DNA from: Moorena sp. SIO3A5
Lineage (GTDB): Bacteria > Cyanobacteriota > Cyanobacteriia > Cyanobacteriales > Coleofasciculaceae
DNA: 64,000 nucleotides
Direction of reading: 5' to 3'
NCBI RefSeq assembly: GCF_010672205.1
Contig: NZ_JAAHHD010000019.1
Location: 31,963 to 95,962 of the forward strand
This document shows, one piece after another, positions 1 to 64,000 of the stretch. The notes beneath the pieces were generated by a model. It did not search any database. It worked only from the letters and a program-made list of their open reading frames with translations, and had not been told where the DNA came from. Position 1 is the first letter of the stretch, and each line of letters starts with the position of its first letter. The position numbers and the translations under genes were made by a program.

Positions 1-480
1 CCGCAATTGATTGACCATAAAGTAGTAATGCTCGGAGGGTAGGGAATCTCCTCCTTAAAAACCCAATCATCAATTAACAGTTGGTGTGTGAACCCAGAAA
101 AATCACTATGCACGAGAAAACGGTACGGTGGGGTTAGAAGTTACCGTAATCAGAGGGTCGCCTTTATAGTTAGTCGGCTATGAGTAAAAAGTTTTAACCT
201 TTGTGATTAAGGCGACCCTCTGATAAGGTTTCGTTTCCGGCACACCGGAACCAAGTGAAAAGGAAGAGAAACGGACTTTTTAAGGCACTTCCTATTAAGT
301 AGCTAAACGCTTAAGGAGAATCGCCCTCTGGGTCTGTCGTGAATTGACTAGGAACTTGGTTTTGACGGGTTTTTGGTTAAGTATTGTCCTATTTTTGGCG
401 GCGTCATAGATAGGAACACGGCGGTTTAAGGCGGCTCGTTGATCTAGGAATCCCCGCGCCTTTAGATCGGGGAGTGTCAA
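1..480 (+). repeat. Copy A of a ~450-bp structured non-coding repeat element (paralogous to 1423-1900); its left end is cut by the window edge. It carries an extra hairpin insertion (cagagggtcgcc...ggcgaccctctg, ~130-235)
   Basis: Blocks align with 1470-1900: gtagtaatgcYcggagggtagggaa, ggtgtgtgaacccag, cggtacggYgggg, ...aaccaNgtgaaaNgNgaagNaacggactt...taagtaRctaaacgc..., and the terminal hairpin aatccccg..ctttaga.cggggagtgtcaa. There is no ORF. Confidence 0.55.
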
Positions 481-1025
481 CGCCACTGAATAGGACTACC
501 AGTTACTTTAGTTGATTGTGTTGAAATCTCTTCCCCTGCTAAAAGAGACGCGATCGCACTGTTTAAGTAATGGGCTTGTACTGCGTCACCATCTTCGGGA
601 TTATCATCAACCGATCCATTATAGCATACAATTCCCTTATGGTCAATTAAAAATGCCTCAGTGGTTTTCTGGGCACCAAAGCTGTGAGCTACATCTTGAG
701 TTGGATCCCAAAGGTAAGGAAAATTCAATTGCTGATCTTGGCAGAACTGCTTCATCTCCTCAAAACTCTCTGCGGGGTACTGATAAACATCATTGGCATT
801 AATGCCCACTAGGGTAAAACCTTGATCTTCAAACTGGTCTTGAATGTGTTTGAGTCTTGGGATGTAGGACTTGACATAGGGGCAGTTGTTGCCTAAGAAA
901 ATAACTCCCACTCCTGAAAAACGTTCTAAGTAACGGCAGAGATGGTGAACCTGCTCATCAGTTCCCGGCAATTCAAAATCCGGAGCATAACTGCCAATGG
1001 TGATGATGATTTTTTCTATAGTCAT
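477..1025 (-). CDS. thioredoxin-fold thiol-disulfide oxidoreductase (redoxin/TlpA-AhpC family)
   Basis: 182-aa ORF with the APDFELPG...VIFLGNNCPYV redoxin signature. The 3' end overlaps the end of repeat copy A. Confidence 0.7.
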   Translation of the reverse strand: MTIEKIIITIGSYAPDFELPGTDEQVHHLCRYLERFSGVGVIFLGNNCPYVKSYIPRLKHIQDQFEDQGFTLVGINANDVYQYPAESFEEMKQFCQDQQLNFPYLWDPTQDVAHSFGAQKTTEAFLIDHKGIVCYNGSVDDNPEDGDAVQAHYLNSAIASLLAGEEISTQSTKVTGSPIQWR

Positions 1026-1387
1026 GGGTGATGGGTGATGGGTGATGGATCATGGGTCAACCCCCTTTACAATGCAAGCTTTGGTTAAGGGGAGATGATG
1101 CGATCGCTAATTAGCTCATAGACGAATTTAGCATCAAGGGTAAATTTCCCGACCCAATTCTTAATCGAGCCTATTCCACCTGCTCAGAATCTAAAAGAGC
1201 TTCTGGAGCATTTTGCCAACCTTCACCATAGGTTGTCGCGGCTCAATAGGCAATCCGTAAAATCACCACTCCTGCAGCTGACTATTTACTAGAAAACTAA
1301 ACACTGAAAGCCCGGCATCTTTAGATTAGATCGGGGATGAAAGTGACCAGCGAGTTTAGTCGCCGTAAAAAAACTTCTATCAAGAGG

Positions 1388-1416
1388 TTGTCGCTACATT
1401 AGCGCCATAGTATAAT
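1388..1416 (+). promoter_or_regulatory. consensus sigma70-like promoter (TTGTCG-N17-TATAAT) heading repeat copy B
   Basis: -35 box at 1388-1393, 17-nt spacer, TATAAT at 1411-1416. A ~60-bp module including this promoter is shared with the promoter upstream of the tnpB-like gene at 2511-2560. Confidence 0.5.
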
Positions 1417-1422
1417 TGAAGT

Positions 1423-1900
1423 ATAGGGTACAGGCTGAAAAACCGCAGGCTGAGCCGGGAGAGAGACCCGTAACTTACCGACCTGAAAGTAGTAATGCCC
1501 GGAGGGTAGGGAAAATCCTCCTTTCTTGATGCAGTCGCTCATGGGGGAAACCCCCAAGACCGCGCTGCATCGCTAAAAACCCAACCATCGACTACCAATC
1601 GGTGTGTGAACCCAGCAAGACAAAACTTGAGAAAACAACGGTACGGCGGGGCACGCCGAAACCAGGTGAAACAGGGAAGCAACGGACTTGATAAGGCACT
1701 TCTCAATAAGTAACTAAACGCCCAAGGAGATTAGCCCGCTGGGTCTTTTGTGAGCTAAACTCAAACCTTGGTTTTGACGGGGCTTTGGTTTAGATATTGC
1801 TTAGTTTTTGGCAGCTTCAAAGATTAAGACACAAAGGTTTAAGGCCGATCGTAGATCTGGGAATCCCCGTCTCTTTAGAGCGGGGAGTGTCAAAAAATGT
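1423..1900 (+). ncRNA. Copy B of the ~450-bp structured repeat element, probably transcribed from the promoter at 1388-1416. It contains an inserted small hairpin repeat (gatgcagtcgctcatgggggaaacccccaagaccgcgctgcatc, ~1520-1565)
   Basis: No ORF; about 75% identity to copy A in conserved blocks; ends in the hairpin ccccgtctctttagagcgggg; sits directly downstream of a consensus promoter. Confidence 0.4.
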
Positions 1901-2510
1901 AAAGGTAACGCTATGGCATAACTTGGGATTTTTTGATCATGTCCTCCTCTTTCACAGCCCCAATCAGGGATCAGATTGAAACAAAAACCTGGATTTGGCA
2001 GGGCTTTTCTATTGGGTATAAAGCTTACGGTCATTCTGGACCAGCTGTGGTTATGGTCCATGGCTTTGGGGCATCTTCCGGACATTGGCGCAAGACCTTG
2101 CCAGTGTTGGGGGAAACCTGCCGATGTTATGCCATTGATTTGATTGGCTTTGGGGCTTCAGCTAAACCGACTCCTGGTATAGAAATAGACTACACCTTTG
2201 AAACCTGGGGGCAACAAATTGCCGATTTCTGTCGGGAGGTGGTTGGTGGTCCGGCGTTTTTAGTCGGAAACTCTATTGGTTGTATTGCGCTGATGCAAAC
2301 CGCTGTAGATAATCCAGAGCTAGCCAAAGGAGTCGCCCTGCTCAACTTTTCTCTACGACTACTCCATGAGCGTAAACGGGCTGAACTGCCTTGGTATCAG
2401 CGTCTTGGCGCACCACTACTTCAACGATTCTTAAAGATTAAGTGGGTTGGCCTCGCATTTAGACCCCTAAAAATAGGGATAAATCGGTATTTAATACCAC
2501 AATTCGGACA

Positions 2511-2539
2511 TTGACATTTTACTAGCGCTAGAGTATAAT
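2511..2539 (+). promoter_or_regulatory. consensus sigma70 promoter TTGACA-N17-TATAAT driving the tnpB-like gene
   Basis: TTGACA at 2511-2516, 17-nt spacer, TATAAT at 2534-2539. The -35, spacer, -10 and ~20 nt downstream are homologous to 1388-1440. Confidence 0.55.
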
Positions 2540-2564
2540 TGAAGTGTAGGATTCAGACCTAACT

Positions 2565-4022
2565 ATGCCCAAGAAAGTAGACACAGCAAAAAAGAGATCA
2601 ACTCAAATCGTTCCTGTCATAGGGATGAGTGAGTTGGTTCAGGCTGAGTTGCTGTCTACCATGAAAAAACTGGGCATCGTCAGGTCTGAATCCTACAACA
2701 AGCTAGGTAGTATTAGTCATTGGGGTCTTGATTGGAAAAAAGCCTATCCAGAGGTCAGAAGTTTTAGGACTCCTGATACCCTGGGACTGCCAGCGAAATT
2801 GATGGAATGGACGGTCAGTGATGTAGCAAAAGCTATCACAGCTCAGCAGGCAGCTTGCACTGATGCGGTAATTAAGAAGATTTACAAAAAATTTCCAGGG
2901 AGGGACGGCCAAAGGAGAAGAAAGGAACTTTGTAAACAGCTTAAGACTTTAGCTTTTATAGATGATCCATTGCTGCATAGACTTGTTAGGAAGGAATTTC
3001 AGCGAGGGCATTCCTGGGTCAAGAATCAGATAGTCTATCAACAAGTAGGATATAAGTGCAAAAGGCTCTCTCGTAATACTTACCAACTAGAGTTGGCTGG
3101 ATTGAGGAGAGGAAAGAGAAACAAAATAACCGTTAGGTCTAATCGGAAAATAAAAGGCCAGATTAGACTGGTATACAAGCAACTCTTGGGAAAGTTTGAG
3201 ATTCACTTTTTAGTAGACTATGGCACCGTAGAAATCCCTGCCAACCGTCGAGCTATTGGGGTAGACAAGGGGTACACAGAGGCTTTTTATGATTCAGATG
3301 GTCAGGCACACGGAAAAAACTTAGGAAAAGTAGCAACCAATAAATCGGATCGCATCTGTGCAAAAAACCGCAACAGAGGGAAGCTTTGGGCGCTTCATAG
3401 AAAACTAGAAAAAATCGACCCAGCCAAGTCGGCTCGAATACTCAAAAATAACCTAAGTAGAAAAACTGAAAATCGCCGATACAGAAAAAATCAATCAGAG
3501 ATTACGGCCATAATAGGAGCCGCATCTAAGTCCCTTTTTAATGGGGAATCATTAAAAGTATTTGCCGAAAATTTAACACAGCCGATTAGAAATAAACGCC
3601 AGTCTAAGGCCATGTCCCGTAAACTTAATAGTTGGATGAAAGGAGTAATGCGGGAATCCTTGCAGAAATGGGCTAATTGGACTGGCTCGGTTGTAACAGA
3701 AGTCCAGCCTAGCTACACGTCGCAAGTTGACTCCGTAACTGGAACCCTATTAGGGAAAAGGAGCGGGGACAATTTTACCAGATTCAATGGGGTCGTGTTG
3801 CAGGCTGACCACAATGCTGCCAAAAATGTCCTTAGCAGAGGTACGGACAAGGATATCACCCGGTATATGAGTAAAACTGAGGTGCAGGCAGTATTGTTGC
3901 GCCGTACCGCGCGTTTCTTGGAAGGTATGGGACTGAGTCTGCTAGATGCAGTTGAGCTTGGATGGCTTGACTGCAAGCATAGTAAAACTCGGGCTTTCAA
4001 GCAACTCCTCAACGGGATTTGA
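2565..4022 (+). CDS. tnpB: TnpB-family (OrfB, RuvC-like) protein of 485 aa with a degenerate zinc finger
   Basis: RuvC-I IGVDKG, RuvC-II VFAENL and RuvC-III ADHNAAKNV motifs are present. The segment between RuvC-II and RuvC-III (SYTSQVDSVTG...FTRFNG) has the spacing of the TnpB CxxC...CxxC zinc finger but no cysteines. Confidence 0.6.
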   Translation: MPKKVDTAKKRSTQIVPVIGMSELVQAELLSTMKKLGIVRSESYNKLGSISHWGLDWKKAYPEVRSFRTPDTLGLPAKLMEWTVSDVAKAITAQQAACTDAVIKKIYKKFPGRDGQRRRKELCKQLKTLAFIDDPLLHRLVRKEFQRGHSWVKNQIVYQQVGYKCKRLSRNTYQLELAGLRRGKRNKITVRSNRKIKGQIRLVYKQLLGKFEIHFLVDYGTVEIPANRRAIGVDKGYTEAFYDSDGQAHGKNLGKVATNKSDRICAKNRNRGKLWALHRKLEKIDPAKSARILKNNLSRKTENRRYRKNQSEITAIIGAASKSLFNGESLKVFAENLTQPIRNKRQSKAMSRKLNSWMKGVMRESLQKWANWTGSVVTEVQPSYTSQVDSVTGTLLGKRSGDNFTRFNGVVLQADHNAAKNVLSRGTDKDITRYMSKTEVQAVLLRRTARFLEGMGLSLLDAVELGWLDCKHSKTRAFKQLLNGI

Positions 4023-4549
4023 GGAACGTCCAGAAAGATAAGTGGCAGGCTTGACTCCAATTGCTGAATGACCACTTCTCACTCGGACCACAATAGATTG
4101 AACCTTGACCGTTTTGTACCGGATTATCACGATTTATTACGGTTTAAGAGTATCCCAGTATTTTTTTAGTCAGCTGGCTAAGCCTAAAGTAGTGCGTAAT
4201 ATTCTGTTGCAAGCCTACTGTCGTCCAGAAGCCGTCACTGATGAACTGGTTGATCTAATCATGGCACCAGCAGCTGATCCCGGTGCAGCTGATGTTTTTA
4301 TTGCCTTTACTAGCTATTCTCAAGGACCACTACCAGAAGACCTGATCCCAATTTTGCCTTGTCCTGCGATCATACTATGGGGCAGCAAAGACCCCTGGGA
4401 ACCCATTGACTTGGGACGAGAATTAGCGAAATTCCCCACTGTAGAAAAGTTTATTCCTTTAGAAGGTTTGGGTCATTGTCCCCAAGATGAAGCACCAGAG
4501 ATAGTCAACCCGATTTTGCTCAATTGGATTGGGGAAAATCCGGTTTAAG

Positions 4550-5075
4550 GTTAGCTGGTTGAAGGTTATTAAAGGGTTGAAAGTTAGCTGGTTGAAGGTT
4601 GAAGGTTAGCTGGTTGAAGGTTGAAGGTTAGCTAGTTGAAGGTTTAAGGTTTAGTAAGCATTCAGCTATCAGCTCTCAGCTATCAGCTCTCAGCTATCAG
4701 CTCTCAGCTCACAGCTATCAGCTATCAGCTCTCAGCTCTCAGCTATCAGCTATCAGCTCTCAGCTCTCAGCTTTTGAATAAAATAAGCTGACGGCTGACT
4801 GCTGACTGCTGACAGGTAGTAGGGTGGGCAAATACCAAGCCAATGACCATTTAATCTGGAATTCTGTCATTTGCCCACCCTACAATAACTATAGCTTTTG
4901 AATAAAATAAGCTGACGGCTGACCGCTGACGGCTGACCGCTGACGGCTGAATGCTTACAAGGTTTAATGTTGAAGGTTACCCAGTTGAAGGTTTAAGGTT
5001 TAATGTTGAAGGTTACCCAGTTGAAGGTTTAAGGTTTAATGTTGAAGGTTACCCAGTTGAAGGTTGAGTTAACAA
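4550..5075. repeat. STRR-type repeat island. It holds gttgaaggtt-type repeats, a CAGCTAT/CAGCTCT heptamer array, a CTGACGG heptamer array, a central 15-bp-stem hairpin (tagggtgggcaaat...atttgcccacccta), and a 32-bp unit x3 (ggtttaatgttgaaggttacccagttgaaggtttaa)
   Basis: Direct reading of the sequence. The whole is bracketed by the inverted GTAAGCATTCAGC (4656) and GCTGAATGCTTAC (4948). Confidence 0.85.
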
Positions 5076-5196
5076 CAATCGCGATCGCAAATCCGCCAAC
5101 ACCCCCCCAACTAACCTAACATTCAACCTTGGCCTTTCGGCCACGCTACGCGAACAACCCTTTAACAACCTTCAACCCTTTAACAACCTTCAACCT

Positions 5197-6024
5197 TCAA
5201 CTATCCTTAACTGGTACCAGCTCTAATTGATAGCGATAGAGAGCCACAGGTTTTTCCAATGCTTTAAAGTAATCGGGGTCTTGTGGTGAAAGGTAAACCG
5301 CTGTGACTTGGTCAGCTTTAATGATCGGAGTAGGTGATTTATGGAACTGATATGCTGTTGTGGTTTCTACTTCGTTGAAAAAAGGTCGGCGAGTACCGCG
5401 AAAGACTTGGTTGACAACTTCTGTAGCATTGAACTGATCCGGAGCTGGTATTTCAGAAGCACGTCCAGTAATCACCGAAACTAGTTGGCTCCCGGTGCGC
5501 AGAATGGTAATCTGACGATTAGGGGAATTGGGGTCTACTTTGACGGCTCTAATTATGCGATCGCCTAAGTAAGCCCTAGCAATATTCAACCCATTGAACG
5601 CTCGGTCAGCAACCACCTCTTCAGCAACCACCTCTGAGGTAGGTTTTAATACTGATCGATTTTTTCTAGAACGTCGAGTTCTAAACGGAATAAACCAATC
5701 CCCAAGCCCTGAGCTTGATTTCCCAACTTGTTGAAACCGCACCAGAAAACTAATTGGTTCTTTTAGATGACTGCGATTACCTTCAAATCCTGGTGTCACT
5801 ATTTCTGGTGCTAGAGGTGCTATCTGCTCGATCAGGGTGCTGGTAACTTTCCAAGTTCCCTTCATCCAAGTGGGATATACCAAATCCCCGGTCGCCGCTG
5901 TGACTGGTGGTTTGCTTTTCCAATCGGGAAACTGACCTAAACGCTCAGCTAACTCTCCTGCCTGAGCCTCACCACCAGCCAGAAGCAAGGTTAAAACCAG
6001 ACATAATCCCAGAATTCTTCTCAA
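5197..6024 (-). CDS. hypothetical secreted protein (N-terminal signal peptide)
   Basis: 275-aa ORF with the hydrophobic N-terminus MRRILGLCLVLTLLLAGGEAQA. Confidence 0.5.
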   Translation of the reverse strand: MRRILGLCLVLTLLLAGGEAQAGELAERLGQFPDWKSKPPVTAATGDLVYPTWMKGTWKVTSTLIEQIAPLAPEIVTPGFEGNRSHLKEPISFLVRFQQVGKSSSGLGDWFIPFRTRRSRKNRSVLKPTSEVVAEEVVADRAFNGLNIARAYLGDRIIRAVKVDPNSPNRQITILRTGSQLVSVITGRASEIPAPDQFNATEVVNQVFRGTRRPFFNEVETTTAYQFHKSPTPIIKADQVTAVYLSPQDPDYFKALEKPVALYRYQLELVPVKDS

Positions 6025-6538
6025 ACCAAAATTCCTCTCACCTTAGACTGTTCAGCTATCTTGCCCGTAAGGCAGGTCGCCCCATCTAATCAAGAATCAA
6101 AGCAAGAGGGGAGTGCTGACCATTACCATTTTAACTTTGGGTGTCTGCGCTATCGGTGTTTCCACTGAGATATCCTTTTAGATATTCTTTAGCCTAATCT
6201 AGGGCTAACTGTCAAGTATAGTTCACTCTCGCGAGAACTGTCCAAAATTTGTAGAGTTCTTCCTAATCAATAGATTTTACTTAATTTTATTTCAATTCCT
6301 GGTAATTAAAAATTATTCTAATCGGCTTACCATAAGATAGCTTTAAACTATGTGGCTATATCAAAAATATTTAGTGAAGTTAATATAAATTAACGGGAAC
6401 AAAGTTAATCAGTAATGTTCATAATAAAAGAGTATATATAATACTAGTGTATATACTTAGATCTTCATAAAGGCTTCAAAATTTCAGTTAAGCTCACCAG
6501 CCTGATGTTTACCAAACCCTGACTCAGAGTAGTATTCC

Positions 6539-6598
6539 CCTCAGTAGTGTCATTCAGTGTCATTCAGTGTCATTCAGTGTCATTCAGTGTCATTCACT
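6539..6598. repeat. 10-bp tandem repeat (agtgtcattc) x5
   Basis: Perfect tandem copies read directly. Confidence 0.9.
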
Positions 6599-6780
6599 CC
6601 TAAGCAGCTTATACCCCACAGTGCATCTGACCCCAGCTAAAAATAAAGACGTATTAGGAAATAGCTGATCTAAACCTGTAGTTGACTAATGCCTTTTGTA
6701 ATTCAGGTGCCCTTGACCTTGGCGAATTAAATTCGCCAAGGGTCGCACCTCAGGATAGCCGATTAAAAACGATATTACCC

Positions 6781-9700
6781 ATGAGCCAAATCAAATTAGC
6801 TGTGAGTCGCATCAGCCAGTCTCTGGCAGCCGTGTCTTTGTTGGTAGCCCATATTGGTGTCATGCCAACTCAAGCACAGCCTATTCCAGCCAATGATGGC
6901 ACTCAGACCCAAGTCACCTCCGATGGCAATCAATTTGACATTGATGGTGGAACCCCCTCTGGAGATAATCTCTTTCACAGCTTTGAGGAGTTTGGTCTAG
7001 ACCAAGACCAAATTGCTAACTTCCTATCTCAACCGGGTATAAAAAACATTCTGAGTCGGGTCACCAGTCGTAATGCTTCTGTGATCAACGGTCTGATAAA
7101 AATCACAGGGGAGGGCAACCCTAACCTGTTTTTAATGAACCCAGCAGGCATAATTTTTGGTGCTAATAGCCAGCTGGATGTCCCCGGTTCATTCACCGCA
7201 ACTACGGCCACCAGCATTGGCTTTGGTGATGAGAATTGGTTTAATGCCTTTGGTGACAATGACTACTCTACCTTAGACGGTACACCCAGTGCCTTTGCGT
7301 TTGGAACATCCGAGACACCAGGACTAATTTTTAATGAGGGTATAGAAATCCTAGCAGGAAATAACCTGACTTTAATCGGTGGTACTGTCATTAATACCAA
7401 TCAACTGGAGCTTCCAGAAGGAACAATTACTATAGCTGCTGTGCCTGGGGAAAGTTTGGTAAAAATTAGCCAGCAAGGACTGTTGCTGAATTTGGAAGTT
7501 GAAGCCCTAACCTCAGATCCTTCCACAGCAGAACAATCTTTTACACCGCTCTCTTTAGCGGAGCTATTAACCGGGGATGGTGTCAGTCATGCCACAGAAT
7601 TTACGGATAATGGTGATGACACCGTGACCTTGACTGGTTCTGGCATCACTATAGCGCCTGGGGATGTAACTGCTAAGGACATAACAGCACAAAGGGCAAT
7701 CCTGTCTGCCAACAATAACCTGACTGTTTCTGCCAACAATGACCTGACTCTGAGCGCAAGCCAGCTATCTAGCAAGAACACCACCCTGTCTGCCAACAAT
7801 GACCTGACTCTGAGTGCAAGCCAGATATCTAGCGATAACATTACCCTGTCTGCCAACAACAACCTGAATTTGAGCGAAAGCCAGCTATCCAGCACTAAGG
7901 ACTTAACCTTATTAGCAAAAGAGACGGTGCTGATCAGGGACACAACAGATAATTCCTTCCAAGCGGTAGCAGAAGGAAACCTCAAGATTCAGGGGGATGG
8001 GGGCATTGATATCCAAGCACTGAACAATCCCGACACCCGCTTCCAGAGTGGTGGCGACCTGACGTTAGTCAGTGCCACCAATGGCAAGATCTCTACAGAT
8101 GCTCACTTTGCCAGTGGCGGTAATTTCTCAATTGAAAATTTAGCTGGTCAACCACGTGACTTTGTTAGCCTCCAAGACCCAATTATCACTGCTGACGGGG
8201 ATGTTACGTTTGGGGATTACACAGGGTCTTCTCTTAAAGTAGAGTCCACAGGAAATATTGAAGCTGGAAATATCAAAATCACCGCACCAGATACTGGGCT
8301 AGCTGATTTAGACCCAGATTCAGCTTCAGATATTGGCCAATCAGATATTAACACTTTAAAAACTAGTCGTGCTGTGATTTTGAGGGCGGGCTTGAGTAAA
8401 GATGAATTGACCAATCCAGTTACGGACAATTCTGGAGATGCTTCATCTCAAGTTACGGACAATTCTGGAGATGCTTCATCAGGCAGTATCACCATTGGTA
8501 ATATCGACACCAGTGTTAATCCTGTTAATTCTACTAATGATGGTCCTGTAATTGAGGGTAATGCTGGTCCTGTAATCTTATCGGCTCAAGGTGACATTAT
8601 TTTTCGCAGCAATAGTGATGGTACAAATAATGATTTTACCCAAATAAGAACGACAGAAAGAAATGGTAATAATTCTGGTAATGTATTTTTGGAAACCAAA
8701 GAAGGCAGTATTAGGATAGAGGGAGTAGGACTCGATATCAATACTGAGGTTTCAGGCGGTGATAAGGGTGGTAAAGTAACGTTTCAGGTTCCAAATTTAA
8801 ATAATATCGTAGATATTATCGACTCTGGTAAGTTGCAACTCAGGACAAGAGCTCGGGGTAGTGGTGATGCTGGTGATGTAGAGTTTGTTAGTCAGCAAGA
8901 GATCAGCCCAGAGCAGGAACAACAAATAAGAGATCAAATCCAGGAAGATGTGCGGGCTTTCGGTGAAGGGGATATAGGTGATTTGATTTTTAGCCGTTTT
9001 CCCACAGATACTAATACAGAAGAGGAAACAAACCAACAAAACGACACAAACCAACAAGAAGAAACAGACCTTATAGAAGAAACCGACCTTATAGACACTG
9101 GTGAAACCGACCTTATAGACACTGGTGAAACCGACCTTATAGACACTGGTGAAACCGACCTTATAGACACTGGTGAAACCGACCTTATAGACACTGGTGA
9201 AACCGACCCTAAACTTAACCCTGAGCCTAGCTTGGGCGAAGGTAATGAAATTGTTAATGAAACATCCCCTGACACAAGTAAGCCCAACGATGGAGACGGT
9301 GGTAGCCAGCCTCCCGTTTCCCCCTCTGACAAGACTATAAGTGACACGCCAGAACCCTCTAGTTCAGACCCTGGTAGTTCAGACCCTGGTAGTTCAGACC
9401 CTGGTAGTTCAGACCCTGGTAGTTCAGACCCTGGTAGTTCAGACCCTGGTAGTTCAGACCCTGGTAGTTCAGACCCTGGTAGTTCAGACCCTGGTAGTTC
9501 AGAACCTGGAACCCCTACTGCGTCATCTCAATCAAATTCCCCAACTGAGGAGGTCTCACCTGAAAGTGACCCAGTTTATTTAATTGAAGAAGCCTTCACC
9601 AAAGAATATGAATCACACTTTCAGCGACCGTTCAAGACCAAAATCAACACTCAGAATGATGTCCGCAATCGGACTCGGGAGCTTGAGAGGGAGACAGGGC

Positions 9701-10893
9701 TAAAGACTGCAGTGATTTACGTCAGTTTTGTCGAAAACTCAAATACATTACCAGGCACTCGATGTCAAACTCCCTCAATCCCTGTTCCCAAAATCGACCG
9801 ACGGTTTGGTTACCGACTCTCTGAGGTGCCTCAAGCACCAGAGCGTTGCTTACCACAAGCAAACGACCAGCTGGAACTGTTGGTGATCACCGCTGAAGGT
9901 AATCCAATTGTCCGGCGAATCAATGGTGCCAGTCGTGATCAAGTCCTAGCTGTGACCAATAGATTTCAGCGATCGCTTAGCAATCCCCACAGCTTGGATG
10001 CCAAAGCCCACCATTACCCAGCTGAGCAACTTTATCGATGGATCATAGGGCCATTAGAGAAGGAATTAAACGCCCGCAAGATTAAGAGCCTAATATTTGC
10101 TATGGATCAGGGTTTGCGTTCCCTACCTATAGCAGCTATCTACGATGGGCAAAAATATCTGGTTGAGAAGTATGGTGTTAACTTGGTGCCTAGTCTGAGC
10201 TTAACCTATTCTCGTCACACAGATGTTAGACCATTCCGGGTGCTGGCAATGGGAGCATCGAAATTTCCTTATCAACAGCCTTTGCCTGGGGTAGAAGTGG
10301 AGTTAACCACCATCACTGAAACACTGTGGAAAGGTCGCTCTTTTCTCAACGAAGCCTTTACTCTGGAAAATTTAATGGCTCAACGACAACAGAGGCAATA
10401 TGGCATCATTCACCTAGCCACCCATGCAGAGTTCAACTCGGGAACTCCTAACAATTCCTACATTCAGATGTGGAACCGCAAACTAAGGCTGTATGAAATG
10501 AAAAATCTACTTTATGAGCCATCGGTAGAGTTGTTGGTACTCAGCGCTTGCCGAACCGCTTTGGGCAATCGAGAAGCGGAGTTGGGTTTTGCTGGGTCAG
10601 CCTTTCAGGCAGGAGTTGACTCGACTTTGGCAACCCTTTGGTATGTTAGTGATCAAGGTGCTCTGGGGCTGACTACTGAGTTTTACCGTCAGTTGAGAAA
10701 GACATCGAGTAAAAGCGAAGCTTTACGACAGGCACAGTTAGCAATGATTCAAGGCAATGTGCGTATCGAGAATAATCAGTTATATGGCTCGGGCAAGAAC
10801 ATCTCGTTACCGCCAGAATTGTCAGGACCAGGAAAACAAAGCTTTTCTCATCCCTACTATTGGGCTGCTTTCACTCTGGTTGGGGATCCCTAG
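6781..10893 (+). CDS. large secreted protein with an N-terminal filamentous-haemagglutinin/TPS (haemagg_act) domain and a C-terminal CHAT protease domain
   Basis: TPS-domain signature NPNLFLMNPAGIIFGANSQLDVPGSFTATTA. Parallel-beta-helix style repeats (LSANNNLTLSASQLSS). C-terminal CHAT His/Cys dyad context (IIHLATHAEF ... LVLSACRTALG). The ORF starts at 6682, but the probable signal peptide begins at Met34 (6781). Confidence 0.7.
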   Translation: MSQIKLAVSRISQSLAAVSLLVAHIGVMPTQAQPIPANDGTQTQVTSDGNQFDIDGGTPSGDNLFHSFEEFGLDQDQIANFLSQPGIKNILSRVTSRNASVINGLIKITGEGNPNLFLMNPAGIIFGANSQLDVPGSFTATTATSIGFGDENWFNAFGDNDYSTLDGTPSAFAFGTSETPGLIFNEGIEILAGNNLTLIGGTVINTNQLELPEGTITIAAVPGESLVKISQQGLLLNLEVEALTSDPSTAEQSFTPLSLAELLTGDGVSHATEFTDNGDDTVTLTGSGITIAPGDVTAKDITAQRAILSANNNLTVSANNDLTLSASQLSSKNTTLSANNDLTLSASQISSDNITLSANNNLNLSESQLSSTKDLTLLAKETVLIRDTTDNSFQAVAEGNLKIQGDGGIDIQALNNPDTRFQSGGDLTLVSATNGKISTDAHFASGGNFSIENLAGQPRDFVSLQDPIITADGDVTFGDYTGSSLKVESTGNIEAGNIKITAPDTGLADLDPDSASDIGQSDINTLKTSRAVILRAGLSKDELTNPVTDNSGDASSQVTDNSGDASSGSITIGNIDTSVNPVNSTNDGPVIEGNAGPVILSAQGDIIFRSNSDGTNNDFTQIRTTERNGNNSGNVFLETKEGSIRIEGVGLDINTEVSGGDKGGKVTFQVPNLNNIVDIIDSGKLQLRTRARGSGDAGDVEFVSQQEISPEQEQQIRDQIQEDVRAFGEGDIGDLIFSRFPTDTNTEEETNQQNDTNQQEETDLIEETDLIDTGETDLIDTGETDLIDTGETDLIDTGETDLIDTGETDPKLNPEPSLGEGNEIVNETSPDTSKPNDGDGGSQPPVSPSDKTISDTPEPSSSDPGSSDPGSSDPGSSDPGSSDPGSSDPGSSDPGSSDPGSSDPGSSEPGTPTASSQSNSPTEEVSPESDPVYLIEEAFTKEYESHFQRPFKTKINTQNDVRNRTRELERETGLKTAVIYVSFVENSNTLPGTRCQTPSIPVPKIDRRFGYRLSEVPQAPERCLPQANDQLELLVITAEGNPIVRRINGASRDQVLAVTNRFQRSLSNPHSLDAKAHHYPAEQLYRWIIGPLEKELNARKIKSLIFAMDQGLRSLPIAAIYDGQKYLVEKYGVNLVPSLSLTYSRHTDVRPFRVLAMGASKFPYQQPLPGVEVELTTITETLWKGRSFLNEAFTLENLMAQRQQRQYGIIHLATHAEFNSGTPNNSYIQMWNRKLRLYEMKNLLYEPSVELLVLSACRTALGNREAELGFAGSAFQAGVDSTLATLWYVSDQGALGLTTEFYRQLRKTSSKSEALRQAQLAMIQGNVRIENNQLYGSGKNISLPPELSGPGKQSFSHPYYWAAFTLVGDP

Positions 10894-10907
10894 TTAATAG
10901 CAATTCT

Positions 10908-11864
10908 TCACTGTTCATAATTTTGATAAGCAGTAACAATCCTCTGAACGAGGGGATTACGGACAACATCCTTATTAGTTAGTTCGCAGAAAGCAATGCC
11001 TTCTACAGATTTTAATATTTTTAGGGTGATCGCTAATCCTGAGGGTTGGTTGCTAGATAAATCGGTCTGGGTGAGATCACCAGTCACTACCATCCGAGAA
11101 CGTGAACCCAAACGAGTCAGAACCATCTTCATCTGGGCTGGTGTGGTATTCTGAGCTTCATCAATAATCACGAAGGCATTATTGAGGGTGCGACCTCGCA
11201 TATAGGCTAGGGGAGCCACTTCAATAATGCCCCGTTCCATTAAATTGGCAGTCTTCTCTGTATCAATCAGTTCATGGAGAGCATCATAAAGGGGGCGCAA
11301 ATAGGGATTAATTTTTTGCTGCAAGTCTCCCGGTAAAAAGCCAAGTTTTTCACCAGCTTCTACCGCTGGTCGTGTCAGAATCAGCCGTTCATATTGATTA
11401 TTTAGTAACGCCTGAGCGGCGATTACCACAGCTAGGAAGGTTTTGCCAGTGCCTGCTGGTCCCACGCAGAAGGTGAGGTCATGGGTTAGTACAGCTTTGA
11501 TATACTGCCGTTGCCGGAAGGTTTTAGCTCGGATTACCTCACCCCGGCGAGTATGAGCCAGCACATCTTGATGTAAATCTTGTAATTCATCCTGTCGCTT
11601 GGTATCTAAGGCATGAATTGCGGTTTGGATGTCTACTCCTGTAATCCTCTTACCTTCGAGCCAATAGATTTTAAGCGATCGCACTAGGGATGATACCCGC
11701 TCGACCTGTTTCTCGGTGCCAGAAATCAATAACTCTTGCCCTCGCAGCACCAGATGCGCACCGGTTTGCCGTGATAGGGTTTTCAGGTTTTCTTCCTGGT
11801 CTCCAACCAAGGCGATTGCACTTTCTGGGCTGGGTAGCTCAATTGTTTTGGATACTTCACTCAA
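10908..11864 (-). CDS. phoH: PhoH-like ATPase
   Basis: 318 aa with the Walker A motif GPAGTGKT and PhoH-family conservation throughout. Confidence 0.85.
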   Translation of the reverse strand: MSEVSKTIELPSPESAIALVGDQEENLKTLSRQTGAHLVLRGQELLISGTEKQVERVSSLVRSLKIYWLEGKRITGVDIQTAIHALDTKRQDELQDLHQDVLAHTRRGEVIRAKTFRQRQYIKAVLTHDLTFCVGPAGTGKTFLAVVIAAQALLNNQYERLILTRPAVEAGEKLGFLPGDLQQKINPYLRPLYDALHELIDTEKTANLMERGIIEVAPLAYMRGRTLNNAFVIIDEAQNTTPAQMKMVLTRLGSRSRMVVTGDLTQTDLSSNQPSGLAITLKILKSVEGIAFCELTNKDVVRNPLVQRIVTAYQNYEQ

Positions 11865-12063
11865 GGTTTATCAACTACAGGCTTCAGTCTCAACTATCGA
11901 AGTTAACTGGTAACTTAAGTAACTTAATATACAACTCAATCTACCTCTCATTACCAATCTTCAAGGTTTCCTGCCATTGGTAATGAGAGGTACAGCAGCC
12001 GGATGTTCTTCACCCCCTTTTCTCCATGGTCCTCTCATTACCGAAACCTTCAAAACTAGAGCA

Positions 12064-12480
12064 CTAGGAGGGAAATCTTGGAATTACTCTAGGTCTGGAC
12101 ACTCGGCGAGGTAAACTTCTTCTGACAATGGATCTACGACTAGGGCCATTGTCTCGACGAGGGCTACTACCTGAGCCTGAGCCTTCATAGATATCCAAAT
12201 AAACAGTTTGACCAGCAGCTTGGGCTGCTGCTTTAATTACTGTCCGAATCGCTTGAATATTGCGACCACCACGACCGAAAACTCGCCCTTTATCTTCTCC
12301 ATTAAAAGCTAGTCGAATCCACACACGCTCTTTCCCATTTGATTTCTCACAGTCTACGCTGAGGGAGTCTGGTGATTCCAAGAACGGCTCGATTAAAAAT
12401 CTCACTAGTGCTGAATAATCTGGGTCATCATCTCGAACAGAAGCAGATAGGATTTCAGGTACTGATTTGTTCAAAAACAT
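12064..12480 (-). CDS. KH-domain RNA-binding protein (conserved partner of rpsP)
   Basis: The ORF 12064-12528 overlaps rpsP, so the true start is probably the internal Met (MFLNK). It has KH-like [11 protein letters not shown] and a basic C-terminus, and lies in ffh-rpsP-KH synteny. Confidence 0.6.
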
Positions 12481-12703
12481 TGGCTTTTTGCAAAATATTA
12501 CGCACGGTTTGTGTTGGCTGAGCTCCATTTTTGAGCCACTTCACTATTGCTGGTACATTCAGCCTCGTTTCATCATTTCTTGGATTATAGAATCCCAGTT
12601 CTTCTAGAGGACGTCCATCACGGCGGGCACTGCTGGGTATGGCCACTATGCGATAGCTGACTTCACGCTTTTTACCGAATCGTTTTAATCTGATTTTGAT
12701 CAT
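12455..12703 (-). CDS. rpsP: 30S ribosomal protein S16
   Basis: [41 protein letters not shown] is a canonical bS16 sequence. Confidence 0.9.
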
Positions 12704-12829
12704 TGTACCTAATTAATTCACCTGTTTGATTTTAAGCGATCTTTGGGGGTTTGAAAGTGAACAGGTTGAATGTTGAAGATTTTAACTGAATCAGCAGGCA
12801 AGCCGCTACCGGTTTACAATCTTCTAAGC

Positions 12830-13150
12830 TACCCTACTCCGCACGCCTCAGGGAACGGGCTAACCTTCAGGCTAACCTTCTACTGGCTAACCTTCTACTG
12901 GCTAACCTTCTACTGGCTAAACTTTAGGCTAACCTTCTACCAGATAACCTACCCTACACCGAACGCCAAAGGCGAACAATAGGCTAACCTTCTACTGGCT
13001 AACCTTCTACTGGCTAAACTACCCTACACCGAACGCCAAAGGCGAACAACAGGCTAACCTTCAGGGTAACCTTCAACTTTCTAACCTTCAACCTTCTAAC
13101 CTTGACCTTTCGGTCACGCTACGCGAACAACCTTCTAACCTTTTACTAGC
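12830..13150. repeat. intergenic tandem/direct repeats: a 15-mer ggctaaccttctact array and a duplicated ~45-bp unit accctacaccgaacgccaaaggcgaacaa
   Basis: Read directly. The spurious ORF 12770-12982 lies inside these repeats. Confidence 0.85.
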
Positions 13151-13160
13151 TGACCTTCTA

Positions 13161-14600
13161 CTATAATTCCCCAAATCCCTTCTTCTTCTTGGCTTTTTTC
13201 TTTTTCTTGCCAGAGCCACTACCACGCCAACCAGGTTGATTACGAGGATTTCCACCACCCATACCACCTAACATACCACCTAACCCCCCCATGGCTGGCA
13301 TCTGACCTTGACCCATTTGCTGCATAAGCGATCGCATTCTGGTAAATTCACTCACCAGACCCCTGACGTCTTTTTCCGTATGACCAGAACCTTGGGCAAT
13401 GCGGCGGCGGCGGCTCGGAGAGCTAGCTAATAAATCTGGGTTACGACGCTCCTCGGAGGTCATGGAACTAATCATAGCTTCGGACTGCTTGAGCTTGGTT
13501 TCCCCTTGTTGAAGTTGAGAAGAACTGAGTTTGCCCATGCCTGGAACCAGTTTCATCAACCCACCAAGGGAGCCCATGTTCTTTAACAGGCGCATCTGCT
13601 TCAAGAAATCGCTGAAGTCAAATTTTGCTTCCAGCATTTTCTGTTGCATCTGTTCAGCATCAGCGATGTCAATCTCTTCCTGGGCTTTCTCAACCAAGGT
13701 GAGTACATCCCCCATACCCAGAATCCGGGATGCCATCCGGTCAGGATAAAATGGTTGTAGTGCCTCGACCTTTTCCCCAACCCCGACAAATTTAATCGGC
13801 TGACCTGAAATTTGCCTGACTGAAAGGGCAGCACCACCACGACTATCCCCATCAAGTTTGGAGAGAATTGCCCCAGTAATGCCAATTTGCTCATGGAAGG
13901 TGCGGGTCAGGGTTGCTGCTTCCTGACCAGTCATGGCATCCACCACTAGTAGAGTATCGTGGGGTTGGACGGTTTCTTTGATGCGGGAGAGTTCTCCCAT
14001 CATCTCTTGGTCAATTTGCAGTCGTCCCGCTGTATCGATAATTACCGTATCGATAGCCATTGCTTTTGCCCGTTCTACCCCTTGACGAGCAATTTCTACT
14101 GGGTCAGCTTCTGTACCTAACTCAAACACCGGTACATCAATTTGTTGACCGAGGGTGACTAATTGATCAATGGCTGCGGGTCGATACACGTCTGTAGCCA
14201 CTAACAGACAGCTACGTTCTTGCTTACGCAGATGTAAAGCGAGTTTGGCACTAGCCGTAGTTTTACCAGTACCTTGTAGACCAGCCATTAGCACAACGGT
14301 TGGTGGGGTGTCTGCTTGGGCTAGGGGAACATTGGTTTCCCCCATCACTTGCACCAGTTCGTCGTAGACTATTTTTATGAACTGCTGGTCAGGGCGAACA
14401 CCTGATGTGACTTCACTGCCTTGTGCTTTCGCTTCTACTTCAGCAACGAAATCTTTGACTACTTGTAGGTTGACGTCTGCCGATAAGAGGGCGCGACGCA
14501 CTTCTTTTAGGGCGTCTTGGATGTTAGAACTAGAGATCTTGTCCTGACCCCGTAGTTTTTTCCAAGCATCTTCTAAGCGTTCGGCGAGAGCATCAAACAT
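13161..14600 (-). CDS. ffh: signal recognition particle protein Ffh (SRP54) with a lysine-rich C-terminal tail
   Basis: GTPase motifs GLQGTGKTT and DTAGR; M-domain with Met/Gly-rich region; polyK tail GSGKKKKKAKKKKGFGEL. Confidence 0.9.
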   Translation of the reverse strand: MFDALAERLEDAWKKLRGQDKISSSNIQDALKEVRRALLSADVNLQVVKDFVAEVEAKAQGSEVTSGVRPDQQFIKIVYDELVQVMGETNVPLAQADTPPTVVLMAGLQGTGKTTASAKLALHLRKQERSCLLVATDVYRPAAIDQLVTLGQQIDVPVFELGTEADPVEIARQGVERAKAMAIDTVIIDTAGRLQIDQEMMGELSRIKETVQPHDTLLVVDAMTGQEAATLTRTFHEQIGITGAILSKLDGDSRGGAALSVRQISGQPIKFVGVGEKVEALQPFYPDRMASRILGMGDVLTLVEKAQEEIDIADAEQMQQKMLEAKFDFSDFLKQMRLLKNMGSLGGLMKLVPGMGKLSSSQLQQGETKLKQSEAMISSMTSEERRNPDLLASSPSRRRRIAQGSGHTEKDVRGLVSEFTRMRSLMQQMGQGQMPAMGGLGGMLGGMGGGNPRNQPGWRGSGSGKKKKKAKKKKGFGEL

Positions 14601-14972
14601 ACGTCAATTGTCAATTGTGATGGTTTTGTTATTATGGTTACTTTACTAGGTCGCCAGAGTTTTGATAGTCTATACATCTTAGCTACACACCTTACTAGGA
14701 TAGCGCTTTTGGGGATTTTAGTTCAATATTTCGGTAAGGTGAGTATTCAGCCCTAGGCTATTCGTAACATTTATTTAAGCGGTTAACTAATGGGGGGTTC
14801 GGGAGGCTATAAGTCCCGCGCTGTACCTGAAAGGTTAGCGTCGGGATACATGGACACCCCGGGTCGATTGAGGGGTTTCTCCTTTGGAGACGCGGGGCGC
14901 GTTCGATGCCCCGAAAATCGACATACTATCTATCGGTTCTAACAGAAGATGTAAATCTGTTAGAATACACGG

Positions 14973-15701
14973 ATGTTGAACTTGACCTACAGCTACCGAA
15001 TCTATCCAGGACTTGACCAGGAAGCTAAAATGCTTGGCTGGTTGGAGCAATGCCGTCGCGTATATAACTATGCTTTGGCAGAGCGTAAGGACTGGATCAA
15101 TTCGCGTAAATGCTTGGTCAATGCTTGCAGCATCAGACTCGAATACATCATCCCTGCTGACACGCCATACCCTGACTACTACAAACAGCAGAACGCTCTT
15201 ACCAAAGCCAAAAAGTTGATTCGACAACTGAAGGCAGTTCACTCCCAAGTTTGGCAAGATGCCTTGAAGCGACTGGATAAGTCGTTCAAGTTCATGCAAC
15301 ACAGAGGGTTTGGATTTCCTCGATTCAAAAAGTCGGGCCAGTATCGTTCGTTTGTGTTTCCGCAGTTCAAGTCGAATCCTGTCAACGGATTTGAGATCAA
15401 ACTGCCGAAAATTGGAACCGTGCCGATCCACTTGCATCGACCTATTCCTGAAGGATTTGAGATCAAGCAAGTTCGGGTCGTGTTGAAATCGTCGGGCTGG
15501 TACGCTCAGCTGATTCTGCAAGCCGATGTTTCTGTTCCTGAACCAATGCCTGATGGTGATCCGATCGGAATTGATTTGGGACTCGAAAAGTTCTTGGCTG
15601 TATCGACAGGTGAACTGGTAGAACGCCCTCGCTTTTTCGTGGATTTGCAAAGCAAGCAACGATTGCTGCAACGCAAATTGAGAAACAAGAAAAAGGGTTA
15701 G
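14973..15701 (+). pseudogene. tnpB: truncated IS200/IS605-family tnpB (N-terminal ~60% only)
   Basis: YRIYPGLDQEAKMLGWLEQCRRVYNYALAERK N-terminal TnpB signature and the RuvC-I motif GIDLGLEKFLAVSTGE. The ORF stops after 242 aa, before RuvC-II, the zinc finger and RuvC-III. No tnpA is nearby. Confidence 0.7.
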
Positions 15702-15990
15702 TAAACAGCTAGATAAAATGTCGCAGAGTCTACCAAAAACTCTTATTATTTGTTACACTTAAATTAGGGTAACACCGACAGTGATTATTATGTAACTTAA
15801 ATTAAAGCCGAAAACCAAGGCTTTAATAGTTGCGGTTAAATCCCGGTGTTAAACTTTTTTGACATTTTTATGGCGCTCGCGGGATATTCCCGAGAGCTTT
15901 GGGAGATACCCCCTGGATGCTATGGCATCTTGCATTGGCGAGCCTTGGTCTATCTTGGTAGACTTTGGTAGCTAAAAAGTATCGGAGCGC

Positions 15991-16932
15991 GTGAATCAAC
16001 TTTATGTGCAACAGATGATGGCTGGTTTTTCTTTATGCCAGCTACCACCACCATTAAAACCGCCAGATGTATTGCGAGTAATTGTGCCAAGTGGAACCTT
16101 GCGTGAGGTTGATGCTTTCAATCGGGGGATTGAGATTTGGCGATCCCGTGGCTACCATGTCCAATTACCACAGAACTGGAACGCTAGGGAAGGTTACCTA
16201 GCTGGGACTGATAGTCAGCGACGCCAACAGTTGCTCGAAGCCTGTCTTGACCCCCAATGTCGGGGCATTCTCTGTGGTCGAGGAGGTTATGGTAGCGCTA
16301 GACTTCTGGAAGACTGGACATGGCCAGAACAATGGCCAGAACAGTTGAAGTGGTTGATTGGTTTTTCTGATATTACTGCTTTACTGTGGAGTCTTGGTCA
16401 GATAGGGGTTTCCGGTGTTCATGGTCCGTTATTGACTACTATTGCTGGTGAACCGGAATGGTCACTCAATCGGTTGTTTGATTGGGTGGAAGGACGACCC
16501 ATAGCTCCCTTGAAAGGGGTTGGTTGGGGAGGTGGTAAAGTTTCTGGTGTGTTGCTACCGGCTAATCTTACGGTTGCTACTCATCTGCTCGGTACACCCC
16601 TACAACCTTCCTTATCAGGGGTGATTCTTGCTCTCGAAGATGTAACTGAGGCTCCCTACCGCATTGACCGGATGTTGACTCAGTGGCGCATGATTGGTGC
16701 AATGGCCGGGGTGAAAGGTATTGCGTTAGGGCGGTTTAGCCGTTGTGCTCCTCCCAAGGATGTTCCTAGCTGGACTGTGGAGGAAGTGTTGCGCGATCGC
16801 ATTTGGGATCTCGGTATACCGGTTGTCTCTGACTTGCCTTTCGGTCACGATGGGGTTAACGCTGCCCTTCCTGTCGGACAGCTGGTTGAACTAGATGCTG
16901 AGGTCGGGACCTTGAGTTGGGTTGGAGGTTAG
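15991..16932 (+). CDS. LD-carboxypeptidase (peptidase S66, MccF/LdcA-like)
   Basis: S66 nucleophile motif LIGFSDITALL and the conserved C-terminal His region. Confidence 0.75.
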   Translation: MNQLYVQQMMAGFSLCQLPPPLKPPDVLRVIVPSGTLREVDAFNRGIEIWRSRGYHVQLPQNWNAREGYLAGTDSQRRQQLLEACLDPQCRGILCGRGGYGSARLLEDWTWPEQWPEQLKWLIGFSDITALLWSLGQIGVSGVHGPLLTTIAGEPEWSLNRLFDWVEGRPIAPLKGVGWGGGKVSGVLLPANLTVATHLLGTPLQPSLSGVILALEDVTEAPYRIDRMLTQWRMIGAMAGVKGIALGRFSRCAPPKDVPSWTVEEVLRDRIWDLGIPVVSDLPFGHDGVNAALPVGQLVELDAEVGTLSWVGG

Positions 16933-16977
16933 CAGGTTAGCAGGTTAGCAGGTTGAAAGTTGGCAGGTTAGCAGTTC

Positions 16978-17098
16978 ATGTAGGGTGGGCAGTGCACCAG
17001 ACAGATAATGAAGCTTGCAAAGCGCGTTGGTAGGCACTGCCCACCCTACTGCCCACCGTACGATTAATGACAATGGTGCAAGATCTCAGTTTAACGAA
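16978..17098. repeat. MITE-like hairpin element: a 16-bp-stem palindrome (gtagggtgggcagtgc ... gcactgcccaccctac) plus the conserved tail acgattaatgacaatggtgcaagatctcagtttaa
   Basis: The same element occurs 3x in tandem at 56760-57125, and a related hairpin lies at 4826-4890. Confidence 0.8.
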
Positions 17099-17225
17099 GG
17101 CACCGTCTTAGAATGTAACTTATTATTAACACTTTTTTAATCTTCTCAAATCAGGAGAGTAAAGGGAATACCACCATGATAAGCTGACAAATACACTTAA
17201 AAAAGTATAATAGGATAGATACCAT

Positions 17226-18287
17226 ATGGCTGGGTCAACCCAGGTTCCTTATTTGTTGAGGGCGGCTCGTGGTGAGGTGTTAGACCGTCCCCCTGTGTGG
17301 ATGATGCGACAGGCAGGTCGTTATATGAAGGTTTATCGCGATTTGCGGGATAAGTATCCGAGTTTTCGCGAGCGCTCCGAAAATCCAGACATCGCGATTG
17401 AGATTTCTCTACAACCCTGGAAAGCGTTTCAACCAGATGGAGTGATTTTGTTCTCTGATATTCTAACTCCATTACCAGGGATTGGTATCGAGTTTGAGAT
17501 TGTCGAAAGTAAAGGGCCAATCATTAACCAACCGATTCGTACCCAGGAACAAATTGACCAGCTACATCTGTTGGATTTAGATAGATTTGGGTTTATCCGG
17601 GAAATTTTGAAGGCGCTACGGCAAGAAGTGGGCAATGAGGCAGCAGTGCTGGGTTTTGTCGGTGCTCCCTGGACTTTGGGCGCTTATGCGATTGAGGGTA
17701 AAAGTTCTAAAAATTACTCCATCATTAAAGGGATGGCCTTCTCACAACCAGCTATGCTACACCAATTCTTGGGTAAGCTAGCGGATGCGATCGCTATCTA
17801 TGTCCGTTATCAAATCAATAGCGGTGCTCAGGTAATACAAATGTTTGACTCTTGGGCAGGTGAACTGAGTCCCCAAGACTACGAAACCTTTGCCTTACCC
17901 TATCAGCAGCGAGTAGTACAGCAGGTTAAAGCCACTCACCCAGATACCCCCTTCATTCTCTATATCAGTGGTAGCGCTGGAGTGCTTGAACGCATGGGAC
18001 AGTCGGGGGTTGATATGGTCAGCGTAGACTGGACCGTAGACATGGCAGAAGCTAGAACAAGATTGGGTGATAAGATGAAAGTCCAGGGCAATATCGACCC
18101 AGGAGTTCTGTTTGGGTCACAAGCTTTTATTCGCGATCGCATTGTCGATACTATTCGCAAAGCTGGCAACAAAGGTCATATCTTAAATCTCGGTCATGGT
18201 GTTTTACCCGGCACTCCAGAAGATAATGTTAGATTCTTCTTTGAAACTGCCAAAAAGGCAAATGAATTAATGGCTGTTCATGCATAA
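17226..18287 (+). CDS. hemE: uroporphyrinogen decarboxylase
   Basis: N-terminal [25 protein letters not shown] and overall HemE conservation. Confidence 0.9.
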
Positions 18288-18714
18288 TAGTCGATAACAC
18301 AAGAGAGAGTAGAGAATCGATAACCAGATTCTGTGCCATTTTCTCCCTCTAGCAGTCATAGGTTCGGGGAGCGCTAGTCCTCCCTAGGGTATCCTTCGGT
18401 CAGAGTTGGACCGGGCTTTCAAGGTGCAGACGTTTACTTGTCCAGGTAGCCCCTCCACTAAATGGAATCCTCGCTTCAGTCTCATCCCCTTCAAGGGGAT
18501 GAGATTAACAACCTTATAGAAATATCTTGAGAGTGCAGATACTTGATTAGACGACTAAGGATAGAATCCTTCAAGATGCATCACCACAACAATCAAGGAA
18601 GTGTTCTTCACTCGATCAAAACCTTCTTGTACCCCTAGAAGTAGTTGACCTAGTTGTTTGTTAGTGTTAGGTCAGGATCGGGAGTACATAATTGAATTGA
18701 AAATCCAAAATCCC

Positions 18715-19710
18715 ATGACCTCCAAGCGGATTTTTATAACTGGTGCTAGTGGCTGCATTGGTCACTACATCACTGAAGCCTTAAGTCTCGAAACTGACCA
18801 TGAGTTGTATTTGTTAGTCAGAAACCCTGACAAATTCAAGTTTGACGACTTGAAGTGTGGCGACAAGAGGCGTGCTGGCATTACCATCCTAGAAGGTGAC
18901 CTGCAGCAGATTGAAGACTTTGGTGACTTGCTCAAGACAATGGATGCGGCAATTCTGGCAGCAACCGCTTGGGGAGGGCAACAGGAAACATTTGATATTA
19001 ACGTTGTCAAAACTATCGAGTTAATGAACTTGCTTGACCCTACTGTTTGTGAGCAAGTGATTTATTTCTCTACTGCTAGCGTACTGGATAGGAATAACCA
19101 ATTACTGACAGAGGCCGGTGAACTTGGAACAGAATATATCTATTCCAAATACACTTGTCTCAAGCGCTTATCCCAATTAGCGTCCGCTCCTAAGATTACT
19201 ACCCTCTTTCCTACCTTGGTACTGGGGGGAGACGAAACTAAACCCTACTCCCATCTGTCATCGGGACTCCCAGATATTGTCAAATGGATTAACTTGATTC
19301 GTTGGTTTAGAGCTGATGGCAGTTTCCACTTCATCCACGCCCAAGATATTGCTCAGGTGGTGCGATACCTGATTGATCATCCTCCTTCTCAAGCATTGAG
19401 TGCAGAACCAGAGTGGATGTCTAGCGGTAGATTGGTTTTGGGTTGTCAGCCGTTGAGTGTTAACCAAGCCGTAGAAGAAGTTTGTAGGTATCTTGGTAAA
19501 CAAATTTATTTTCGCCTACCATTGTTTATCTGGCTTGCCAATATCTTTATTGTGCTGTTCCGGATTCAGATGGATCCTTGGAGTCGGTTTTCCTTGAATT
19601 ACCGACATTTTATTTATCACAACCCCGTTAATCCAACCACCTTTGGTTTACCGACTTACTGTCCTACACTTACTGACGTTCTCAAAGTTAGTGGCATTAG
19701 CAGAGATTAG
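18715..19710 (+). CDS. NAD-dependent epimerase/dehydratase-family (SDR) protein
   Basis: Rossmann motif FITGASGCIGHYI. The ORF starts at 18658, but the likely start is Met20 (MTSKRIF). Confidence 0.65.
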   Translation: MTSKRIFITGASGCIGHYITEALSLETDHELYLLVRNPDKFKFDDLKCGDKRRAGITILEGDLQQIEDFGDLLKTMDAAILAATAWGGQQETFDINVVKTIELMNLLDPTVCEQVIYFSTASVLDRNNQLLTEAGELGTEYIYSKYTCLKRLSQLASAPKITTLFPTLVLGGDETKPYSHLSSGLPDIVKWINLIRWFRADGSFHFIHAQDIAQVVRYLIDHPPSQALSAEPEWMSSGRLVLGCQPLSVNQAVEEVCRYLGKQIYFRLPLFIWLANIFIVLFRIQMDPWSRFSLNYRHFIYHNPVNPTTFGLPTYCPTLTDVLKVSGISRD

Positions 19711-20934
19711 ATTTTTAAAATCGTGACACTTTAAACTAGAAACAGGACTCCTAGTTAAGTTGTCTTTAAGTTTTCCATTGCTGAAATATAAATTATGCTT
19801 AATTTTAACATAACACCATCAAATGATCCATAACTCGGCTCAAGTACCCTAGCTTAATTCGTTGATAGTCTTAGGATAAACGACGGGATTAACCGAGCTT
19901 GATCTAACCCACAAATTTCTCTGAATAAAATAATACTATAGCGTTTGGATCTAGGTTGTAAACACACGTATTGCAGAAAAAGGCAAAAGGCAAGAGGAAT
20001 CCCCCCTAACCCCCCTTAGTAAGGGGGGCAGGCAAGAGGGGCAAGAGATCCGGAGTTTTATTTTCCAATAAAAAAAGACCTTCTAGGTTTACATCTCAAA
20101 TACAAACGCGCTTATCATCTCCGGTTGACTAATTATTATAATCGGTAATTGCTCTGGGGGGGAGACAAGCGTCCCAAAATCATTACCAGCTCTAGGTTTA
20201 AGGTCGCTATGCTCCACAACTATACCTAGACAATCATGAGCATAGTTTTAATTACTGAGAACTAAATTACTGAAAAAGAAATCCCTGATTATTCCCTCCA
20301 AGTTGGATAAAAATCAGGTTAATAAATTGCGTAAACTAATTGGCTAAATCCAGACTATCTCAGGATTATAGCCGACATGTAATCTTTTAATTTAATTGGC
20401 AATTATTAGTTGATTTACGATTACATATTAATTATTATCCATTATGAAACACAAGCTATTCAAAGCTGTTTAAGCATCCAATCAAAGCTTTTGATAAATT
20501 ATTTAACTGCCGTAAATTAAGTTCACAAAATCTTTAAATAATCTATACTTAGAATTACGCTGACTTTATAATTAATAGCGAATTTTAGATTATTCTTAAT
20601 CTATAAATGGAAGTATTTAGCCGTCAGCTAACGCCCTACGCGCATGCTACGCTTACCAGCTATCAGCCATTGCCTGATCTGAATACTTACCTATAAATAG
20701 GGATTTTTTCCGGCTAAAGAATGATATGAAGTAAAAATTTTACCATTCTTTATAATCATTTTCCGGATTTTGTGTTGGCACCAATCAATATCTGTGCTTA
20801 CTGTTGATTACAACAATTACAACACTAGTATCAGAACAATTATTGTGCCTTAAATTTCCCAAATTGAACCGCAAATTTAGGCAGTTAAAAAAAACTTCGC
20901 TGCTTGAAATTTATTCCACAACACCCAGAAAATT

Positions 20935-21774
20935 ATGAAAATGAACAAAACCATTGCTAAAAAATTCTTACTGTTCGCTACAGTAACCGGTTCCGTTCTC
21001 GCTGCTGCACCAAGTTTGGCTGCTACTTTCGCTTTGTCTAAAGGATCCTTTGACTTCAGAAACTTTAGTACTGATCCTCTGGAAGTGGTTACCATGTCTG
21101 AAGCCGACACTTTTGTGATTTCAACTGGGGGTGAGGTGATTGTTGAGGCGAACGCGGAGTCAAATTTTAACCCTGATTCACCCGATCCACTACAACGAGC
21201 TCGTAATAAATCTTTGAGTACCGCTGAGGGTGAAGGAAGCAACTACCGTGGTATTGCGGAAAGTTTTGCTGGACTTATCGGTTACAACTTCTTTGTCGAT
21301 GCAGGGGAAACCTTTTCTTTCGATTTCAATGGTTTTCTCGATCTAATCACCATGATCGACAATCCACCTGCTGAAAGTGCAAGTGCCGAGGGCACCGTAG
21401 TTTTCGAGTTATATGACACCAATGACTTGAGTACTCCCATCGACTTCTTCGCTCTCTCTGGTAATTTAGAGACTCTAGGATATGATGATTTCCTTGTGTC
21501 TGCTCACAGTGACAATGTGTTTGCTTATAACGACTTTACTAAGTTGTTTGGAGGAACAGAGGAATTTGCTCTGGCTGATGTTCAGGGTTATTATGAGCGC
21601 ACTTTCGAAACAGCAACTTATTTGACCTTAGTCGAAGCTAAAACGAATAAGGTAACCGTTAAAGCTCCTGAATCGTCAAACTTGCTAGGCTTACTTTTCT
21701 TCGGTTTACTGAGCATTGGATACCGAGTAAAAACTAAAAGTTTTACCGATAAGTCAAAATTATTAAGGGATTAA
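20935..21774 (+). CDS. secreted protein with a PEP-CTERM-like C-terminal sorting signal (PES variant)
   Basis: Signal peptide MKMNKTIAKKFLLFATVTGSVLAAAPSLA. C-terminal KAPES + hydrophobic LLGLLFFGLLSIGY + basic RVKTK. Preceded by ~1.2 kb of AT-rich non-coding DNA. Confidence 0.45.
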   Translation: MKMNKTIAKKFLLFATVTGSVLAAAPSLAATFALSKGSFDFRNFSTDPLEVVTMSEADTFVISTGGEVIVEANAESNFNPDSPDPLQRARNKSLSTAEGEGSNYRGIAESFAGLIGYNFFVDAGETFSFDFNGFLDLITMIDNPPAESASAEGTVVFELYDTNDLSTPIDFFALSGNLETLGYDDFLVSAHSDNVFAYNDFTKLFGGTEEFALADVQGYYERTFETATYLTLVEAKTNKVTVKAPESSNLLGLLFFGLLSIGYRVKTKSFTDKSKLLRD

Positions 21775-21965
21775 TCATACTAATAATCAAGTCCGGTTAA
21801 TCACTTATCAACTCCTGGATTGTTGGTCATAAGCAATCGGTAATGAGTAATCGTTAACTACCCATTAATACTTACCAAATTACCAATTACTAATTCCCCG
21901 ATCAGGAATATGATAATTAGTCAACCGGATTTGATATAATTAGTCATTAGTTGACAAAAATACCA

Positions 21966-22181
21966 CTAGTGGGAGCATTTTGCTCCCTTATTTTTTCCCG
22001 TAGAAGAAGCAAAGCTAGAGCTGGAACTTCTACTATAACTCCTGCCAGACTCTCTGGTCACAGTAACCTCTTGACTGGTGTTTACTTGATCACCAGATGC
22101 AAATGCCCTACTTTCGGCTTGGACTACTACCTTTCCATCTGGTGAAACTATCCATTTTCTGATTATCCCGGAGCGAATCAT
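21966..22181 (-). CDS. small conserved protein (paralog of 34432-34566) downstream of the parvulin-like gene
   Basis: N-terminal 44 aa, MIRSGIIRKWIVSPDGKVVVQAESRAFASGDQVNTSQEVTVTRE, is about 60% identical to the peptide at 34432-34566. The position relative to the PPIase-like gene is the same in both loci. Confidence 0.5.
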   Translation of the reverse strand: MIRSGIIRKWIVSPDGKVVVQAESRAFASGDQVNTSQEVTVTRESGRSYSRSSSSSFASSTGKNKGAKCSH

Positions 22182-22234
22182 AATTTAATGTCTCCATGGC
22201 TTTGTTGATTGAGGTTTACCTACTTTAAAGGGTA

Positions 22235-22345
22235 AGCTATCAGCTGAGAGCTGAGAGCTGAGAGCTGAGAGCTGAGAGCTGAGAGCTGATAGCTGAGAGC
22301 TGAGAGCTGAGAGCTGACGACTGATAGCTGACGACTGATAGCTGA
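22235..22345. repeat. heptamer tandem array (GCTGAGA/GCTGATA/GCTGACG)
   Basis: Read directly. Confidence 0.9.
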
Positions 22346-22378
22346 CTTACCCATTACCCATTACCCTAAATCATTCCA

Positions 22379-23161
22379 CTACTGACCCAACGCCTCCGCA
22401 GTTTGACTCTCAACCTTATCAACCATAGTGTCACTATGAAGCATATAGTTGAGTTCACGATTGAGCCAATCCTGAAACAGTCTATCCAATATCTCGTCGT
22501 ACCTTTCCGGTGTTAATTCAGCAGGGATAAACCTTTCTACCATCAAGATATGATAACCCTGAGGAGTTTTGACCGGATTGACCACTTGTCCAATAGGTAC
22601 ACCAAAGACAATCGCTGCTATATCTGGACGTAAATTCCAACGGTAAAGCTTCCCTTCAAAACCGCACTTCTGTCGGCGTTGCTCATCAATGTCATAGATA
22701 TGAGCGGCTTGATAAAAGCTAATTTCTTTTTCTTCAATTTGATAGAAGAGTTCTTTGGAAAGTTTCTCGTTAGCTACAATAATTTGATAGAGCAAGATTT
22801 GGTCAAAATCTAGTCGGTTTTGACCAAAAAACTTTTCCACGTCTTTATCAAATAGAGATTTGGATAACTTTTTAGCTAGCAATTGCTGGCGAATTCCGGC
22901 TTCCCAGTCATCGGAAGTAATCATATTATCGGCTAGCCAAGCTAGAGTGTCTGAAGCCTTCTCCAAGCGATTTTGGTGACGGAATTTATCTGCCTCTTCC
23001 TGAATTTCTTCGGCGGTGACGGTTAGGTTTCTTTCGACAGCAGCTCGATTAATGACTTTTTGATACAAAATTTTCTCAGAGACGTCTTTTAGCTGGATTT
23101 CTCGTTTCAGAAACTCAGTAATTTCCTGTGGTTCAAGGGATGCTCTAGAAAGAATAGTCAT
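22379..23161 (-). CDS. parvulin-type peptidyl-prolyl isomerase-like protein (SurA-like N-terminal region plus PpiC domain), no signal peptide
   Basis: PpiC-domain pattern AAHIY...GFEGKLYRW...PVKTPQGYHILMVE. It is 55% identical to the paralog at 34690-35448. Confidence 0.65.
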   Translation of the reverse strand: MTILSRASLEPQEITEFLKREIQLKDVSEKILYQKVINRAAVERNLTVTAEEIQEEADKFRHQNRLEKASDTLAWLADNMITSDDWEAGIRQQLLAKKLSKSLFDKDVEKFFGQNRLDFDQILLYQIIVANEKLSKELFYQIEEKEISFYQAAHIYDIDEQRRQKCGFEGKLYRWNLRPDIAAIVFGVPIGQVVNPVKTPQGYHILMVERFIPAELTPERYDEILDRLFQDWLNRELNYMLHSDTMVDKVESQTAEALGQ

Positions 23162-24150
23162 GCTTAGCTTTTCCTTGTTCAGATTTTAGCTGATCGGGTA
23201 ATGGGGCAATATATGGAGCAACGGATGAGTTAACAAATGTAAGGGATGGGGTGATTCCTAATACTTATCAATTTTATGCTTAAATTGCATCAGATACTGT
23301 GATGAAATTGGCATTAGTTAGGGTGGTTGCACCCTGTCCATCCACGGTTCCTTGGACTACAGCTAGAATATCGTTATTGAATTTCACCAAAGTGGCATCA
23401 GCAATGCCATTACCAGTGCTATCAAATACCTCTAGTTAAGCGATCGCTACTGCTTGAACTCCAGCGATTAGTCCATGAACTGCTATTTGTGCTATTTGTT
23501 CGTGAGTCGTTAGTTACTATCCTACTACGATCGTTACCATTGATAGTGAGGCTATTGTTTCTGATTATACTGGAAAAATTGTTTGAAAAATTGTTTGTAG
23601 TCGCAGTTGAACTAGTAGTTAAACTATGGTTCTGTTCGATGCTGTCTGTGATGGGCTTTGTCAACCTCTGTGTGAGACTCTTTCCGAGACTCTTTCTAAT
23701 CAGACTCACACGAGGAAGAATTGTCAATGTTCTGCTGAAATTAACCATGGCTATTAATCGGCTATCAGCCTTGTGTTACCCTTAAACTGCACCTGTTGAA
23801 CCTGGTTTGTGGAGTGTTAAGTGTTGAGTGTTGACCGTTAACTGTTTTACTGCCGCTCCTACACGCCTTATCTCTACCAAGCATCAAATATTAACTATCA
23901 ACAAAAATCCCTCCATTCCAAAACTATGCCAATGAGTTTAGGAAATTTAGGCTCAACCTAAAAAAGGAATGAAAATCTTTTCCCCTTCATTCCTAATTCA
24001 ATTTACTCCTCATTATCAAGTTAGGGGCTGGGTGGTAAACTATAGAAACTTTAGTTTCCGTCGCCCATCCCCTAGTCTCCCTTACCTATTACCGAAAATT
24101 ACCGAAAACCCTTATTGATTTATAGCCGGATTTACCAAAATCGGTATTAT

Positions 24151-24456
24151 CTATATATATATACCTAAAAACAAAGACAAACTGTCAGACTTAGCCCGGA
24201 AAAGTCCTTGCTTAGTCCTAGCCTCAGCATCAGCACTCGCCTTAGCGATGCTCTTCTTAGAAACCTTGGTATTTATTACTCTTGCATCAGTATCAGCCCC
24301 TGCTGAGGTTTGATCGCCATCAGCGAATGCATCAGCATCGGCTATTGCCAGGTCAGCTGTAGCAATTGTTGTGGTATTTGCCTGAGCAATTGCACCGCCT
24401 ATAATCCAGTTTTATTGAACATGTTCCCGAGCAAAATATAGGTTATTAATAATCAT
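24151..24456 (-). pseudogene. double-glycine-leader precursor pseudogene (in-frame TAA after codon 14)
   Basis: The frame reads MIINNLYFAREHVQ*NWIIGG-AIAQANTTTIATADLAIADADAFADGDQTSAGADTDARVINTKVSK... The core resembles the ATAEATASADGY-type cores of the neighbouring precursors. Confidence 0.45.
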
Positions 24457-24734
24457 TAATCACCCTCTACGTGTATAGCTGTGCCTGTTAAATTGATGAT
24501 AAGGATGGATAAGCCTCACCTTTTTTAATAAAAAGGGGGTTCCTATCCCAAAATCCTTAATTTAAAACTACATTTAAAACTACATGGCCATCACTATTTT
24601 TTGTTAACTGATAATTTTCAGTAAACTAACGTTACGCAAACCATTCATTTTTGTTCCAGGTTCTCCGTTACTTTTTTTATTGTATCCACCCAGTTAATTT
24701 GAAGTGTTTCCAACGAATTACTGCTAAGCCATGA

Positions 24735-24930
24735 GCCTAGACAATCTTCCTTATTTCGTCCTATTTGCCTTAATTAAAGGGGAAGCATTGGTCTCTAAAT
24801 CTAGAGATGAATTTATCCTAGATAGAAAGGCTTCCCCATTTCATCTTTCTATTTGCCTTAATTAAGGGGGAAGCATTGGTCTCTAAATCTAGAGATGAAT
24901 TTATCCTAGATAGAAAAGCTTCCCCCCCAG
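24735..24930. repeat. two tandem ~100-bp repeats, each containing the hairpin ggggaagc...gcttcccc, immediately 3' of precursor gene P1
   Basis: Read directly; a possible duplicated terminator. Confidence 0.7.
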
Positions 24931-24967
24931 CCATCTAATCAGGTACTACAATTAGTCCCTACTAAGA

Positions 24968-25267
24968 TTAGTAGCCGACCGCAGCCACAGACAAAGAAAT
25001 TGAATCAGAGCTGTAATTAGTAGCTTTAGCGTCACTAAAGGTTTCACTAAGACTATTGTAACCATCGGCACTAGCAGTAGCTTCAGCAGTAGCCAGGTTG
25101 CCGCGAAGGCTCACATAAGAGTCAACATACTTGTCAATATCGATATATTCAGTGATATAAATGTCCTTAACATCATAGAAAGTTACACTACGGTATAGGT
25201 CTGAACCACCAACGATATTGGTTTCTTCGTTAACAACTTCGATGTGATTTAGGTCAGAAATATTCAT
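24968..25267 (-). CDS. double-glycine leader precursor protein P1 (leader MNISDLNHIEVVNEETNIVGG plus a 78-aa Tyr/Asp/Ser-rich core)
   Basis: The conserved N-terminal ISDLNH(L/I)E motif is shared with the precursors at 36869-38728, and a GG motif lies ~20 aa from the start. The gene is adjacent to PCAT/HlyD genes on the same strand. Confidence 0.6.
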   Translation of the reverse strand: MNISDLNHIEVVNEETNIVGGSDLYRSVTFYDVKDIYITEYIDIDKYVDSYVSLRGNLATAEATASADGYNSLSETFSDAKATNYSSDSISLSVAAVGY

Positions 25268-25289
25268 GGTTGGTCTGCTCTTTTGTTAG

Positions 25290-25750
25290 TTTTGTTTTAC
25301 TTAACAACTTGGTTGTTGTTAGTTTTATTCTACCGCTTCTTATTCAATTTGTCTCACTTGTCAAGCCAATTTGGCGGAAACTTTAATTAAATTAGTTAGG
25401 TAGCTAAAAACAACTTGGTTGTTGTTATTTTTATCCTACCGCTCTTAATTTAATTTGTCTCACTTGTCAAGCCAATTTGGCGGGAACTTTAGTTCGACCC
25501 TTGATTAAGTTAGGTAGGTAGCTAAGAACAACTTTGGTTTTTGTTGTTGTTATTTTCATCCTACCGCTCTTAGTTGAATTTGTCTCACTTGTCACGCCAA
25601 TTTGGCGGAAACTTTAGCTCGATCCTTGATTAAGTTAGGTAGGTAGCTAACAACAATGGTTTTGTTGTTGTTATTTTTAACCTACCGTTATTAATTTAAT
25701 TTGTCTCACTTGTCAAGCCAATTTGGCGGTAAAGTTTTAGGGAGAGTTTA
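25290..25750. promoter_or_regulatory. five tandem ~118-bp repeats upstream of P1. Each carries a TTGACA-like box and the inverted repeat GCCAATTTGGC preceded by TGTCTCACTTGTCAA
   Basis: Read directly. The same TGTCTC...GCCAATTTGGC motif recurs upstream of P7 (38815-38845) and, with one mismatch, upstream of P4 (37228-37250). Confidence 0.45.
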
Positions 25751-25899
25751 ATGTTACAAATTGTTATGAAAAATGCCCAAGTTATGGAAAAATAACTTGG
25801 GAGTATTAATGCAATTTATGCAGTATCAAAAAATTAATAAAAAACAAAATATAGCAGTCGCCAGGGCAGTTAGGACATCGACATTAGTCTCAAACCTAA

Positions 25900-26450
25900 G
25901 TAAGCGCAAGAGTTTGACTTCTGACTTCTGACTTCTGACTTCTGACTTCTGACTTCTGCTATAAATTCAGCGATTGGGGGACTGTCAGCATTGAGCTATC
26001 AGCCCTGGTGAGGTGTAAGCATTCAGAATTCAGCACTCAGCACTCAGCACTCAGCAGTCAGCCTAATGCTGAAGTAACAGAGATTAAAGCAATGCTTACC
26101 TGTTTTATTCAGATGTAACTCAGCATTATTCCAATGCTTACCTGTTGTCTTGATGCAAAGCGCGAGTGGGGGAAACCACGGCAGTCGCTCATGGGGGAAA
26201 CCACGGCAGTCGCTCATGGGGGAAACCCCCAAGACCGCGCTGCCTCCCCAAGACCGCGCTGCCTCCCCAAGACCGCACTGCCTCCCCAAGACCGTAATGG
26301 TGCGTTTGACCCGTAATTTAATTCGCCACGGGTCGCACCTCTGCATCGCTTATTCAAAAGCATCTCAAGTAGCACCATCTGTAGGGCATTAGCTGATGAC
26401 TGATAGCTGATAGCTGATGGCTGATGGCTGATGGCTGATAGCTGAATACT
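25900..26450. repeat. STRR-like island with GACTTCT x7, CAGCACT x4, a tandem gggggaaaccacggcagtcgctcat / ccccaagaccgcgctgcct repeat block (26150-26300), a partial 41-bp palindromic element (26300-26345), and CTGATGG/CTGATAG heptamers
   Basis: Read directly. Flanked by gtaagcattcag (26020) and gctgaatacttac (26440). Confidence 0.85.
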
Positions 26451-26470
26451 TACGGTGAGATTACCAGTCC

Positions 26471-26878
26471 CTAGAAACACCTTATATTCCTAGTACTTGA
26501 GTATAATTTTGGCAATTTTTTGTTAAACCACTGTTCTTTAGAGCCCCCTTGAACTAGTTGGCTTCTGCTGTCAAGGGGCTTTGCATAGTCGAGATCTTTA
26601 ATGTTCCTTAAGCACTTCTGAGCATCTTCCCTATCCTGCTTAAGGCTGTCGGTTGTAGCTGGATTGAGTGAGTCCATTTTCTCGTTATCCCGTCGCAATC
26701 GGCAGTAGGTTCGCGACGGTATGTATTCTAAGGGGTTAAGACCCAAATAACGCAGCATCAAAACACAAGCCCAGGAATACTTGCGATCGCGAATTGCTTC
26801 TTCAATCAAACTAATCTTTTCAGGATCTAGGGTTTTGCCCAGTGGGCGATTAGAACGACGAAGCATGGAGTAACTCAT
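26471..26878 (-). CDS. HetP-like protein (paralog 1 of 3)
   Basis: The conserved core [34 protein letters not shown] recurs at 39849-40283 and 46524-46838. From memory it resembles the HetP N-terminal domain ([10 protein letters not shown]...[12 protein letters not shown]), and it sits downstream of a HetC-like PCAT as hetP does in Anabaena. Confidence 0.5.
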   Translation of the reverse strand: MSYSMLRRSNRPLGKTLDPEKISLIEEAIRDRKYSWACVLMLRYLGLNPLEYIPSRTYCRLRRDNEKMDSLNPATTDSLKQDREDAQKCLRNIKDLDYAKPLDSRSQLVQGGSKEQWFNKKLPKLYSSTRNIRCF

Positions 26879-27542
26879 GATGATTTCTTTTTGATCTGAA
26901 GGTCAACGAATTGGATTTGCAGGATTTACGCTTGAACTCTACCTCTAGTTTCAATAGTCAGTGATTCTGGTTGGTCAATTAAGCGAAGAGTTAGAGTACT
27001 GATCTAACCATCTGATTTGAGTTGTGAAACCTCCGAAGATGGCGTGATCGGGTGATCGGGTGATCGGGTGATCTCGAATAATCTCTTACCAATCAATAAC
27101 GATTGATAGATCAGGATTCTCTTCTTCTAAATCTCCATCAATCATCCCCATTTTGGACAACACCAGATTCTTCCCCCCTTGCCCCTAGTTGACTGACAAA
27201 CCTCTAAAACTTGGAACACTCTCAGTAAAGACTATTTTGAACAAAGCTTTATGAAAATTCTGATCAGATTTCGTGAACATTTGGATCAGATTTTGTGAAA
27301 AGACTGTGAAATCCTTTATCCATAGGTAATTCAAACCGCTTTTCCCTGACCGTGCTCAATGCTACCTCTGAGCAGAAATTTCCCTAACTGGGCAAAGCCC
27401 ACGACTTGTCAGTCAATCCCTTTTCCTCCCTTGTACTCCTCTTCCCTGACTGGTTGTGCCATCAGGGTTAATCGACCTGGATTTAGTACCACCCCCATTA
27501 CCCTACAGGCAGTATGTCGATGGCTAAATTGCGTTAGTCCTG

Positions 27543-29177
27543 CTATAGATTGACACCACCTTTTTGCAGCTGTCGGATCGGATCTAACAAGAAATCCACA
27601 ATCCGACGGCGGCGGATAATGATGTCAGCTTTGGCTGTCTGACCAGGTTTGAATCGGATCATTTGATCGTCTTCTGTAACGTAGTCACGGTTTAGGGAAA
27701 CTTCCACCTCATAAACCGAACCAAGTTGTTGATCAGTTTTGGCATCGGCAGAAAGGGAAGTGACTTTCCCTTTGATGATGCCGTATTCCTGATAGGGATA
27801 GGCATCAAGCTTGATTTGCACCGGCATTCCTTCTTTGATAAAGCCTGCCTCCTGATTAGGTAAACTAGCTGATAACACCAGGGGCGCATCTTGGGGCGCT
27901 ACTTCGGCAATGGTTTGACCGGGTTGAAAGACTTCACCAATATTGGCAACATTGAGGGAGGAAACTACTCCATCCACCGGTGCATAGAGAAACTTTTGTT
28001 TGAGCCTAGCTTTCGCACTAGTTAGCAGATTGCGGTTTTCAGCAATTTTGGCATTTAGTTGAGTCAGTTCGATCTCCAACTGCTGAAGTTTCTGCTTGGT
28101 CTCTAGCTGAGTCCGATGCACTTCCGCTTGCTTCTGAGTTAGACCTGCCTGAAGTCGTTGGATTTCTGCTAAGGTCTGGTTGAGATCGCTGTGAGTCAGA
28201 GTGATCGCGCTGTTGCGATCGCGTATACTCTGCTGGGCTTGATAAATCTGGTCTTGGTTACTGGCTGCTTCTTGCAGTTGGGTTTGGGTAATCACCCGCT
28301 GACTCGCTCGTAGGCTATGTTCTGCTTGAAATACTTGTTCTTTTGAGATTGCCCCTGATGCTAACAGGGGTTTGAGATTCTCTAGGCGTTCCTTAAGGGC
28401 AAATGCATCATCCTGTCGTTGCTGGAGCAGTGCTTGGGTAGTCGCCTTGAGCCGTTTTAGGCGTTCTAGTCTGTCCTGACTGGCGACGTTTGCCTGCTGA
28501 TGTTGGATCAGTTGTTCTCGTAAGGCGGCTACTTTAGTCTGTGCCTGAGCGATAGCGGCCTGTTGTGCGTCAATGTCCGCTTTGGCAATTTGCTGACGGG
28601 TTTGGGCTTCTTGGTGGATGTTTTCAATCAGCCCTTGCATCTGAATTAATTTGATTTGGTCAGCATTGATCAGTTGCTCCAAACGCTCTACTTCAGTAGC
28701 GCCAAGTTCTTTATCCAGTTCCACCAAGACTTGCCCAGCGGTAACCGATTCCCCTTCTTTGACCGCAATCTTGGCGACCTTGCCGGATTGGATCGGATGA
28801 ATTTTATACACTTCTCCTTTTGGCACTAACTTGCCTGTGGCTTTACCCACTTCGTCAATTTGGCCAAAGGTTGCCCAAACCCCACAGACCATACAGAAGG
28901 CGAATCCTCCCAAAAGCAGTCTCTGGGGCAGTACCGATGGTGGCTGATCCAGTAAATTTTGTAGGGCTGTTGACCAGTTTTCAGTGTTGGTAGCCCCTAG
29001 TGATGATGTTGGTGTGACCGGATTTTGAACATGATTAGCTGATTGGGGGAGTGGTGGTGCTGATACCGCTGTCCCCCCATAGATCGATCTAATCTCAGCT
29101 GAGGTTAGATTAGGGTGAGGGGTTTGTCCCTCAGGGAGTCCCTCTCTAGACGGGATAGATGGTTGTGGTTTGTTCAT
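27543..29177 (-). CDS. HlyD-family membrane-fusion/secretion adaptor protein
   Basis: N-terminal cytoplasmic tail, a single TM segment (LLLGGFAFCMVCGVWATFG), a long coiled-coil region, and the C-terminal beta domain typical of HlyD. Confidence 0.85.
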   Translation of the reverse strand: MNKPQPSIPSREGLPEGQTPHPNLTSAEIRSIYGGTAVSAPPLPQSANHVQNPVTPTSSLGATNTENWSTALQNLLDQPPSVLPQRLLLGGFAFCMVCGVWATFGQIDEVGKATGKLVPKGEVYKIHPIQSGKVAKIAVKEGESVTAGQVLVELDKELGATEVERLEQLINADQIKLIQMQGLIENIHQEAQTRQQIAKADIDAQQAAIAQAQTKVAALREQLIQHQQANVASQDRLERLKRLKATTQALLQQRQDDAFALKERLENLKPLLASGAISKEQVFQAEHSLRASQRVITQTQLQEAASNQDQIYQAQQSIRDRNSAITLTHSDLNQTLAEIQRLQAGLTQKQAEVHRTQLETKQKLQQLEIELTQLNAKIAENRNLLTSAKARLKQKFLYAPVDGVVSSLNVANIGEVFQPGQTIAEVAPQDAPLVLSASLPNQEAGFIKEGMPVQIKLDAYPYQEYGIIKGKVTSLSADAKTDQQLGSVYEVEVSLNRDYVTEDDQMIRFKPGQTAKADIIIRRRRIVDFLLDPIRQLQKGGVNL

Positions 29178-29347
29178 GGTAGTTCACCCATAATCACTGG
29201 TAGTTTTGTGTCTATTGATTTAAACTGAGAACACGAACCTTGGTGAAAGTCAATGTTGAAGACAGTGGGGGATATACTGATCACCCCTGATCACCCCGAG
29301 AGCGATTTTTTACAAAAAACATTTACAAACTTTCATAAATGCCAGGG

Positions 29348-32300
29348 TTAAAGATCCAGCTGCTGCTGGGCTAGGTGGTAGTACAGACCTTTCTCAGCCA
29401 TGAGTTCGGAGTGGGTACCGCGCTCTGCGATCAGACCTTGGTCGAGGACCAGTATAGAGTCGGCATTGCGCACCGTAGAAAGACGGTGGGCAATGATGAA
29501 GGTAGTGCGATCGCGACTAATGCGAGCTAAATTTTGTTGAAAACGTCGCTCGGATTCTGTATCTAGGGAGCTAGTCGCTTCATCGAGAATCAGAATCTTG
29601 GGGTTACCCAGCAAGGCTCGGGCGATCGCAATCCGTTGCCGTTGTCCCCCAGACAGGTTAGACCCTCGCTCCCCAACCTTGGTGTTGTATCCCAGGGGCA
29701 GGTTTTGAATAAACACATGAGCTTCAGCCAATTTGGCAACTTCTACCCCTTGTTCGAGGCTATACTCAGGTTTGTATAAGGTGATGTTCTCTAAAATCGT
29801 CCCTGAAAACAAAAAGCATTCTTGAGGTACCACACCTAATTGAGAGCGCAAAGACTGGGGAGAAACATGTCGGATGTCGTGGCTATCAATCAAAATACGG
29901 CCTGTAGTTGGGTGATAGAGTCCTTGGAGCAGCTTGACCAAGGTACTTTTGCCCGAGCCACTGCGTCCGACAATGGCTATGGTCTTTCCAGGGGCAACCT
30001 CGAAGGAAATGTTTTGAAGGGTGTATTGTTCATCATCCTCACTATAGCGAAAGCTGACATTGTCAAACTGGACATGCCCCGCGATCGCAGGCAATGGCAT
30101 CAGGGGTTTTTGGGTATTCTCTTCTGGCTGGGTGGTCAAGACATCATCGAGCCGTTCCACCGATACCAAGATTTCCTGGAACTCATCCCAAAGTCCCACC
30201 AAAGACAAAATCGGGCTAATCACCCGACCAATGAGCATATTGAATGCCACAAATTGACCAATCGTGAGCTGTTCCTGAATTACCAGACTTGCCCCGAACC
30301 ACAGTAAAGCCGTGCCGCTGAGGTTATTAATCAACCCACTGACTGACCCTAAGCCGTTGGCCAAGTTCTGTCCTTTGAATACCATATTCAACTGACCCGT
30401 GAGGCGGTCTTCCCAGCGCCAGCGCACCTCTTGTTCAGAGGCTGCTGCTTTGACAGTTGCTACTCCCGACATCATTTCTACTAACAGGGAGTTTTGTGCT
30501 GCTGTTTCTTTAAAGATTTCCCTGGACACTTGGCGTAGAAATGGACTGGCAACTATGGTCAAAATCGCAATCGGTACAATCGTTGCCAGGACCAGCAAGG
30601 TTAGGTGCCAGTTGTAGTAGAGCATCAGCCCCACATAGACAAACATCATTACCACATCCAGCCAAGTAGCAATGGCTTGCTGAGTCAGGAACGCCTGAAT
30701 TTTCCCAGTTTCCTGGACTCGGGTCAGGATGTCCCCCACCTGGCGGGATTCAAAAAACTTCAGGGGTAGTGTGAGGGTATGCTTAATAAAACCACTGACA
30801 AAGGTAAGACTGAGTCGATTGGAAAAGTAATCCAGCAGGTAGCGTCTGGTGACACTCAAGCCTATGCTCCAAAGGCCAAAGATGACTAGACCAATTGCAA
30901 ACACATTGAGGGTAACAACACTTTTGTTAACCACCACCCGATCCAAAATGATTTGGGTAAACAGGGGGGTAATCAGACCAAAAACCTGGAGCAGTAGGGA
31001 AGCTAGGATAATTTGCAACAGGACTATGCGATGGGGCCATAGCAATCCCCAAAAGCGATTCAGAGAAATCTTTTGATTGGGAGTCCCTGCTAGCTGGGGA
31101 GTAGGATTCAACAGCAGCGCATATCCTGTCCAACCCTCTAGAAATTGTTGTCGAGAAAGCGTCCGCTTTCCCACAGCTGGATCCGCAACAAGTACCTTCT
31201 CCCCTTTGACCGAATAGACAACTATATAATGATCACCTTGCCAGTGAGCAATCCAGGGGTTACTCCGATCCGCTAGGCGAGCTAAAGACGCTCTAACTGG
31301 AGTAGCTTGAAATCCCAAGGTTTCTGATGCTCTGGCTAACCCTTTCAGGGATGACCCAGAACGCCCCACCCCTGCCAGATTCCGTAGGGAATTCAAGCTA
31401 AATCGTTTGCCCCAGTAGCGTCCAATCATTGCCAAGCAAGCAGCGCCACAATCTGAAGAGGATTGCTGTTCAATGAAGGGATAGCGTTGCCACAACCCCT
31501 GAATAAAAGGTCGCTTCGTCGGTACGGGAAATGGTATCAGTTTAGACTCAGCCTGGGTCGAGTTACTTTGTGTTTCAGCATTTCCATTGGTAGGGAGGTT
31601 GGATGGAATTAGCGGTACTCTGTGACCGGGCTGAGTACGGACTGGGTGGACTATGGCGCTAGTCGCCCCTGATTTCTGGTGTCCATTTTCAGAGGTTTGA
31701 CCCGTCTGTGGACTCAACTTTGCCAGCACCGGTGCCATCATTTGGGCAGTTTCCCAATGTTCCTTTGGTAGATGGGTTACCCATAAATCGCTTTGAGCAA
31801 TCCAATCTTCCGGCACTGGCTGAGGATAGCCCCAACTTTCGCCCCTTGCAATAGTTAGTGGGCAATTCTGTTGAACTCCGCCCCTTTCAATCTGACCACT
31901 ACGTAGCCAGTAACGACCAACTTGGCCAGACTTAACTAAGGACTCCCCAGCGGAAATCCGTGTGTCTACCAGGTAGGGCAACAATTGCTGTAGAGTGATG
32001 CTGTCAAGCGATCGCAATGCTGTTAAGGTCTTGAAGAAAATCAAGCGTTGCCGGTGCTGAGCTTGTTGCTGTAGGTGTTCGAGCCACTCCGGTAGCTGTT
32101 CTAACCAAGGTTGCAGTTCAGCTAAGGACATCCGAGCAATCTGTCCTGAACTCGCTGCGATCGCTTGGTAAGGATAAGATAGGTTGCACAACAGTTCCTC
32201 AGCCCCAAAGGTTGCCCCCTCTTCAAGAACCTGTACGGATACGTCCCGCTGTTTTTCACCATCAAAGCTTAGCAGCCGCACCCGCCCGCAACAGACCACG

Positions 32301-32560
32301 TAAAAATACTTATTTGGTTCATTTTGAACATAATTTTGGCTTAACTCCCGTCTAGGATAGGGTATAATTTCATCACCTAGATCAAAGTTATGAATTTGGA
32401 AGGATTGACTAAATTCTGGTAATAGTGTATTTGATAGGGTCTTATCCAACCAGTTCGCGATTAGGTGTTCAATAACCTCGGAAGATTTCTGGGTCGGGTA
32501 TTGGCCAAGGGAATCTGGTGGTTGCCCTGATTTTTCTAAACCGACCGTTTTCTGATGCAT
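29348..32560 (-). CDS. HetC-like peptidase-containing ABC transporter (PCAT) with two N-terminal cyclic-nucleotide-binding-like domains, a C39 peptidase, ABC TMD and NBD
   Basis: C39 catalytic-Cys context SSDCGAACLAMIGRYWGKRF. The Walker A motif GRSGSGKST, the ABC signature LSGGQRQR and the Walker B motif ILILDEATS are present. N-terminal cNMP-binding-like repeats are present. Confidence 0.85.
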   Translation of the reverse strand: MHQKTVGLEKSGQPPDSLGQYPTQKSSEVIEHLIANWLDKTLSNTLLPEFSQSFQIHNFDLGDEIIPYPRRELSQNYVQNEPNKYFYVVCCGRVRLLSFDGEKQRDVSVQVLEEGATFGAEELLCNLSYPYQAIAASSGQIARMSLAELQPWLEQLPEWLEHLQQQAQHRQRLIFFKTLTALRSLDSITLQQLLPYLVDTRISAGESLVKSGQVGRYWLRSGQIERGGVQQNCPLTIARGESWGYPQPVPEDWIAQSDLWVTHLPKEHWETAQMMAPVLAKLSPQTGQTSENGHQKSGATSAIVHPVRTQPGHRVPLIPSNLPTNGNAETQSNSTQAESKLIPFPVPTKRPFIQGLWQRYPFIEQQSSSDCGAACLAMIGRYWGKRFSLNSLRNLAGVGRSGSSLKGLARASETLGFQATPVRASLARLADRSNPWIAHWQGDHYIVVYSVKGEKVLVADPAVGKRTLSRQQFLEGWTGYALLLNPTPQLAGTPNQKISLNRFWGLLWPHRIVLLQIILASLLLQVFGLITPLFTQIILDRVVVNKSVVTLNVFAIGLVIFGLWSIGLSVTRRYLLDYFSNRLSLTFVSGFIKHTLTLPLKFFESRQVGDILTRVQETGKIQAFLTQQAIATWLDVVMMFVYVGLMLYYNWHLTLLVLATIVPIAILTIVASPFLRQVSREIFKETAAQNSLLVEMMSGVATVKAAASEQEVRWRWEDRLTGQLNMVFKGQNLANGLGSVSGLINNLSGTALLWFGASLVIQEQLTIGQFVAFNMLIGRVISPILSLVGLWDEFQEILVSVERLDDVLTTQPEENTQKPLMPLPAIAGHVQFDNVSFRYSEDDEQYTLQNISFEVAPGKTIAIVGRSGSGKSTLVKLLQGLYHPTTGRILIDSHDIRHVSPQSLRSQLGVVPQECFLFSGTILENITLYKPEYSLEQGVEVAKLAEAHVFIQNLPLGYNTKVGERGSNLSGGQRQRIAIARALLGNPKILILDEATSSLDTESERRFQQNLARISRDRTTFIIAHRLSTVRNADSILVLDQGLIAERGTHSELMAEKGLYYHLAQQQLDL

Positions 32561-34204
32561 TAGGTAGAACCCCTTCTTTAGTTAGTTTTACCTTGTATTG
32601 ACTAGCGCCATGGTTAGGTGGAGTCTTCGGATCCATTTGATTGGCACCAGTATTGATTGTTCAAACAGTACTCTGGGTAGTCACATAGACTCTGGTCTCC
32701 CTTTTTCCCTAGTGATAGTCCCAGTAGTGTTCCCTGGGGTTGAATTAGGATTTGACTTAGGAGTACTGTGGCATTCAACAACTGTTTGCCGTTTGATGCC
32801 ACCTAAGCAATCCCAGCTAATCGAGGTAATAAGTAATAATTTGATGTTCACCCTTGCTCCGGGAGGCTGATCGCCCTTTTTTAGGTAACTTCATGAAAAG
32901 CTTGTGAAATTAATTATGAGTTTTTTCCCCTGAAAACTCAATATACTTACATATTTCTTAAAACTTCAAATCTTTTCTACATATTCCTTACCAGTAACCC
33001 CAAGGACAATCTCCGGAATCATCCTATGTGAAGTTAATCGGCGCTGTCAAGTTGTTTTCACGATCAATTCACGGTTTTGACAATAGCTTAAATAAAAGTT
33101 TATCAAATCTTATTGAAGTTAAGTGGCCAGATTGAAGTTAACCAGCTAGATAGAGTTGTCAAGTTTTCATAACATTTTCACTAAACTAACTATTCATATA
33201 ATCAGTTTAGTAGTTATCAATAGTTTCACAATTACTTTACTTTCTCTTGATAAAATCTTGTTATAAACTTTAAACAAAATTCACAAGTACAGCAATGTCT
33301 CAGCTCCTAGAGAAGCTTTGTGATCCCTGATAGTGTGATCCGGTTTGTCAATTACCCTAGGGGTTATACCCCTCAATAATTCGCCAACTTAAATTCGCCA
33401 GCTTACAGACCACCATACTCCCTATCTGGTCGTCATATCATCGACCCTTAAATACTAATGATTAAAACTGATCGGGAGATGGGGAGAAGTAAGGGGAAGC
33501 AAAAACGCGGATATTGTTAATCATCACTCATCCTCAGGACTTGAGATCAATTAATCAACAGTTAACTTACCTATTTTTATGGCTCTTCCGTACTTGTTAT
33601 GCTAAATTAACACTTTGCCAAAGGGACTGAGGCCGTAGGCCACGCGGGGCGCGTTCGGAGCAGGGACTTCGGAGCAGGAGGAAGAGGCAGCTATATGGGA
33701 AAAATTTATGGTTAAATAGCCTCATAACCCTTACACAGTAAGCTTTTCGGGGGGGGGTAAACTATAAATTTAGCATAGTAGGTACTGAAGAACCGAAACT
33801 ATTGAGTTAATATCTCTTTTAAAGAAAAAACAAGCAACTAATTTTTGTAACTATCTAGAAAGTCATCGAACTCGAATTATTAATTATAGTTACTATAAAC
33901 TTCAGGAAATTTGCTCCATTGCCTGGGATCGTGTATGAATCTACAGTAAAGCAAATTGATCGAAGACTAAAAATTTCTGGGCGAGAGTGGAACTCGGAAA
34001 ATGTTCCTCAAGTTCTTAAACATAGATGTGCTGATCTAAACAACTGTCTTTAGTGGCAGTCAAAAAGTGGCAGTCAAAAAGTAATTAAAATTCCTACCGC
34101 CTGTTTATTTTGAGGCTGGCTATTTGGGTCGCTCTCCCCTGTTTTTTGGGTTGCTCCCCCATGTTTATTTTGAGACTGGAGTTGTACTATTATATGCATT
34201 AGAT

Positions 34205-34315
34205 TTTGGTAAGCATTCAGCAGTCAGCCGTCAGCCGTTGGCCACAGACCCAAAGCTGATAGCACCTCAAGTAGCGTGGTCACAGGCCCAAACCTGATAG
34301 CTAAATGCTTACTCA
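34205..34315. repeat. STRR-island remnant (gtaagcattcagcagtcagccgtcagccgttggcc ... tagcacctcaagtagcgtg ... ctaaatgcttac)
   Basis: Homologous to the 59023-59395 element (shared tagcacctcaagtagcgtg core and terminal inverted repeats). Confidence 0.7.
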
Positions 34316-34431
34316 AGACAAGGTCAAAAACGGTAATTATTTTGTATAATTGATTTAGAAATGCTATAGGTAAACTACTTACTATAAGAAGCATAGCAAG
34401 AGGATGAACTTCTGCTATAAATTCTGCCACT

Positions 34432-34566
34432 CTAGTCTCTTTTGACAGTAACCTCTTGAATAATGGTTGCTTCATCCCCAGAGGCAGTTGCTGTACTTTC
34501 GGCTTGGACTACAACCGTACCATCTGCTGAAACTATCCATTTTCTGATTGTCTGGGAACGTCTCAT
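34432..34566 (-). CDS. small conserved peptide (44 aa), paralog of 21966-22181
   Basis: MRRSQTIRKWIVSADGTVVVQAESTATASGDEATIIQEVTVKRD. It is not in the >=60-aa ORF track and was found by aligning the two loci. Confidence 0.45.
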   Translation of the reverse strand: MRRSQTIRKWIVSADGTVVVQAESTATASGDEATIIQEVTVKRD

Positions 34567-34689
34567 GGTTACATCACTCTAGTTAGTAATTTTCGTTAGT
34601 TATTTTAGTTATGAGGTAAATTAAATTTACTTACCCCTGCTCTCTGCTCCGAAGCTCCCTGCTCTCTAAAACCATTAATAGCATTGGGA

Positions 34690-35448
34690 TTATTCCCCAG
34701 TATTGATGGTACTAATTTCACTATGGATCATATAGTTAACTTCACTATTGAGCCACTCTTGAAACATACTCTGTAAAATTTCTTTAGACTTTTCTTCGGT
34801 TAATTCAGCTGGAATAAATTCTTCAACTAAGAAAAGATGATATCCTTGTTCGGTTTGCAGGGGATGAGTCACTTCTCCTGGCTGAACACTAAAGATAAGG
34901 GCAGCTATCTCAGGCTTAAAACTCCAACGAGGCAACTTTCCTTCATAGCCACACCGTCGCTGCCTTTCTGGGTCTATATCATAGAAATGAGCAGCTTCAT
35001 AAAAACTGATTTCTCCTTCCTCAATCTGATAGAAAAGCTCCTGAGCAATTTCCTCAGAATCCACCAGAATTTGATAAACCAAAACTTGCTCAAAGTCCAG
35101 TCGATTTTGAGCAAAGCTTTTTTCCACATCTTTATAAAATAAGGACTCAGCAAGCTTTTGGGCAAGCAAGCGATCGCTAATTCCCGCTTCCCAATCCTCT
35201 GCTGTCACCATCTGATCTGCCAGCCAGGCCAATGTTTCTGCTGCCTTTTCCAAACGATTGGCATAACGGATCTCATCCGCCTGAGCTTGCACGTCTTCTG
35301 GTGTGACTGTTATCCCTCTTTCTTGAGCCGCTTTATTGATAACTCGTTGATACAAAACTTTTTGACAGATGCCCTTCAGATGCATCTCCTTTTTCAAGGA
35401 GTACATAATTTCCTCTGGAGTCACCGATGCTTTGGAAAGGTCAACCAT
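34690..35448 (-). CDS. parvulin-type PPIase-like protein (paralog 2)
   Basis: Same architecture as 22379-23161; GYHLFLVEEF parvulin motif. Confidence 0.65.
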   Translation of the reverse strand: MVDLSKASVTPEEIMYSLKKEMHLKGICQKVLYQRVINKAAQERGITVTPEDVQAQADEIRYANRLEKAAETLAWLADQMVTAEDWEAGISDRLLAQKLAESLFYKDVEKSFAQNRLDFEQVLVYQILVDSEEIAQELFYQIEEGEISFYEAAHFYDIDPERQRRCGYEGKLPRWSFKPEIAALIFSVQPGEVTHPLQTEQGYHLFLVEEFIPAELTEEKSKEILQSMFQEWLNSEVNYMIHSEISTINTGE

Positions 35449-35694
35449 TACACCCGATTATGAACTATAACTGGAACTACTTACAGTCTTGGTCAGAGTC
35501 AGCTGAGTTAACTGTCTGACTCTTATCATCATACAAAAAGCAATTCCTAAATTTTGCCAATTTGCCAAATTGAGGGCGGAGTATTTGCCAGCAAAAATCA
35601 AAGTTGAGACTTATCCCTCAATCAAAACACCTCGCCCCTCAATCCCCGTTTTGAAGCCAGCACACAGAAACTAGATTTTATTAAGCTGATAGCT

Positions 35695-35991
35695 TTAGAA
35701 GTATCTGCTAAAAAAGTTAGTCCTCGTGAAAAAAGCTTCCTGAATATCAGGTACTGAGAAGTTATCAGTACCAGCCCTAGCTTCAACAATACCCGCAGTG
35801 TTTGTGGCTTTATTAGCAGATGCTTGCACTGCACTCGTAGCCATGTTTCCCTTAGGATCCATGCTCATGGCATTACTCATAGTACTTGCTGCCTCAGAAT
35901 TTACTTCCGATACAGATATAATTGCAGAATGACTACCGTTCATGGTTGTAAATGAGCCAGGTAACTCCCATAACCGAAAGTGATCAAACAT
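35695..35991 (-). CDS. hypothetical small protein (Ala/Ser/Thr/Asn-rich). It may be a divergent member of the exported-protein array; no clear GG leader
   Basis: The ORF sits in the precursor array on the same strand. The composition (ATSAVQASANKATNTAGIVEARAGTDN) resembles the cores of the neighbours, but the leader motif is absent. Confidence 0.25.
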   Translation of the reverse strand: MFDHFRLWELPGSFTTMNGSHSAIISVSEVNSEAASTMSNAMSMDPKGNMATSAVQASANKATNTAGIVEARAGTDNFSVPDIQEAFFTRTNFFSRYF

Positions 35992-36275
35992 AATCGTTAA
36001 ACTCCTTTGTTACTAATGGAACGAGTTAAAAACATTTTAATTATTGAAAAATTCACTAATTTTTTTGCATAAATCGGGAACTTCGGATCAGGAATATTCG
36101 GATCGGGTAACTTGGAATCAGTGGACGATAATTGACAAAAACATTATCAGAAAAGCGATGGAGCCCTTAAAACCCTTGTTACTATTGCTAGCTTACCTAT
36201 TGCTAGCTTGCCTATTGCCTTAAAAGGATAAGCAAAGTACCTCACCGAATTGATAACTGCTATATATTTGTTGAG

Positions 36276-36563
36276 TTATCCAATCAAACGATAAATCCCA
36301 AAGGGATCATGGACAGAATAACCCCAGTAATGACGATCCCTAGCCCTAGCCTCAGCTTTTGCCCTAGCTTCAGAAAAGAACTCGTCTACATGGATAAAGC
36401 TTTCTACGGAAGTATCGGTATGCTGAGCTAACGCATCGGCCTGAGCATTAGTGGCACCAATGCCAGGACCAGCGAAGGCTTCAGCAGTAGTAAAAACAAA
36501 ACCACCTAAAATAGGGTGGTCTGTTGCCTGTAGCTCAAAATATTCTAATTGAGCAATTTTCAT
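36276..36563 (-). CDS. double-glycine leader precursor protein P3 (leader MKIAQLEYFELQATDHPILGG)
   Basis: GG at residues 20-21 with Leu/Glu/Ile spacing approximating the class-II leader consensus. The core has the GATNAQADALAQHTDTS segment similar to the other cores. Confidence 0.45.
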   Translation of the reverse strand: MKIAQLEYFELQATDHPILGGFVFTTAEAFAGPGIGATNAQADALAQHTDTSVESFIHVDEFFSEARAKAEARARDRHYWGYSVHDPFGIYRLIG

Positions 36564-36780
36564 GAATGATTCTCCTGGTCAAATTAGGTAATAGTTAATT
36601 GTGATCGGGAGCATCTAAAAGCAACTAAATATAAAAGCAACTAAAAATGATAAATTGGGAGCACCGTTTTCTGTAAGTACCGAGCAAGATGCTCCCACTA
36701 CCAATTACGTCCTTATTTTACTAACCACAAGCAAAATGCTTCCACTACCAATTCACAAAAATGGGATGCTCCCATTGTGA

Positions 36781-36835
36781 TTAATGCTGCGGAAAGATGT
36801 TACTGATTTTTGCTTCATCTTTCCGCAGCATTGAT
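36781..36835 (-). terminator. 17-bp-stem hairpin immediately 3' of P4 (aatgctgcggaaagatg...catctttccgcagcatt)
   Basis: A perfect inverted repeat read directly. No clear U-tract, so its function as a terminator is uncertain. Confidence 0.3.
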
Positions 36836-36868
36836 AGCCTTAAGTCTCAAGGATTACTCTAAGCCGTT

Positions 36869-37156
36869 TTAGTAATAATGCTTCTTATTCTTAGAAGAAC
36901 TAACAGATATTGTACTTAGGGTAGATTGAGAACCATGCTCAGTAGTGGTAGTACTGCCAGTGACGTTAGTGAAGGTCTTCTCACCAAAGGCTTGTGCGCG
37001 GCCATCAATCGTAGCTACGTTCTCTTCAATGTCAATACCGACGTTGATAAATTTGTTAAATCCGAAAGGGAAGTAAGGTTGGTAGTAGCCATATCCACCC
37101 ACAACTTTGGGGTCTTCAGCAATAGTTTCTAAATGATTTAGATCAGAAATAATCAT
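36869..37156 (-). CDS. double-glycine leader precursor protein P4 (leader MIISDLNHLETIAEDPKVVGG)
   Basis: Conserved ISDLNHLE leader and GG at positions 20-21; 74-aa core rich in Tyr/Phe/Gly then Ser/Thr. Confidence 0.6.
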   Translation of the reverse strand: MIISDLNHLETIAEDPKVVGGYGYYQPYFPFGFNKFINVGIDIEENVATIDGRAQAFGEKTFTNVTGSTTTTEHGSQSTLSTISVSSSKNKKHYY

Positions 37157-37444
37157 TATTTATTTCTCTCCTTTTTGTTTTTTAATAAAACTGCTTGTTT
37201 GACACTTCAATTAAACTATCAAAGTTCAAAATGTTTGTCTCGCTAATTTGGCAATTAACCTATTGAGTTCCGGTTTGATATAACTACTGATACTTTAGTA
37301 TTTTGAAGTCATCAAAATGAATGAATTACACCTAAAAATGAGTGCAATAATCTTGATATAGAATTGAATTTAATGCATTATATTAGGATATGAATACACC
37401 CAGGTTTACAAATTACTTAATCACAAAAAGTTCCTGATTAAGTA

Positions 37445-37777
37445 CTAACGGCTGATAGCAGAGAAGCCAATACCTACAGACTTGGAACCAGTTACTCCAC
37501 CTTGCTCAATAGTGATGAAGACGCTTTCTTGCTTAGTAGCAACGTTATTACCTTTATCGCTAGAAGCTTCAGATGTAACACCACCTGAAGCGGTAATACC
37601 ATTAATGTCTACACGAGAGATAATGCTGGTATTGAAAACTTCAGTTTCGGTGATGGTGCTGGTGGTGTTGAAAACGCTGGTGACATTGTTGTTGAATGTG
37701 ATTCCAGCAATAGTAGTACCACCTTGAACTTGGCTAGCGTCAACGGATTCTAGATGGTTTAGATCAGAAATAAGCAT
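37445..37777 (-). CDS. double-glycine leader precursor protein P5 (leader MLISDLNHLESVDASQVQGG; Thr/Ser/Asn/Gly/Ile-rich 90-aa core)
   Basis: First of three tandem paralogs about 90% identical (P5/P6/P7). The leader fits the class-II double-glycine consensus (L-15, L-12, E/D-8, V-4, GG). Confidence 0.65.
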   Translation of the reverse strand: MLISDLNHLESVDASQVQGGTTIAGITFNNNVTSVFNTTSTITETEVFNTSIISRVDINGITASGGVTSEASSDKGNNVATKQESVFITIEQGGVTGSKSVGIGFSAISR

Positions 37778-37981
37778 TGATTTTCTCCTTTTTTATTGTT
37801 AATAATGGGCAAACCCATCTAAATTATAGAAACGTTACTCAGAAAAGATTTCAAACTTAATAAGTTAAAATACTTATCATATGAATCTCATATCCAGTAG
37901 GCATTTCAAAATAAGATGCGTTTACCCTGAATAATGAATCGAGGTTTACAAATTACTTAATTAGTAACTTGTCCTGATTAA

Positions 37982-38317
37982 TTAATGACGGCTGATTCCA
38001 GAGAAGCCAATACCTACGGACTTGGAACCAGTTACTCCACCTTGCTCAATAGTGATGAAGACGCTTTCTTGCTTAGTAGCAACGTTATTACCTGCATCGC
38101 TAGAACCTTCAGATGTAGTACCACCTGAAGCGGTAATACCATTAATGTCTACGCTAGAGGTAATGCTGGTATCGAAAACTTCAGTTTCGGTGATGGTGCT
38201 GGTGGTGTTGAAAACGCTGGTGACATTGTTGTTGAATGTGATTCCAGCAATAGTAGTACCACCTTGAACTTGGCTAGCCTCAACGGATTCTAGATGATTT
38301 AAGTCAGAAATAAGCAT
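37982..38317 (-). CDS. double-glycine leader precursor protein P6
   Basis: MLISDLNHLESVEASQVQGG leader; paralog of P5 and P7. Confidence 0.65.
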   Translation of the reverse strand: MLISDLNHLESVEASQVQGGTTIAGITFNNNVTSVFNTTSTITETEVFDTSITSSVDINGITASGGTTSEGSSDAGNNVATKQESVFITIEQGGVTGSKSVGIGFSGISRH

Positions 38318-38395
38318 TGATTTTCTCCTTGTTGGTTGTTGATGATGAATCGAGGTTTAGAAACTAATTAATCAGAAACTTTTCGTGATTAATTA

Positions 38396-38728
38396 CTAAC
38401 GGCTGATTCCAGAGAAGCCAAGACCTACAGACTTGGAACCAGTTACGCCACCTTGCTCAATAGTGATGAAGACGCTTTCTTGCTTAGTAGCAACGTTATT
38501 ACCTTGATCGCTAGAACCTTCAGATGTAGTACCACCTGAAGCGGTAATACCATTAATGTCTACGCTAGAAGTAATGCTGGTATTGAAAACTTCAGTTTCG
38601 GTGATGGTGCTGGTGGTGTTGAAAACGCTGGTGACATTGTTGTCGAATTGGATTCCAGCAATAGTAGTACCACCTTGAACTTGGCTAGCCTCAACGGATT
38701 CTAGATGGTTTAAGTCAGAAATAAGCAT
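38396..38728 (-). CDS. double-glycine leader precursor protein P7
   Basis: MLISDLNHLESVEASQVQGG leader; paralog of P5 and P6. Confidence 0.65.
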   Translation of the reverse strand: MLISDLNHLESVEASQVQGGTTIAGIQFDNNVTSVFNTTSTITETEVFNTSITSSVDINGITASGGTTSEGSSDQGNNVATKQESVFITIEQGGVTGSKSVGLGFSGISR

Positions 38729-38854
38729 TGATTTTCTCCTTCTTTGTTGTTGATTTTATTTCTGTGGAGCAGCTTTGTTTTAGCTGTTGATATAACTATA
38801 TCCATATTCCCCTAGGCATGTCTCGCCAATTTGGCTTCAAGCTTTTATTTTTTG

Positions 38855-39215
38855 AAAATCACTGGATTTACTAAAAGGATGTAGTCAGCAGTAACCAATT
38901 CTGGATTAGTTCAAATAGATTGGTAATATTTCTGGGGTTTTAGTCAAGTAAATTCTTAGGAATAAACTGGTCATTATATCTAATATAAAAAAAAATGAAC
39001 GCCACTTTGGCTTGAGATTGATGCTTGACTCCTCCCACAACTAAAGAGTGACTAGTAACCGATTCTGAATTAGTTCAAAGAGATGGGTAAGGTTGATGGG
39101 GTTTTAGTGAAGTAAATTATTAGTAATGAACCGGTTATTATATCAAATCTAATTAAAAATATGAACGCCACTTTGGCTTGAGATTGATGGTTGAATCCTC
39201 CCACAACTAAAGTAA
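38855..39215. repeat. two tandem ~180-bp repeats upstream of P7, each containing gaacgccactttggcttgagattgatg. The GCCAATTTGGC inverted repeat lies just downstream at 38815-38845
   Basis: Read directly. Confidence 0.75.
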
Positions 39216-39687
39216 GTGCTAAAGTCCGTGCTATGTCCAGTCATTAGTTAATAGCAAAGGGAACAGCGGATCACCGGAACAGGGAGCAGGGAGCAGGGAG
39301 TGTGGGAAGTGTGAGGAGAGGGGGCGTGTGGGGAGATCGGGAGATGGGGAGATGGGGAGATGGGGAGATGAAATTAATAATGTGTAGCCGTGTGAGCGCT
39401 AAGAATTGGTATAACCTGAGTTCGATATAAGCGATCGCTTGAGGAAAGACTAAGGAATACAAGGGTTGGGCAACTAGGCTAGATTAAGGCTTTCAGGGTT
39501 ACGTCGAACTTAGGTTAACTAGGGATTAGCCACGCTTAAACCCTTAGATTAGGCCCGCTTAACCATTAACCGTGCCACCTAGCCCTCACCCTCAAAACTA
39601 AATTGACAGAGTACTAGGGCTGTTTTTACTAGGGCTGTTTCATTCCGGTCTGTGATCAGATAAAAAAACGCCTCGTCCATCAACAGG

Positions 39688-39735
39688 TGCGACCCGTGGC
39701 GAATTTAATTCGCCAACGAAAAGCGCACCTAATGG
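39688..39735. repeat. 41-bp palindromic dispersed element (ggtgcgacccgtggcgaatttaattcgcca...gcgcacc)
   Basis: Related copies or half-copies at 6718-6752, 26300-26345 and 60418-60460. Confidence 0.7.
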
Positions 39736-39848
39736 ACAAGGCGGTTATTAATGAATTACTTTGACCACAGGCTTAGTCTGATCTGGTGTGGTGGTAAGCA
39801 GTGGCTGGTAATGACAAGGAGGATGGGTAGGAAAATGATTATACCTGC

Positions 39849-40283
39849 TCACCACAGGGAAACCAAACAGTCTTGCCGTAAATAATCGGTTAACTTCTTG
39901 AGGATGGATTCCTCTTCTTCCAGTTCAGTGATTAAGCACTGTTCTTGATCGCCACCGTGGACCTGTGAAGTTTTCTTGCCAAGGGTCTCTACATAAGCCA
40001 GATCTTTGATCTGGCTCAAACGCTGCCGTGCATTCAAGACTTTATTGCTATTGGTCATCATACTAGCTTGCTTCTGTAAGATCATGTCCCGGTTTTGTTT
40101 GAGCAAGCGGCTGTAGGTTCTAGAAGGCATGTAGTCTAGGGGGTTATGGCCTGCCAAGCGTAGCATTAACACACAAGCCCAAGAATATTTGCCATCAAGG
40201 ATGGCTTCCTCGATCTCGCTAAACTTATCAATATCCATCATTTTGTCGAGCTTGGTATTGGCAGAAGGAATACGATAGGTCAT
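39849..40283 (-). CDS. HetP-like protein (paralog 2)
   Basis: [34 protein letters not shown] core. Same position downstream of HlyD/PCAT as paralog 1. Confidence 0.5.
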
Positions 40284-40455
40284 GGTTATTTCTTATCCTG
40301 TAAGTCTAAAGGTCAATAGTTTATAAGCTGGGGTGCAGTTAACTTGCAGATTTCAAGGAATTACTAGCAAGTTGACTACTAAAAATTAACGGTCAACTGT
40401 TAACCGTCAACGGAAAACGATCAGTCAGTGATGAAAGTGATTTGAGAACAGAGCA

Positions 40456-42057
40456 CTATAGATCGATGCCGCTTTTTTGCAGTTGTCGCATCGGATCCAA
40501 TAAGAAATCGATAATCCGACGGCGGCGGATGATGATGTCAGCATTGGCGGTTTGACCAGCCTTAAACCGGATGATTTCATCCTCTTCAATCACATAGTCA
40601 CGGTCGAGGGACACTTTCACCTTATAGACTGAACCCATTACTTGATCGGCTTTAGCATCGGAAGAGATGGAAATCACCGTGCCTTTGATGATGCCGTAAT
40701 CCTGATAGGGATAGGCATCAAATTTCACTTGCACCGCCATTCCTTCGTTAATAAACCCTGCCTCGCGAGTAGGCAAACTTGCGGATAGCACTAAGGGGGC
40801 ACCTTGAGGAGCGATTTCGGCGATGCTACGTCCCGGTTGCACGACTTCACCAGCATTACCAATGTTGAGGGAAGATATTATCCCATCCACTGGCGCTTTG
40901 AGAAACTTCTGTTTGAGCCTGGTTTTAGCAGTAGTAACCAGGGTTTCATTTTCAGAAATTCTAGCTTTGATTTGGGTCAGTTCCACTTCCAACTGTTGAA
41001 TTTTCTGCTGTGCTTCCAGGCGAGTGGTGCGTCCCGTTGCTTGCCGATGCTCTAATTCTGCCTCTAGTCGCTTAATTTCTGCTAAAGTTTGTTGTAGCTC
41101 ACCTCGGCTTTGGCTAGTCGCCGCTTCGCGATCGCGTATACTTTGCTGAGCTTGAAAGATCTGTTCGCGAGTACTCAAACCCTCTTGCAGTTTGCTTTCG
41201 GTAACAGCACTTTGGCTAGCACGAAAGCTTTGTTCTGCTTGAAATACCTGTTCTTTCGAGATTGCTCCTTCTGCCAACAGAGGCTTAAGGTTATCGAGTC
41301 GTTCCTTGAGAGCCACTACATTAGCCCGCCGTTGCTGGAGCAGTTCTTGGGCTGTCGCCTGCACCAGCTTCATCCGTTGTAATCGTTCGCGATTAGCAGC
41401 TTTAGCTAACTGATGTTGAATGATTTGTTGTCTAATTGCCGATGCACTAGCTTGTGCTCGTGCGATCGAAGCTTGTTGTGCTTGAACTTCTGCTTGGGTA
41501 ATCTGCTCACGAGTTTCTACTTCTAGACGGGTTCTTTCAAGCAGTCCTTGCATCTGAACTAACCTAATCCGGTCTGCATTAAGAACTTTCTCTAAACGTT
41601 CTACTTCCTGAGTGGCAAGCTCTGTATCCAGTTCCACCAAGACTTCCCCAGCTTTAACCGCTTGCCCTTCTTTGACCTTAATACTAGCAATCTTGCCTGG
41701 CTCAATCGGGTCAACTTTATAAACGTCGCCTTTTGGCACTAAGCTTCCATGAGCTTTACCGACTTCATCAATCTGCCCAAACGTTGCCCAAGCCACAAAT
41801 ATCGTACAGAAGCTTAATCCACCCAACATCAAGAGCCGGGGAAGGTTCGCCGGAGGCTGGTCGAGGGTAGTTTGTATCGAGGTTGACCATTTGGACGTAC
41901 TAGGAGCATTGGCAGTATTGCTTCCTACCTCTGTGCTGGGTGAGCCTGGCTCTTGGTCATAATCAGGTCTCAGGCGACCTGATGGCATTAAAACGACGTT
42001 ACCCTGACGACTCGTAGCCGCCTCAGGTGGGGAGTTGATTGGTTTTGCTTGTGTCAT
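40456..42057 (-). CDS. HlyD-family secretion adaptor protein (paralog 2)
   Basis: About 70% identical to 27543-29177 over the TM, coiled-coil and beta domains. Confidence 0.85.
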   Translation of the reverse strand: MTQAKPINSPPEAATSRQGNVVLMPSGRLRPDYDQEPGSPSTEVGSNTANAPSTSKWSTSIQTTLDQPPANLPRLLMLGGLSFCTIFVAWATFGQIDEVGKAHGSLVPKGDVYKVDPIEPGKIASIKVKEGQAVKAGEVLVELDTELATQEVERLEKVLNADRIRLVQMQGLLERTRLEVETREQITQAEVQAQQASIARAQASASAIRQQIIQHQLAKAANRERLQRMKLVQATAQELLQQRRANVVALKERLDNLKPLLAEGAISKEQVFQAEQSFRASQSAVTESKLQEGLSTREQIFQAQQSIRDREAATSQSRGELQQTLAEIKRLEAELEHRQATGRTTRLEAQQKIQQLEVELTQIKARISENETLVTTAKTRLKQKFLKAPVDGIISSLNIGNAGEVVQPGRSIAEIAPQGAPLVLSASLPTREAGFINEGMAVQVKFDAYPYQDYGIIKGTVISISSDAKADQVMGSVYKVKVSLDRDYVIEEDEIIRFKAGQTANADIIIRRRRIIDFLLDPMRQLQKSGIDL

Positions 42058-42559
42058 GGTGGTAGATCACGCTAAATTAACATTTTAGGGAAATGACCAA
42101 TGTTTTGGGAAAGAAAGCGACCAATTCTCGTGCTGCCCTTAGCTTCCCGGGGTGAGTTTGGTATTGTTGGGCAGGCCGAAATCTTTGGCATTACCTGACT
42201 CTACTTGCCCCTTTTTCAGATAGCTTCAATGCACCCCGAGATCAGAACTTAAACCCTTCCCCTTTAAGTAGCCGTCGGTCGGTCAAACCTATTGCCTGAG
42301 CACGCTGTGAGGTGTGGACTTGAGCAGGACTGACCCTAGGGTTAGGCTCTCCAAGTTACCTGCGTCTCACCTTTAGTGGGGTGCATGGGAATGAATTAAA
42401 CAAAGGAATTGGAATTAAACTCTCCGGTGAGTGTGCGTCATGGAGAATTCTCAGGGGATTCTAAACGGTGGTTACGAAATGGGTGTGGAGCCATATCTGA
42501 ACACGTTTTCATCCCCTTATATTCACACAGGGCTTTTCCACTTTTCTGATAAAAGATCA

Positions 42560-42860
42560 ATTTCATCTGAGTATGTTGCTAAATTGGCAGATTTTTGGCA
42601 GCTTTTTACAAAGCTTGACATAGTGATAGCTAGCTTCAAATTTCATTAATTATTAGTCATTAGTCATTAGTCCTTTTCACATGACTGTGTTGCCAAATTG
42701 GCAAATTTTTACATAGTTTGATATAGTCATAGGTAGCTTCAAATTTTCTTAGTCATTAGTCCTTTGTGACTAACCAGGGTCTATGGGGATTTACAAATGA
42801 CTAATGACTAAATAACTAATAACTAATAACTAATGACTAATGAGCACTTGTTAACGATCT
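42560..42860. repeat. two ~100-bp tandem repeats plus ttagtcattagtcatt / aactaat heptamer arrays in an ~800-bp spacer between HlyD-2 and PCAT-2
   Basis: Read directly. The equivalent spacer in locus 1 is only ~170 bp. Confidence 0.75.
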
Positions 42861-42861
42861 A

Positions 42862-45800
42862 TTAAAGATCTAGCTGCTGCTGTGCTAGATGATAGTAAAG
42901 ACCTTGACGATCCATGAGTTCCTGATGGTTGCCTTTCTCGACCAGAACACCTCGGTCTAGGACAAGGATGCAGTCAGCATTGCGCACTGTAGAGAGGCGG
43001 TGGGCGATGATGAAGGTAGTGCGATCGCGACTAATGCGAGCTAAGTTTTGTTGAAAGCGGCGCTCGGATTCTGTATCTAGGGAGCTAGTCGCTTCATCCA
43101 GAATCAGAATCTTGGGGTTGCCCAATAGGGCTCGGGCTATGGCAATCCTTTGTCGCTGTCCACCAGAAAGGGTAGAGCCTCGCTCTCCTACTTTTGTATT
43201 ATATCCCAAAGTCATACCTTGAATAAAAGCATGAGCTTCTGCTAGTTTGGCTACCTCTACGGCTTCATCCAGGCTGAAATCCGGTCGGTAGAGAGTGATA
43301 TTTTCGACAATTGTCCCCGAGAACAAGAAACATTCTTGGGGTACCACACCCATTTGAGAACGCAAAGATTGGGGGGAAATATGGCGGATATCGTGTCCAT
43401 CTATCAAAATACGACCATTAGTCGGATGATAGAGACCTTGCAGTAGCTTCACCAAGGTACTCTTGCCAGAGCCACTGCGCCCCACTAGAGCAATGGTTTC
43501 TCCAGCCCTAATCTGTAGGGAAATATTCTGTAGGATATTGCGATCCTCATCCTCGGAGTATCGGAAGGTAACATCTTCCAATATTACATCACCCTTAATC
43601 TCAGGTAGAACCAACATTGGTTCTTGAGGATTCTCCTCTGGCTTAGCAGATAAGACATCATTAAGCCGTTCTACAGACACCAAGATTTCTTGAAACTCAT
43701 CCCAAAGATTCACTAGAGCCAAAATCGGACCAGTGACTCGGCCAATGAGCATATTAAACGCGACATACTGACCGATAGTAAGCTGCTCATTAATTACTAA
43801 GCTAGCGCCAAACCAAAGCAAAGCGGTGCTGCTGAGAGTATTAATTAGAGAACTAATTGACCCTAACCCGTTAGCCAGGTTTCTACCTTTAAATTGTACA
43901 TTCAACTGATTGGTGAGGCGATCTTCCCAGCGCCAGCGCACTTCTTGTTCCGAAGCCGCCGTTTTCACAGTAGCAACCCCTGACATCATTTCCACTAACA
44001 TAGAATTTTGTTGGGCTGCTTCTTTAAAGATTTCCCTGGACACCTGGCGTAGAAAGGGACTGGCAATCACAGTCAAGATGGCGATGGGGAAAATCGTTGC
44101 CAGCACCAGCAAGGTTAAGCGCCAATTGTAGTAGAGCATTAGTCCAATATAGACAAACACCATCACCACATCTAGCCAAGTCGCAATCGCTTGCTGAGTT
44201 ATAAAACCCTGAATTTTTCCAGTTTCCTGAATTCGGGTCAGGATATCCCCCACCTGGCGGGATTCAAAAAACTTCAGGGGTAAGGTCAGGGTATGGTTAA
44301 TGAAGCCACTGACGAAGGTGAGACTAAGCCGATTGGAAAAGTAGTCCAGCAAGTAGCGTCTGGTGAGACTAACCCCAATCGTCCAAAGGCCAAAGATGAT
44401 TAGACCAATGGAGAAGACATTGAGAGTGACAAGGCTTCTGTTAATAATCACCCGGTCAAGAATGATCTGGGTAAATAAGGGAGTAATCAGACCAAAAACC
44501 TGAAGGATGAGGGTAGCCAAGATAATTTGCAGCAGGACTGAGCGATGGGGCCATAGCAATCCCCAAAACGGCCCTAAAGAACGTTTGTCGCTGGGAGTAA
44601 TTGCTAGTTGGGGAGTTGGATCCAATAGCATGGCATACCCAGTCCAACTTTGGAGAAAGTCTTTGCGAGCAAGCGATCGCTTCCCCACTGCTGGATCGGC
44701 AACGAGTACCTTATTACCCTTTACCTGGTAGACAACAATATAGTGATCTCCTTGCCAGTGAGCAATCCAAGGATTACTCCGATCCGCTAAGCGACCTAAA
44801 GAAGCCCTGACTGGACTAGCTTGAAACCCTAAACTTTCCGCTGCTTTAGCTAAACCTTTGAGGGATGAACCAGAACGACCCACTCCCGCCAGTTCCCGCA
44901 GGGAGTTGAGAGCAAAGCGTTTGCCCCAATACTGCCCAATCATGGCTAAGCAGGCAGCACCACAATCAGAAGAAGCTTGCTGCTCAATAAAAGGATAGCG
45001 CTGCCAAAACCTTAGGAATCTCCCACCCGGCTTTGCTGGTTTGGGAAAATCAAAGCTTTCTGACTGACTGGGTTCAAGGGGCGTTTGTTGCTTAGGAGTT
45101 TCTAAAACTCGCCGAGTCGGTCGTGCTCTAGTCTGGTTTGCATGTGGTGACGGAGTATGGGTCTTGTTAACTACGCCTTGATCCGATGGAGATTTACCGT
45201 CACCATTTTTAGCACTTTGCCTGTTCTCCTGATCCGGTGACTCGGTGGAGTTAGCCAAAACTGGTGCGATCGCGCAAGCCGCTTGCCAATGCTCTTGAGG
45301 CAGCTGGTAAAGCAATACATCAGTTTGGGCAATCCAATCTGTGGGTACTGGCATCGGATATCCCCAACTTTCTCCGATGCTAGGAAATGGAGCAGAGGAA
45401 TTTGCCTCTGTTCCTTCTGGCGTTCCCATTTGACCACTACGTAGCCAGCAATGACCAGCTTGGGAAGAGGACACCAGAGACTCCCCAGCCTCAATGCGTG
45501 TTTCTACGATGTAGGGCAACAGTTGATTTATGGTAACACCGTTAAGCGATCGCAAATTGGTCAAAGTCTTGAAGAAAATTAGGCATTGCCGGTGCTGGGC
45601 TTGTTTCCCCAGGATTTCCGACCACTTTGGCAACCGTTCCAACCAAGGCAAGAGTTGATTTAGGGAAATACGAGCAACTTGTCCTGAACTCGCTGCGATC
45701 GCTCTGTAAGGATAGGATAGACTACCTAAGAGATCATAGGCACCAAAAGTTTCCCCTTCTTCGAGTACCTGTATGGAAACCTCCCGCTGTTTTTCAGCAT

Positions 45801-46089
45801 CAAAGCCTAGTAGTCGTACCCGACCCTGACAAACTAGGTAAAGATATTGGTGATCTTGTTCAATCTCAACAGAATCTTGGGATAGCTCTGGTTTAGTATA
45901 GGCAAGGATTTTATCCCCTAGCTGGAAGTGATCAAGGTCAAATGATTGACTAAATTCGTAGTTGAGCTTTGGATCGACTGAGTCTAGGGTCAAGCTTTGA
46001 AGCACCACTGATAAATTGCTAGCAGGGTCTGGGTTGATAGAAGACGGTGGTTTACTAGGCTCTGCTGAATCCCTGATTATATTCTTCAT
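42862..46089 (-). CDS. HetC-like PCAT with N-terminal cNMP-binding-like domains (paralog 2)
   Basis: C39 motif SSDCGAACLAMIGQYWGKRF; GRSGSGKST / LSGGQRQR ABC motifs; about 75% identical to 29348-32560 over the C39-TMD-NBD region. Confidence 0.85.
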   Translation of the reverse strand: MKNIIRDSAEPSKPPSSINPDPASNLSVVLQSLTLDSVDPKLNYEFSQSFDLDHFQLGDKILAYTKPELSQDSVEIEQDHQYLYLVCQGRVRLLGFDAEKQREVSIQVLEEGETFGAYDLLGSLSYPYRAIAASSGQVARISLNQLLPWLERLPKWSEILGKQAQHRQCLIFFKTLTNLRSLNGVTINQLLPYIVETRIEAGESLVSSSQAGHCWLRSGQMGTPEGTEANSSAPFPSIGESWGYPMPVPTDWIAQTDVLLYQLPQEHWQAACAIAPVLANSTESPDQENRQSAKNGDGKSPSDQGVVNKTHTPSPHANQTRARPTRRVLETPKQQTPLEPSQSESFDFPKPAKPGGRFLRFWQRYPFIEQQASSDCGAACLAMIGQYWGKRFALNSLRELAGVGRSGSSLKGLAKAAESLGFQASPVRASLGRLADRSNPWIAHWQGDHYIVVYQVKGNKVLVADPAVGKRSLARKDFLQSWTGYAMLLDPTPQLAITPSDKRSLGPFWGLLWPHRSVLLQIILATLILQVFGLITPLFTQIILDRVIINRSLVTLNVFSIGLIIFGLWTIGVSLTRRYLLDYFSNRLSLTFVSGFINHTLTLPLKFFESRQVGDILTRIQETGKIQGFITQQAIATWLDVVMVFVYIGLMLYYNWRLTLLVLATIFPIAILTVIASPFLRQVSREIFKEAAQQNSMLVEMMSGVATVKTAASEQEVRWRWEDRLTNQLNVQFKGRNLANGLGSISSLINTLSSTALLWFGASLVINEQLTIGQYVAFNMLIGRVTGPILALVNLWDEFQEILVSVERLNDVLSAKPEENPQEPMLVLPEIKGDVILEDVTFRYSEDEDRNILQNISLQIRAGETIALVGRSGSGKSTLVKLLQGLYHPTNGRILIDGHDIRHISPQSLRSQMGVVPQECFLFSGTIVENITLYRPDFSLDEAVEVAKLAEAHAFIQGMTLGYNTKVGERGSTLSGGQRQRIAIARALLGNPKILILDEATSSLDTESERRFQQNLARISRDRTTFIIAHRLSTVRNADCILVLDRGVLVEKGNHQELMDRQGLYYHLAQQQLDL

Positions 46090-46523
46090 ATGTTAAACAT
46101 TGAAAATTGATTTTTAACAATTAACCATTTACAATTAACCATTTATAATGAACTACATTTATTTATCTAATAACTTAGTTTTTGTCAAGTCATTAACCGG
46201 CTAGTTACCAATAATTCACAAAAAATTCACAAATACTTTAAGTAAACTTCATCGAAACTTTAAATTCCCCCTAGAGCATCTGGTGTAAAGTAAACCCATA
46301 AGGGTTGGGGAAAGGGAGATAGGAGGTCAAGTCATCAGCCAGCTCATCAAGCCAATAGATGTCAGCTAGATCTAAGCAGATAGTGCGGTTGATGCGAGTG
46401 CAGTTCAACAGATTAAACGGGAAGACGTTGAAAACTAGGCTCTGCATCAATAATCAATCAAACTGACCTAGGCAGGTGGTTAACTTCAGACTTGATGAAT
46501 CTCCCAACTTTCCCTAACCCTGA

Positions 46524-46838
46524 CTAGACCTTACTAACAACCTGTGATTGTGAGACAGGGGTTTTGCCAACTGGATGCTTACCAGATTGACTATTTTCTT
46601 TGATTAAGCGATTGTAGGTTCGGTAAGGGATGTAATGGAGGGGGTTGTAACCAGAAAAACGCAGAACTAACACACAAGCCCAAGAATACTTGCCCGCGAT
46701 GATAGCTTCTACGACCTGGTTAAGCTGCTCATTATTCATGACTTGTTCAGAGCTCGTAGAGGTTGACGTTGGTTGAGATGTTCTACTAGTTGATGGTCTA
46801 CTAGTTATTGAGAGTAATTTTTTGGCCATGGTAGTCAC
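46524..46838 (-). CDS. HetP-like protein (paralog 3) with an N-terminal Ser/Thr-rich extension
   Basis: [41 protein letters not shown] is a match to my recollection of the HetP N-terminal domain. It is located just upstream of PCAT-2. Confidence 0.55.
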
Positions 46839-47106
46839 CCAGAATTAACGACATCATGTAATGGTCTATACCCAACTGGCAAAGGGAAGTTGCCAGTTCA
46901 CCGGGGTAATAATTAAGCCTTGGAACAGGTTTTGGATTATTGCAATTGAACCACGTAGCTGACTATGGGCTTTTAGCTCATAGTTGTTTGTCTAAACTTT
47001 GTATAAACACGCTTTGTATAAACACTTAAGCTACTACAAACTAGCGTGGGGGACAATAACAAACTCTCAACCCAAGGATTAATCGGTGGAATATGTTGAG
47101 GCTCAC

Positions 47107-47658
47107 TCACTCAACATATTCCACCATGATCATTGGCCACAATCGATTTAACAACTGCTGGAGTAGAACCGACTTGAGTTTGAGATCGATTACCAATCTA
47201 AATACTTGCCAGTGGGGTTGAGTTTTCCCAATCAGCCCCATATGAGTCCCTTGTAATGTGGGCAGCTCAGTGATTGCAGTTATGTCACAAAATACTTTCA
47301 GGAGATTGAACATCCCTTGCAGTAAGCTGATTGCCCCCTTTTTTGCTCCCACCGAGACTGATACGTTTGACGATAGCACATCATTCCGGAAGCTGCTATC
47401 GTGTTCAATGCCTTCAGTGCCAACACCAGTGTCGGAGGTGTCAGATGTAAGAACCCTCAGCAATCGGTTCGAGATAGTTAACCCACAGCACTGCCAGCTA
47501 TGGCTAGGGTCGTCAGTGGGATTTAAACCTACTGCTTTTAGGTTCAATTTGCTAAGCACCCCTGAAAACCTCTTAGTAAAAAGCTGGATTAGAGAACGCG
47601 GCGATGGCTTCCGCTTTCCTAATGGTATGTTCATGAGTCTGTCGGATGATTTTTTCAA
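47107..47658 (-). CDS. hypothetical protein. It overlaps an antisense ORF (47258-47731 +) and it is uncertain which strand, if either, is the real gene. A perfect 15-bp-stem palindrome (47085-47127) sits at its 3' end
   Basis: ORFs only; no recognisable motifs. The palindrome was read directly. Confidence 0.2.
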   Translation of the reverse strand: MKKSSDRLMNIPLGKRKPSPRSLIQLFTKRFSGVLSKLNLKAVGLNPTDDPSHSWQCCGLTISNRLLRVLTSDTSDTGVGTEGIEHDSSFRNDVLSSNVSVSVGAKKGAISLLQGMFNLLKVFCDITAITELPTLQGTHMGLIGKTQPHWQVFRLVIDLKLKSVLLQQLLNRLWPMIMVEYVE

Positions 47659-48969
47659 AGTTGATGCTGTTGTGACACCTAATGTTACACCTAATTTTTC
47701 ACAATACCAGAGGCTTGCCTACATAGAGTAAGCGCAGATGAGCGTGAAATATTGATCCTATTTCAGGCCAGTTACAACAACAAAAAATACAAACCCTCTT
47801 TAAATTCCTCTGTCTTTAGACAGAAAAATTTTATGTTGTCTGGAGTAAATCCCCAAACACCTAGACACCGAAACAGATGAGCACCTGAATTTACCAATAT
47901 TATAGAGTTTTTATCTAGAGTTTCTGTGTGGCTAACTGCTGAGCTGAACGATTTGAGTATATCTACTCAGCCTTAGCTCCATAACGGCGATGGCGTCTAA
48001 CCTGAAGTAGTTACAAGTTCTATTCAAAAAGCTGGCCGAGTGAGCTGAAACAATAAAATCAAGCTTCTTGAGCATAGTTACCCTCTTTGATTCTTTCAAA
48101 AAAGACAAATCCAAAATTGGATTGGTTTGGCTGTCAGGTTGATGAAGTTATATTTCACGCCGATGATCTTGAACCTGAAACTTTGTTCATCTACAAAAGG
48201 AAATCTAGTAAATTCAAGGGGTAATTGTCAAGCGAAAACTCACATTTCTTTTCTACATTCACATTTTGTTCATATTTTCTTCACAAAATTACCAAATTTA
48301 CGCAAATTTCACACAATCTTCACGTAATCTTGAGTAAGCTGAGAAGGAAATCTAGGACCTATATGTCACCCTGCTCAACTTAAAGATAACTTTAATCAAA
48401 TCTTTACTATATGTTTACTAAATCTTGCTCCACCCCCAATGTAAATTTTTGTGACAAATATCATGGTCAATCTGCCCCCTCTGTCCCCTCTTCGGGTCTA
48501 TTCTCCCTCTAGGGTTACTGAACTAAGGAACTCCGTCAAGTGTAGTCGGGTCAGTGACCAATTCCCAATTCCCAATTCCCAATTACCTTCAATCATTGCA
48601 TGAATCAGCAACGCCCTCCCTCTTGCCGATCGTCTTGGCTTTATGACGTCATAGAGATTGTGATAGTTGAACAAGGGGGGTGGCATCAGGGTAAGCGCAA
48701 GAATCAATAAGCTGTAGCTTATTGAGAAAAAACTGGGTTCATTATCAACTATTAAACTCTATTGAGAATCAAGTTCTACGAGATTATAGGGGTTTCGAGC
48801 CACGATCAACCGATATCCAGCCAATGCACATTATGGGCAATTTTTTCTGGCGCTTACCCTGGGGGTGGCATCAGGGAAAGGCAACCACAACATTGACTCA
48901 TCTGTTCCGTTTATACCCCGTCGAAGTGTTAAAATCAACCATCATCTGTATTTTTACTAACCTATTCCT

Positions 48970-49437
48970 ATGAGGCGGTTAAGACAACTCTTCCAAAAAC
49001 TTAGAAATGCAGGCAAAGATGAGAATTTTTTATACGGGCTAAATCTGTTCGAGGGTTTTGTTTCCAAAGTTCTCTCTTTGGTGATGGTGGTGGTAATATT
49101 GGTTGCACTTAGAAGCCTAGTTATCTCACTAGTTAAAGAAATAACCAATCCAGAAGCAATAGTTTTGAGCAAAACACTTTTCAAAATATTTGGACTGTTT
49201 CTAAATATTCTCATTGCACTAGAAATTTTAGAGAATATAACCGCTTATCTGCGAAAACATGTTATTCAACTTGAGTTAGTTGTTGTTACGTCTTTAATTG
49301 CCGTTGCCCGTAAAATCATTATTCTTGACCTGGAAAAAACTTCTGGAAGCCAGGTAATTGGATTAGCAATTGCCATTATATCTCTATCAATTAGTTACTG
49401 GATTATCCGCAGTACTAGCACAAGAAAACTTCATTAA
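48970..49437 (+). CDS. PsiE-family (phosphate-starvation-inducible E-like) membrane protein
   Basis: Four hydrophobic helices with the conserved LEILENITAYLR segment. Confidence 0.5.
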   Translation: MRRLRQLFQKLRNAGKDENFLYGLNLFEGFVSKVLSLVMVVVILVALRSLVISLVKEITNPEAIVLSKTLFKIFGLFLNILIALEILENITAYLRKHVIQLELVVVTSLIAVARKIIILDLEKTSGSQVIGLAIAIISLSISYWIIRSTSTRKLH

Positions 49438-49922
49438 TGAATAAGATTGAGAAGACTATGACTAATTTTTTCCAATTTGAAACGGATTTTGTGGATTCTT
49501 TACGGTGCATTCCTATGCAAGTGCGGATGAAATTAGATACTTGCGGCATCAAACTTAACCTGAGCCACTGGCATCAGTTTAATCAACACGAGCGTCAACA
49601 ACTGGTAGAGATACCCTGCACTACGACTGAGTCAATCCAAAAGTATGGAGACTATGTTCAACACCTAGTTATAAACTATACAGGAAAACCGGCTTCTAAT
49701 TTACCTGTTGACCCCCAAGCTCCCTGGATGAATTCTCAGGTAATTCCATCTACCGTGGCGGAAAAAGCTATGGAATTTGGAGTTGTAGTAACTACTCAAC
49801 AGTGGGCAGCACTAACTCCTATCCAACGTTTTGCCCTGATTAAACTGACGCGCCCTAGTCATGAAAACAAAAACTTTTTACCAGCACTAAAGGAATTCCA
49901 ATTAGTTTTTGTTAACCGTTAA
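49437..49922 (+). CDS. nitrate-reductase-associated-family protein (small conserved cyanobacterial protein)
   Basis: FQFETDFVDSLRCIPMQVRMKLDTCGIKLNLSHWHQFNQHERQQL is my recollection of the family signature. The start overlaps the psiE-like stop (TAATG), suggesting translational coupling. Confidence 0.45.
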   Translation: MNKIEKTMTNFFQFETDFVDSLRCIPMQVRMKLDTCGIKLNLSHWHQFNQHERQQLVEIPCTTTESIQKYGDYVQHLVINYTGKPASNLPVDPQAPWMNSQVIPSTVAEKAMEFGVVVTTQQWAALTPIQRFALIKLTRPSHENKNFLPALKEFQLVFVNR

Positions 49923-50005
49923 CCTACCCAACAAGGGACGCCTACGGCGAACACCCTTCAACAAATTCAGACCAAGTCAAATATGCCCCTTAAATCTGGA
50001 TTAGC

Positions 50006-51445
50006 TTAACTGCTAGAAGTACCTAGCTGATCTACCAAGACCTGATCCTGACAAGACTGGTTTTGGGCTTTCTGTATTAGCTCTCGCATTTTATCAAGAT
50101 TATCTAAGGCTGACTTAAGCTGGCTTTGACGTAATTCTGATGATAGGGTAGAGTGGTCAGCTAGGTTTTCTAGAATAGCTTGAATAGTGTTGAGCAGGAT
50201 ACACAGTTGATAATCTTGAGTGGTACCCAATTTACTTTTGGGGTATTTGAAAGCCTCACACTGTTGGGAAGTATTTAATGCTTGACCCTCTATGGGTTGT
50301 GACAAAATCACTGTTAGTTCTCTGTTTTGGTCTGTGTTTTGGTCTGTGTTGGGTGGCTCTGATTTATGATTAAACCTATCTCCTGATAAAGCGATCGCAT
50401 TTTCTGCCACCTCCCCAGATTCTTCACCAGGGGGAATGGCTTTGTGGGATTTGTTCACGGATTCTTTGGCTGGGTCTAATTGCTCAACTGTTTGCTGCAA
50501 TGTCTCCACAATCCCATACATTTCCATTGGGTCAAACACTCGCAGCAGGGTTGTTTGGGTGACAATACCAATTTCTTTACCCCAATTCCAAGAGACCACC
50601 AATCGCCGCACACGACGCTTTTGCATTTCCTGATGAGCTGTCCATAGAGAATCCTCCGGACTCAGCAGAAATAGAGGTGTACTCATCACATCCTGAGCCT
50701 GGACTTTAGACAAATTCAGCTTGAGAGACTGAAATTGGACAATATCCCGCTCTGTGACAATCCCCACTGGCAGACAGTTATCCTGTCCATGGTCAGATGT
50801 AATCACCACACAACTAACTCGGTGCTTATTCATGAGTCGGGCTAAACTCAATACTGAGACAGTTGGAAGGGCATTAACCACCTGGGGGGTCATCACTTCT
50901 GATACCCGCCGTAACTTGAGCAGATTGGCTGGTCGCAATACCTGGCGAATTCGCTCTGGTGAGACAACACCCACTAGCTGACCATGATCATCCACAATTG
51001 GTAAGTGGCGAATCCGAAACCGACGAAATATAAATAAGGCGGCAAAGATATCCCGACAAGCAGTTTGAGGAAAGGTAATCACAGGCTGTGCCATGACCTC
51101 AGCTACTGTTACCTCTTCAAAGTTAATTCCATTAGCCGTTAGCCGGACAATATCGCGCTCAGTAAAGATTCCCAGCAACTTGTCTGATTCCATTACCAAA
51201 ACGCAGCTAGACCGTGGTTCACGAATGGTGAGCTGGTCTGATGGTGAGTGGAAATTGGGCAATGAACAACTTTTGCCTCCCTCCTGACTCATCAAAGCAA
51301 TTATGTCTATTAGGAGGGTCTCAGGAGCAACGATTAAAGGCTGATCGTCAATTGCTTCTTCTAGGGTTGGGGCGCAGATAAGTCGGTCGTTGAGTTGCAT
51401 AATTAATTTGATGGGTGAAATTCCGTGACCTACGACCGCCGCCAA
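50006..51445 (-). CDS. CBS-domain-pair-containing protein
   Basis: Multiple CBS-type segments (e.g. IRHLPIVDDHGQLVGVVS, VRRLVVSWNWGKEIGIVT). Confidence 0.6.
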   Translation of the reverse strand: MAAVVGHGISPIKLIMQLNDRLICAPTLEEAIDDQPLIVAPETLLIDIIALMSQEGGKSCSLPNFHSPSDQLTIREPRSSCVLVMESDKLLGIFTERDIVRLTANGINFEEVTVAEVMAQPVITFPQTACRDIFAALFIFRRFRIRHLPIVDDHGQLVGVVSPERIRQVLRPANLLKLRRVSEVMTPQVVNALPTVSVLSLARLMNKHRVSCVVITSDHGQDNCLPVGIVTERDIVQFQSLKLNLSKVQAQDVMSTPLFLLSPEDSLWTAHQEMQKRRVRRLVVSWNWGKEIGIVTQTTLLRVFDPMEMYGIVETLQQTVEQLDPAKESVNKSHKAIPPGEESGEVAENAIALSGDRFNHKSEPPNTDQNTDQNRELTVILSQPIEGQALNTSQQCEAFKYPKSKLGTTQDYQLCILLNTIQAILENLADHSTLSSELRQSQLKSALDNLDKMRELIQKAQNQSCQDQVLVDQLGTSSS

Positions 51446-51826
51446 CCGCTTAAAACTATGGCGCTGGTGTATTTACTGAGCCTGGGTTTTTTTAGAGGGA
51501 TGTTACGGACAAATCCCGTAAACCCATAAATAATATGCACATAACTTGTATAAAGGTATATAATAAATAGATGTTACAGCAAAATAACCTTTAACCCTTA
51601 TATGACCTAGCTTTTGGCTTTTAGAGGTTGCCAGGGAGCCTGGGACTTTAACCATGTGGGCTTAGGGGCAAATAATTAGGCATTGCTGACCTAGCTTGGC
51701 AATTGTCCGATGGCATTGTCCAATGGCATTGTCCGATGGAATTGTCCGATGGAATTGTCCGATCAGGTTCTCTGGCTTATCTAACTTTGTGTTGAAGGTG
51801 TTCTAACTACTTTACCAGCTTGGAGC

Positions 51827-52192
51827 TTACTCTTTTAAGTTCCCTTGACTGGGGTTTTGAGGCAAAGTAGACAACCTAGGGGTTCTACCGTATAGCCGGT
51901 CTAAAACCCGTTTAACCGAGATCCGTTTCCACTGCTGACCACGCTTGGTTGTATAGCCATGGTGATTGAGCCAGTTAGCGATTTGTTGTAATGACTTGCC
52001 CGATTTATGGTGACGGCGAATTAACTCAATTACATGCTGTTCTTGGGGATCATCCACCAACTCACCATTTAGGGCCCGTTGACCGAAGGCCGGTGAACCA
52101 TAACCTGCATAGCCACCCATAGTTGCCTTCGCTTGTCTACCTTGGTTTAGCCTTTCGATCAGGCTATCCCTTTCTAATTCCTCAGCAGCCAT
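51827..52192 (-). pseudogene. fragment of a large serine recombinase (central 'recombinase' domain only)
   Basis: GGYAGYGSPAFGQ...LIRRHHKSGKSLQQIANWLNHHGYTTKRGQQWKRISVKRVLDRLYGR matches the recombinase-domain consensus. The N-terminal resolvase catalytic domain and C-terminal domains are absent. Confidence 0.55.
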
Positions 52193-52390
52193 AACTTAAT
52201 GCATCAAGCAACTTCATACAACTATGGTAAACCAAACTATAGCCTTAGCCATCCTGGTTATTACAGCTATTCAAACCGATTAACCGCCCCTCTTTTTAAG
52301 GGAAGATAAAAGTGGTAACTATGTTGATCATTGACCGTTGATCCTTGACTATAAGTTTGTGGTAGTTTTCAAAAATTTAAGGAGTATATC

Positions 52391-52717
52391 ATGAGTACAG
52401 TGCCTTACATCAAAGACAGTGAATTTGATTCAATTTTAACCTATGAAGGGCCAGTAGTCGTGGATTTTACAGCCCCTTGGTGTGGTCCATGTCGTAAGAT
52501 TAGTCCTTTCATGGAACAACTTGCTGAAGACTACAAAGATCGCGTTCAGGTCGTAAAAATCGATATTGATGCCGACAAAGCTACTGCCAAAAAATACAGG
52601 ATACGCAGTATTCCTGCTGTGCTGATTTTTAAGGGCGGTGAGGTGGTAGAAAATATTGTAGGAGTTGTTCCCTATGAAAAATTTACTGCCGCCCTTGAAA
52701 AGCAACTTCAGGGTTAA
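52391..52717 (+). CDS. trxA: thioredoxin
   Basis: WCGPCR active site, 108 aa. Confidence 0.9.
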   Translation: MSTVPYIKDSEFDSILTYEGPVVVDFTAPWCGPCRKISPFMEQLAEDYKDRVQVVKIDIDADKATAKKYRIRSIPAVLIFKGGEVVENIVGVVPYEKFTAALEKQLQG

Positions 52718-52812
52718 TTAAAAACAGAAAAATTTAAAAAACTTTCTGAATTATGAGTTAAATTCTGACTTATTTCCTTCAAGCAATGACATGTAAATGA
52801 GGAGAATCGGCA

Positions 52813-53139
52813 ATGGAGACTACTCAATCAGTCCGATGTCCCAACTGTGGGAATATGGCTCAACGTCACTACTTAATCGGTTCTCAAGCATCACATTATG
52901 CTTGTGCTGGAGATCAGGTCACCAAAACTGAATGCCCAGTTTGTGACTATTTAATGGTGATGTGTGCTGTGAGCGGTAATGTGATTGAAGCTTACGCACC
53001 AGGTAGACAAGTTATGGCTAATTCCGGCAAATTTACCGAAGTAGTGAACAGAGAAAGGCCTGCTATGATAGAAGTAGGAATGAATCGCCGCAACAGGTTA
53101 GTGGCTAGTAGAAAATATCAATTAACTACTGTAGGGTAA
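52813..53139 (+). CDS. hypothetical protein with two CxxC pairs (zinc-ribbon-like)
   Basis: CPNCG ... CPVCD. Confidence 0.4.
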   Translation: METTQSVRCPNCGNMAQRHYLIGSQASHYACAGDQVTKTECPVCDYLMVMCAVSGNVIEAYAPGRQVMANSGKFTEVVNRERPAMIEVGMNRRNRLVASRKYQLTTVG

Positions 53140-53244
53140 AACAGGTAAGCTATCAGCTATTAGCTGATAGCTTAAGGCAAAAGGACACTGGGATATATCT
53201 TCTTTATTTGATTTCAATAATAGACAGTTGAAAGGCACAACAGC

Positions 53245-55128
53245 TTATCGAGTATATTGCTGAATTTTGGCTTGAGCTCTGGCATAGGCGGAGGTACCTT
53301 CAGGAATTTGTCTCAAATAATCCAAAGCCTTAGTGTAGTTGTTCAAAACAGCTTGATTATCAGCCATCTTTAATAGATAGTTAGCCCTAATTTCTTGCTT
53401 AGCGGTATAGTCAACAATTTTTGACTGAGCCTTAGCATAGGCATCGGTATGTTTAGGAATTTTTTTCAAATATACCAATGCACCGGTAAAGTCTTGCTGA
53501 GCGGCTCGATTGTAAGCCTGCTGAAGAAGAAAGTTCGCTTTGATGTTTCGCTTTTGAGTGTACTCAGGAACTTTTTCTTGAATTGTAGCGTAGGCTTTTG
53601 TTCCCTTTGGGATTTGTTTAAATGTGTTGAGTGCACCAGTAAAGTCTCTCTCGATAGCCTGGTTGTAAGCTTGCTCTAGTAACTGGTAAGCTTCCTTCTC
53701 AAGATTGGCTTGAGCTTGGCTGACCATAGGTTCTATTTGCTGTTGCCAGAAGACAATATTAGGAATCTGACTAGCCTGCTCAACTACCTCTAGCCACTTC
53801 TGTTGGTCAAAGGCGGTTTTGATGAGGGGGAATAGGGCTTTGGCATCTTTCCAATCCTTTTGCCACTGAGCGATCGCATTTTGAGCATCCTGATAGTCTT
53901 CACTATCTTCCGGAATCGATTTTACCAGGTTCAGTGCTGCTTCTAAATCTCCTTCCTGGTACTTTTGCTCAGCCTGTGCTAGCTTAGTTTCTGCCTGGTT
54001 GGGAGTCTTGAGTAAAAAGTAGCCTCCAGCTACGACTAATAAGGCTAGATATGTGGAAACTCCGATTGCGGTGAGATTAAGTCCACTAGCCCTTCTTTTA
54101 GGAATAGTAGGCACAGAGGGAAAATAAGTTTCCTCTGTTTCCTCTGTTTCCTCTGTTTCCTCTGTTTCCTCGGTTTGAAGAGTCTCTGGTTCAATTGGCT
54201 CAAGCAGAGTATCGTCAGTTTTTTCTTTGTAGGGGTTTGGGGATGTTGGTGGTGCTGGGGACATTGGTAAGTTTATAGATGGTTTAGAACTAGTTAAGGA
54301 ATGGAGTGCCTCCAAAACCTGATCAGCAGACTGGTAACGGTCTTTGAAGTAATAGCGCACCATCTGCTGAATAATGGCAGCGAAATCTTTAGTGACTGTG
54401 GCGTAGTCCTGCCAAAGGGCTTCTCCGGTTAATGGGTCTTCTTCTAGCTGTATGGGTTTGAGTCCTGTGAGTGCCTCAATGCCAATCATCCCTACAGCAT
54501 ATAGGTCACTACAGGGACGAGGTTTACCCAGAACCTGCTCTGTTGGTATATACCCGAATGCGCCCAAAGCCGCTATGGCACTAAATTGAACACCAACTAA
54601 TGGTGTCCGCACCTGCTTAATACCGCTAAAGTCAGTTAAAACTAACTTGCTATCGTCTGATCGTCGGATCAGATTGTCTGGCTTGATATCACCATGAATC
54701 ACCCCTTGGCGATGGACAAATGCCAAAATTTCTAAAACCTCTTGTAGCAGAGTAATCAATCTGCTTTCACTCCAAGGTTGATTGAGTTCCTCACTCAGGG
54801 GTCGTCCAGGGATGAAATCTTGAACTATGTAGAAGCTATGGTCAATTTCTAGGCAATCTAAAATTTGGGCAACTTGGTCATGCTGACAGATAATCTCCAA
54901 AATTTTAGTTTCACGACGAAATATATCTTTTGCAGCTTGCCAGCAGTCAGGGTCATCACTAACAGGACGGAATTGTCTAACAATACATTGGGGATTTCCC
55001 GGTCGGTAAGTGTCTACCGCAATATAAGTTTGACCCCAGCTCACACGGTTAAGGATGTCAATAACTTGATAACGTCCATTGATTAACTGTTCTGGTCCTG
55101 CCCCTGGGCTAAACGCTAGTCTAGACAT
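53245..55128 (-). CDS. serine/threonine protein kinase with an (EET)n acidic repeat, a TM segment and a C-terminal helical repeat region
   Basis: Kinase motifs HGDIKPDNL, DFG and APE (IPTEQ). ETEETEETEETEETY repeat encoded by 9-bp tandem copies. Confidence 0.8.
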   Translation of the reverse strand: MSRLAFSPGAGPEQLINGRYQVIDILNRVSWGQTYIAVDTYRPGNPQCIVRQFRPVSDDPDCWQAAKDIFRRETKILEIICQHDQVAQILDCLEIDHSFYIVQDFIPGRPLSEELNQPWSESRLITLLQEVLEILAFVHRQGVIHGDIKPDNLIRRSDDSKLVLTDFSGIKQVRTPLVGVQFSAIAALGAFGYIPTEQVLGKPRPCSDLYAVGMIGIEALTGLKPIQLEEDPLTGEALWQDYATVTKDFAAIIQQMVRYYFKDRYQSADQVLEALHSLTSSKPSINLPMSPAPPTSPNPYKEKTDDTLLEPIEPETLQTEETEETEETEETEETYFPSVPTIPKRRASGLNLTAIGVSTYLALLVVAGGYFLLKTPNQAETKLAQAEQKYQEGDLEAALNLVKSIPEDSEDYQDAQNAIAQWQKDWKDAKALFPLIKTAFDQQKWLEVVEQASQIPNIVFWQQQIEPMVSQAQANLEKEAYQLLEQAYNQAIERDFTGALNTFKQIPKGTKAYATIQEKVPEYTQKRNIKANFLLQQAYNRAAQQDFTGALVYLKKIPKHTDAYAKAQSKIVDYTAKQEIRANYLLKMADNQAVLNNYTKALDYLRQIPEGTSAYARAQAKIQQYTR

Positions 55129-55619
55129 ACGCTTCTTACTAACCGCTTACGTTGATGTTTCCTGTGAAAGTGTTATTCATGGTGCTTCACAGCAAGGAGA
55201 GGAATAGGCCGAAGGTGGCGAAGAATGGAACAATGGAAGAATAAAGTATTTCTGATCTCCGTGATCTGAGCTATTTCCCCTATCTGCCCATTAGACTAGA
55301 TACTATTGAGCAGATTAAACAGCCCTAAGGGGGGACAGAGAGTAGAGACGGTAGAATTTGCCAATAGTTTCAGATCAGCCATCACGAATACCTCAGTACC
55401 GTTAGACACTCCTCAAGGAAAGTTACACTTAATCTATTCTTCAGCCATCAGCTGCTCGATCCGGATGCTCATAAACAAGCTCTGTGCAAAGGGGTGATGG
55501 AATAATGGAATAATGGGATAATGGGATAATAGGGTGATATGTAGTATTCTTTTTTGGATTTCATATTACTGTTGGCCCTTTTGCCTTTATGCTGGAAAAG
55601 GGGCGATAGTAAGACAAGT

Positions 55620-56537
55620 ATGACCATTCATCAAAAACAATCAATCCAAATTTCTGTTGTTGGAGACATTCATCAACTGTGGGAAGCGGAAGATGCTATA
55701 GCTCTTGAGCAGTTGGGTGTGGATCTGGTCTTATTTGTCGGGGATTTCGGCAATGAGGCGGTGGATATAGTCCAGATGATTGCTGCTATTGACCTACCCA
55801 AGGCAGTGATTATGGGAAACCATGATGCTTGGTATACTGCCTCGGAATGGGGAAGGAAAAAGTGTCCTTATGACCATGAAGTAGAAGATAGGGTACAGCA
55901 ACAGTTGAACCTACTGGGGTCAACCCATGTGGGTTATGGTTACCTTGACTTCCCAGATTTAAATCTCTCTGTAGTTGGTGCTCGCCCTTACAGTTGGGGC
56001 GGGCAGAGTTGGCGGAATAAGAAGTTTTACAGGGAACAGTATGGGATTAATAGCTTTTCTGAATCAGTGGAGCGCATTTTAGCAGCAGTGCGTAGTGCGG
56101 CTTACGAAACGGTAATCTTGATCGGTCATAATGGTCCGACGGGACTAGGTGATCAAGCAGAAGCTCCCTGTGGGAAAGACTGGTATCCTGCTGGTGGTGA
56201 TCATGGGGACCCGGATTTGGAAGATGCGATCGCAAAAACCTATTCCTTGGGTAAAAACATTCCCTTAGTCACCTTTGGTCATATGCACCACATCCTAAAG
56301 CACACCAAAGACCGACTACGAACAATGATTGTTACTAGTCCGGAAGGGACTGTATACTTAAATGCAGCCAGTGTGCCTCGAATTATCGAAACTGATACAG
56401 ACCGATTGCGGAATTTTTCGATAGTGTCTCTCAAAGGCGGTATAGTGGATCAAGTCTCCCTGGTCTGGGTGGGTAAGGATTACTCAGTAGTATCTAAAGA
56501 ATTGCTTTACGAGACTTCTGAAGCGTTGGTGGTATAA
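55620..56537 (+). CDS. calcineurin-like metallophosphoesterase
   Basis: GDIHQ, GDFGNE and GNHD motifs. The ORF begins at 55554, but Met23 is the likely start. Confidence 0.65.
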   Translation: MTIHQKQSIQISVVGDIHQLWEAEDAIALEQLGVDLVLFVGDFGNEAVDIVQMIAAIDLPKAVIMGNHDAWYTASEWGRKKCPYDHEVEDRVQQQLNLLGSTHVGYGYLDFPDLNLSVVGARPYSWGGQSWRNKKFYREQYGINSFSESVERILAAVRSAAYETVILIGHNGPTGLGDQAEAPCGKDWYPAGGDHGDPDLEDAIAKTYSLGKNIPLVTFGHMHHILKHTKDRLRTMIVTSPEGTVYLNAASVPRIIETDTDRLRNFSIVSLKGGIVDQVSLVWVGKDYSVVSKELLYETSEALVV

Positions 56538-56585
56538 AACTTTGTATAGATGGTCGCCATCCGAGCCCACGGATTGTTAATATAG

Positions 56586-56670
56586 ATTTGCCAGGAGAGG
56601 TGGCAGAGTGGTCGATTGCACTCGACTTGAAATCGAGCGAGCCGAAAGGCTCCGGGAGTTCGAATCTCCC
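56586..56670 (+). tRNA. tRNA-Ser (anticodon UGA), type II with a long variable arm
   Basis: 85-nt cloverleaf: acceptor GGAGAGG/CCTCTCC, anticodon stem CTCGA/TCGAG with loop CTTGAAA, variable arm CGAGCCGAAAGGCTCCG, T-loop TTCGAAT. CCA is not encoded. Confidence 0.85.
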
Positions 56671-56759
56671 CCTCTCCGTTTTATAGATTATATTTGTTCA
56701 AAGTTGAGACTTGAGGGTTGAGGGTCAACCCTCAAATTTTTTCTTTCTTGATGCAAAGG

Positions 56760-57125
56760 GCGAGTCAGAAAGTAGGTTTAAGTTGATGTAGGGTGGGCAG
56801 TGCATCAGACAGATAATGAAGCTTGCCAAGGGGGTTGGTAGGCACTGCCCACCCTAGGATTCTTGATGCAGTAGCCAATGGGGAAGGTAGGTTTAAGTTG
56901 ATGTAGGGTGGGCAGTGCATCAGACAGATAATGAAGCTTGCCAAGGGGGTTGGTAGGCACTGCCCACCCTAGGATTCTTGATGCAGTAGCCAATGGGGAA
57001 AGTAGGTTTAAGTTGATGTAGGGTGGGCAGTGCATCAGACAGATAATGAAGCTTGCCAAGGGGGTTGGTAGGCACTGCCCACCCTAGGATTCTACGATTC
57101 ATGACAATGGTGCAAGATCTCAGTT
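56760..57125. repeat. three tandem ~117-bp copies of the GGGTGGGCA-hairpin MITE-like element plus the conserved tail, immediately 3' of tRNA-Ser
   Basis: Read directly. The spurious ORFs 56805-57059 and 56920-57102 lie inside it. Confidence 0.85.
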
Positions 57126-57134
57126 TAAGTAGGT

Positions 57135-57689
57135 TTAGTTTGCTCCATTGCCAATAAATCCCATTACTAGGCTGTCCGGAGCCAGGAAATGACTCAAGTG
57201 ATAAGCTCGCTCTTCAGTCTTGAGCAAGATTTTCTCATAGAGATAGCGGGTGGCTCGATCGCCCAGGCTTTCTGCTTGAGCGGCTTGACTGCGTACTAAC
57301 TGAATGATTGACTGCTCAGCTGCTAAGTCATGCTCTACCATCTGGCGAGAGTTGTAAACTCCATCAGATTCAGGAGTGAAGCAGCACAATTCAGCTAATT
57401 TGGCAAAACTAGTAGCTGGAATTCCTCCTAGTCCATTCAAACGCTCTCCTAAGTCATGGACATGGTCTTGAGCATCCTCGTAGCTTTCTTCAAAGAACTT
57501 ATGCAAGGAGTAAAATTCTGATCCTTCCACAACAAAGTGGTGTTTTTGATATTGCAGATACAACCCTTGGAAGCTGGCTAAAGCTATGTTTAATCCTTCA
57601 CAAACTGGGGTAGTAACGTTTTTTTCCAGCAAAATTGGATTGTCAGCAATTTCACCAAAGGAGCGTAGTAGACCCTGAGTTGTAGACAT
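57135..57689 (-). CDS. dps: Dps-family DNA-protection/ferritin-like protein
   Basis: [24 protein letters not shown]...[10 protein letters not shown] ferroxidase-site region. Confidence 0.8.
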
Positions 57690-58003
57690 AATAGTGTTCT
57701 CCTATCGTTTTCATTAAGTGTGGCTTATTGCCATGCTTTTAAGTAGGCTAACACATATCATTTTATTTAACCTAGACTCTGAAATGTCCCTAATAACACA
57801 ATTTTTAACTTTTTCAGAACCTCTATTGAGGATAATTTGTGATAGATTAGTTGAGATAGATTTTCTATTAGTCACGACTCCGTGAACGGGATTTGTCTTG
57901 GTTAAATCGGCTTAAACCCAGCAAATTATAAAGATTCAGTCCACAAAAATGGCCATTTTTAAGGTTGATTAAAGAAAAACAGTGTTCCTAGAGGTAAATA
58001 ACT

Positions 58004-58561
58004 ATGTCTAAGTTTAAAGAGCCAGTCTCAGAGTTTAGTGTAGTAGGACAGTTATTAGACTTTGTCATTAAGGATGGCTATAAAATCAAGTACTTAAGAA
58101 TTACTGTTTCAAATATCGAATATTGGATTAAGTTATCTAAACCTCTCAGAAAGAGCTTGGATCCAGCCATTATCCCTGGGGCGTGGATTGAGGTGAGTGG
58201 CACCAGCAAACTAAAGCTCAAAACTGGGAAACTGAAACTGAAAGCCTATGAGGTGAGCCTTGCTGCTCCCCCCCACCAGCAGCCAACAACTGTTTTGGTT
58301 CCCAAAACTCCCACCCGGAAAGCGAGCATTTTAGTTTGTCAGAAATCCAGTTGCCGGAAACGGGGGGGTCAAGCGGTCTGTAATGCGATCGCATCGAGTT
58401 TAAAGGACCATGGTTTAGAAGACCAAGTCAAAATTAAAGAAACTGGCTGCCTCAAACAGTGCAAACATGGCCCCAACCTGGTGATGATGCCAGACAAAGC
58501 TCGCTACAGCGAAGTGGCTCCCCAGCAAATTCCCACCCTGATCGAACGACACTTTGTCTGA
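58004..58561 (+). CDS. protein with a C-terminal thioredoxin-like [2Fe-2S] ferredoxin domain
   Basis: Four Cys in C-x4-C ... C-x3-C spacing (LVCQKSSCRKRGG ... TGCLKQCKHGPNLVMMPD). Confidence 0.6.
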   Translation: MSKFKEPVSEFSVVGQLLDFVIKDGYKIKYLRITVSNIEYWIKLSKPLRKSLDPAIIPGAWIEVSGTSKLKLKTGKLKLKAYEVSLAAPPHQQPTTVLVPKTPTRKASILVCQKSSCRKRGGQAVCNAIASSLKDHGLEDQVKIKETGCLKQCKHGPNLVMMPDKARYSEVAPQQIPTLIERHFV

Positions 58562-58563
58562 AG

Positions 58564-58953
58564 TTAGCCCATCAGTGGACTCCCGTGATGATGCACCAAA
58601 TACCAAGAGCCAGCCATAAGCTCAAACGTATTGGTTGCTATGGATTCTGCCTGAATCCTTCTACCCTTGCTAACTTGCAACACTTTTTCTAGCACAACAA
58701 CGTAGGCAAGAGTGTCCCTGACCTCAGTAGCAATAATCTCTGGTTCAATTTCCAGGTATTGGGTATTCTTGAATATCGCTTCCCAAGATGAGCTAATGTC
58801 CCGCCAACCTTTGATTACATCACGTCCAGGGTGAATACAAAGACTACCAGTGCCTTGAGACCAGACCTTACTCATGGCTTCAATGTCCTTTTTCTCAAAA
58901 GCTCGATAGAATGCTGTGTTGGCAGCTAAAACCTCTGTGCGATCGCTACTCAT
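58564..58953 (-). CDS. NTF2-like/SnoaL-like small protein
   Basis: 129 aa; fold-family guess from the pattern AFEKKDIEAMSKVWSQ...W..HHH. Confidence 0.4.
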   Translation of the reverse strand: MSSDRTEVLAANTAFYRAFEKKDIEAMSKVWSQGTGSLCIHPGRDVIKGWRDISSSWEAIFKNTQYLEIEPEIIATEVRDTLAYVVVLEKVLQVSKGRRIQAESIATNTFELMAGSWYLVHHHGSPLMG

Positions 58954-59022
58954 AATTTTTTGTTAAGTTTCACAATTGTGAATAGATTTAATTATATATA
59001 GTTCAATAGGATTAATCACATC

Positions 59023-59395
59023 TAAGCATTCAGCAGTCAGTGGTCAGCATTCAGCAGTCAGCAGTCAGCAGTCAGCAGTCAGTGGTCAGTGGTCAGTGGT
59101 CAGCCGTTGGCCAATAGACATCTCCAGAAACTCGGTTTTGACCCAGGCAGTGCAAGGGTTTGAGGTTAATTTTTGGAGATGTCTATTGGCCACTCAAGTA
59201 TCGTGGCACAGGCTTCTAGCCTGTGAGGTAACCCATAGGGCATAAGCTGTTCAAGTACCGTGCGCTATGGGCATAAACTCATAGCTAATAGCACCTCAAG
59301 TAGCGTGCCCGTAGGGCATTAGCTGATAACTGATAGCTGACCGCTGATAGCTGACCGCTGATAGCTGACCGCTGACCGCTGAATGCTTACGGATT
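59023..59395. repeat. STRR-type palindromic island: CAGCAGT/CAGTGGT heptamers, a central structured segment, then CTGATAG/CTGACCG heptamers, bracketed by inverted ctaagcattcagc ... gctgaatgcttac
   Basis: Read directly. Confidence 0.85.
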
Positions 59396-59446
59396 GCGCT
59401 CTTGGAGCCGTATCATAAATATGGGTGAGATTATCTTAATGGTGGC

Positions 59447-60310
59447 ATGGAAACAATTTGGGAACTCGATTTTTACTCCCGCCCAATTTTGGACGAAAAT
59501 CAGAAGAAACTTTGGGAAGTCTTAATTTGCGAGAGTCCTTTGGACATCAATCTCTCACCTGAGACACTGTTTCAATACGCCAGTTGGTGTCCCAACCAGC
59601 AGGTGAATTCAATTTGGTTGGGGCAGGCTTTGGCAGATGCGATCGCAAAAGCTCAACAGCCACCAAGCAAGATTCGCTTCTTTCGGCGTCAGATGAACAA
59701 TATGATTACCAAAGCCTGTAATGAGCTGAATATTCCAGCTCAACCCAGCCGTCGCACCTATGCTTTGGAGCGATGGTTAAAACAAAGGATAGAAGACTTT
59801 TATCCCAATCAACCAGGCTATGACCCCGCAGCCGCTGCTTCCTCATTTGTCCGTTATCAATCCCCCATCCCTAAACCATTACCCGATGCTTTGCAGGGAC
59901 AAAAGTGGGCAGTTGTAAGTCTACAAGCCGCTGCCTTTGAGGAAATGAACGAGTGGGAGATTGACTTTGGTGAAGCCTTCCCAGTCTCGATCATGGACAT
60001 TGCCCCAGAAACGCCCATTCCCGGTGTGATTATATTTTCCCAACGAGCCAAACCCCTAGCAGCATGGATGTCAGGTTTGGAGCTATCCTTTGTCAGACTT
60101 GACACTACTGATGATAAGCCAAAGTTGTTACTGGAAACTGGTGCCAATGATAGCTGGATTCTCGCTAACTTGACCAAATCCCAAATTCTGGCAGAGGCAA
60201 AAAGCTTTGAAGAAGCAAAGCAGAACGCTAATCTTGTCCATTTTCTGGCCGTACAATCGAGTCCAACTTCAGAACAGTTTGCTGGATTTTGGCTATGCCG
60301 GGAGTTATAA
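59447..60310 (+). CDS. Tab2-family (DUF1092) RNA-binding protein homolog
   Basis: N-terminal WELDFYSRPILDENQKKLWEVLIC matches my recollection of cyanobacterial Tab2/Atab2 homologs. Confidence 0.55.
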   Translation: METIWELDFYSRPILDENQKKLWEVLICESPLDINLSPETLFQYASWCPNQQVNSIWLGQALADAIAKAQQPPSKIRFFRRQMNNMITKACNELNIPAQPSRRTYALERWLKQRIEDFYPNQPGYDPAAAASSFVRYQSPIPKPLPDALQGQKWAVVSLQAAAFEEMNEWEIDFGEAFPVSIMDIAPETPIPGVIIFSQRAKPLAAWMSGLELSFVRLDTTDDKPKLLLETGANDSWILANLTKSQILAEAKSFEEAKQNANLVHFLAVQSSPTSEQFAGFWLCREL

Positions 60311-60618
60311 CACAAGGCAACAGGCAACAGGCAACAGGCAACAGGCAACAGCCAGAAGGTAAAAATAAATTGTGAGAATTTTTGTTACCTGCTCCCGACT
60401 CCCGACTCCCTCGGTGCGCTTTCCGTAGGCGAATTAAATTCGCCACGGGTCGCACCGCTCCCGACTCCCTTTGCTATAGAGAATATGGGATACAAAAGAA
60501 CCCGTAGAACAGGTGATTGTTCTACGGGTTCTGAAAGTCCTGGCGCAGCCTCAGGGGTAGTCAAGGCTATTAGCAGCATTACTCATATCACACTAGGCTG
60601 CCCCGAGCAGGAGTGTTA

Positions 60619-61035
60619 TTAACCCAATGGGATCACGCACTGACCAAATAACTGATTGTATTCGCTAATACCCGGGCACAGGCATTTGCTGGGATAACCA
60701 AGGGCATTGGTATCCCTTGTACATGTAGCCGGAAGAGGCTGTACTTGGATTGAACATGAGCTTTTAACTGAGATAGAGTCCAATCCCCGGCTAGTTGCAT
60801 TATTAATGTCCTCGATCAAGCACAACCCGACACTTGAATCATATTCATATCCATCCGGGCACACGCAGATACTAGCATTGCCGCAGGGGTTGTAATCCCT
60901 AGTACAAATACCATCAGCACTTAGGACGGCTGGCATATCACCTTGGGCCATTGCTGCAGGGGAGACCATCAAAAACAGCTGCACTGCCATCAAGAATGCG
61001 AAAATCGCTTTTAAGGGTCTCGAAAATCTTTTCAT
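60619..61035 (-). CDS. secreted cysteine-rich protein with two internal C-x-CP-x-G-x-EY-x-G-x-C repeats
   Basis: Signal peptide MKRFSRPLKAIFAFLMAVQLFLMVSPAAMA; 12 Cys. Confidence 0.5.
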   Translation of the reverse strand: MKRFSRPLKAIFAFLMAVQLFLMVSPAAMAQGDMPAVLSADGICTRDYNPCGNASICVCPDGYEYDSSVGLCLIEDINNATSRGLDSISVKSSCSIQVQPLPATCTRDTNALGYPSKCLCPGISEYNQLFGQCVIPLG

Positions 61036-61251
61036 TTTTTTTCGTTTGTTAACTCAACTATATATAAATAAATTATATATCTATCTATAGATTCTTCGAC
61101 GTTTTGGAGGGGTGCAAATTAATGCAATATTGGTAGATGAGCACCTACCTAACCTGTTGCGCATTTAAGTTAGATATTATTCAGTTAGAAAAAACTCCCT
61201 GTACTCCCTACTCCCTACTCCCTACTCCCTACTCCCTATTCCCTTTGCTAT

Positions 61252-62586
61252 ATGAGTGCTGAAACTATACCCCAAGAGCTGCAAGCCGAACAACTGTTAG
61301 ACTTAGCAGCTAAATCAGGAGCGACTAGTGCAGAGGTTTATCAGTCGCGATCGCTTTCTCGTCCTGTGTTTTTTGAAGCTAATCGACTCAAACAAATCGA
61401 AAGTAGTCAATCGGAAGGGACAGCGCTACGGTTATGGCGAGACGGACGTCCAGGACTAGCAGTTGGCTATGGAGCAGTGGCAGCACAAGATTTAGTAGAC
61501 CGGGCAATGGCCATGACTGCACTCAATGAACCGGAATCTATAGAACTGGCTGATGGCCCTAGCGCTAACTATTCCGACTCACCAGAAACTATACCGATAG
61601 AAGAACTAGTAGCAATCGGCTCGGATGCGATCGCATTAATTCGCGATGCCTACCCAGAAGTATTGTGTAGCGCTGAGTCGGAATGGGAGTTAGAAACCAC
61701 TAGCTTAATTAACTCTGAAGGATTACATTGCTCTTACACTGACACAACCCTCAGTTATTTCCTTGGGGTAGAGTGGGTTAGGGGTGAAGACTTTTTAAGT
61801 GTTGGTGATGGTACACAAATTCGATTAAGCCCATCTGAGCCTAAAGAAAGCCTAAACACTAACAAAGTCCTAGACCAAATCTTACAACGCCTCAACTGGG
61901 CAACGGAAAATGTCTCTACTCCCAGTGGTCGTGTGCCAATTTTGTTGACCTCTAAAGCAGCGGATTTGCTATGGGGCACTGTGGAAGCAGCCTTAAATGG
62001 AAAACAGGTACTTGAAAAAGCCACCCCCTGGAGTGATAGTCTAGGTCAGGTGGTTACCTCAAAAAACCTGACCCTGTTTCAACAACCAAATCCTGAATTT
62101 CCTTACAGTTGCCCCTTTGATGATGAAGGCACCCCTACCCAATCCCTCGTATTTATCAGTGAAGGGCAATTGCAACAGTTTTTTTGCGATCGCACTACCG
62201 GTCGCTTACTGGGAACTGGCACAACTGGCAATGGATTTCGCCCTAGCCTAGGCAGCTACCCAACCCCTGATCTCGTCAACTTACTGATTAAACCAGGCCA
62301 AGGGTCACTCAATGACTTAATTGGAAAATTAGACGAAGGATTAGTCATAGACCAGATTCTCGGCGGTAGTGCTGGCATCTCCGGTGACTTTTCCGTCAAT
62401 GTTGAGTTAGGGTATCGAGTCCAACAAGGCAATATTATTGGTCGAGTCAAAGACACCATGGTAGCTGGGAATGTTTACAACACCCTTAAGCAGTTAGTAA
62501 TACTGGGTGATGATGCTGAGTGGCAGGATAGCATCTACACACCCTCTCTAATTGTGGAAGGACTATCGGTAACCTCTAGTGATTAG
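61252..62586 (+). CDS. pmbA: TldD/PmbA-family metalloprotease
   Basis: 444 aa; family-typical C-terminal GxGxSxDFS / GNVY region (GGSAGISGDFSVNVELG). Confidence 0.7.
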   Translation: MSAETIPQELQAEQLLDLAAKSGATSAEVYQSRSLSRPVFFEANRLKQIESSQSEGTALRLWRDGRPGLAVGYGAVAAQDLVDRAMAMTALNEPESIELADGPSANYSDSPETIPIEELVAIGSDAIALIRDAYPEVLCSAESEWELETTSLINSEGLHCSYTDTTLSYFLGVEWVRGEDFLSVGDGTQIRLSPSEPKESLNTNKVLDQILQRLNWATENVSTPSGRVPILLTSKAADLLWGTVEAALNGKQVLEKATPWSDSLGQVVTSKNLTLFQQPNPEFPYSCPFDDEGTPTQSLVFISEGQLQQFFCDRTTGRLLGTGTTGNGFRPSLGSYPTPDLVNLLIKPGQGSLNDLIGKLDEGLVIDQILGGSAGISGDFSVNVELGYRVQQGNIIGRVKDTMVAGNVYNTLKQLVILGDDAEWQDSIYTPSLIVEGLSVTSSD

Positions 62587-62688
62587 TGGGTCAGTGCTCG
62601 GTGCTTGGTGCTTATTTCTTTGTAACTACAGAAATTCTCCTGGTATTTACAAAGCACCCACGAATAATCACTAATGGAAATTAACCCA

Positions 62689-64000
62689 TGATCAATCAAT
62701 GATCAATCCCATTACCCAATGGCTGATCCCCAAAAGAAGTCTTGCCCTTGCCGAAGCCTGTCTGATTGGATTCGTCTCAGGACTCTCAGCAGTATTACTC
62801 AAACACAGTATTGGCTGGTTAGGGAGGTGGCGGCTTCAAGCAGCTCTAATCCTACCCCCTAGCTTTGCCCTACCCGCTTTTGGACTCTGCTTAGGATTAC
62901 TGTGCGGATTCCTGATTGAGTTTGTAGCATCAGAGGCAACAGGTAGTGGCGTACCTCAGATCAAAGGTGCCCTTGCCCGGTTTCCTATCGCGATGAATTT
63001 ACGGGTGGCTGTAGTCAAGTTAGTTAGTACTATCCTATCTCTGGCGGCGGGAATGACTATGGGACGGCAAGGCCCAACGGTTCATATTGGGGCAGCTTTG
63101 GCAGCTCAATTGACTCGCTGGGTACCCACCTCTCCTGATCACCGACGTCAAATGATTGCTGCTGGGGCTGGGGCTGGATTAGCCGCTGGGTTTAATGCTC
63201 CCCTGGCTAGTGTAGCCTTTATCTTTGAGGAACTGTTACCAGATTTATCTAGTATAACTCTGGGTAGTGCTATTCTAGCATCCTTTATTGGTGCGGTGGT
63301 TTCCCGGCTCTTGGGTGGAGGTACCCTAGATCTGAATCGGGAACTAAGCAATTTTTCCAGCACCTTTTCCGCTCTTGAGATTCCCTTCTATTTGTTGTTA
63401 GGGGTGTTGGCTGGATTGCTAGCAGCTTTGTTTAATCAGGGAATTCTGTCCAGTCTGAACTTTTACGACCGTCTCAAGCTCAGCTTACCATTGCGGATTG
63501 GTATAGCTGGGATGCTGGGTGGGTGTATTGTAGCACTGCTACCGGATCAGTTCCATAACAACAGTGGTTTGCGGGAGTTGTTGCTCACTGGTGATATCGG
63601 CTGGGAATTTACTTGCCTCGCTTTTGTGGTCTACTTCTTACTGACCATAATTGCCTATGGTTCGGGAGCACCAGGGGGGTTGTTTCATCCCTCCCTAGTA
63701 TTGGGTTCCGCATTAGGCTATTTAGTTGGCATCGGTGAGTATCACCTGCTCGGATTAGGTTATCCGATTACCTACGCCTTGGCAGGGATGGGAGCATTTT
63801 TTAGTGCCGTTTCCAAGGTACCGATCACAGCGATTGTGATCGTGTTTGAGATGACAACGGACTTTAATCTAGTCCTACCTTTAATGATCACCTGTGTGGT
63901 TTCCTACCTAGTTGCCGATCAATTAGCCAAAGGGTCTCTCTATCAACGTTTGTTGGAGAGGAAAGGCTACAGCTTGCCTAAAGTAAAGGTGGACAAAAGA
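62689..64000 (+). CDS. ClC-family voltage-gated chloride channel/transporter (3' end beyond the window)
   Basis: GSGVPQIK, GRQGPTVHIG and GAPGGLFHPSL selectivity-filter motifs. The ORF is open to the window end. Confidence 0.8.

Follow-up and report, generated by a model that had tools for sequence, protein, structure and literature searches.

HetP-family genes in two tandem export clusters of Moorena carry, in their long forms, an internal block resembling a double-glycine leader

Two export clusters with three HetP-family genes

We analyzed a 64,000-nt stretch of a Moorena sp. SIO3A5 contig (hereafter, the window), in which two export clusters lie on the minus strand in the order HetP-C, PCAT-2, HlyD-2, HetP-B, five leader genes, PPIase-2, PCAT-1, HlyD-1, HetP-A, one leader gene, and PPIase-1. 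These features are as follows:

HetP-C: 46524..46829/46838, minus strand; short form, N-domain only, without Gly-Gly block or tail, 435 nt upstream of PCAT-2; NF037966, 118.7 bits
PCAT-2: 42862..46089, minus strand; HetC-type exporter of 1075 aa; cNMP-binding, C39 peptidase (residues about 355-505), ABC membrane, and ATPase domains (Pfam)
HlyD-2: 40456..42057, minus strand; type I secretion periplasmic adaptor, 533 aa; TIGR01843, 249.9 bits
HetP-B: 39849..40283, minus strand; long form, 144 aa, 172 nt downstream of HlyD-2; NF037966, 93.3 bits
HetP-B block: 39951..40010, minus strand; residues 92-111; the 33-aa acidic tail behind it (39852-39950) begins DQEQCL
Cluster-2 cargo, five genes: 38396-38728, 37982-38317, 37445-37777, 36869-37156, and 36276-36563, minus strand; N-terminal double-glycine leaders, MLISDLNHLESVEASQVQGG and similar
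PPIase-2: 34690..35448, minus strand; SurA/PpiC-like rotamase, 252 aa, last gene of cluster 2; Pfam Rotamase, E = 3.8e-11
PCAT-1: 29348..32560, minus strand; HetC-type exporter of 1070 aa; cNMP-binding, C39 peptidase, ABC membrane, and ATPase domains (Pfam)
HlyD-1: 27543..29177, minus strand; type I secretion periplasmic adaptor, 544 aa; TIGR01843, 256.9 bits
HetP-A: 26471..26878, minus strand; long form, 135 aa, most diverged copy, downstream of HlyD-1; NF037966, 74.0 bits
HetP-A block: 26543..26602, minus strand; IKDLDYAKPLDSRSQLVQGG, residues 93-112; the 23-aa basic tail behind it (26474-26542) begins SKEQWF
Cluster-1 cargo gene: 24968..25267, minus strand; double-glycine leader MNISDLNHIEVVNEETNIVGG
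PPIase-1: 22379..23161, minus strand; SurA/PpiC-like, 260 aa, last gene of cluster 1; TIGR04500 and PrsA-type partial NCBIfam matches

Identity between cluster 1 and cluster 2 is 71% for the PCATs, 62% for the HlyDs (for which the TIGR01843 cut-off is 208.65 bits), 60% for the PPIases, and 47% for HetP-A and HetP-B; to judge from such values, the two clusters are paralogous and tandemly duplicated. PCAT-1 and PCAT-2 match the HetC-type PCAT architecture (about 1,040-1,080 aa). Both carry the C39 catalytic motifs QQ(S/A)SSDCG, GDHYIVVY, and VADP, which hold the Gln/Cys, His, and Asp, and both C39 domains are predicted to be catalytically intact. Each cluster combines a long PCAT, an HlyD, a SurA-like PPIase, and double-glycine precursors, as do the group I/II clusters of Wang et al. 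2011 (PMC3140520). Inside either cluster we found no further enzyme-sized ORF and thus no additional modification enzyme (e.g., an M16 peptidase), which makes the organization group I-like, with HetP.

A preliminary description of this DNA had pointed to three HetP-like ORFs at 26471-26878, 39849-40283, and 46524-46838, two of them downstream of HlyD and the third upstream of PCAT-2. All three are present, all on the minus strand, and their coordinates agree with this arrangement. The remainder of the window is ordinary chromosomal DNA, encoding SRP54, URO-D, PmbA/TldD, and a kinase. An Rfam search of positions 20000-48000 found no family, and a candidate leader at 57189-57299, antisense within another ORF, was discarded as a chance match.

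The three ORFs belong to the HetP family

The same description had likened these ORFs to the N-terminal domain of HetP, and this likeness held. The NCBIfam model NF037966 (HetP_family; “HetP family heterocyst commitment protein”), whose curated cut-off is 45 bits, matched HetP-A, HetP-B, and HetP-C with 74.0, 93.3, and 118.7 bits and E-values of 5e-21, 5e-27, and 6e-35, respectively, which excludes chance similarity. As the alignment reference we used a Nostoc locus (L025) with a 159-aa near-Anabaena HetP, nearly identical to alr2818 across the part shown in Figure S1A of Wang et al. HetP-A is 37% identical to this protein over 117 residues, HetP-B is 41% identical over 143 residues and collinear to the end, and HetP-C is 64% identical over the 67-residue N-domain. 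The similarity to HetP is significant in all three cases, and HetP-A, HetP-B, and HetP-C are genuine HetP-family genes. In a local Pfam-A search no model matched any of the three; their database relatives carry PF28069 in precomputed annotations.

The three proteins have in common the core (V/I)EEAI..(G/R)...(I/M)P.RTY.RL. Across a 40-sequence family alignment the Cys of KYSWACVL is invariant, and the family core ....NP..Y.P.RTY.RL, including this Cys, is found in all three copies. HetP-A deviates from the core in two places, with R instead of G before KYSW and C instead of N/S in RTYxRL. The N-terminal part of HetP is reportedly sufficient for function, and the Cys reportedly essential. Like other members of the family (80-206 aa), the three are small stand-alone proteins, of 135 (HetP-A), 144 (HetP-B), and 101 aa (HetP-C). 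The last figure assumes that HetP-C starts at the ATG at 46829 rather than at the GTG at 46838, which is most likely the case since its Moorena orthologue (P0042) is 101 aa long and 96% identical.

Short tandem repeats nearby do create false ORFs, for example at 26044-26346 and 26214-26480, and the HetP similarity could in principle be spurious, or the ORFs non-coding artifacts of repeat-rich DNA. The probability of this is negligible, and we rejected it given the E-values above, the orthologues in other Moorena genomes (90-100% identity), and the size of the family (1,937 clusters at 90% identity). Moreover, NCBI lists under the name HetP family a Moorena protein to which HetP-B is 100% identical. 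Moorena, a marine cyanobacterium growing as filaments, does not form heterocysts, and hence the “heterocyst commitment” role in the family name cannot describe the function of these proteins here.

A leader-like Gly-Gly block inside the long forms

In the 40-sequence alignment, the long-form HetP proteins begin with an invariant N-domain and a variable linker, after which come a conserved block and a short tail. The block follows the pattern I-K-D-L-x-Y-L-E-x(8-10)-[IV]-x-G-G, and its position in HetP-A and HetP-B is shared with most long-form members of the family. It is internal, starting at residue 93 of HetP-A and residue 92 of HetP-B, and not at the N-terminus, and it ends in LVQGG and QVHGG, respectively, with a hydrophobic residue at -4. 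Both blocks resemble the leaders of the neighboring cargo, such as MLISDLNHLESVEASQVQGG and MNISDLNHIEVVNEETNIVGG, with which they share the pattern I-K-D-L-x-Y-x-x-...-[V/L]-x-G-G.

To test this resemblance, we built an HMM solely from cargo leaders of the window and related loci (29 non-redundant sequences) and searched it against 13,638 ORF segments. True cargo ORFs ranked first, followed by HetP proteins at almost every rank from about 45 to 132, always aligned at the same internal block. Individual matches to this block have weak E-values (0.007-15), owing to the shortness of the motif and to a middle part that is basic in HetP but acidic in the cargo leaders; the enrichment of HetP in the ranking is unmistakable.

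The conservation profile of 96 long forms sharing at most 50% identity sets the block apart from its surroundings, with 3.06 bits per column in the N-domain, 2.18 in the block, 0.96 in the linker, and 0.63 in the tail. The block is exactly 20 residues long in 75 of the 96 proteins, and position -4 is V, I, L, or M in 83. At -2/-1, 91 proteins have GG and five have GS, a count to be read knowing that the search pattern itself demanded a G and then G, A, or S. Degenerate versions of the Gly-Gly, such as RSG, RGRG, or NSG, occur in a few lineages. The block thus defined bears the signature of a putative C39 recognition and cleavage site.

AlphaFold2 modeled HetP-B as a three-helix N-domain (pLDDT about 90-96), a linker and block with pLDDT below 55, and a tail forming a moderately confident helix; from its low pLDDT, the block is predicted to be flexible, and it is accessible in the model. 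A PDB sequence search found no relative (best E = 0.3, a coiled-coil protein), and a Foldseek search with the N-domain found no significant fold match (best E about 3). Hence, a helix-turn-helix reading of the N-domain is unsupported, and a regulator role for it draws entirely on the Anabaena literature. With their Gly-Gly block, HetP-A and HetP-B are candidate substrates or ligands of the exporter.

Both the linkage and the motif are already published, and the proteins are already named as HetP family in NCBI. Wang et al. 2011 (PMC3140520) found that genes for HetP-like proteins, alr2818 and asl1930 among them, accompany these clusters, with HetP skewed to group II clusters. They reported the motif KIxDLxYLEx10GG with a proposed cleavage site, counted alr2818 among the “HetP substrates”, and proposed HetP-like proteins as precursors. 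What is new here is the leader-similarity test, the slot shared by short and long forms, the placement of the PCATs in a HetC-type clade, and a reductive series in HlyD.

Taken at face value, the proposal of Wang et al. would make HetP-A and HetP-B exported precursors with an unusually long leader, much as in NHLP or Nif11-type precursors, in which the HetP domain is functionless and the tail is the secreted product. Their classification of HetP as a precursor family with the above motif (PMC3140520) agrees with this, as does the combination of a conserved leader-like block and a hypervariable tail, which is the pattern expected of a leader and its core. The position of the genes, first after HlyD and directly before the other cargo genes, fits as well. 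We nonetheless consider this explanation improbable. The N-domain, supposedly without function, is the most conserved part of the protein, at 3.06 bits per column, and Anabaena HetP has an intracellular role (PMC13342950, PMC4133259). The short forms of the family add to these objections.

Short forms occupy the same slot without the block

Among the 150 best representatives at 50% identity, roughly two-thirds are long forms; the rest are short (80-125 aa) and lack the block. We sampled three of the short forms (P0065 of Lyngbya aestuarii, P0078, and P0132), and all three lie between HlyD and leader-bearing small ORFs. The slot order around them is PCAT, HlyD, HetP, and leader-bearing ORFs, with a PPIase called afterwards in two of the three. 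No leader-like remnant was found in any frame downstream of the sampled short forms or of HetP-C, and we therefore rejected a recent truncation of a long form as their origin, HetP-C included.

The presence of block-less forms in an identical slot implies that the N-domain has a role of its own and is more than a leader. Similarly, as about one third of the representatives lack the block yet hold the same slot, cleavage cannot be essential to the core function of the family. By this comparison, the N-domain is a constant component of the cluster, and the block and tail are an optional module. An exported precursor with a functionless HetP domain is hard to reconcile with short forms that hold the slot in three of three sampled loci without block or tail. 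The same applies to asl1930, a 93-aa protein that Table S3 of Wang et al. (PMC3140520) places in a group II cluster near asl1933-1935.

PCAT-HetP linkage is widespread and HlyD is progressively reduced

A scan of one genome per species recovered at least 589 HetP-family members, of which the best 80 loci were analyzed for context. At 61 of these loci, which come from many genera, a full-length PCAT is encoded no more than 4 kb upstream in the same orientation. Sixteen loci have no upstream PCAT despite available flank, five of them with a PCAT downstream instead, and three are indeterminate. In Nostoc, paralogues retaining the block occur away from any PCAT, with 16 loci lacking one upstream, which also speaks against HetP as a mere export precursor.

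Between PCAT and HetP, HlyD is full-length at 15 loci, represented by partial matches at 24, and absent at 22. The 15 loci with a full-length HlyD all belong to non-heterocystous genera or metagenome bins. In Fischerella, Stigonema, and Chlorogloeopsis, the partial matches stem from a short yet undisrupted ORF (294-435 aa) that keeps the N- and C-terminal parts of HlyD and lacks the central coiled-coil region. Heterocyst formers have a shortened HlyD or none, and they mostly lack leader-bearing cargo genes. A neighbor-joining tree of 75 PCATs, computed without support values, places PCAT-1 and PCAT-2 in the clade of PCATs found upstream of hetP, which includes those of heterocyst formers and is separate from a second PCAT clade of Nostocales.

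The Anabaena hetC-hetP pair thus looks like a reduced version of the PCAT-HlyD-HetP-cargo-PPIase module that the window preserves in full, and the widespread gene order together with the loss of HlyD and cargo would fit an ancestral module that was later reduced. The preliminary description had suggested an ancestral HetC/HetP exporter/regulator module. Its ancestral part is borne out by the gene order in 61 of 80 loci, by the HetC-type clade, and by the reduction of HlyD; its regulator-only view overlooks the Gly-Gly block of HetP-A and HetP-B. It had also described the locus as mirroring and extending the Anabaena hetC-hetP adjacency, and here the shared architecture and order stand, but the extension is small, as HetP-like proteins beside such clusters were already reported by Wang et al. 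2011 (PMC3140520).

A palindrome that follows intact HlyD

The palindrome GCCAA-N-TTGGC, already mentioned in the preliminary description, is real: the window contains 21 matches where 1.5 are expected, and there are 35 sites in 1.5 Mb. Its positions in the window include 25365-25727, 38825, and 42692. Upstream of the cluster-1 cargo gene it lies within a tandem repeat, whose four units of 117 nt all contain a promoter-like GAGACA-N17-TAGAAT. In other genera it is found 94-115 nt upstream of cargo genes and also in PCAT-HlyD intergenic regions. Counts of promoter-like and terminator-like sequences did not exceed the shuffled expectation.

Across the 80 loci, the palindrome is present at 13 of the 15 with an intact HlyD and at five of the 65 others (p = 2.5e-9). 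We found no link of HetP to the GCCAATTTGGC motif at these 80 loci, where the motif follows intact-HlyD clusters and not the presence of HetP.

These observations bear on the main rival to a cleaved HetP, according to which the HetP-like proteins are uncleaved cytoplasmic DNA- or protein-binding regulators of export-cluster transcription, perhaps acting at GCCAA-N-TTGGC, and the block is a docking motif or a relic. The palindrome is indeed strongly enriched and sits close upstream of promoter-like hexamers that precede cargo genes, and short forms function without the block. The literature offers two further points: HetP has been described as a nonspecific intracellular DNA-binding protein required for sigma-HetZ promoter occupancy (a 2026 PNAS paper, PMC13342950), and its homologues Asl1930, Alr2902, and Alr3234 are thought to work via protein-protein contacts (PMC9045159). 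However, the palindrome tracks intact HlyD (13 of 15), most of the other loci with HetP lack it, and neither a helix-turn-helix nor any other DNA-binding fold was matched. The constrained hydrophobic -4, the Gly-Gly, and the fixed 20-residue length fit a C39 site and are not explained by a relic. Pure docking is at odds with the polar localization in Anabaena, which is independent of the C39 domain (PMC4133259). Altogether, we regard an uncleaved regulator as rather unlikely; both the conservation profile and the existence of short forms weaken the case for a pure precursor.

A proposed model of exporter-coupled cleavage

The reading that fits best, and in which we place about as much belief as doubt, is that the HetP domain works in the cytoplasm in connection with the exporter and that the long forms are cleaved after their internal Gly-Gly. 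The three-helix N-domain would be an intracellular regulator or accessory factor by analogy with Anabaena HetP, and the same analogy suggests a regulatory role for the HetP-like proteins in Moorena. The C39 domain of the cognate PCAT would recognize the internal leader and cut after G112 in HetP-A and G111 in HetP-B. The N-domain and leader would then be retained in the cytoplasm, and the tail exported or discarded. In this manner, the activity of the exporter, possibly gated by its cNMP-like domain, could be coupled to the state of an intracellular regulator. HetP-C, being leaderless, would not be processable and may act constitutively or modulate HetP-A and HetP-B.

Synteny, family membership, leader similarity, block conservation, the C39 motifs, the predicted flexibility of the block, and the short forms in the same slot all speak for this model. 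Other observations speak against it, among them the weak E-values of the block and the degenerate Gly-Gly of a few lineages. The leader is internal and preceded by about 90 residues, unlike in classical substrates. In Anabaena, extra HetP works without the HetC peptidase, and the localization of HetP-GFP does not change in the hetC peptidase mutant (PMC4133259). Moreover, the tail is so poorly conserved (0.63 bits per column) that a specific signaling role for it is doubtful.

The work on Anabaena frames what such cleavage might mean. Corrales-Guerrero et al. 2014 (PMC4133259) linked the functions of HetC and HetP; when hetP is mildly overexpressed (3- to 4-fold), the effect of a hetC mutation in the peptidase domain is bypassed, and the localization of HetP-GFP is the same in the hetC peptidase mutant. 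Rachedi et al. (PMC10986499) described the cNMP-binding, C39 peptidase, and ABC domains of HetC and the in vitro binding of ppGpp by its cNMP-like domain. They stated that the substrate of HetC is unknown, with no leader-bearing gene near hetC, and in 2024 called it “the next crucial step”. In their working model, an N-terminal fragment is retained in the cell and a C-terminal fragment is exported (PMC10986499).

The internal exporter-recognition signal proposed for HetP-A and HetP-B suggests a testable answer to what HetC acts on. A broader hypothesis, which we put forward tentatively as possible rather than probable, is that long-form HetP, including that of Anabaena, is a two-part pro-protein and the missing substrate of HetC-type PCATs. 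Its N-domain would be kept as a regulator and its tail exported, in an ancient secretion-coupled switch that is present throughout cyanobacteria and was co-opted only later for heterocyst commitment.

HetP, encoded beside hetC, carries a block resembling the genuine cargo leaders of sister clusters such as the two in the window. Cleavage of HetP by HetC would explain the genetic and physical linkage of the two genes and provide a concrete mechanism for commitment to differentiation. If this is true, the complete clusters in the non-heterocystous Moorena would show the job of the module before heterocysts. Without cleavage of HetP, the locus would be no more than a typical case of the cluster type described in 2011. 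The locus itself will not surprise a specialist; it sharpens a testable proposal for the HetC substrate that recent work on HetC did not consider.

Comparison with known systems

The closest counterpart is the hetC (alr2817)-hetP (alr2818) pair of Anabaena/Nostoc PCC 7120, in which the same two families follow one another as they do in the window, likewise encoded on one strand. The PCAT encoded by hetC has cNMP-binding, C39, and ABC domains, as do the window PCATs, and Anabaena HetP is a long form, like HetP-A and HetP-B, with the same N-domain, a IKDLAYLEVVGKQTTEIHGG block, and a tail. The window differs from this pair in its two full clusters with HlyD, six cargo genes, PPIases, and an extra short HetP; the Anabaena-type locus L025 has neither an HlyD gene nor a leader-bearing cargo gene after hetP. 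The PatC-like ORFs that follow hetP at L025 lack a Gly-Gly leader, so the idea that PatC is a relic cargo is unsupported.

The group I/II bacteriocin clusters of Wang et al. 2011 share with the window a long PCAT, HlyD, a SurA-like PPIase, double-glycine precursors, and a HetP-like gene. In that description HetP-like proteins are precursors only, whereas the window and its relatives point to an independent function of the N-domain.

Leaders of the ComC, colicin V, and lactococcin type resemble the blocks of HetP-A and HetP-B in having Gly-Gly at -2/-1, a hydrophobic residue at -4, an amphipathic pattern upstream, and a cognate C39 domain with intact Cys/His. Unlike these classical double-glycine leaders, the HetP block is internal (about 90 residues in) and its middle is basic, not acidic.

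Finally, precursors of the NHLP/Nif11 type also combine, like HetP-A and HetP-B, a domain-sized N-terminus, a Gly-Gly site, a short variable C-terminal peptide, and an adjacent C39-ABC exporter. HetP has no sequence relationship to them, and it differs in that its N-domain also occurs alone and in that it has an intracellular regulatory role in Anabaena.

A palindrome shared by the two exporter clusters

The two clusters encoding a HetC-type peptidase-containing exporter (PCAT) and a periplasmic adaptor (HlyD) lie in a region rich in the palindrome GCCAA-N-TTGGC. Allowing at most one mismatch, we found 21 matches in the window, where 1.5 were expected. A search of positions 20000-48000 against Rfam matched no family for the palindrome or the repeat region. 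The following elements are relevant here:

25365, 25471, 25596, 25717, 29727, 38825, 42692: exact copies of the palindrome
37242, 39001, 39167: near-matches
25309-25777: four tandem repeats of 117 nt each, upstream of the cluster-1 cargo gene
42058-42861: PCAT-2/HlyD-2 intergenic region

Every 117-nt unit of cluster 1 contains the palindrome followed by a promoter-like GAGACA-N17-TAGAAT, and all units are oriented toward the cargo gene. The array looks like a set of tandem promoters or operators. The PCAT-HlyD spacer of cluster 2 is unusually long (~800 nt) and carries the palindrome at 42692, whereas that of cluster 1 spans only ~170 nt, and the cluster-1 copy at 29727 is not intergenic but falls inside the 3' end of PCAT-1.

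In related loci, the palindrome occurs both within PCAT-HlyD intergenic regions and ahead of cargo genes, 94-115 nt upstream of their starts; long spacers carrying it were seen repeatedly in other genera. Among the best 80 of at least 589 HetP-family loci, it was found in 13 of the 15 with an intact HlyD, compared with 5 of the 65 others.

Neighboring repeats and genes

Beside HetP-A, the HetP-family gene of cluster 1, positions 25915-26445 hold several short tandem repeat families with units of 7, 14, 19, and 25 nt (for example, TGACTTC, CCCCAAGACCGCGCTGCCT, and GCTGATAGCTGATG), typical of cyanobacterial repetitive DNA. Four ORFs here (26044-26346, 26134-26316, 26150-26392, and 26214-26480) were rejected as spurious products of these repeats. 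Two further genes in the window have no relation to the HetP/exporter finding:

2565-4022 (+): 485-aa TnpB/Cas12f-like protein
6682-10893 (+): 1,403-aa protein with TPS secretion and CHAT protease domains

Unusual HetP-family architectures

The metagenomic protein P0037 (125 aa) carries an N-terminal extension (MKITLFTDLTLSEQAKPSGG...) that, given its predicted gene start, looks like a candidate double-glycine leader ahead of the HetP domain, in this single case. Copies A and B of the window show the reverse arrangement. Another metagenomic protein, P0160 (169 aa), combines two tandem HetP N-domains in one polypeptide, the sole multi-domain architecture among the representatives listed (150 of 320 at 50% identity).

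Comparison with heterocyst-forming cyanobacteria

Tandem pairs of PCAT clusters are common, since Nostocales loci (such as L011, L012, L017, L023, L024, and L056) often carry, 3-5 kb downstream of hetP, a second PCAT-HlyD-PPIase cluster that is phylogenetically distinct. The pair in the window stems from a separate, lineage-specific duplication.

In loci of heterocyst formers, an intact but shortened HlyD ORF (294-435 aa) lies between the hetC-like and hetP-like genes:

L011 9057-9941: shortened HlyD ORF
L015 9011-9931: shortened HlyD ORF
L030 8892-9905: shortened HlyD ORF
L036 8621-9928: shortened HlyD ORF
L039 9023-9937: shortened HlyD ORF

The shortened form is missing the central coiled-coil region but still has an N-terminal part (about residues 20-145) and a C-terminal part (about 360-540). 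Nostoc-type loci such as L025 no longer have the HlyD gene at all. The hetC-hetP module has thus lost its periplasmic adaptor stepwise.
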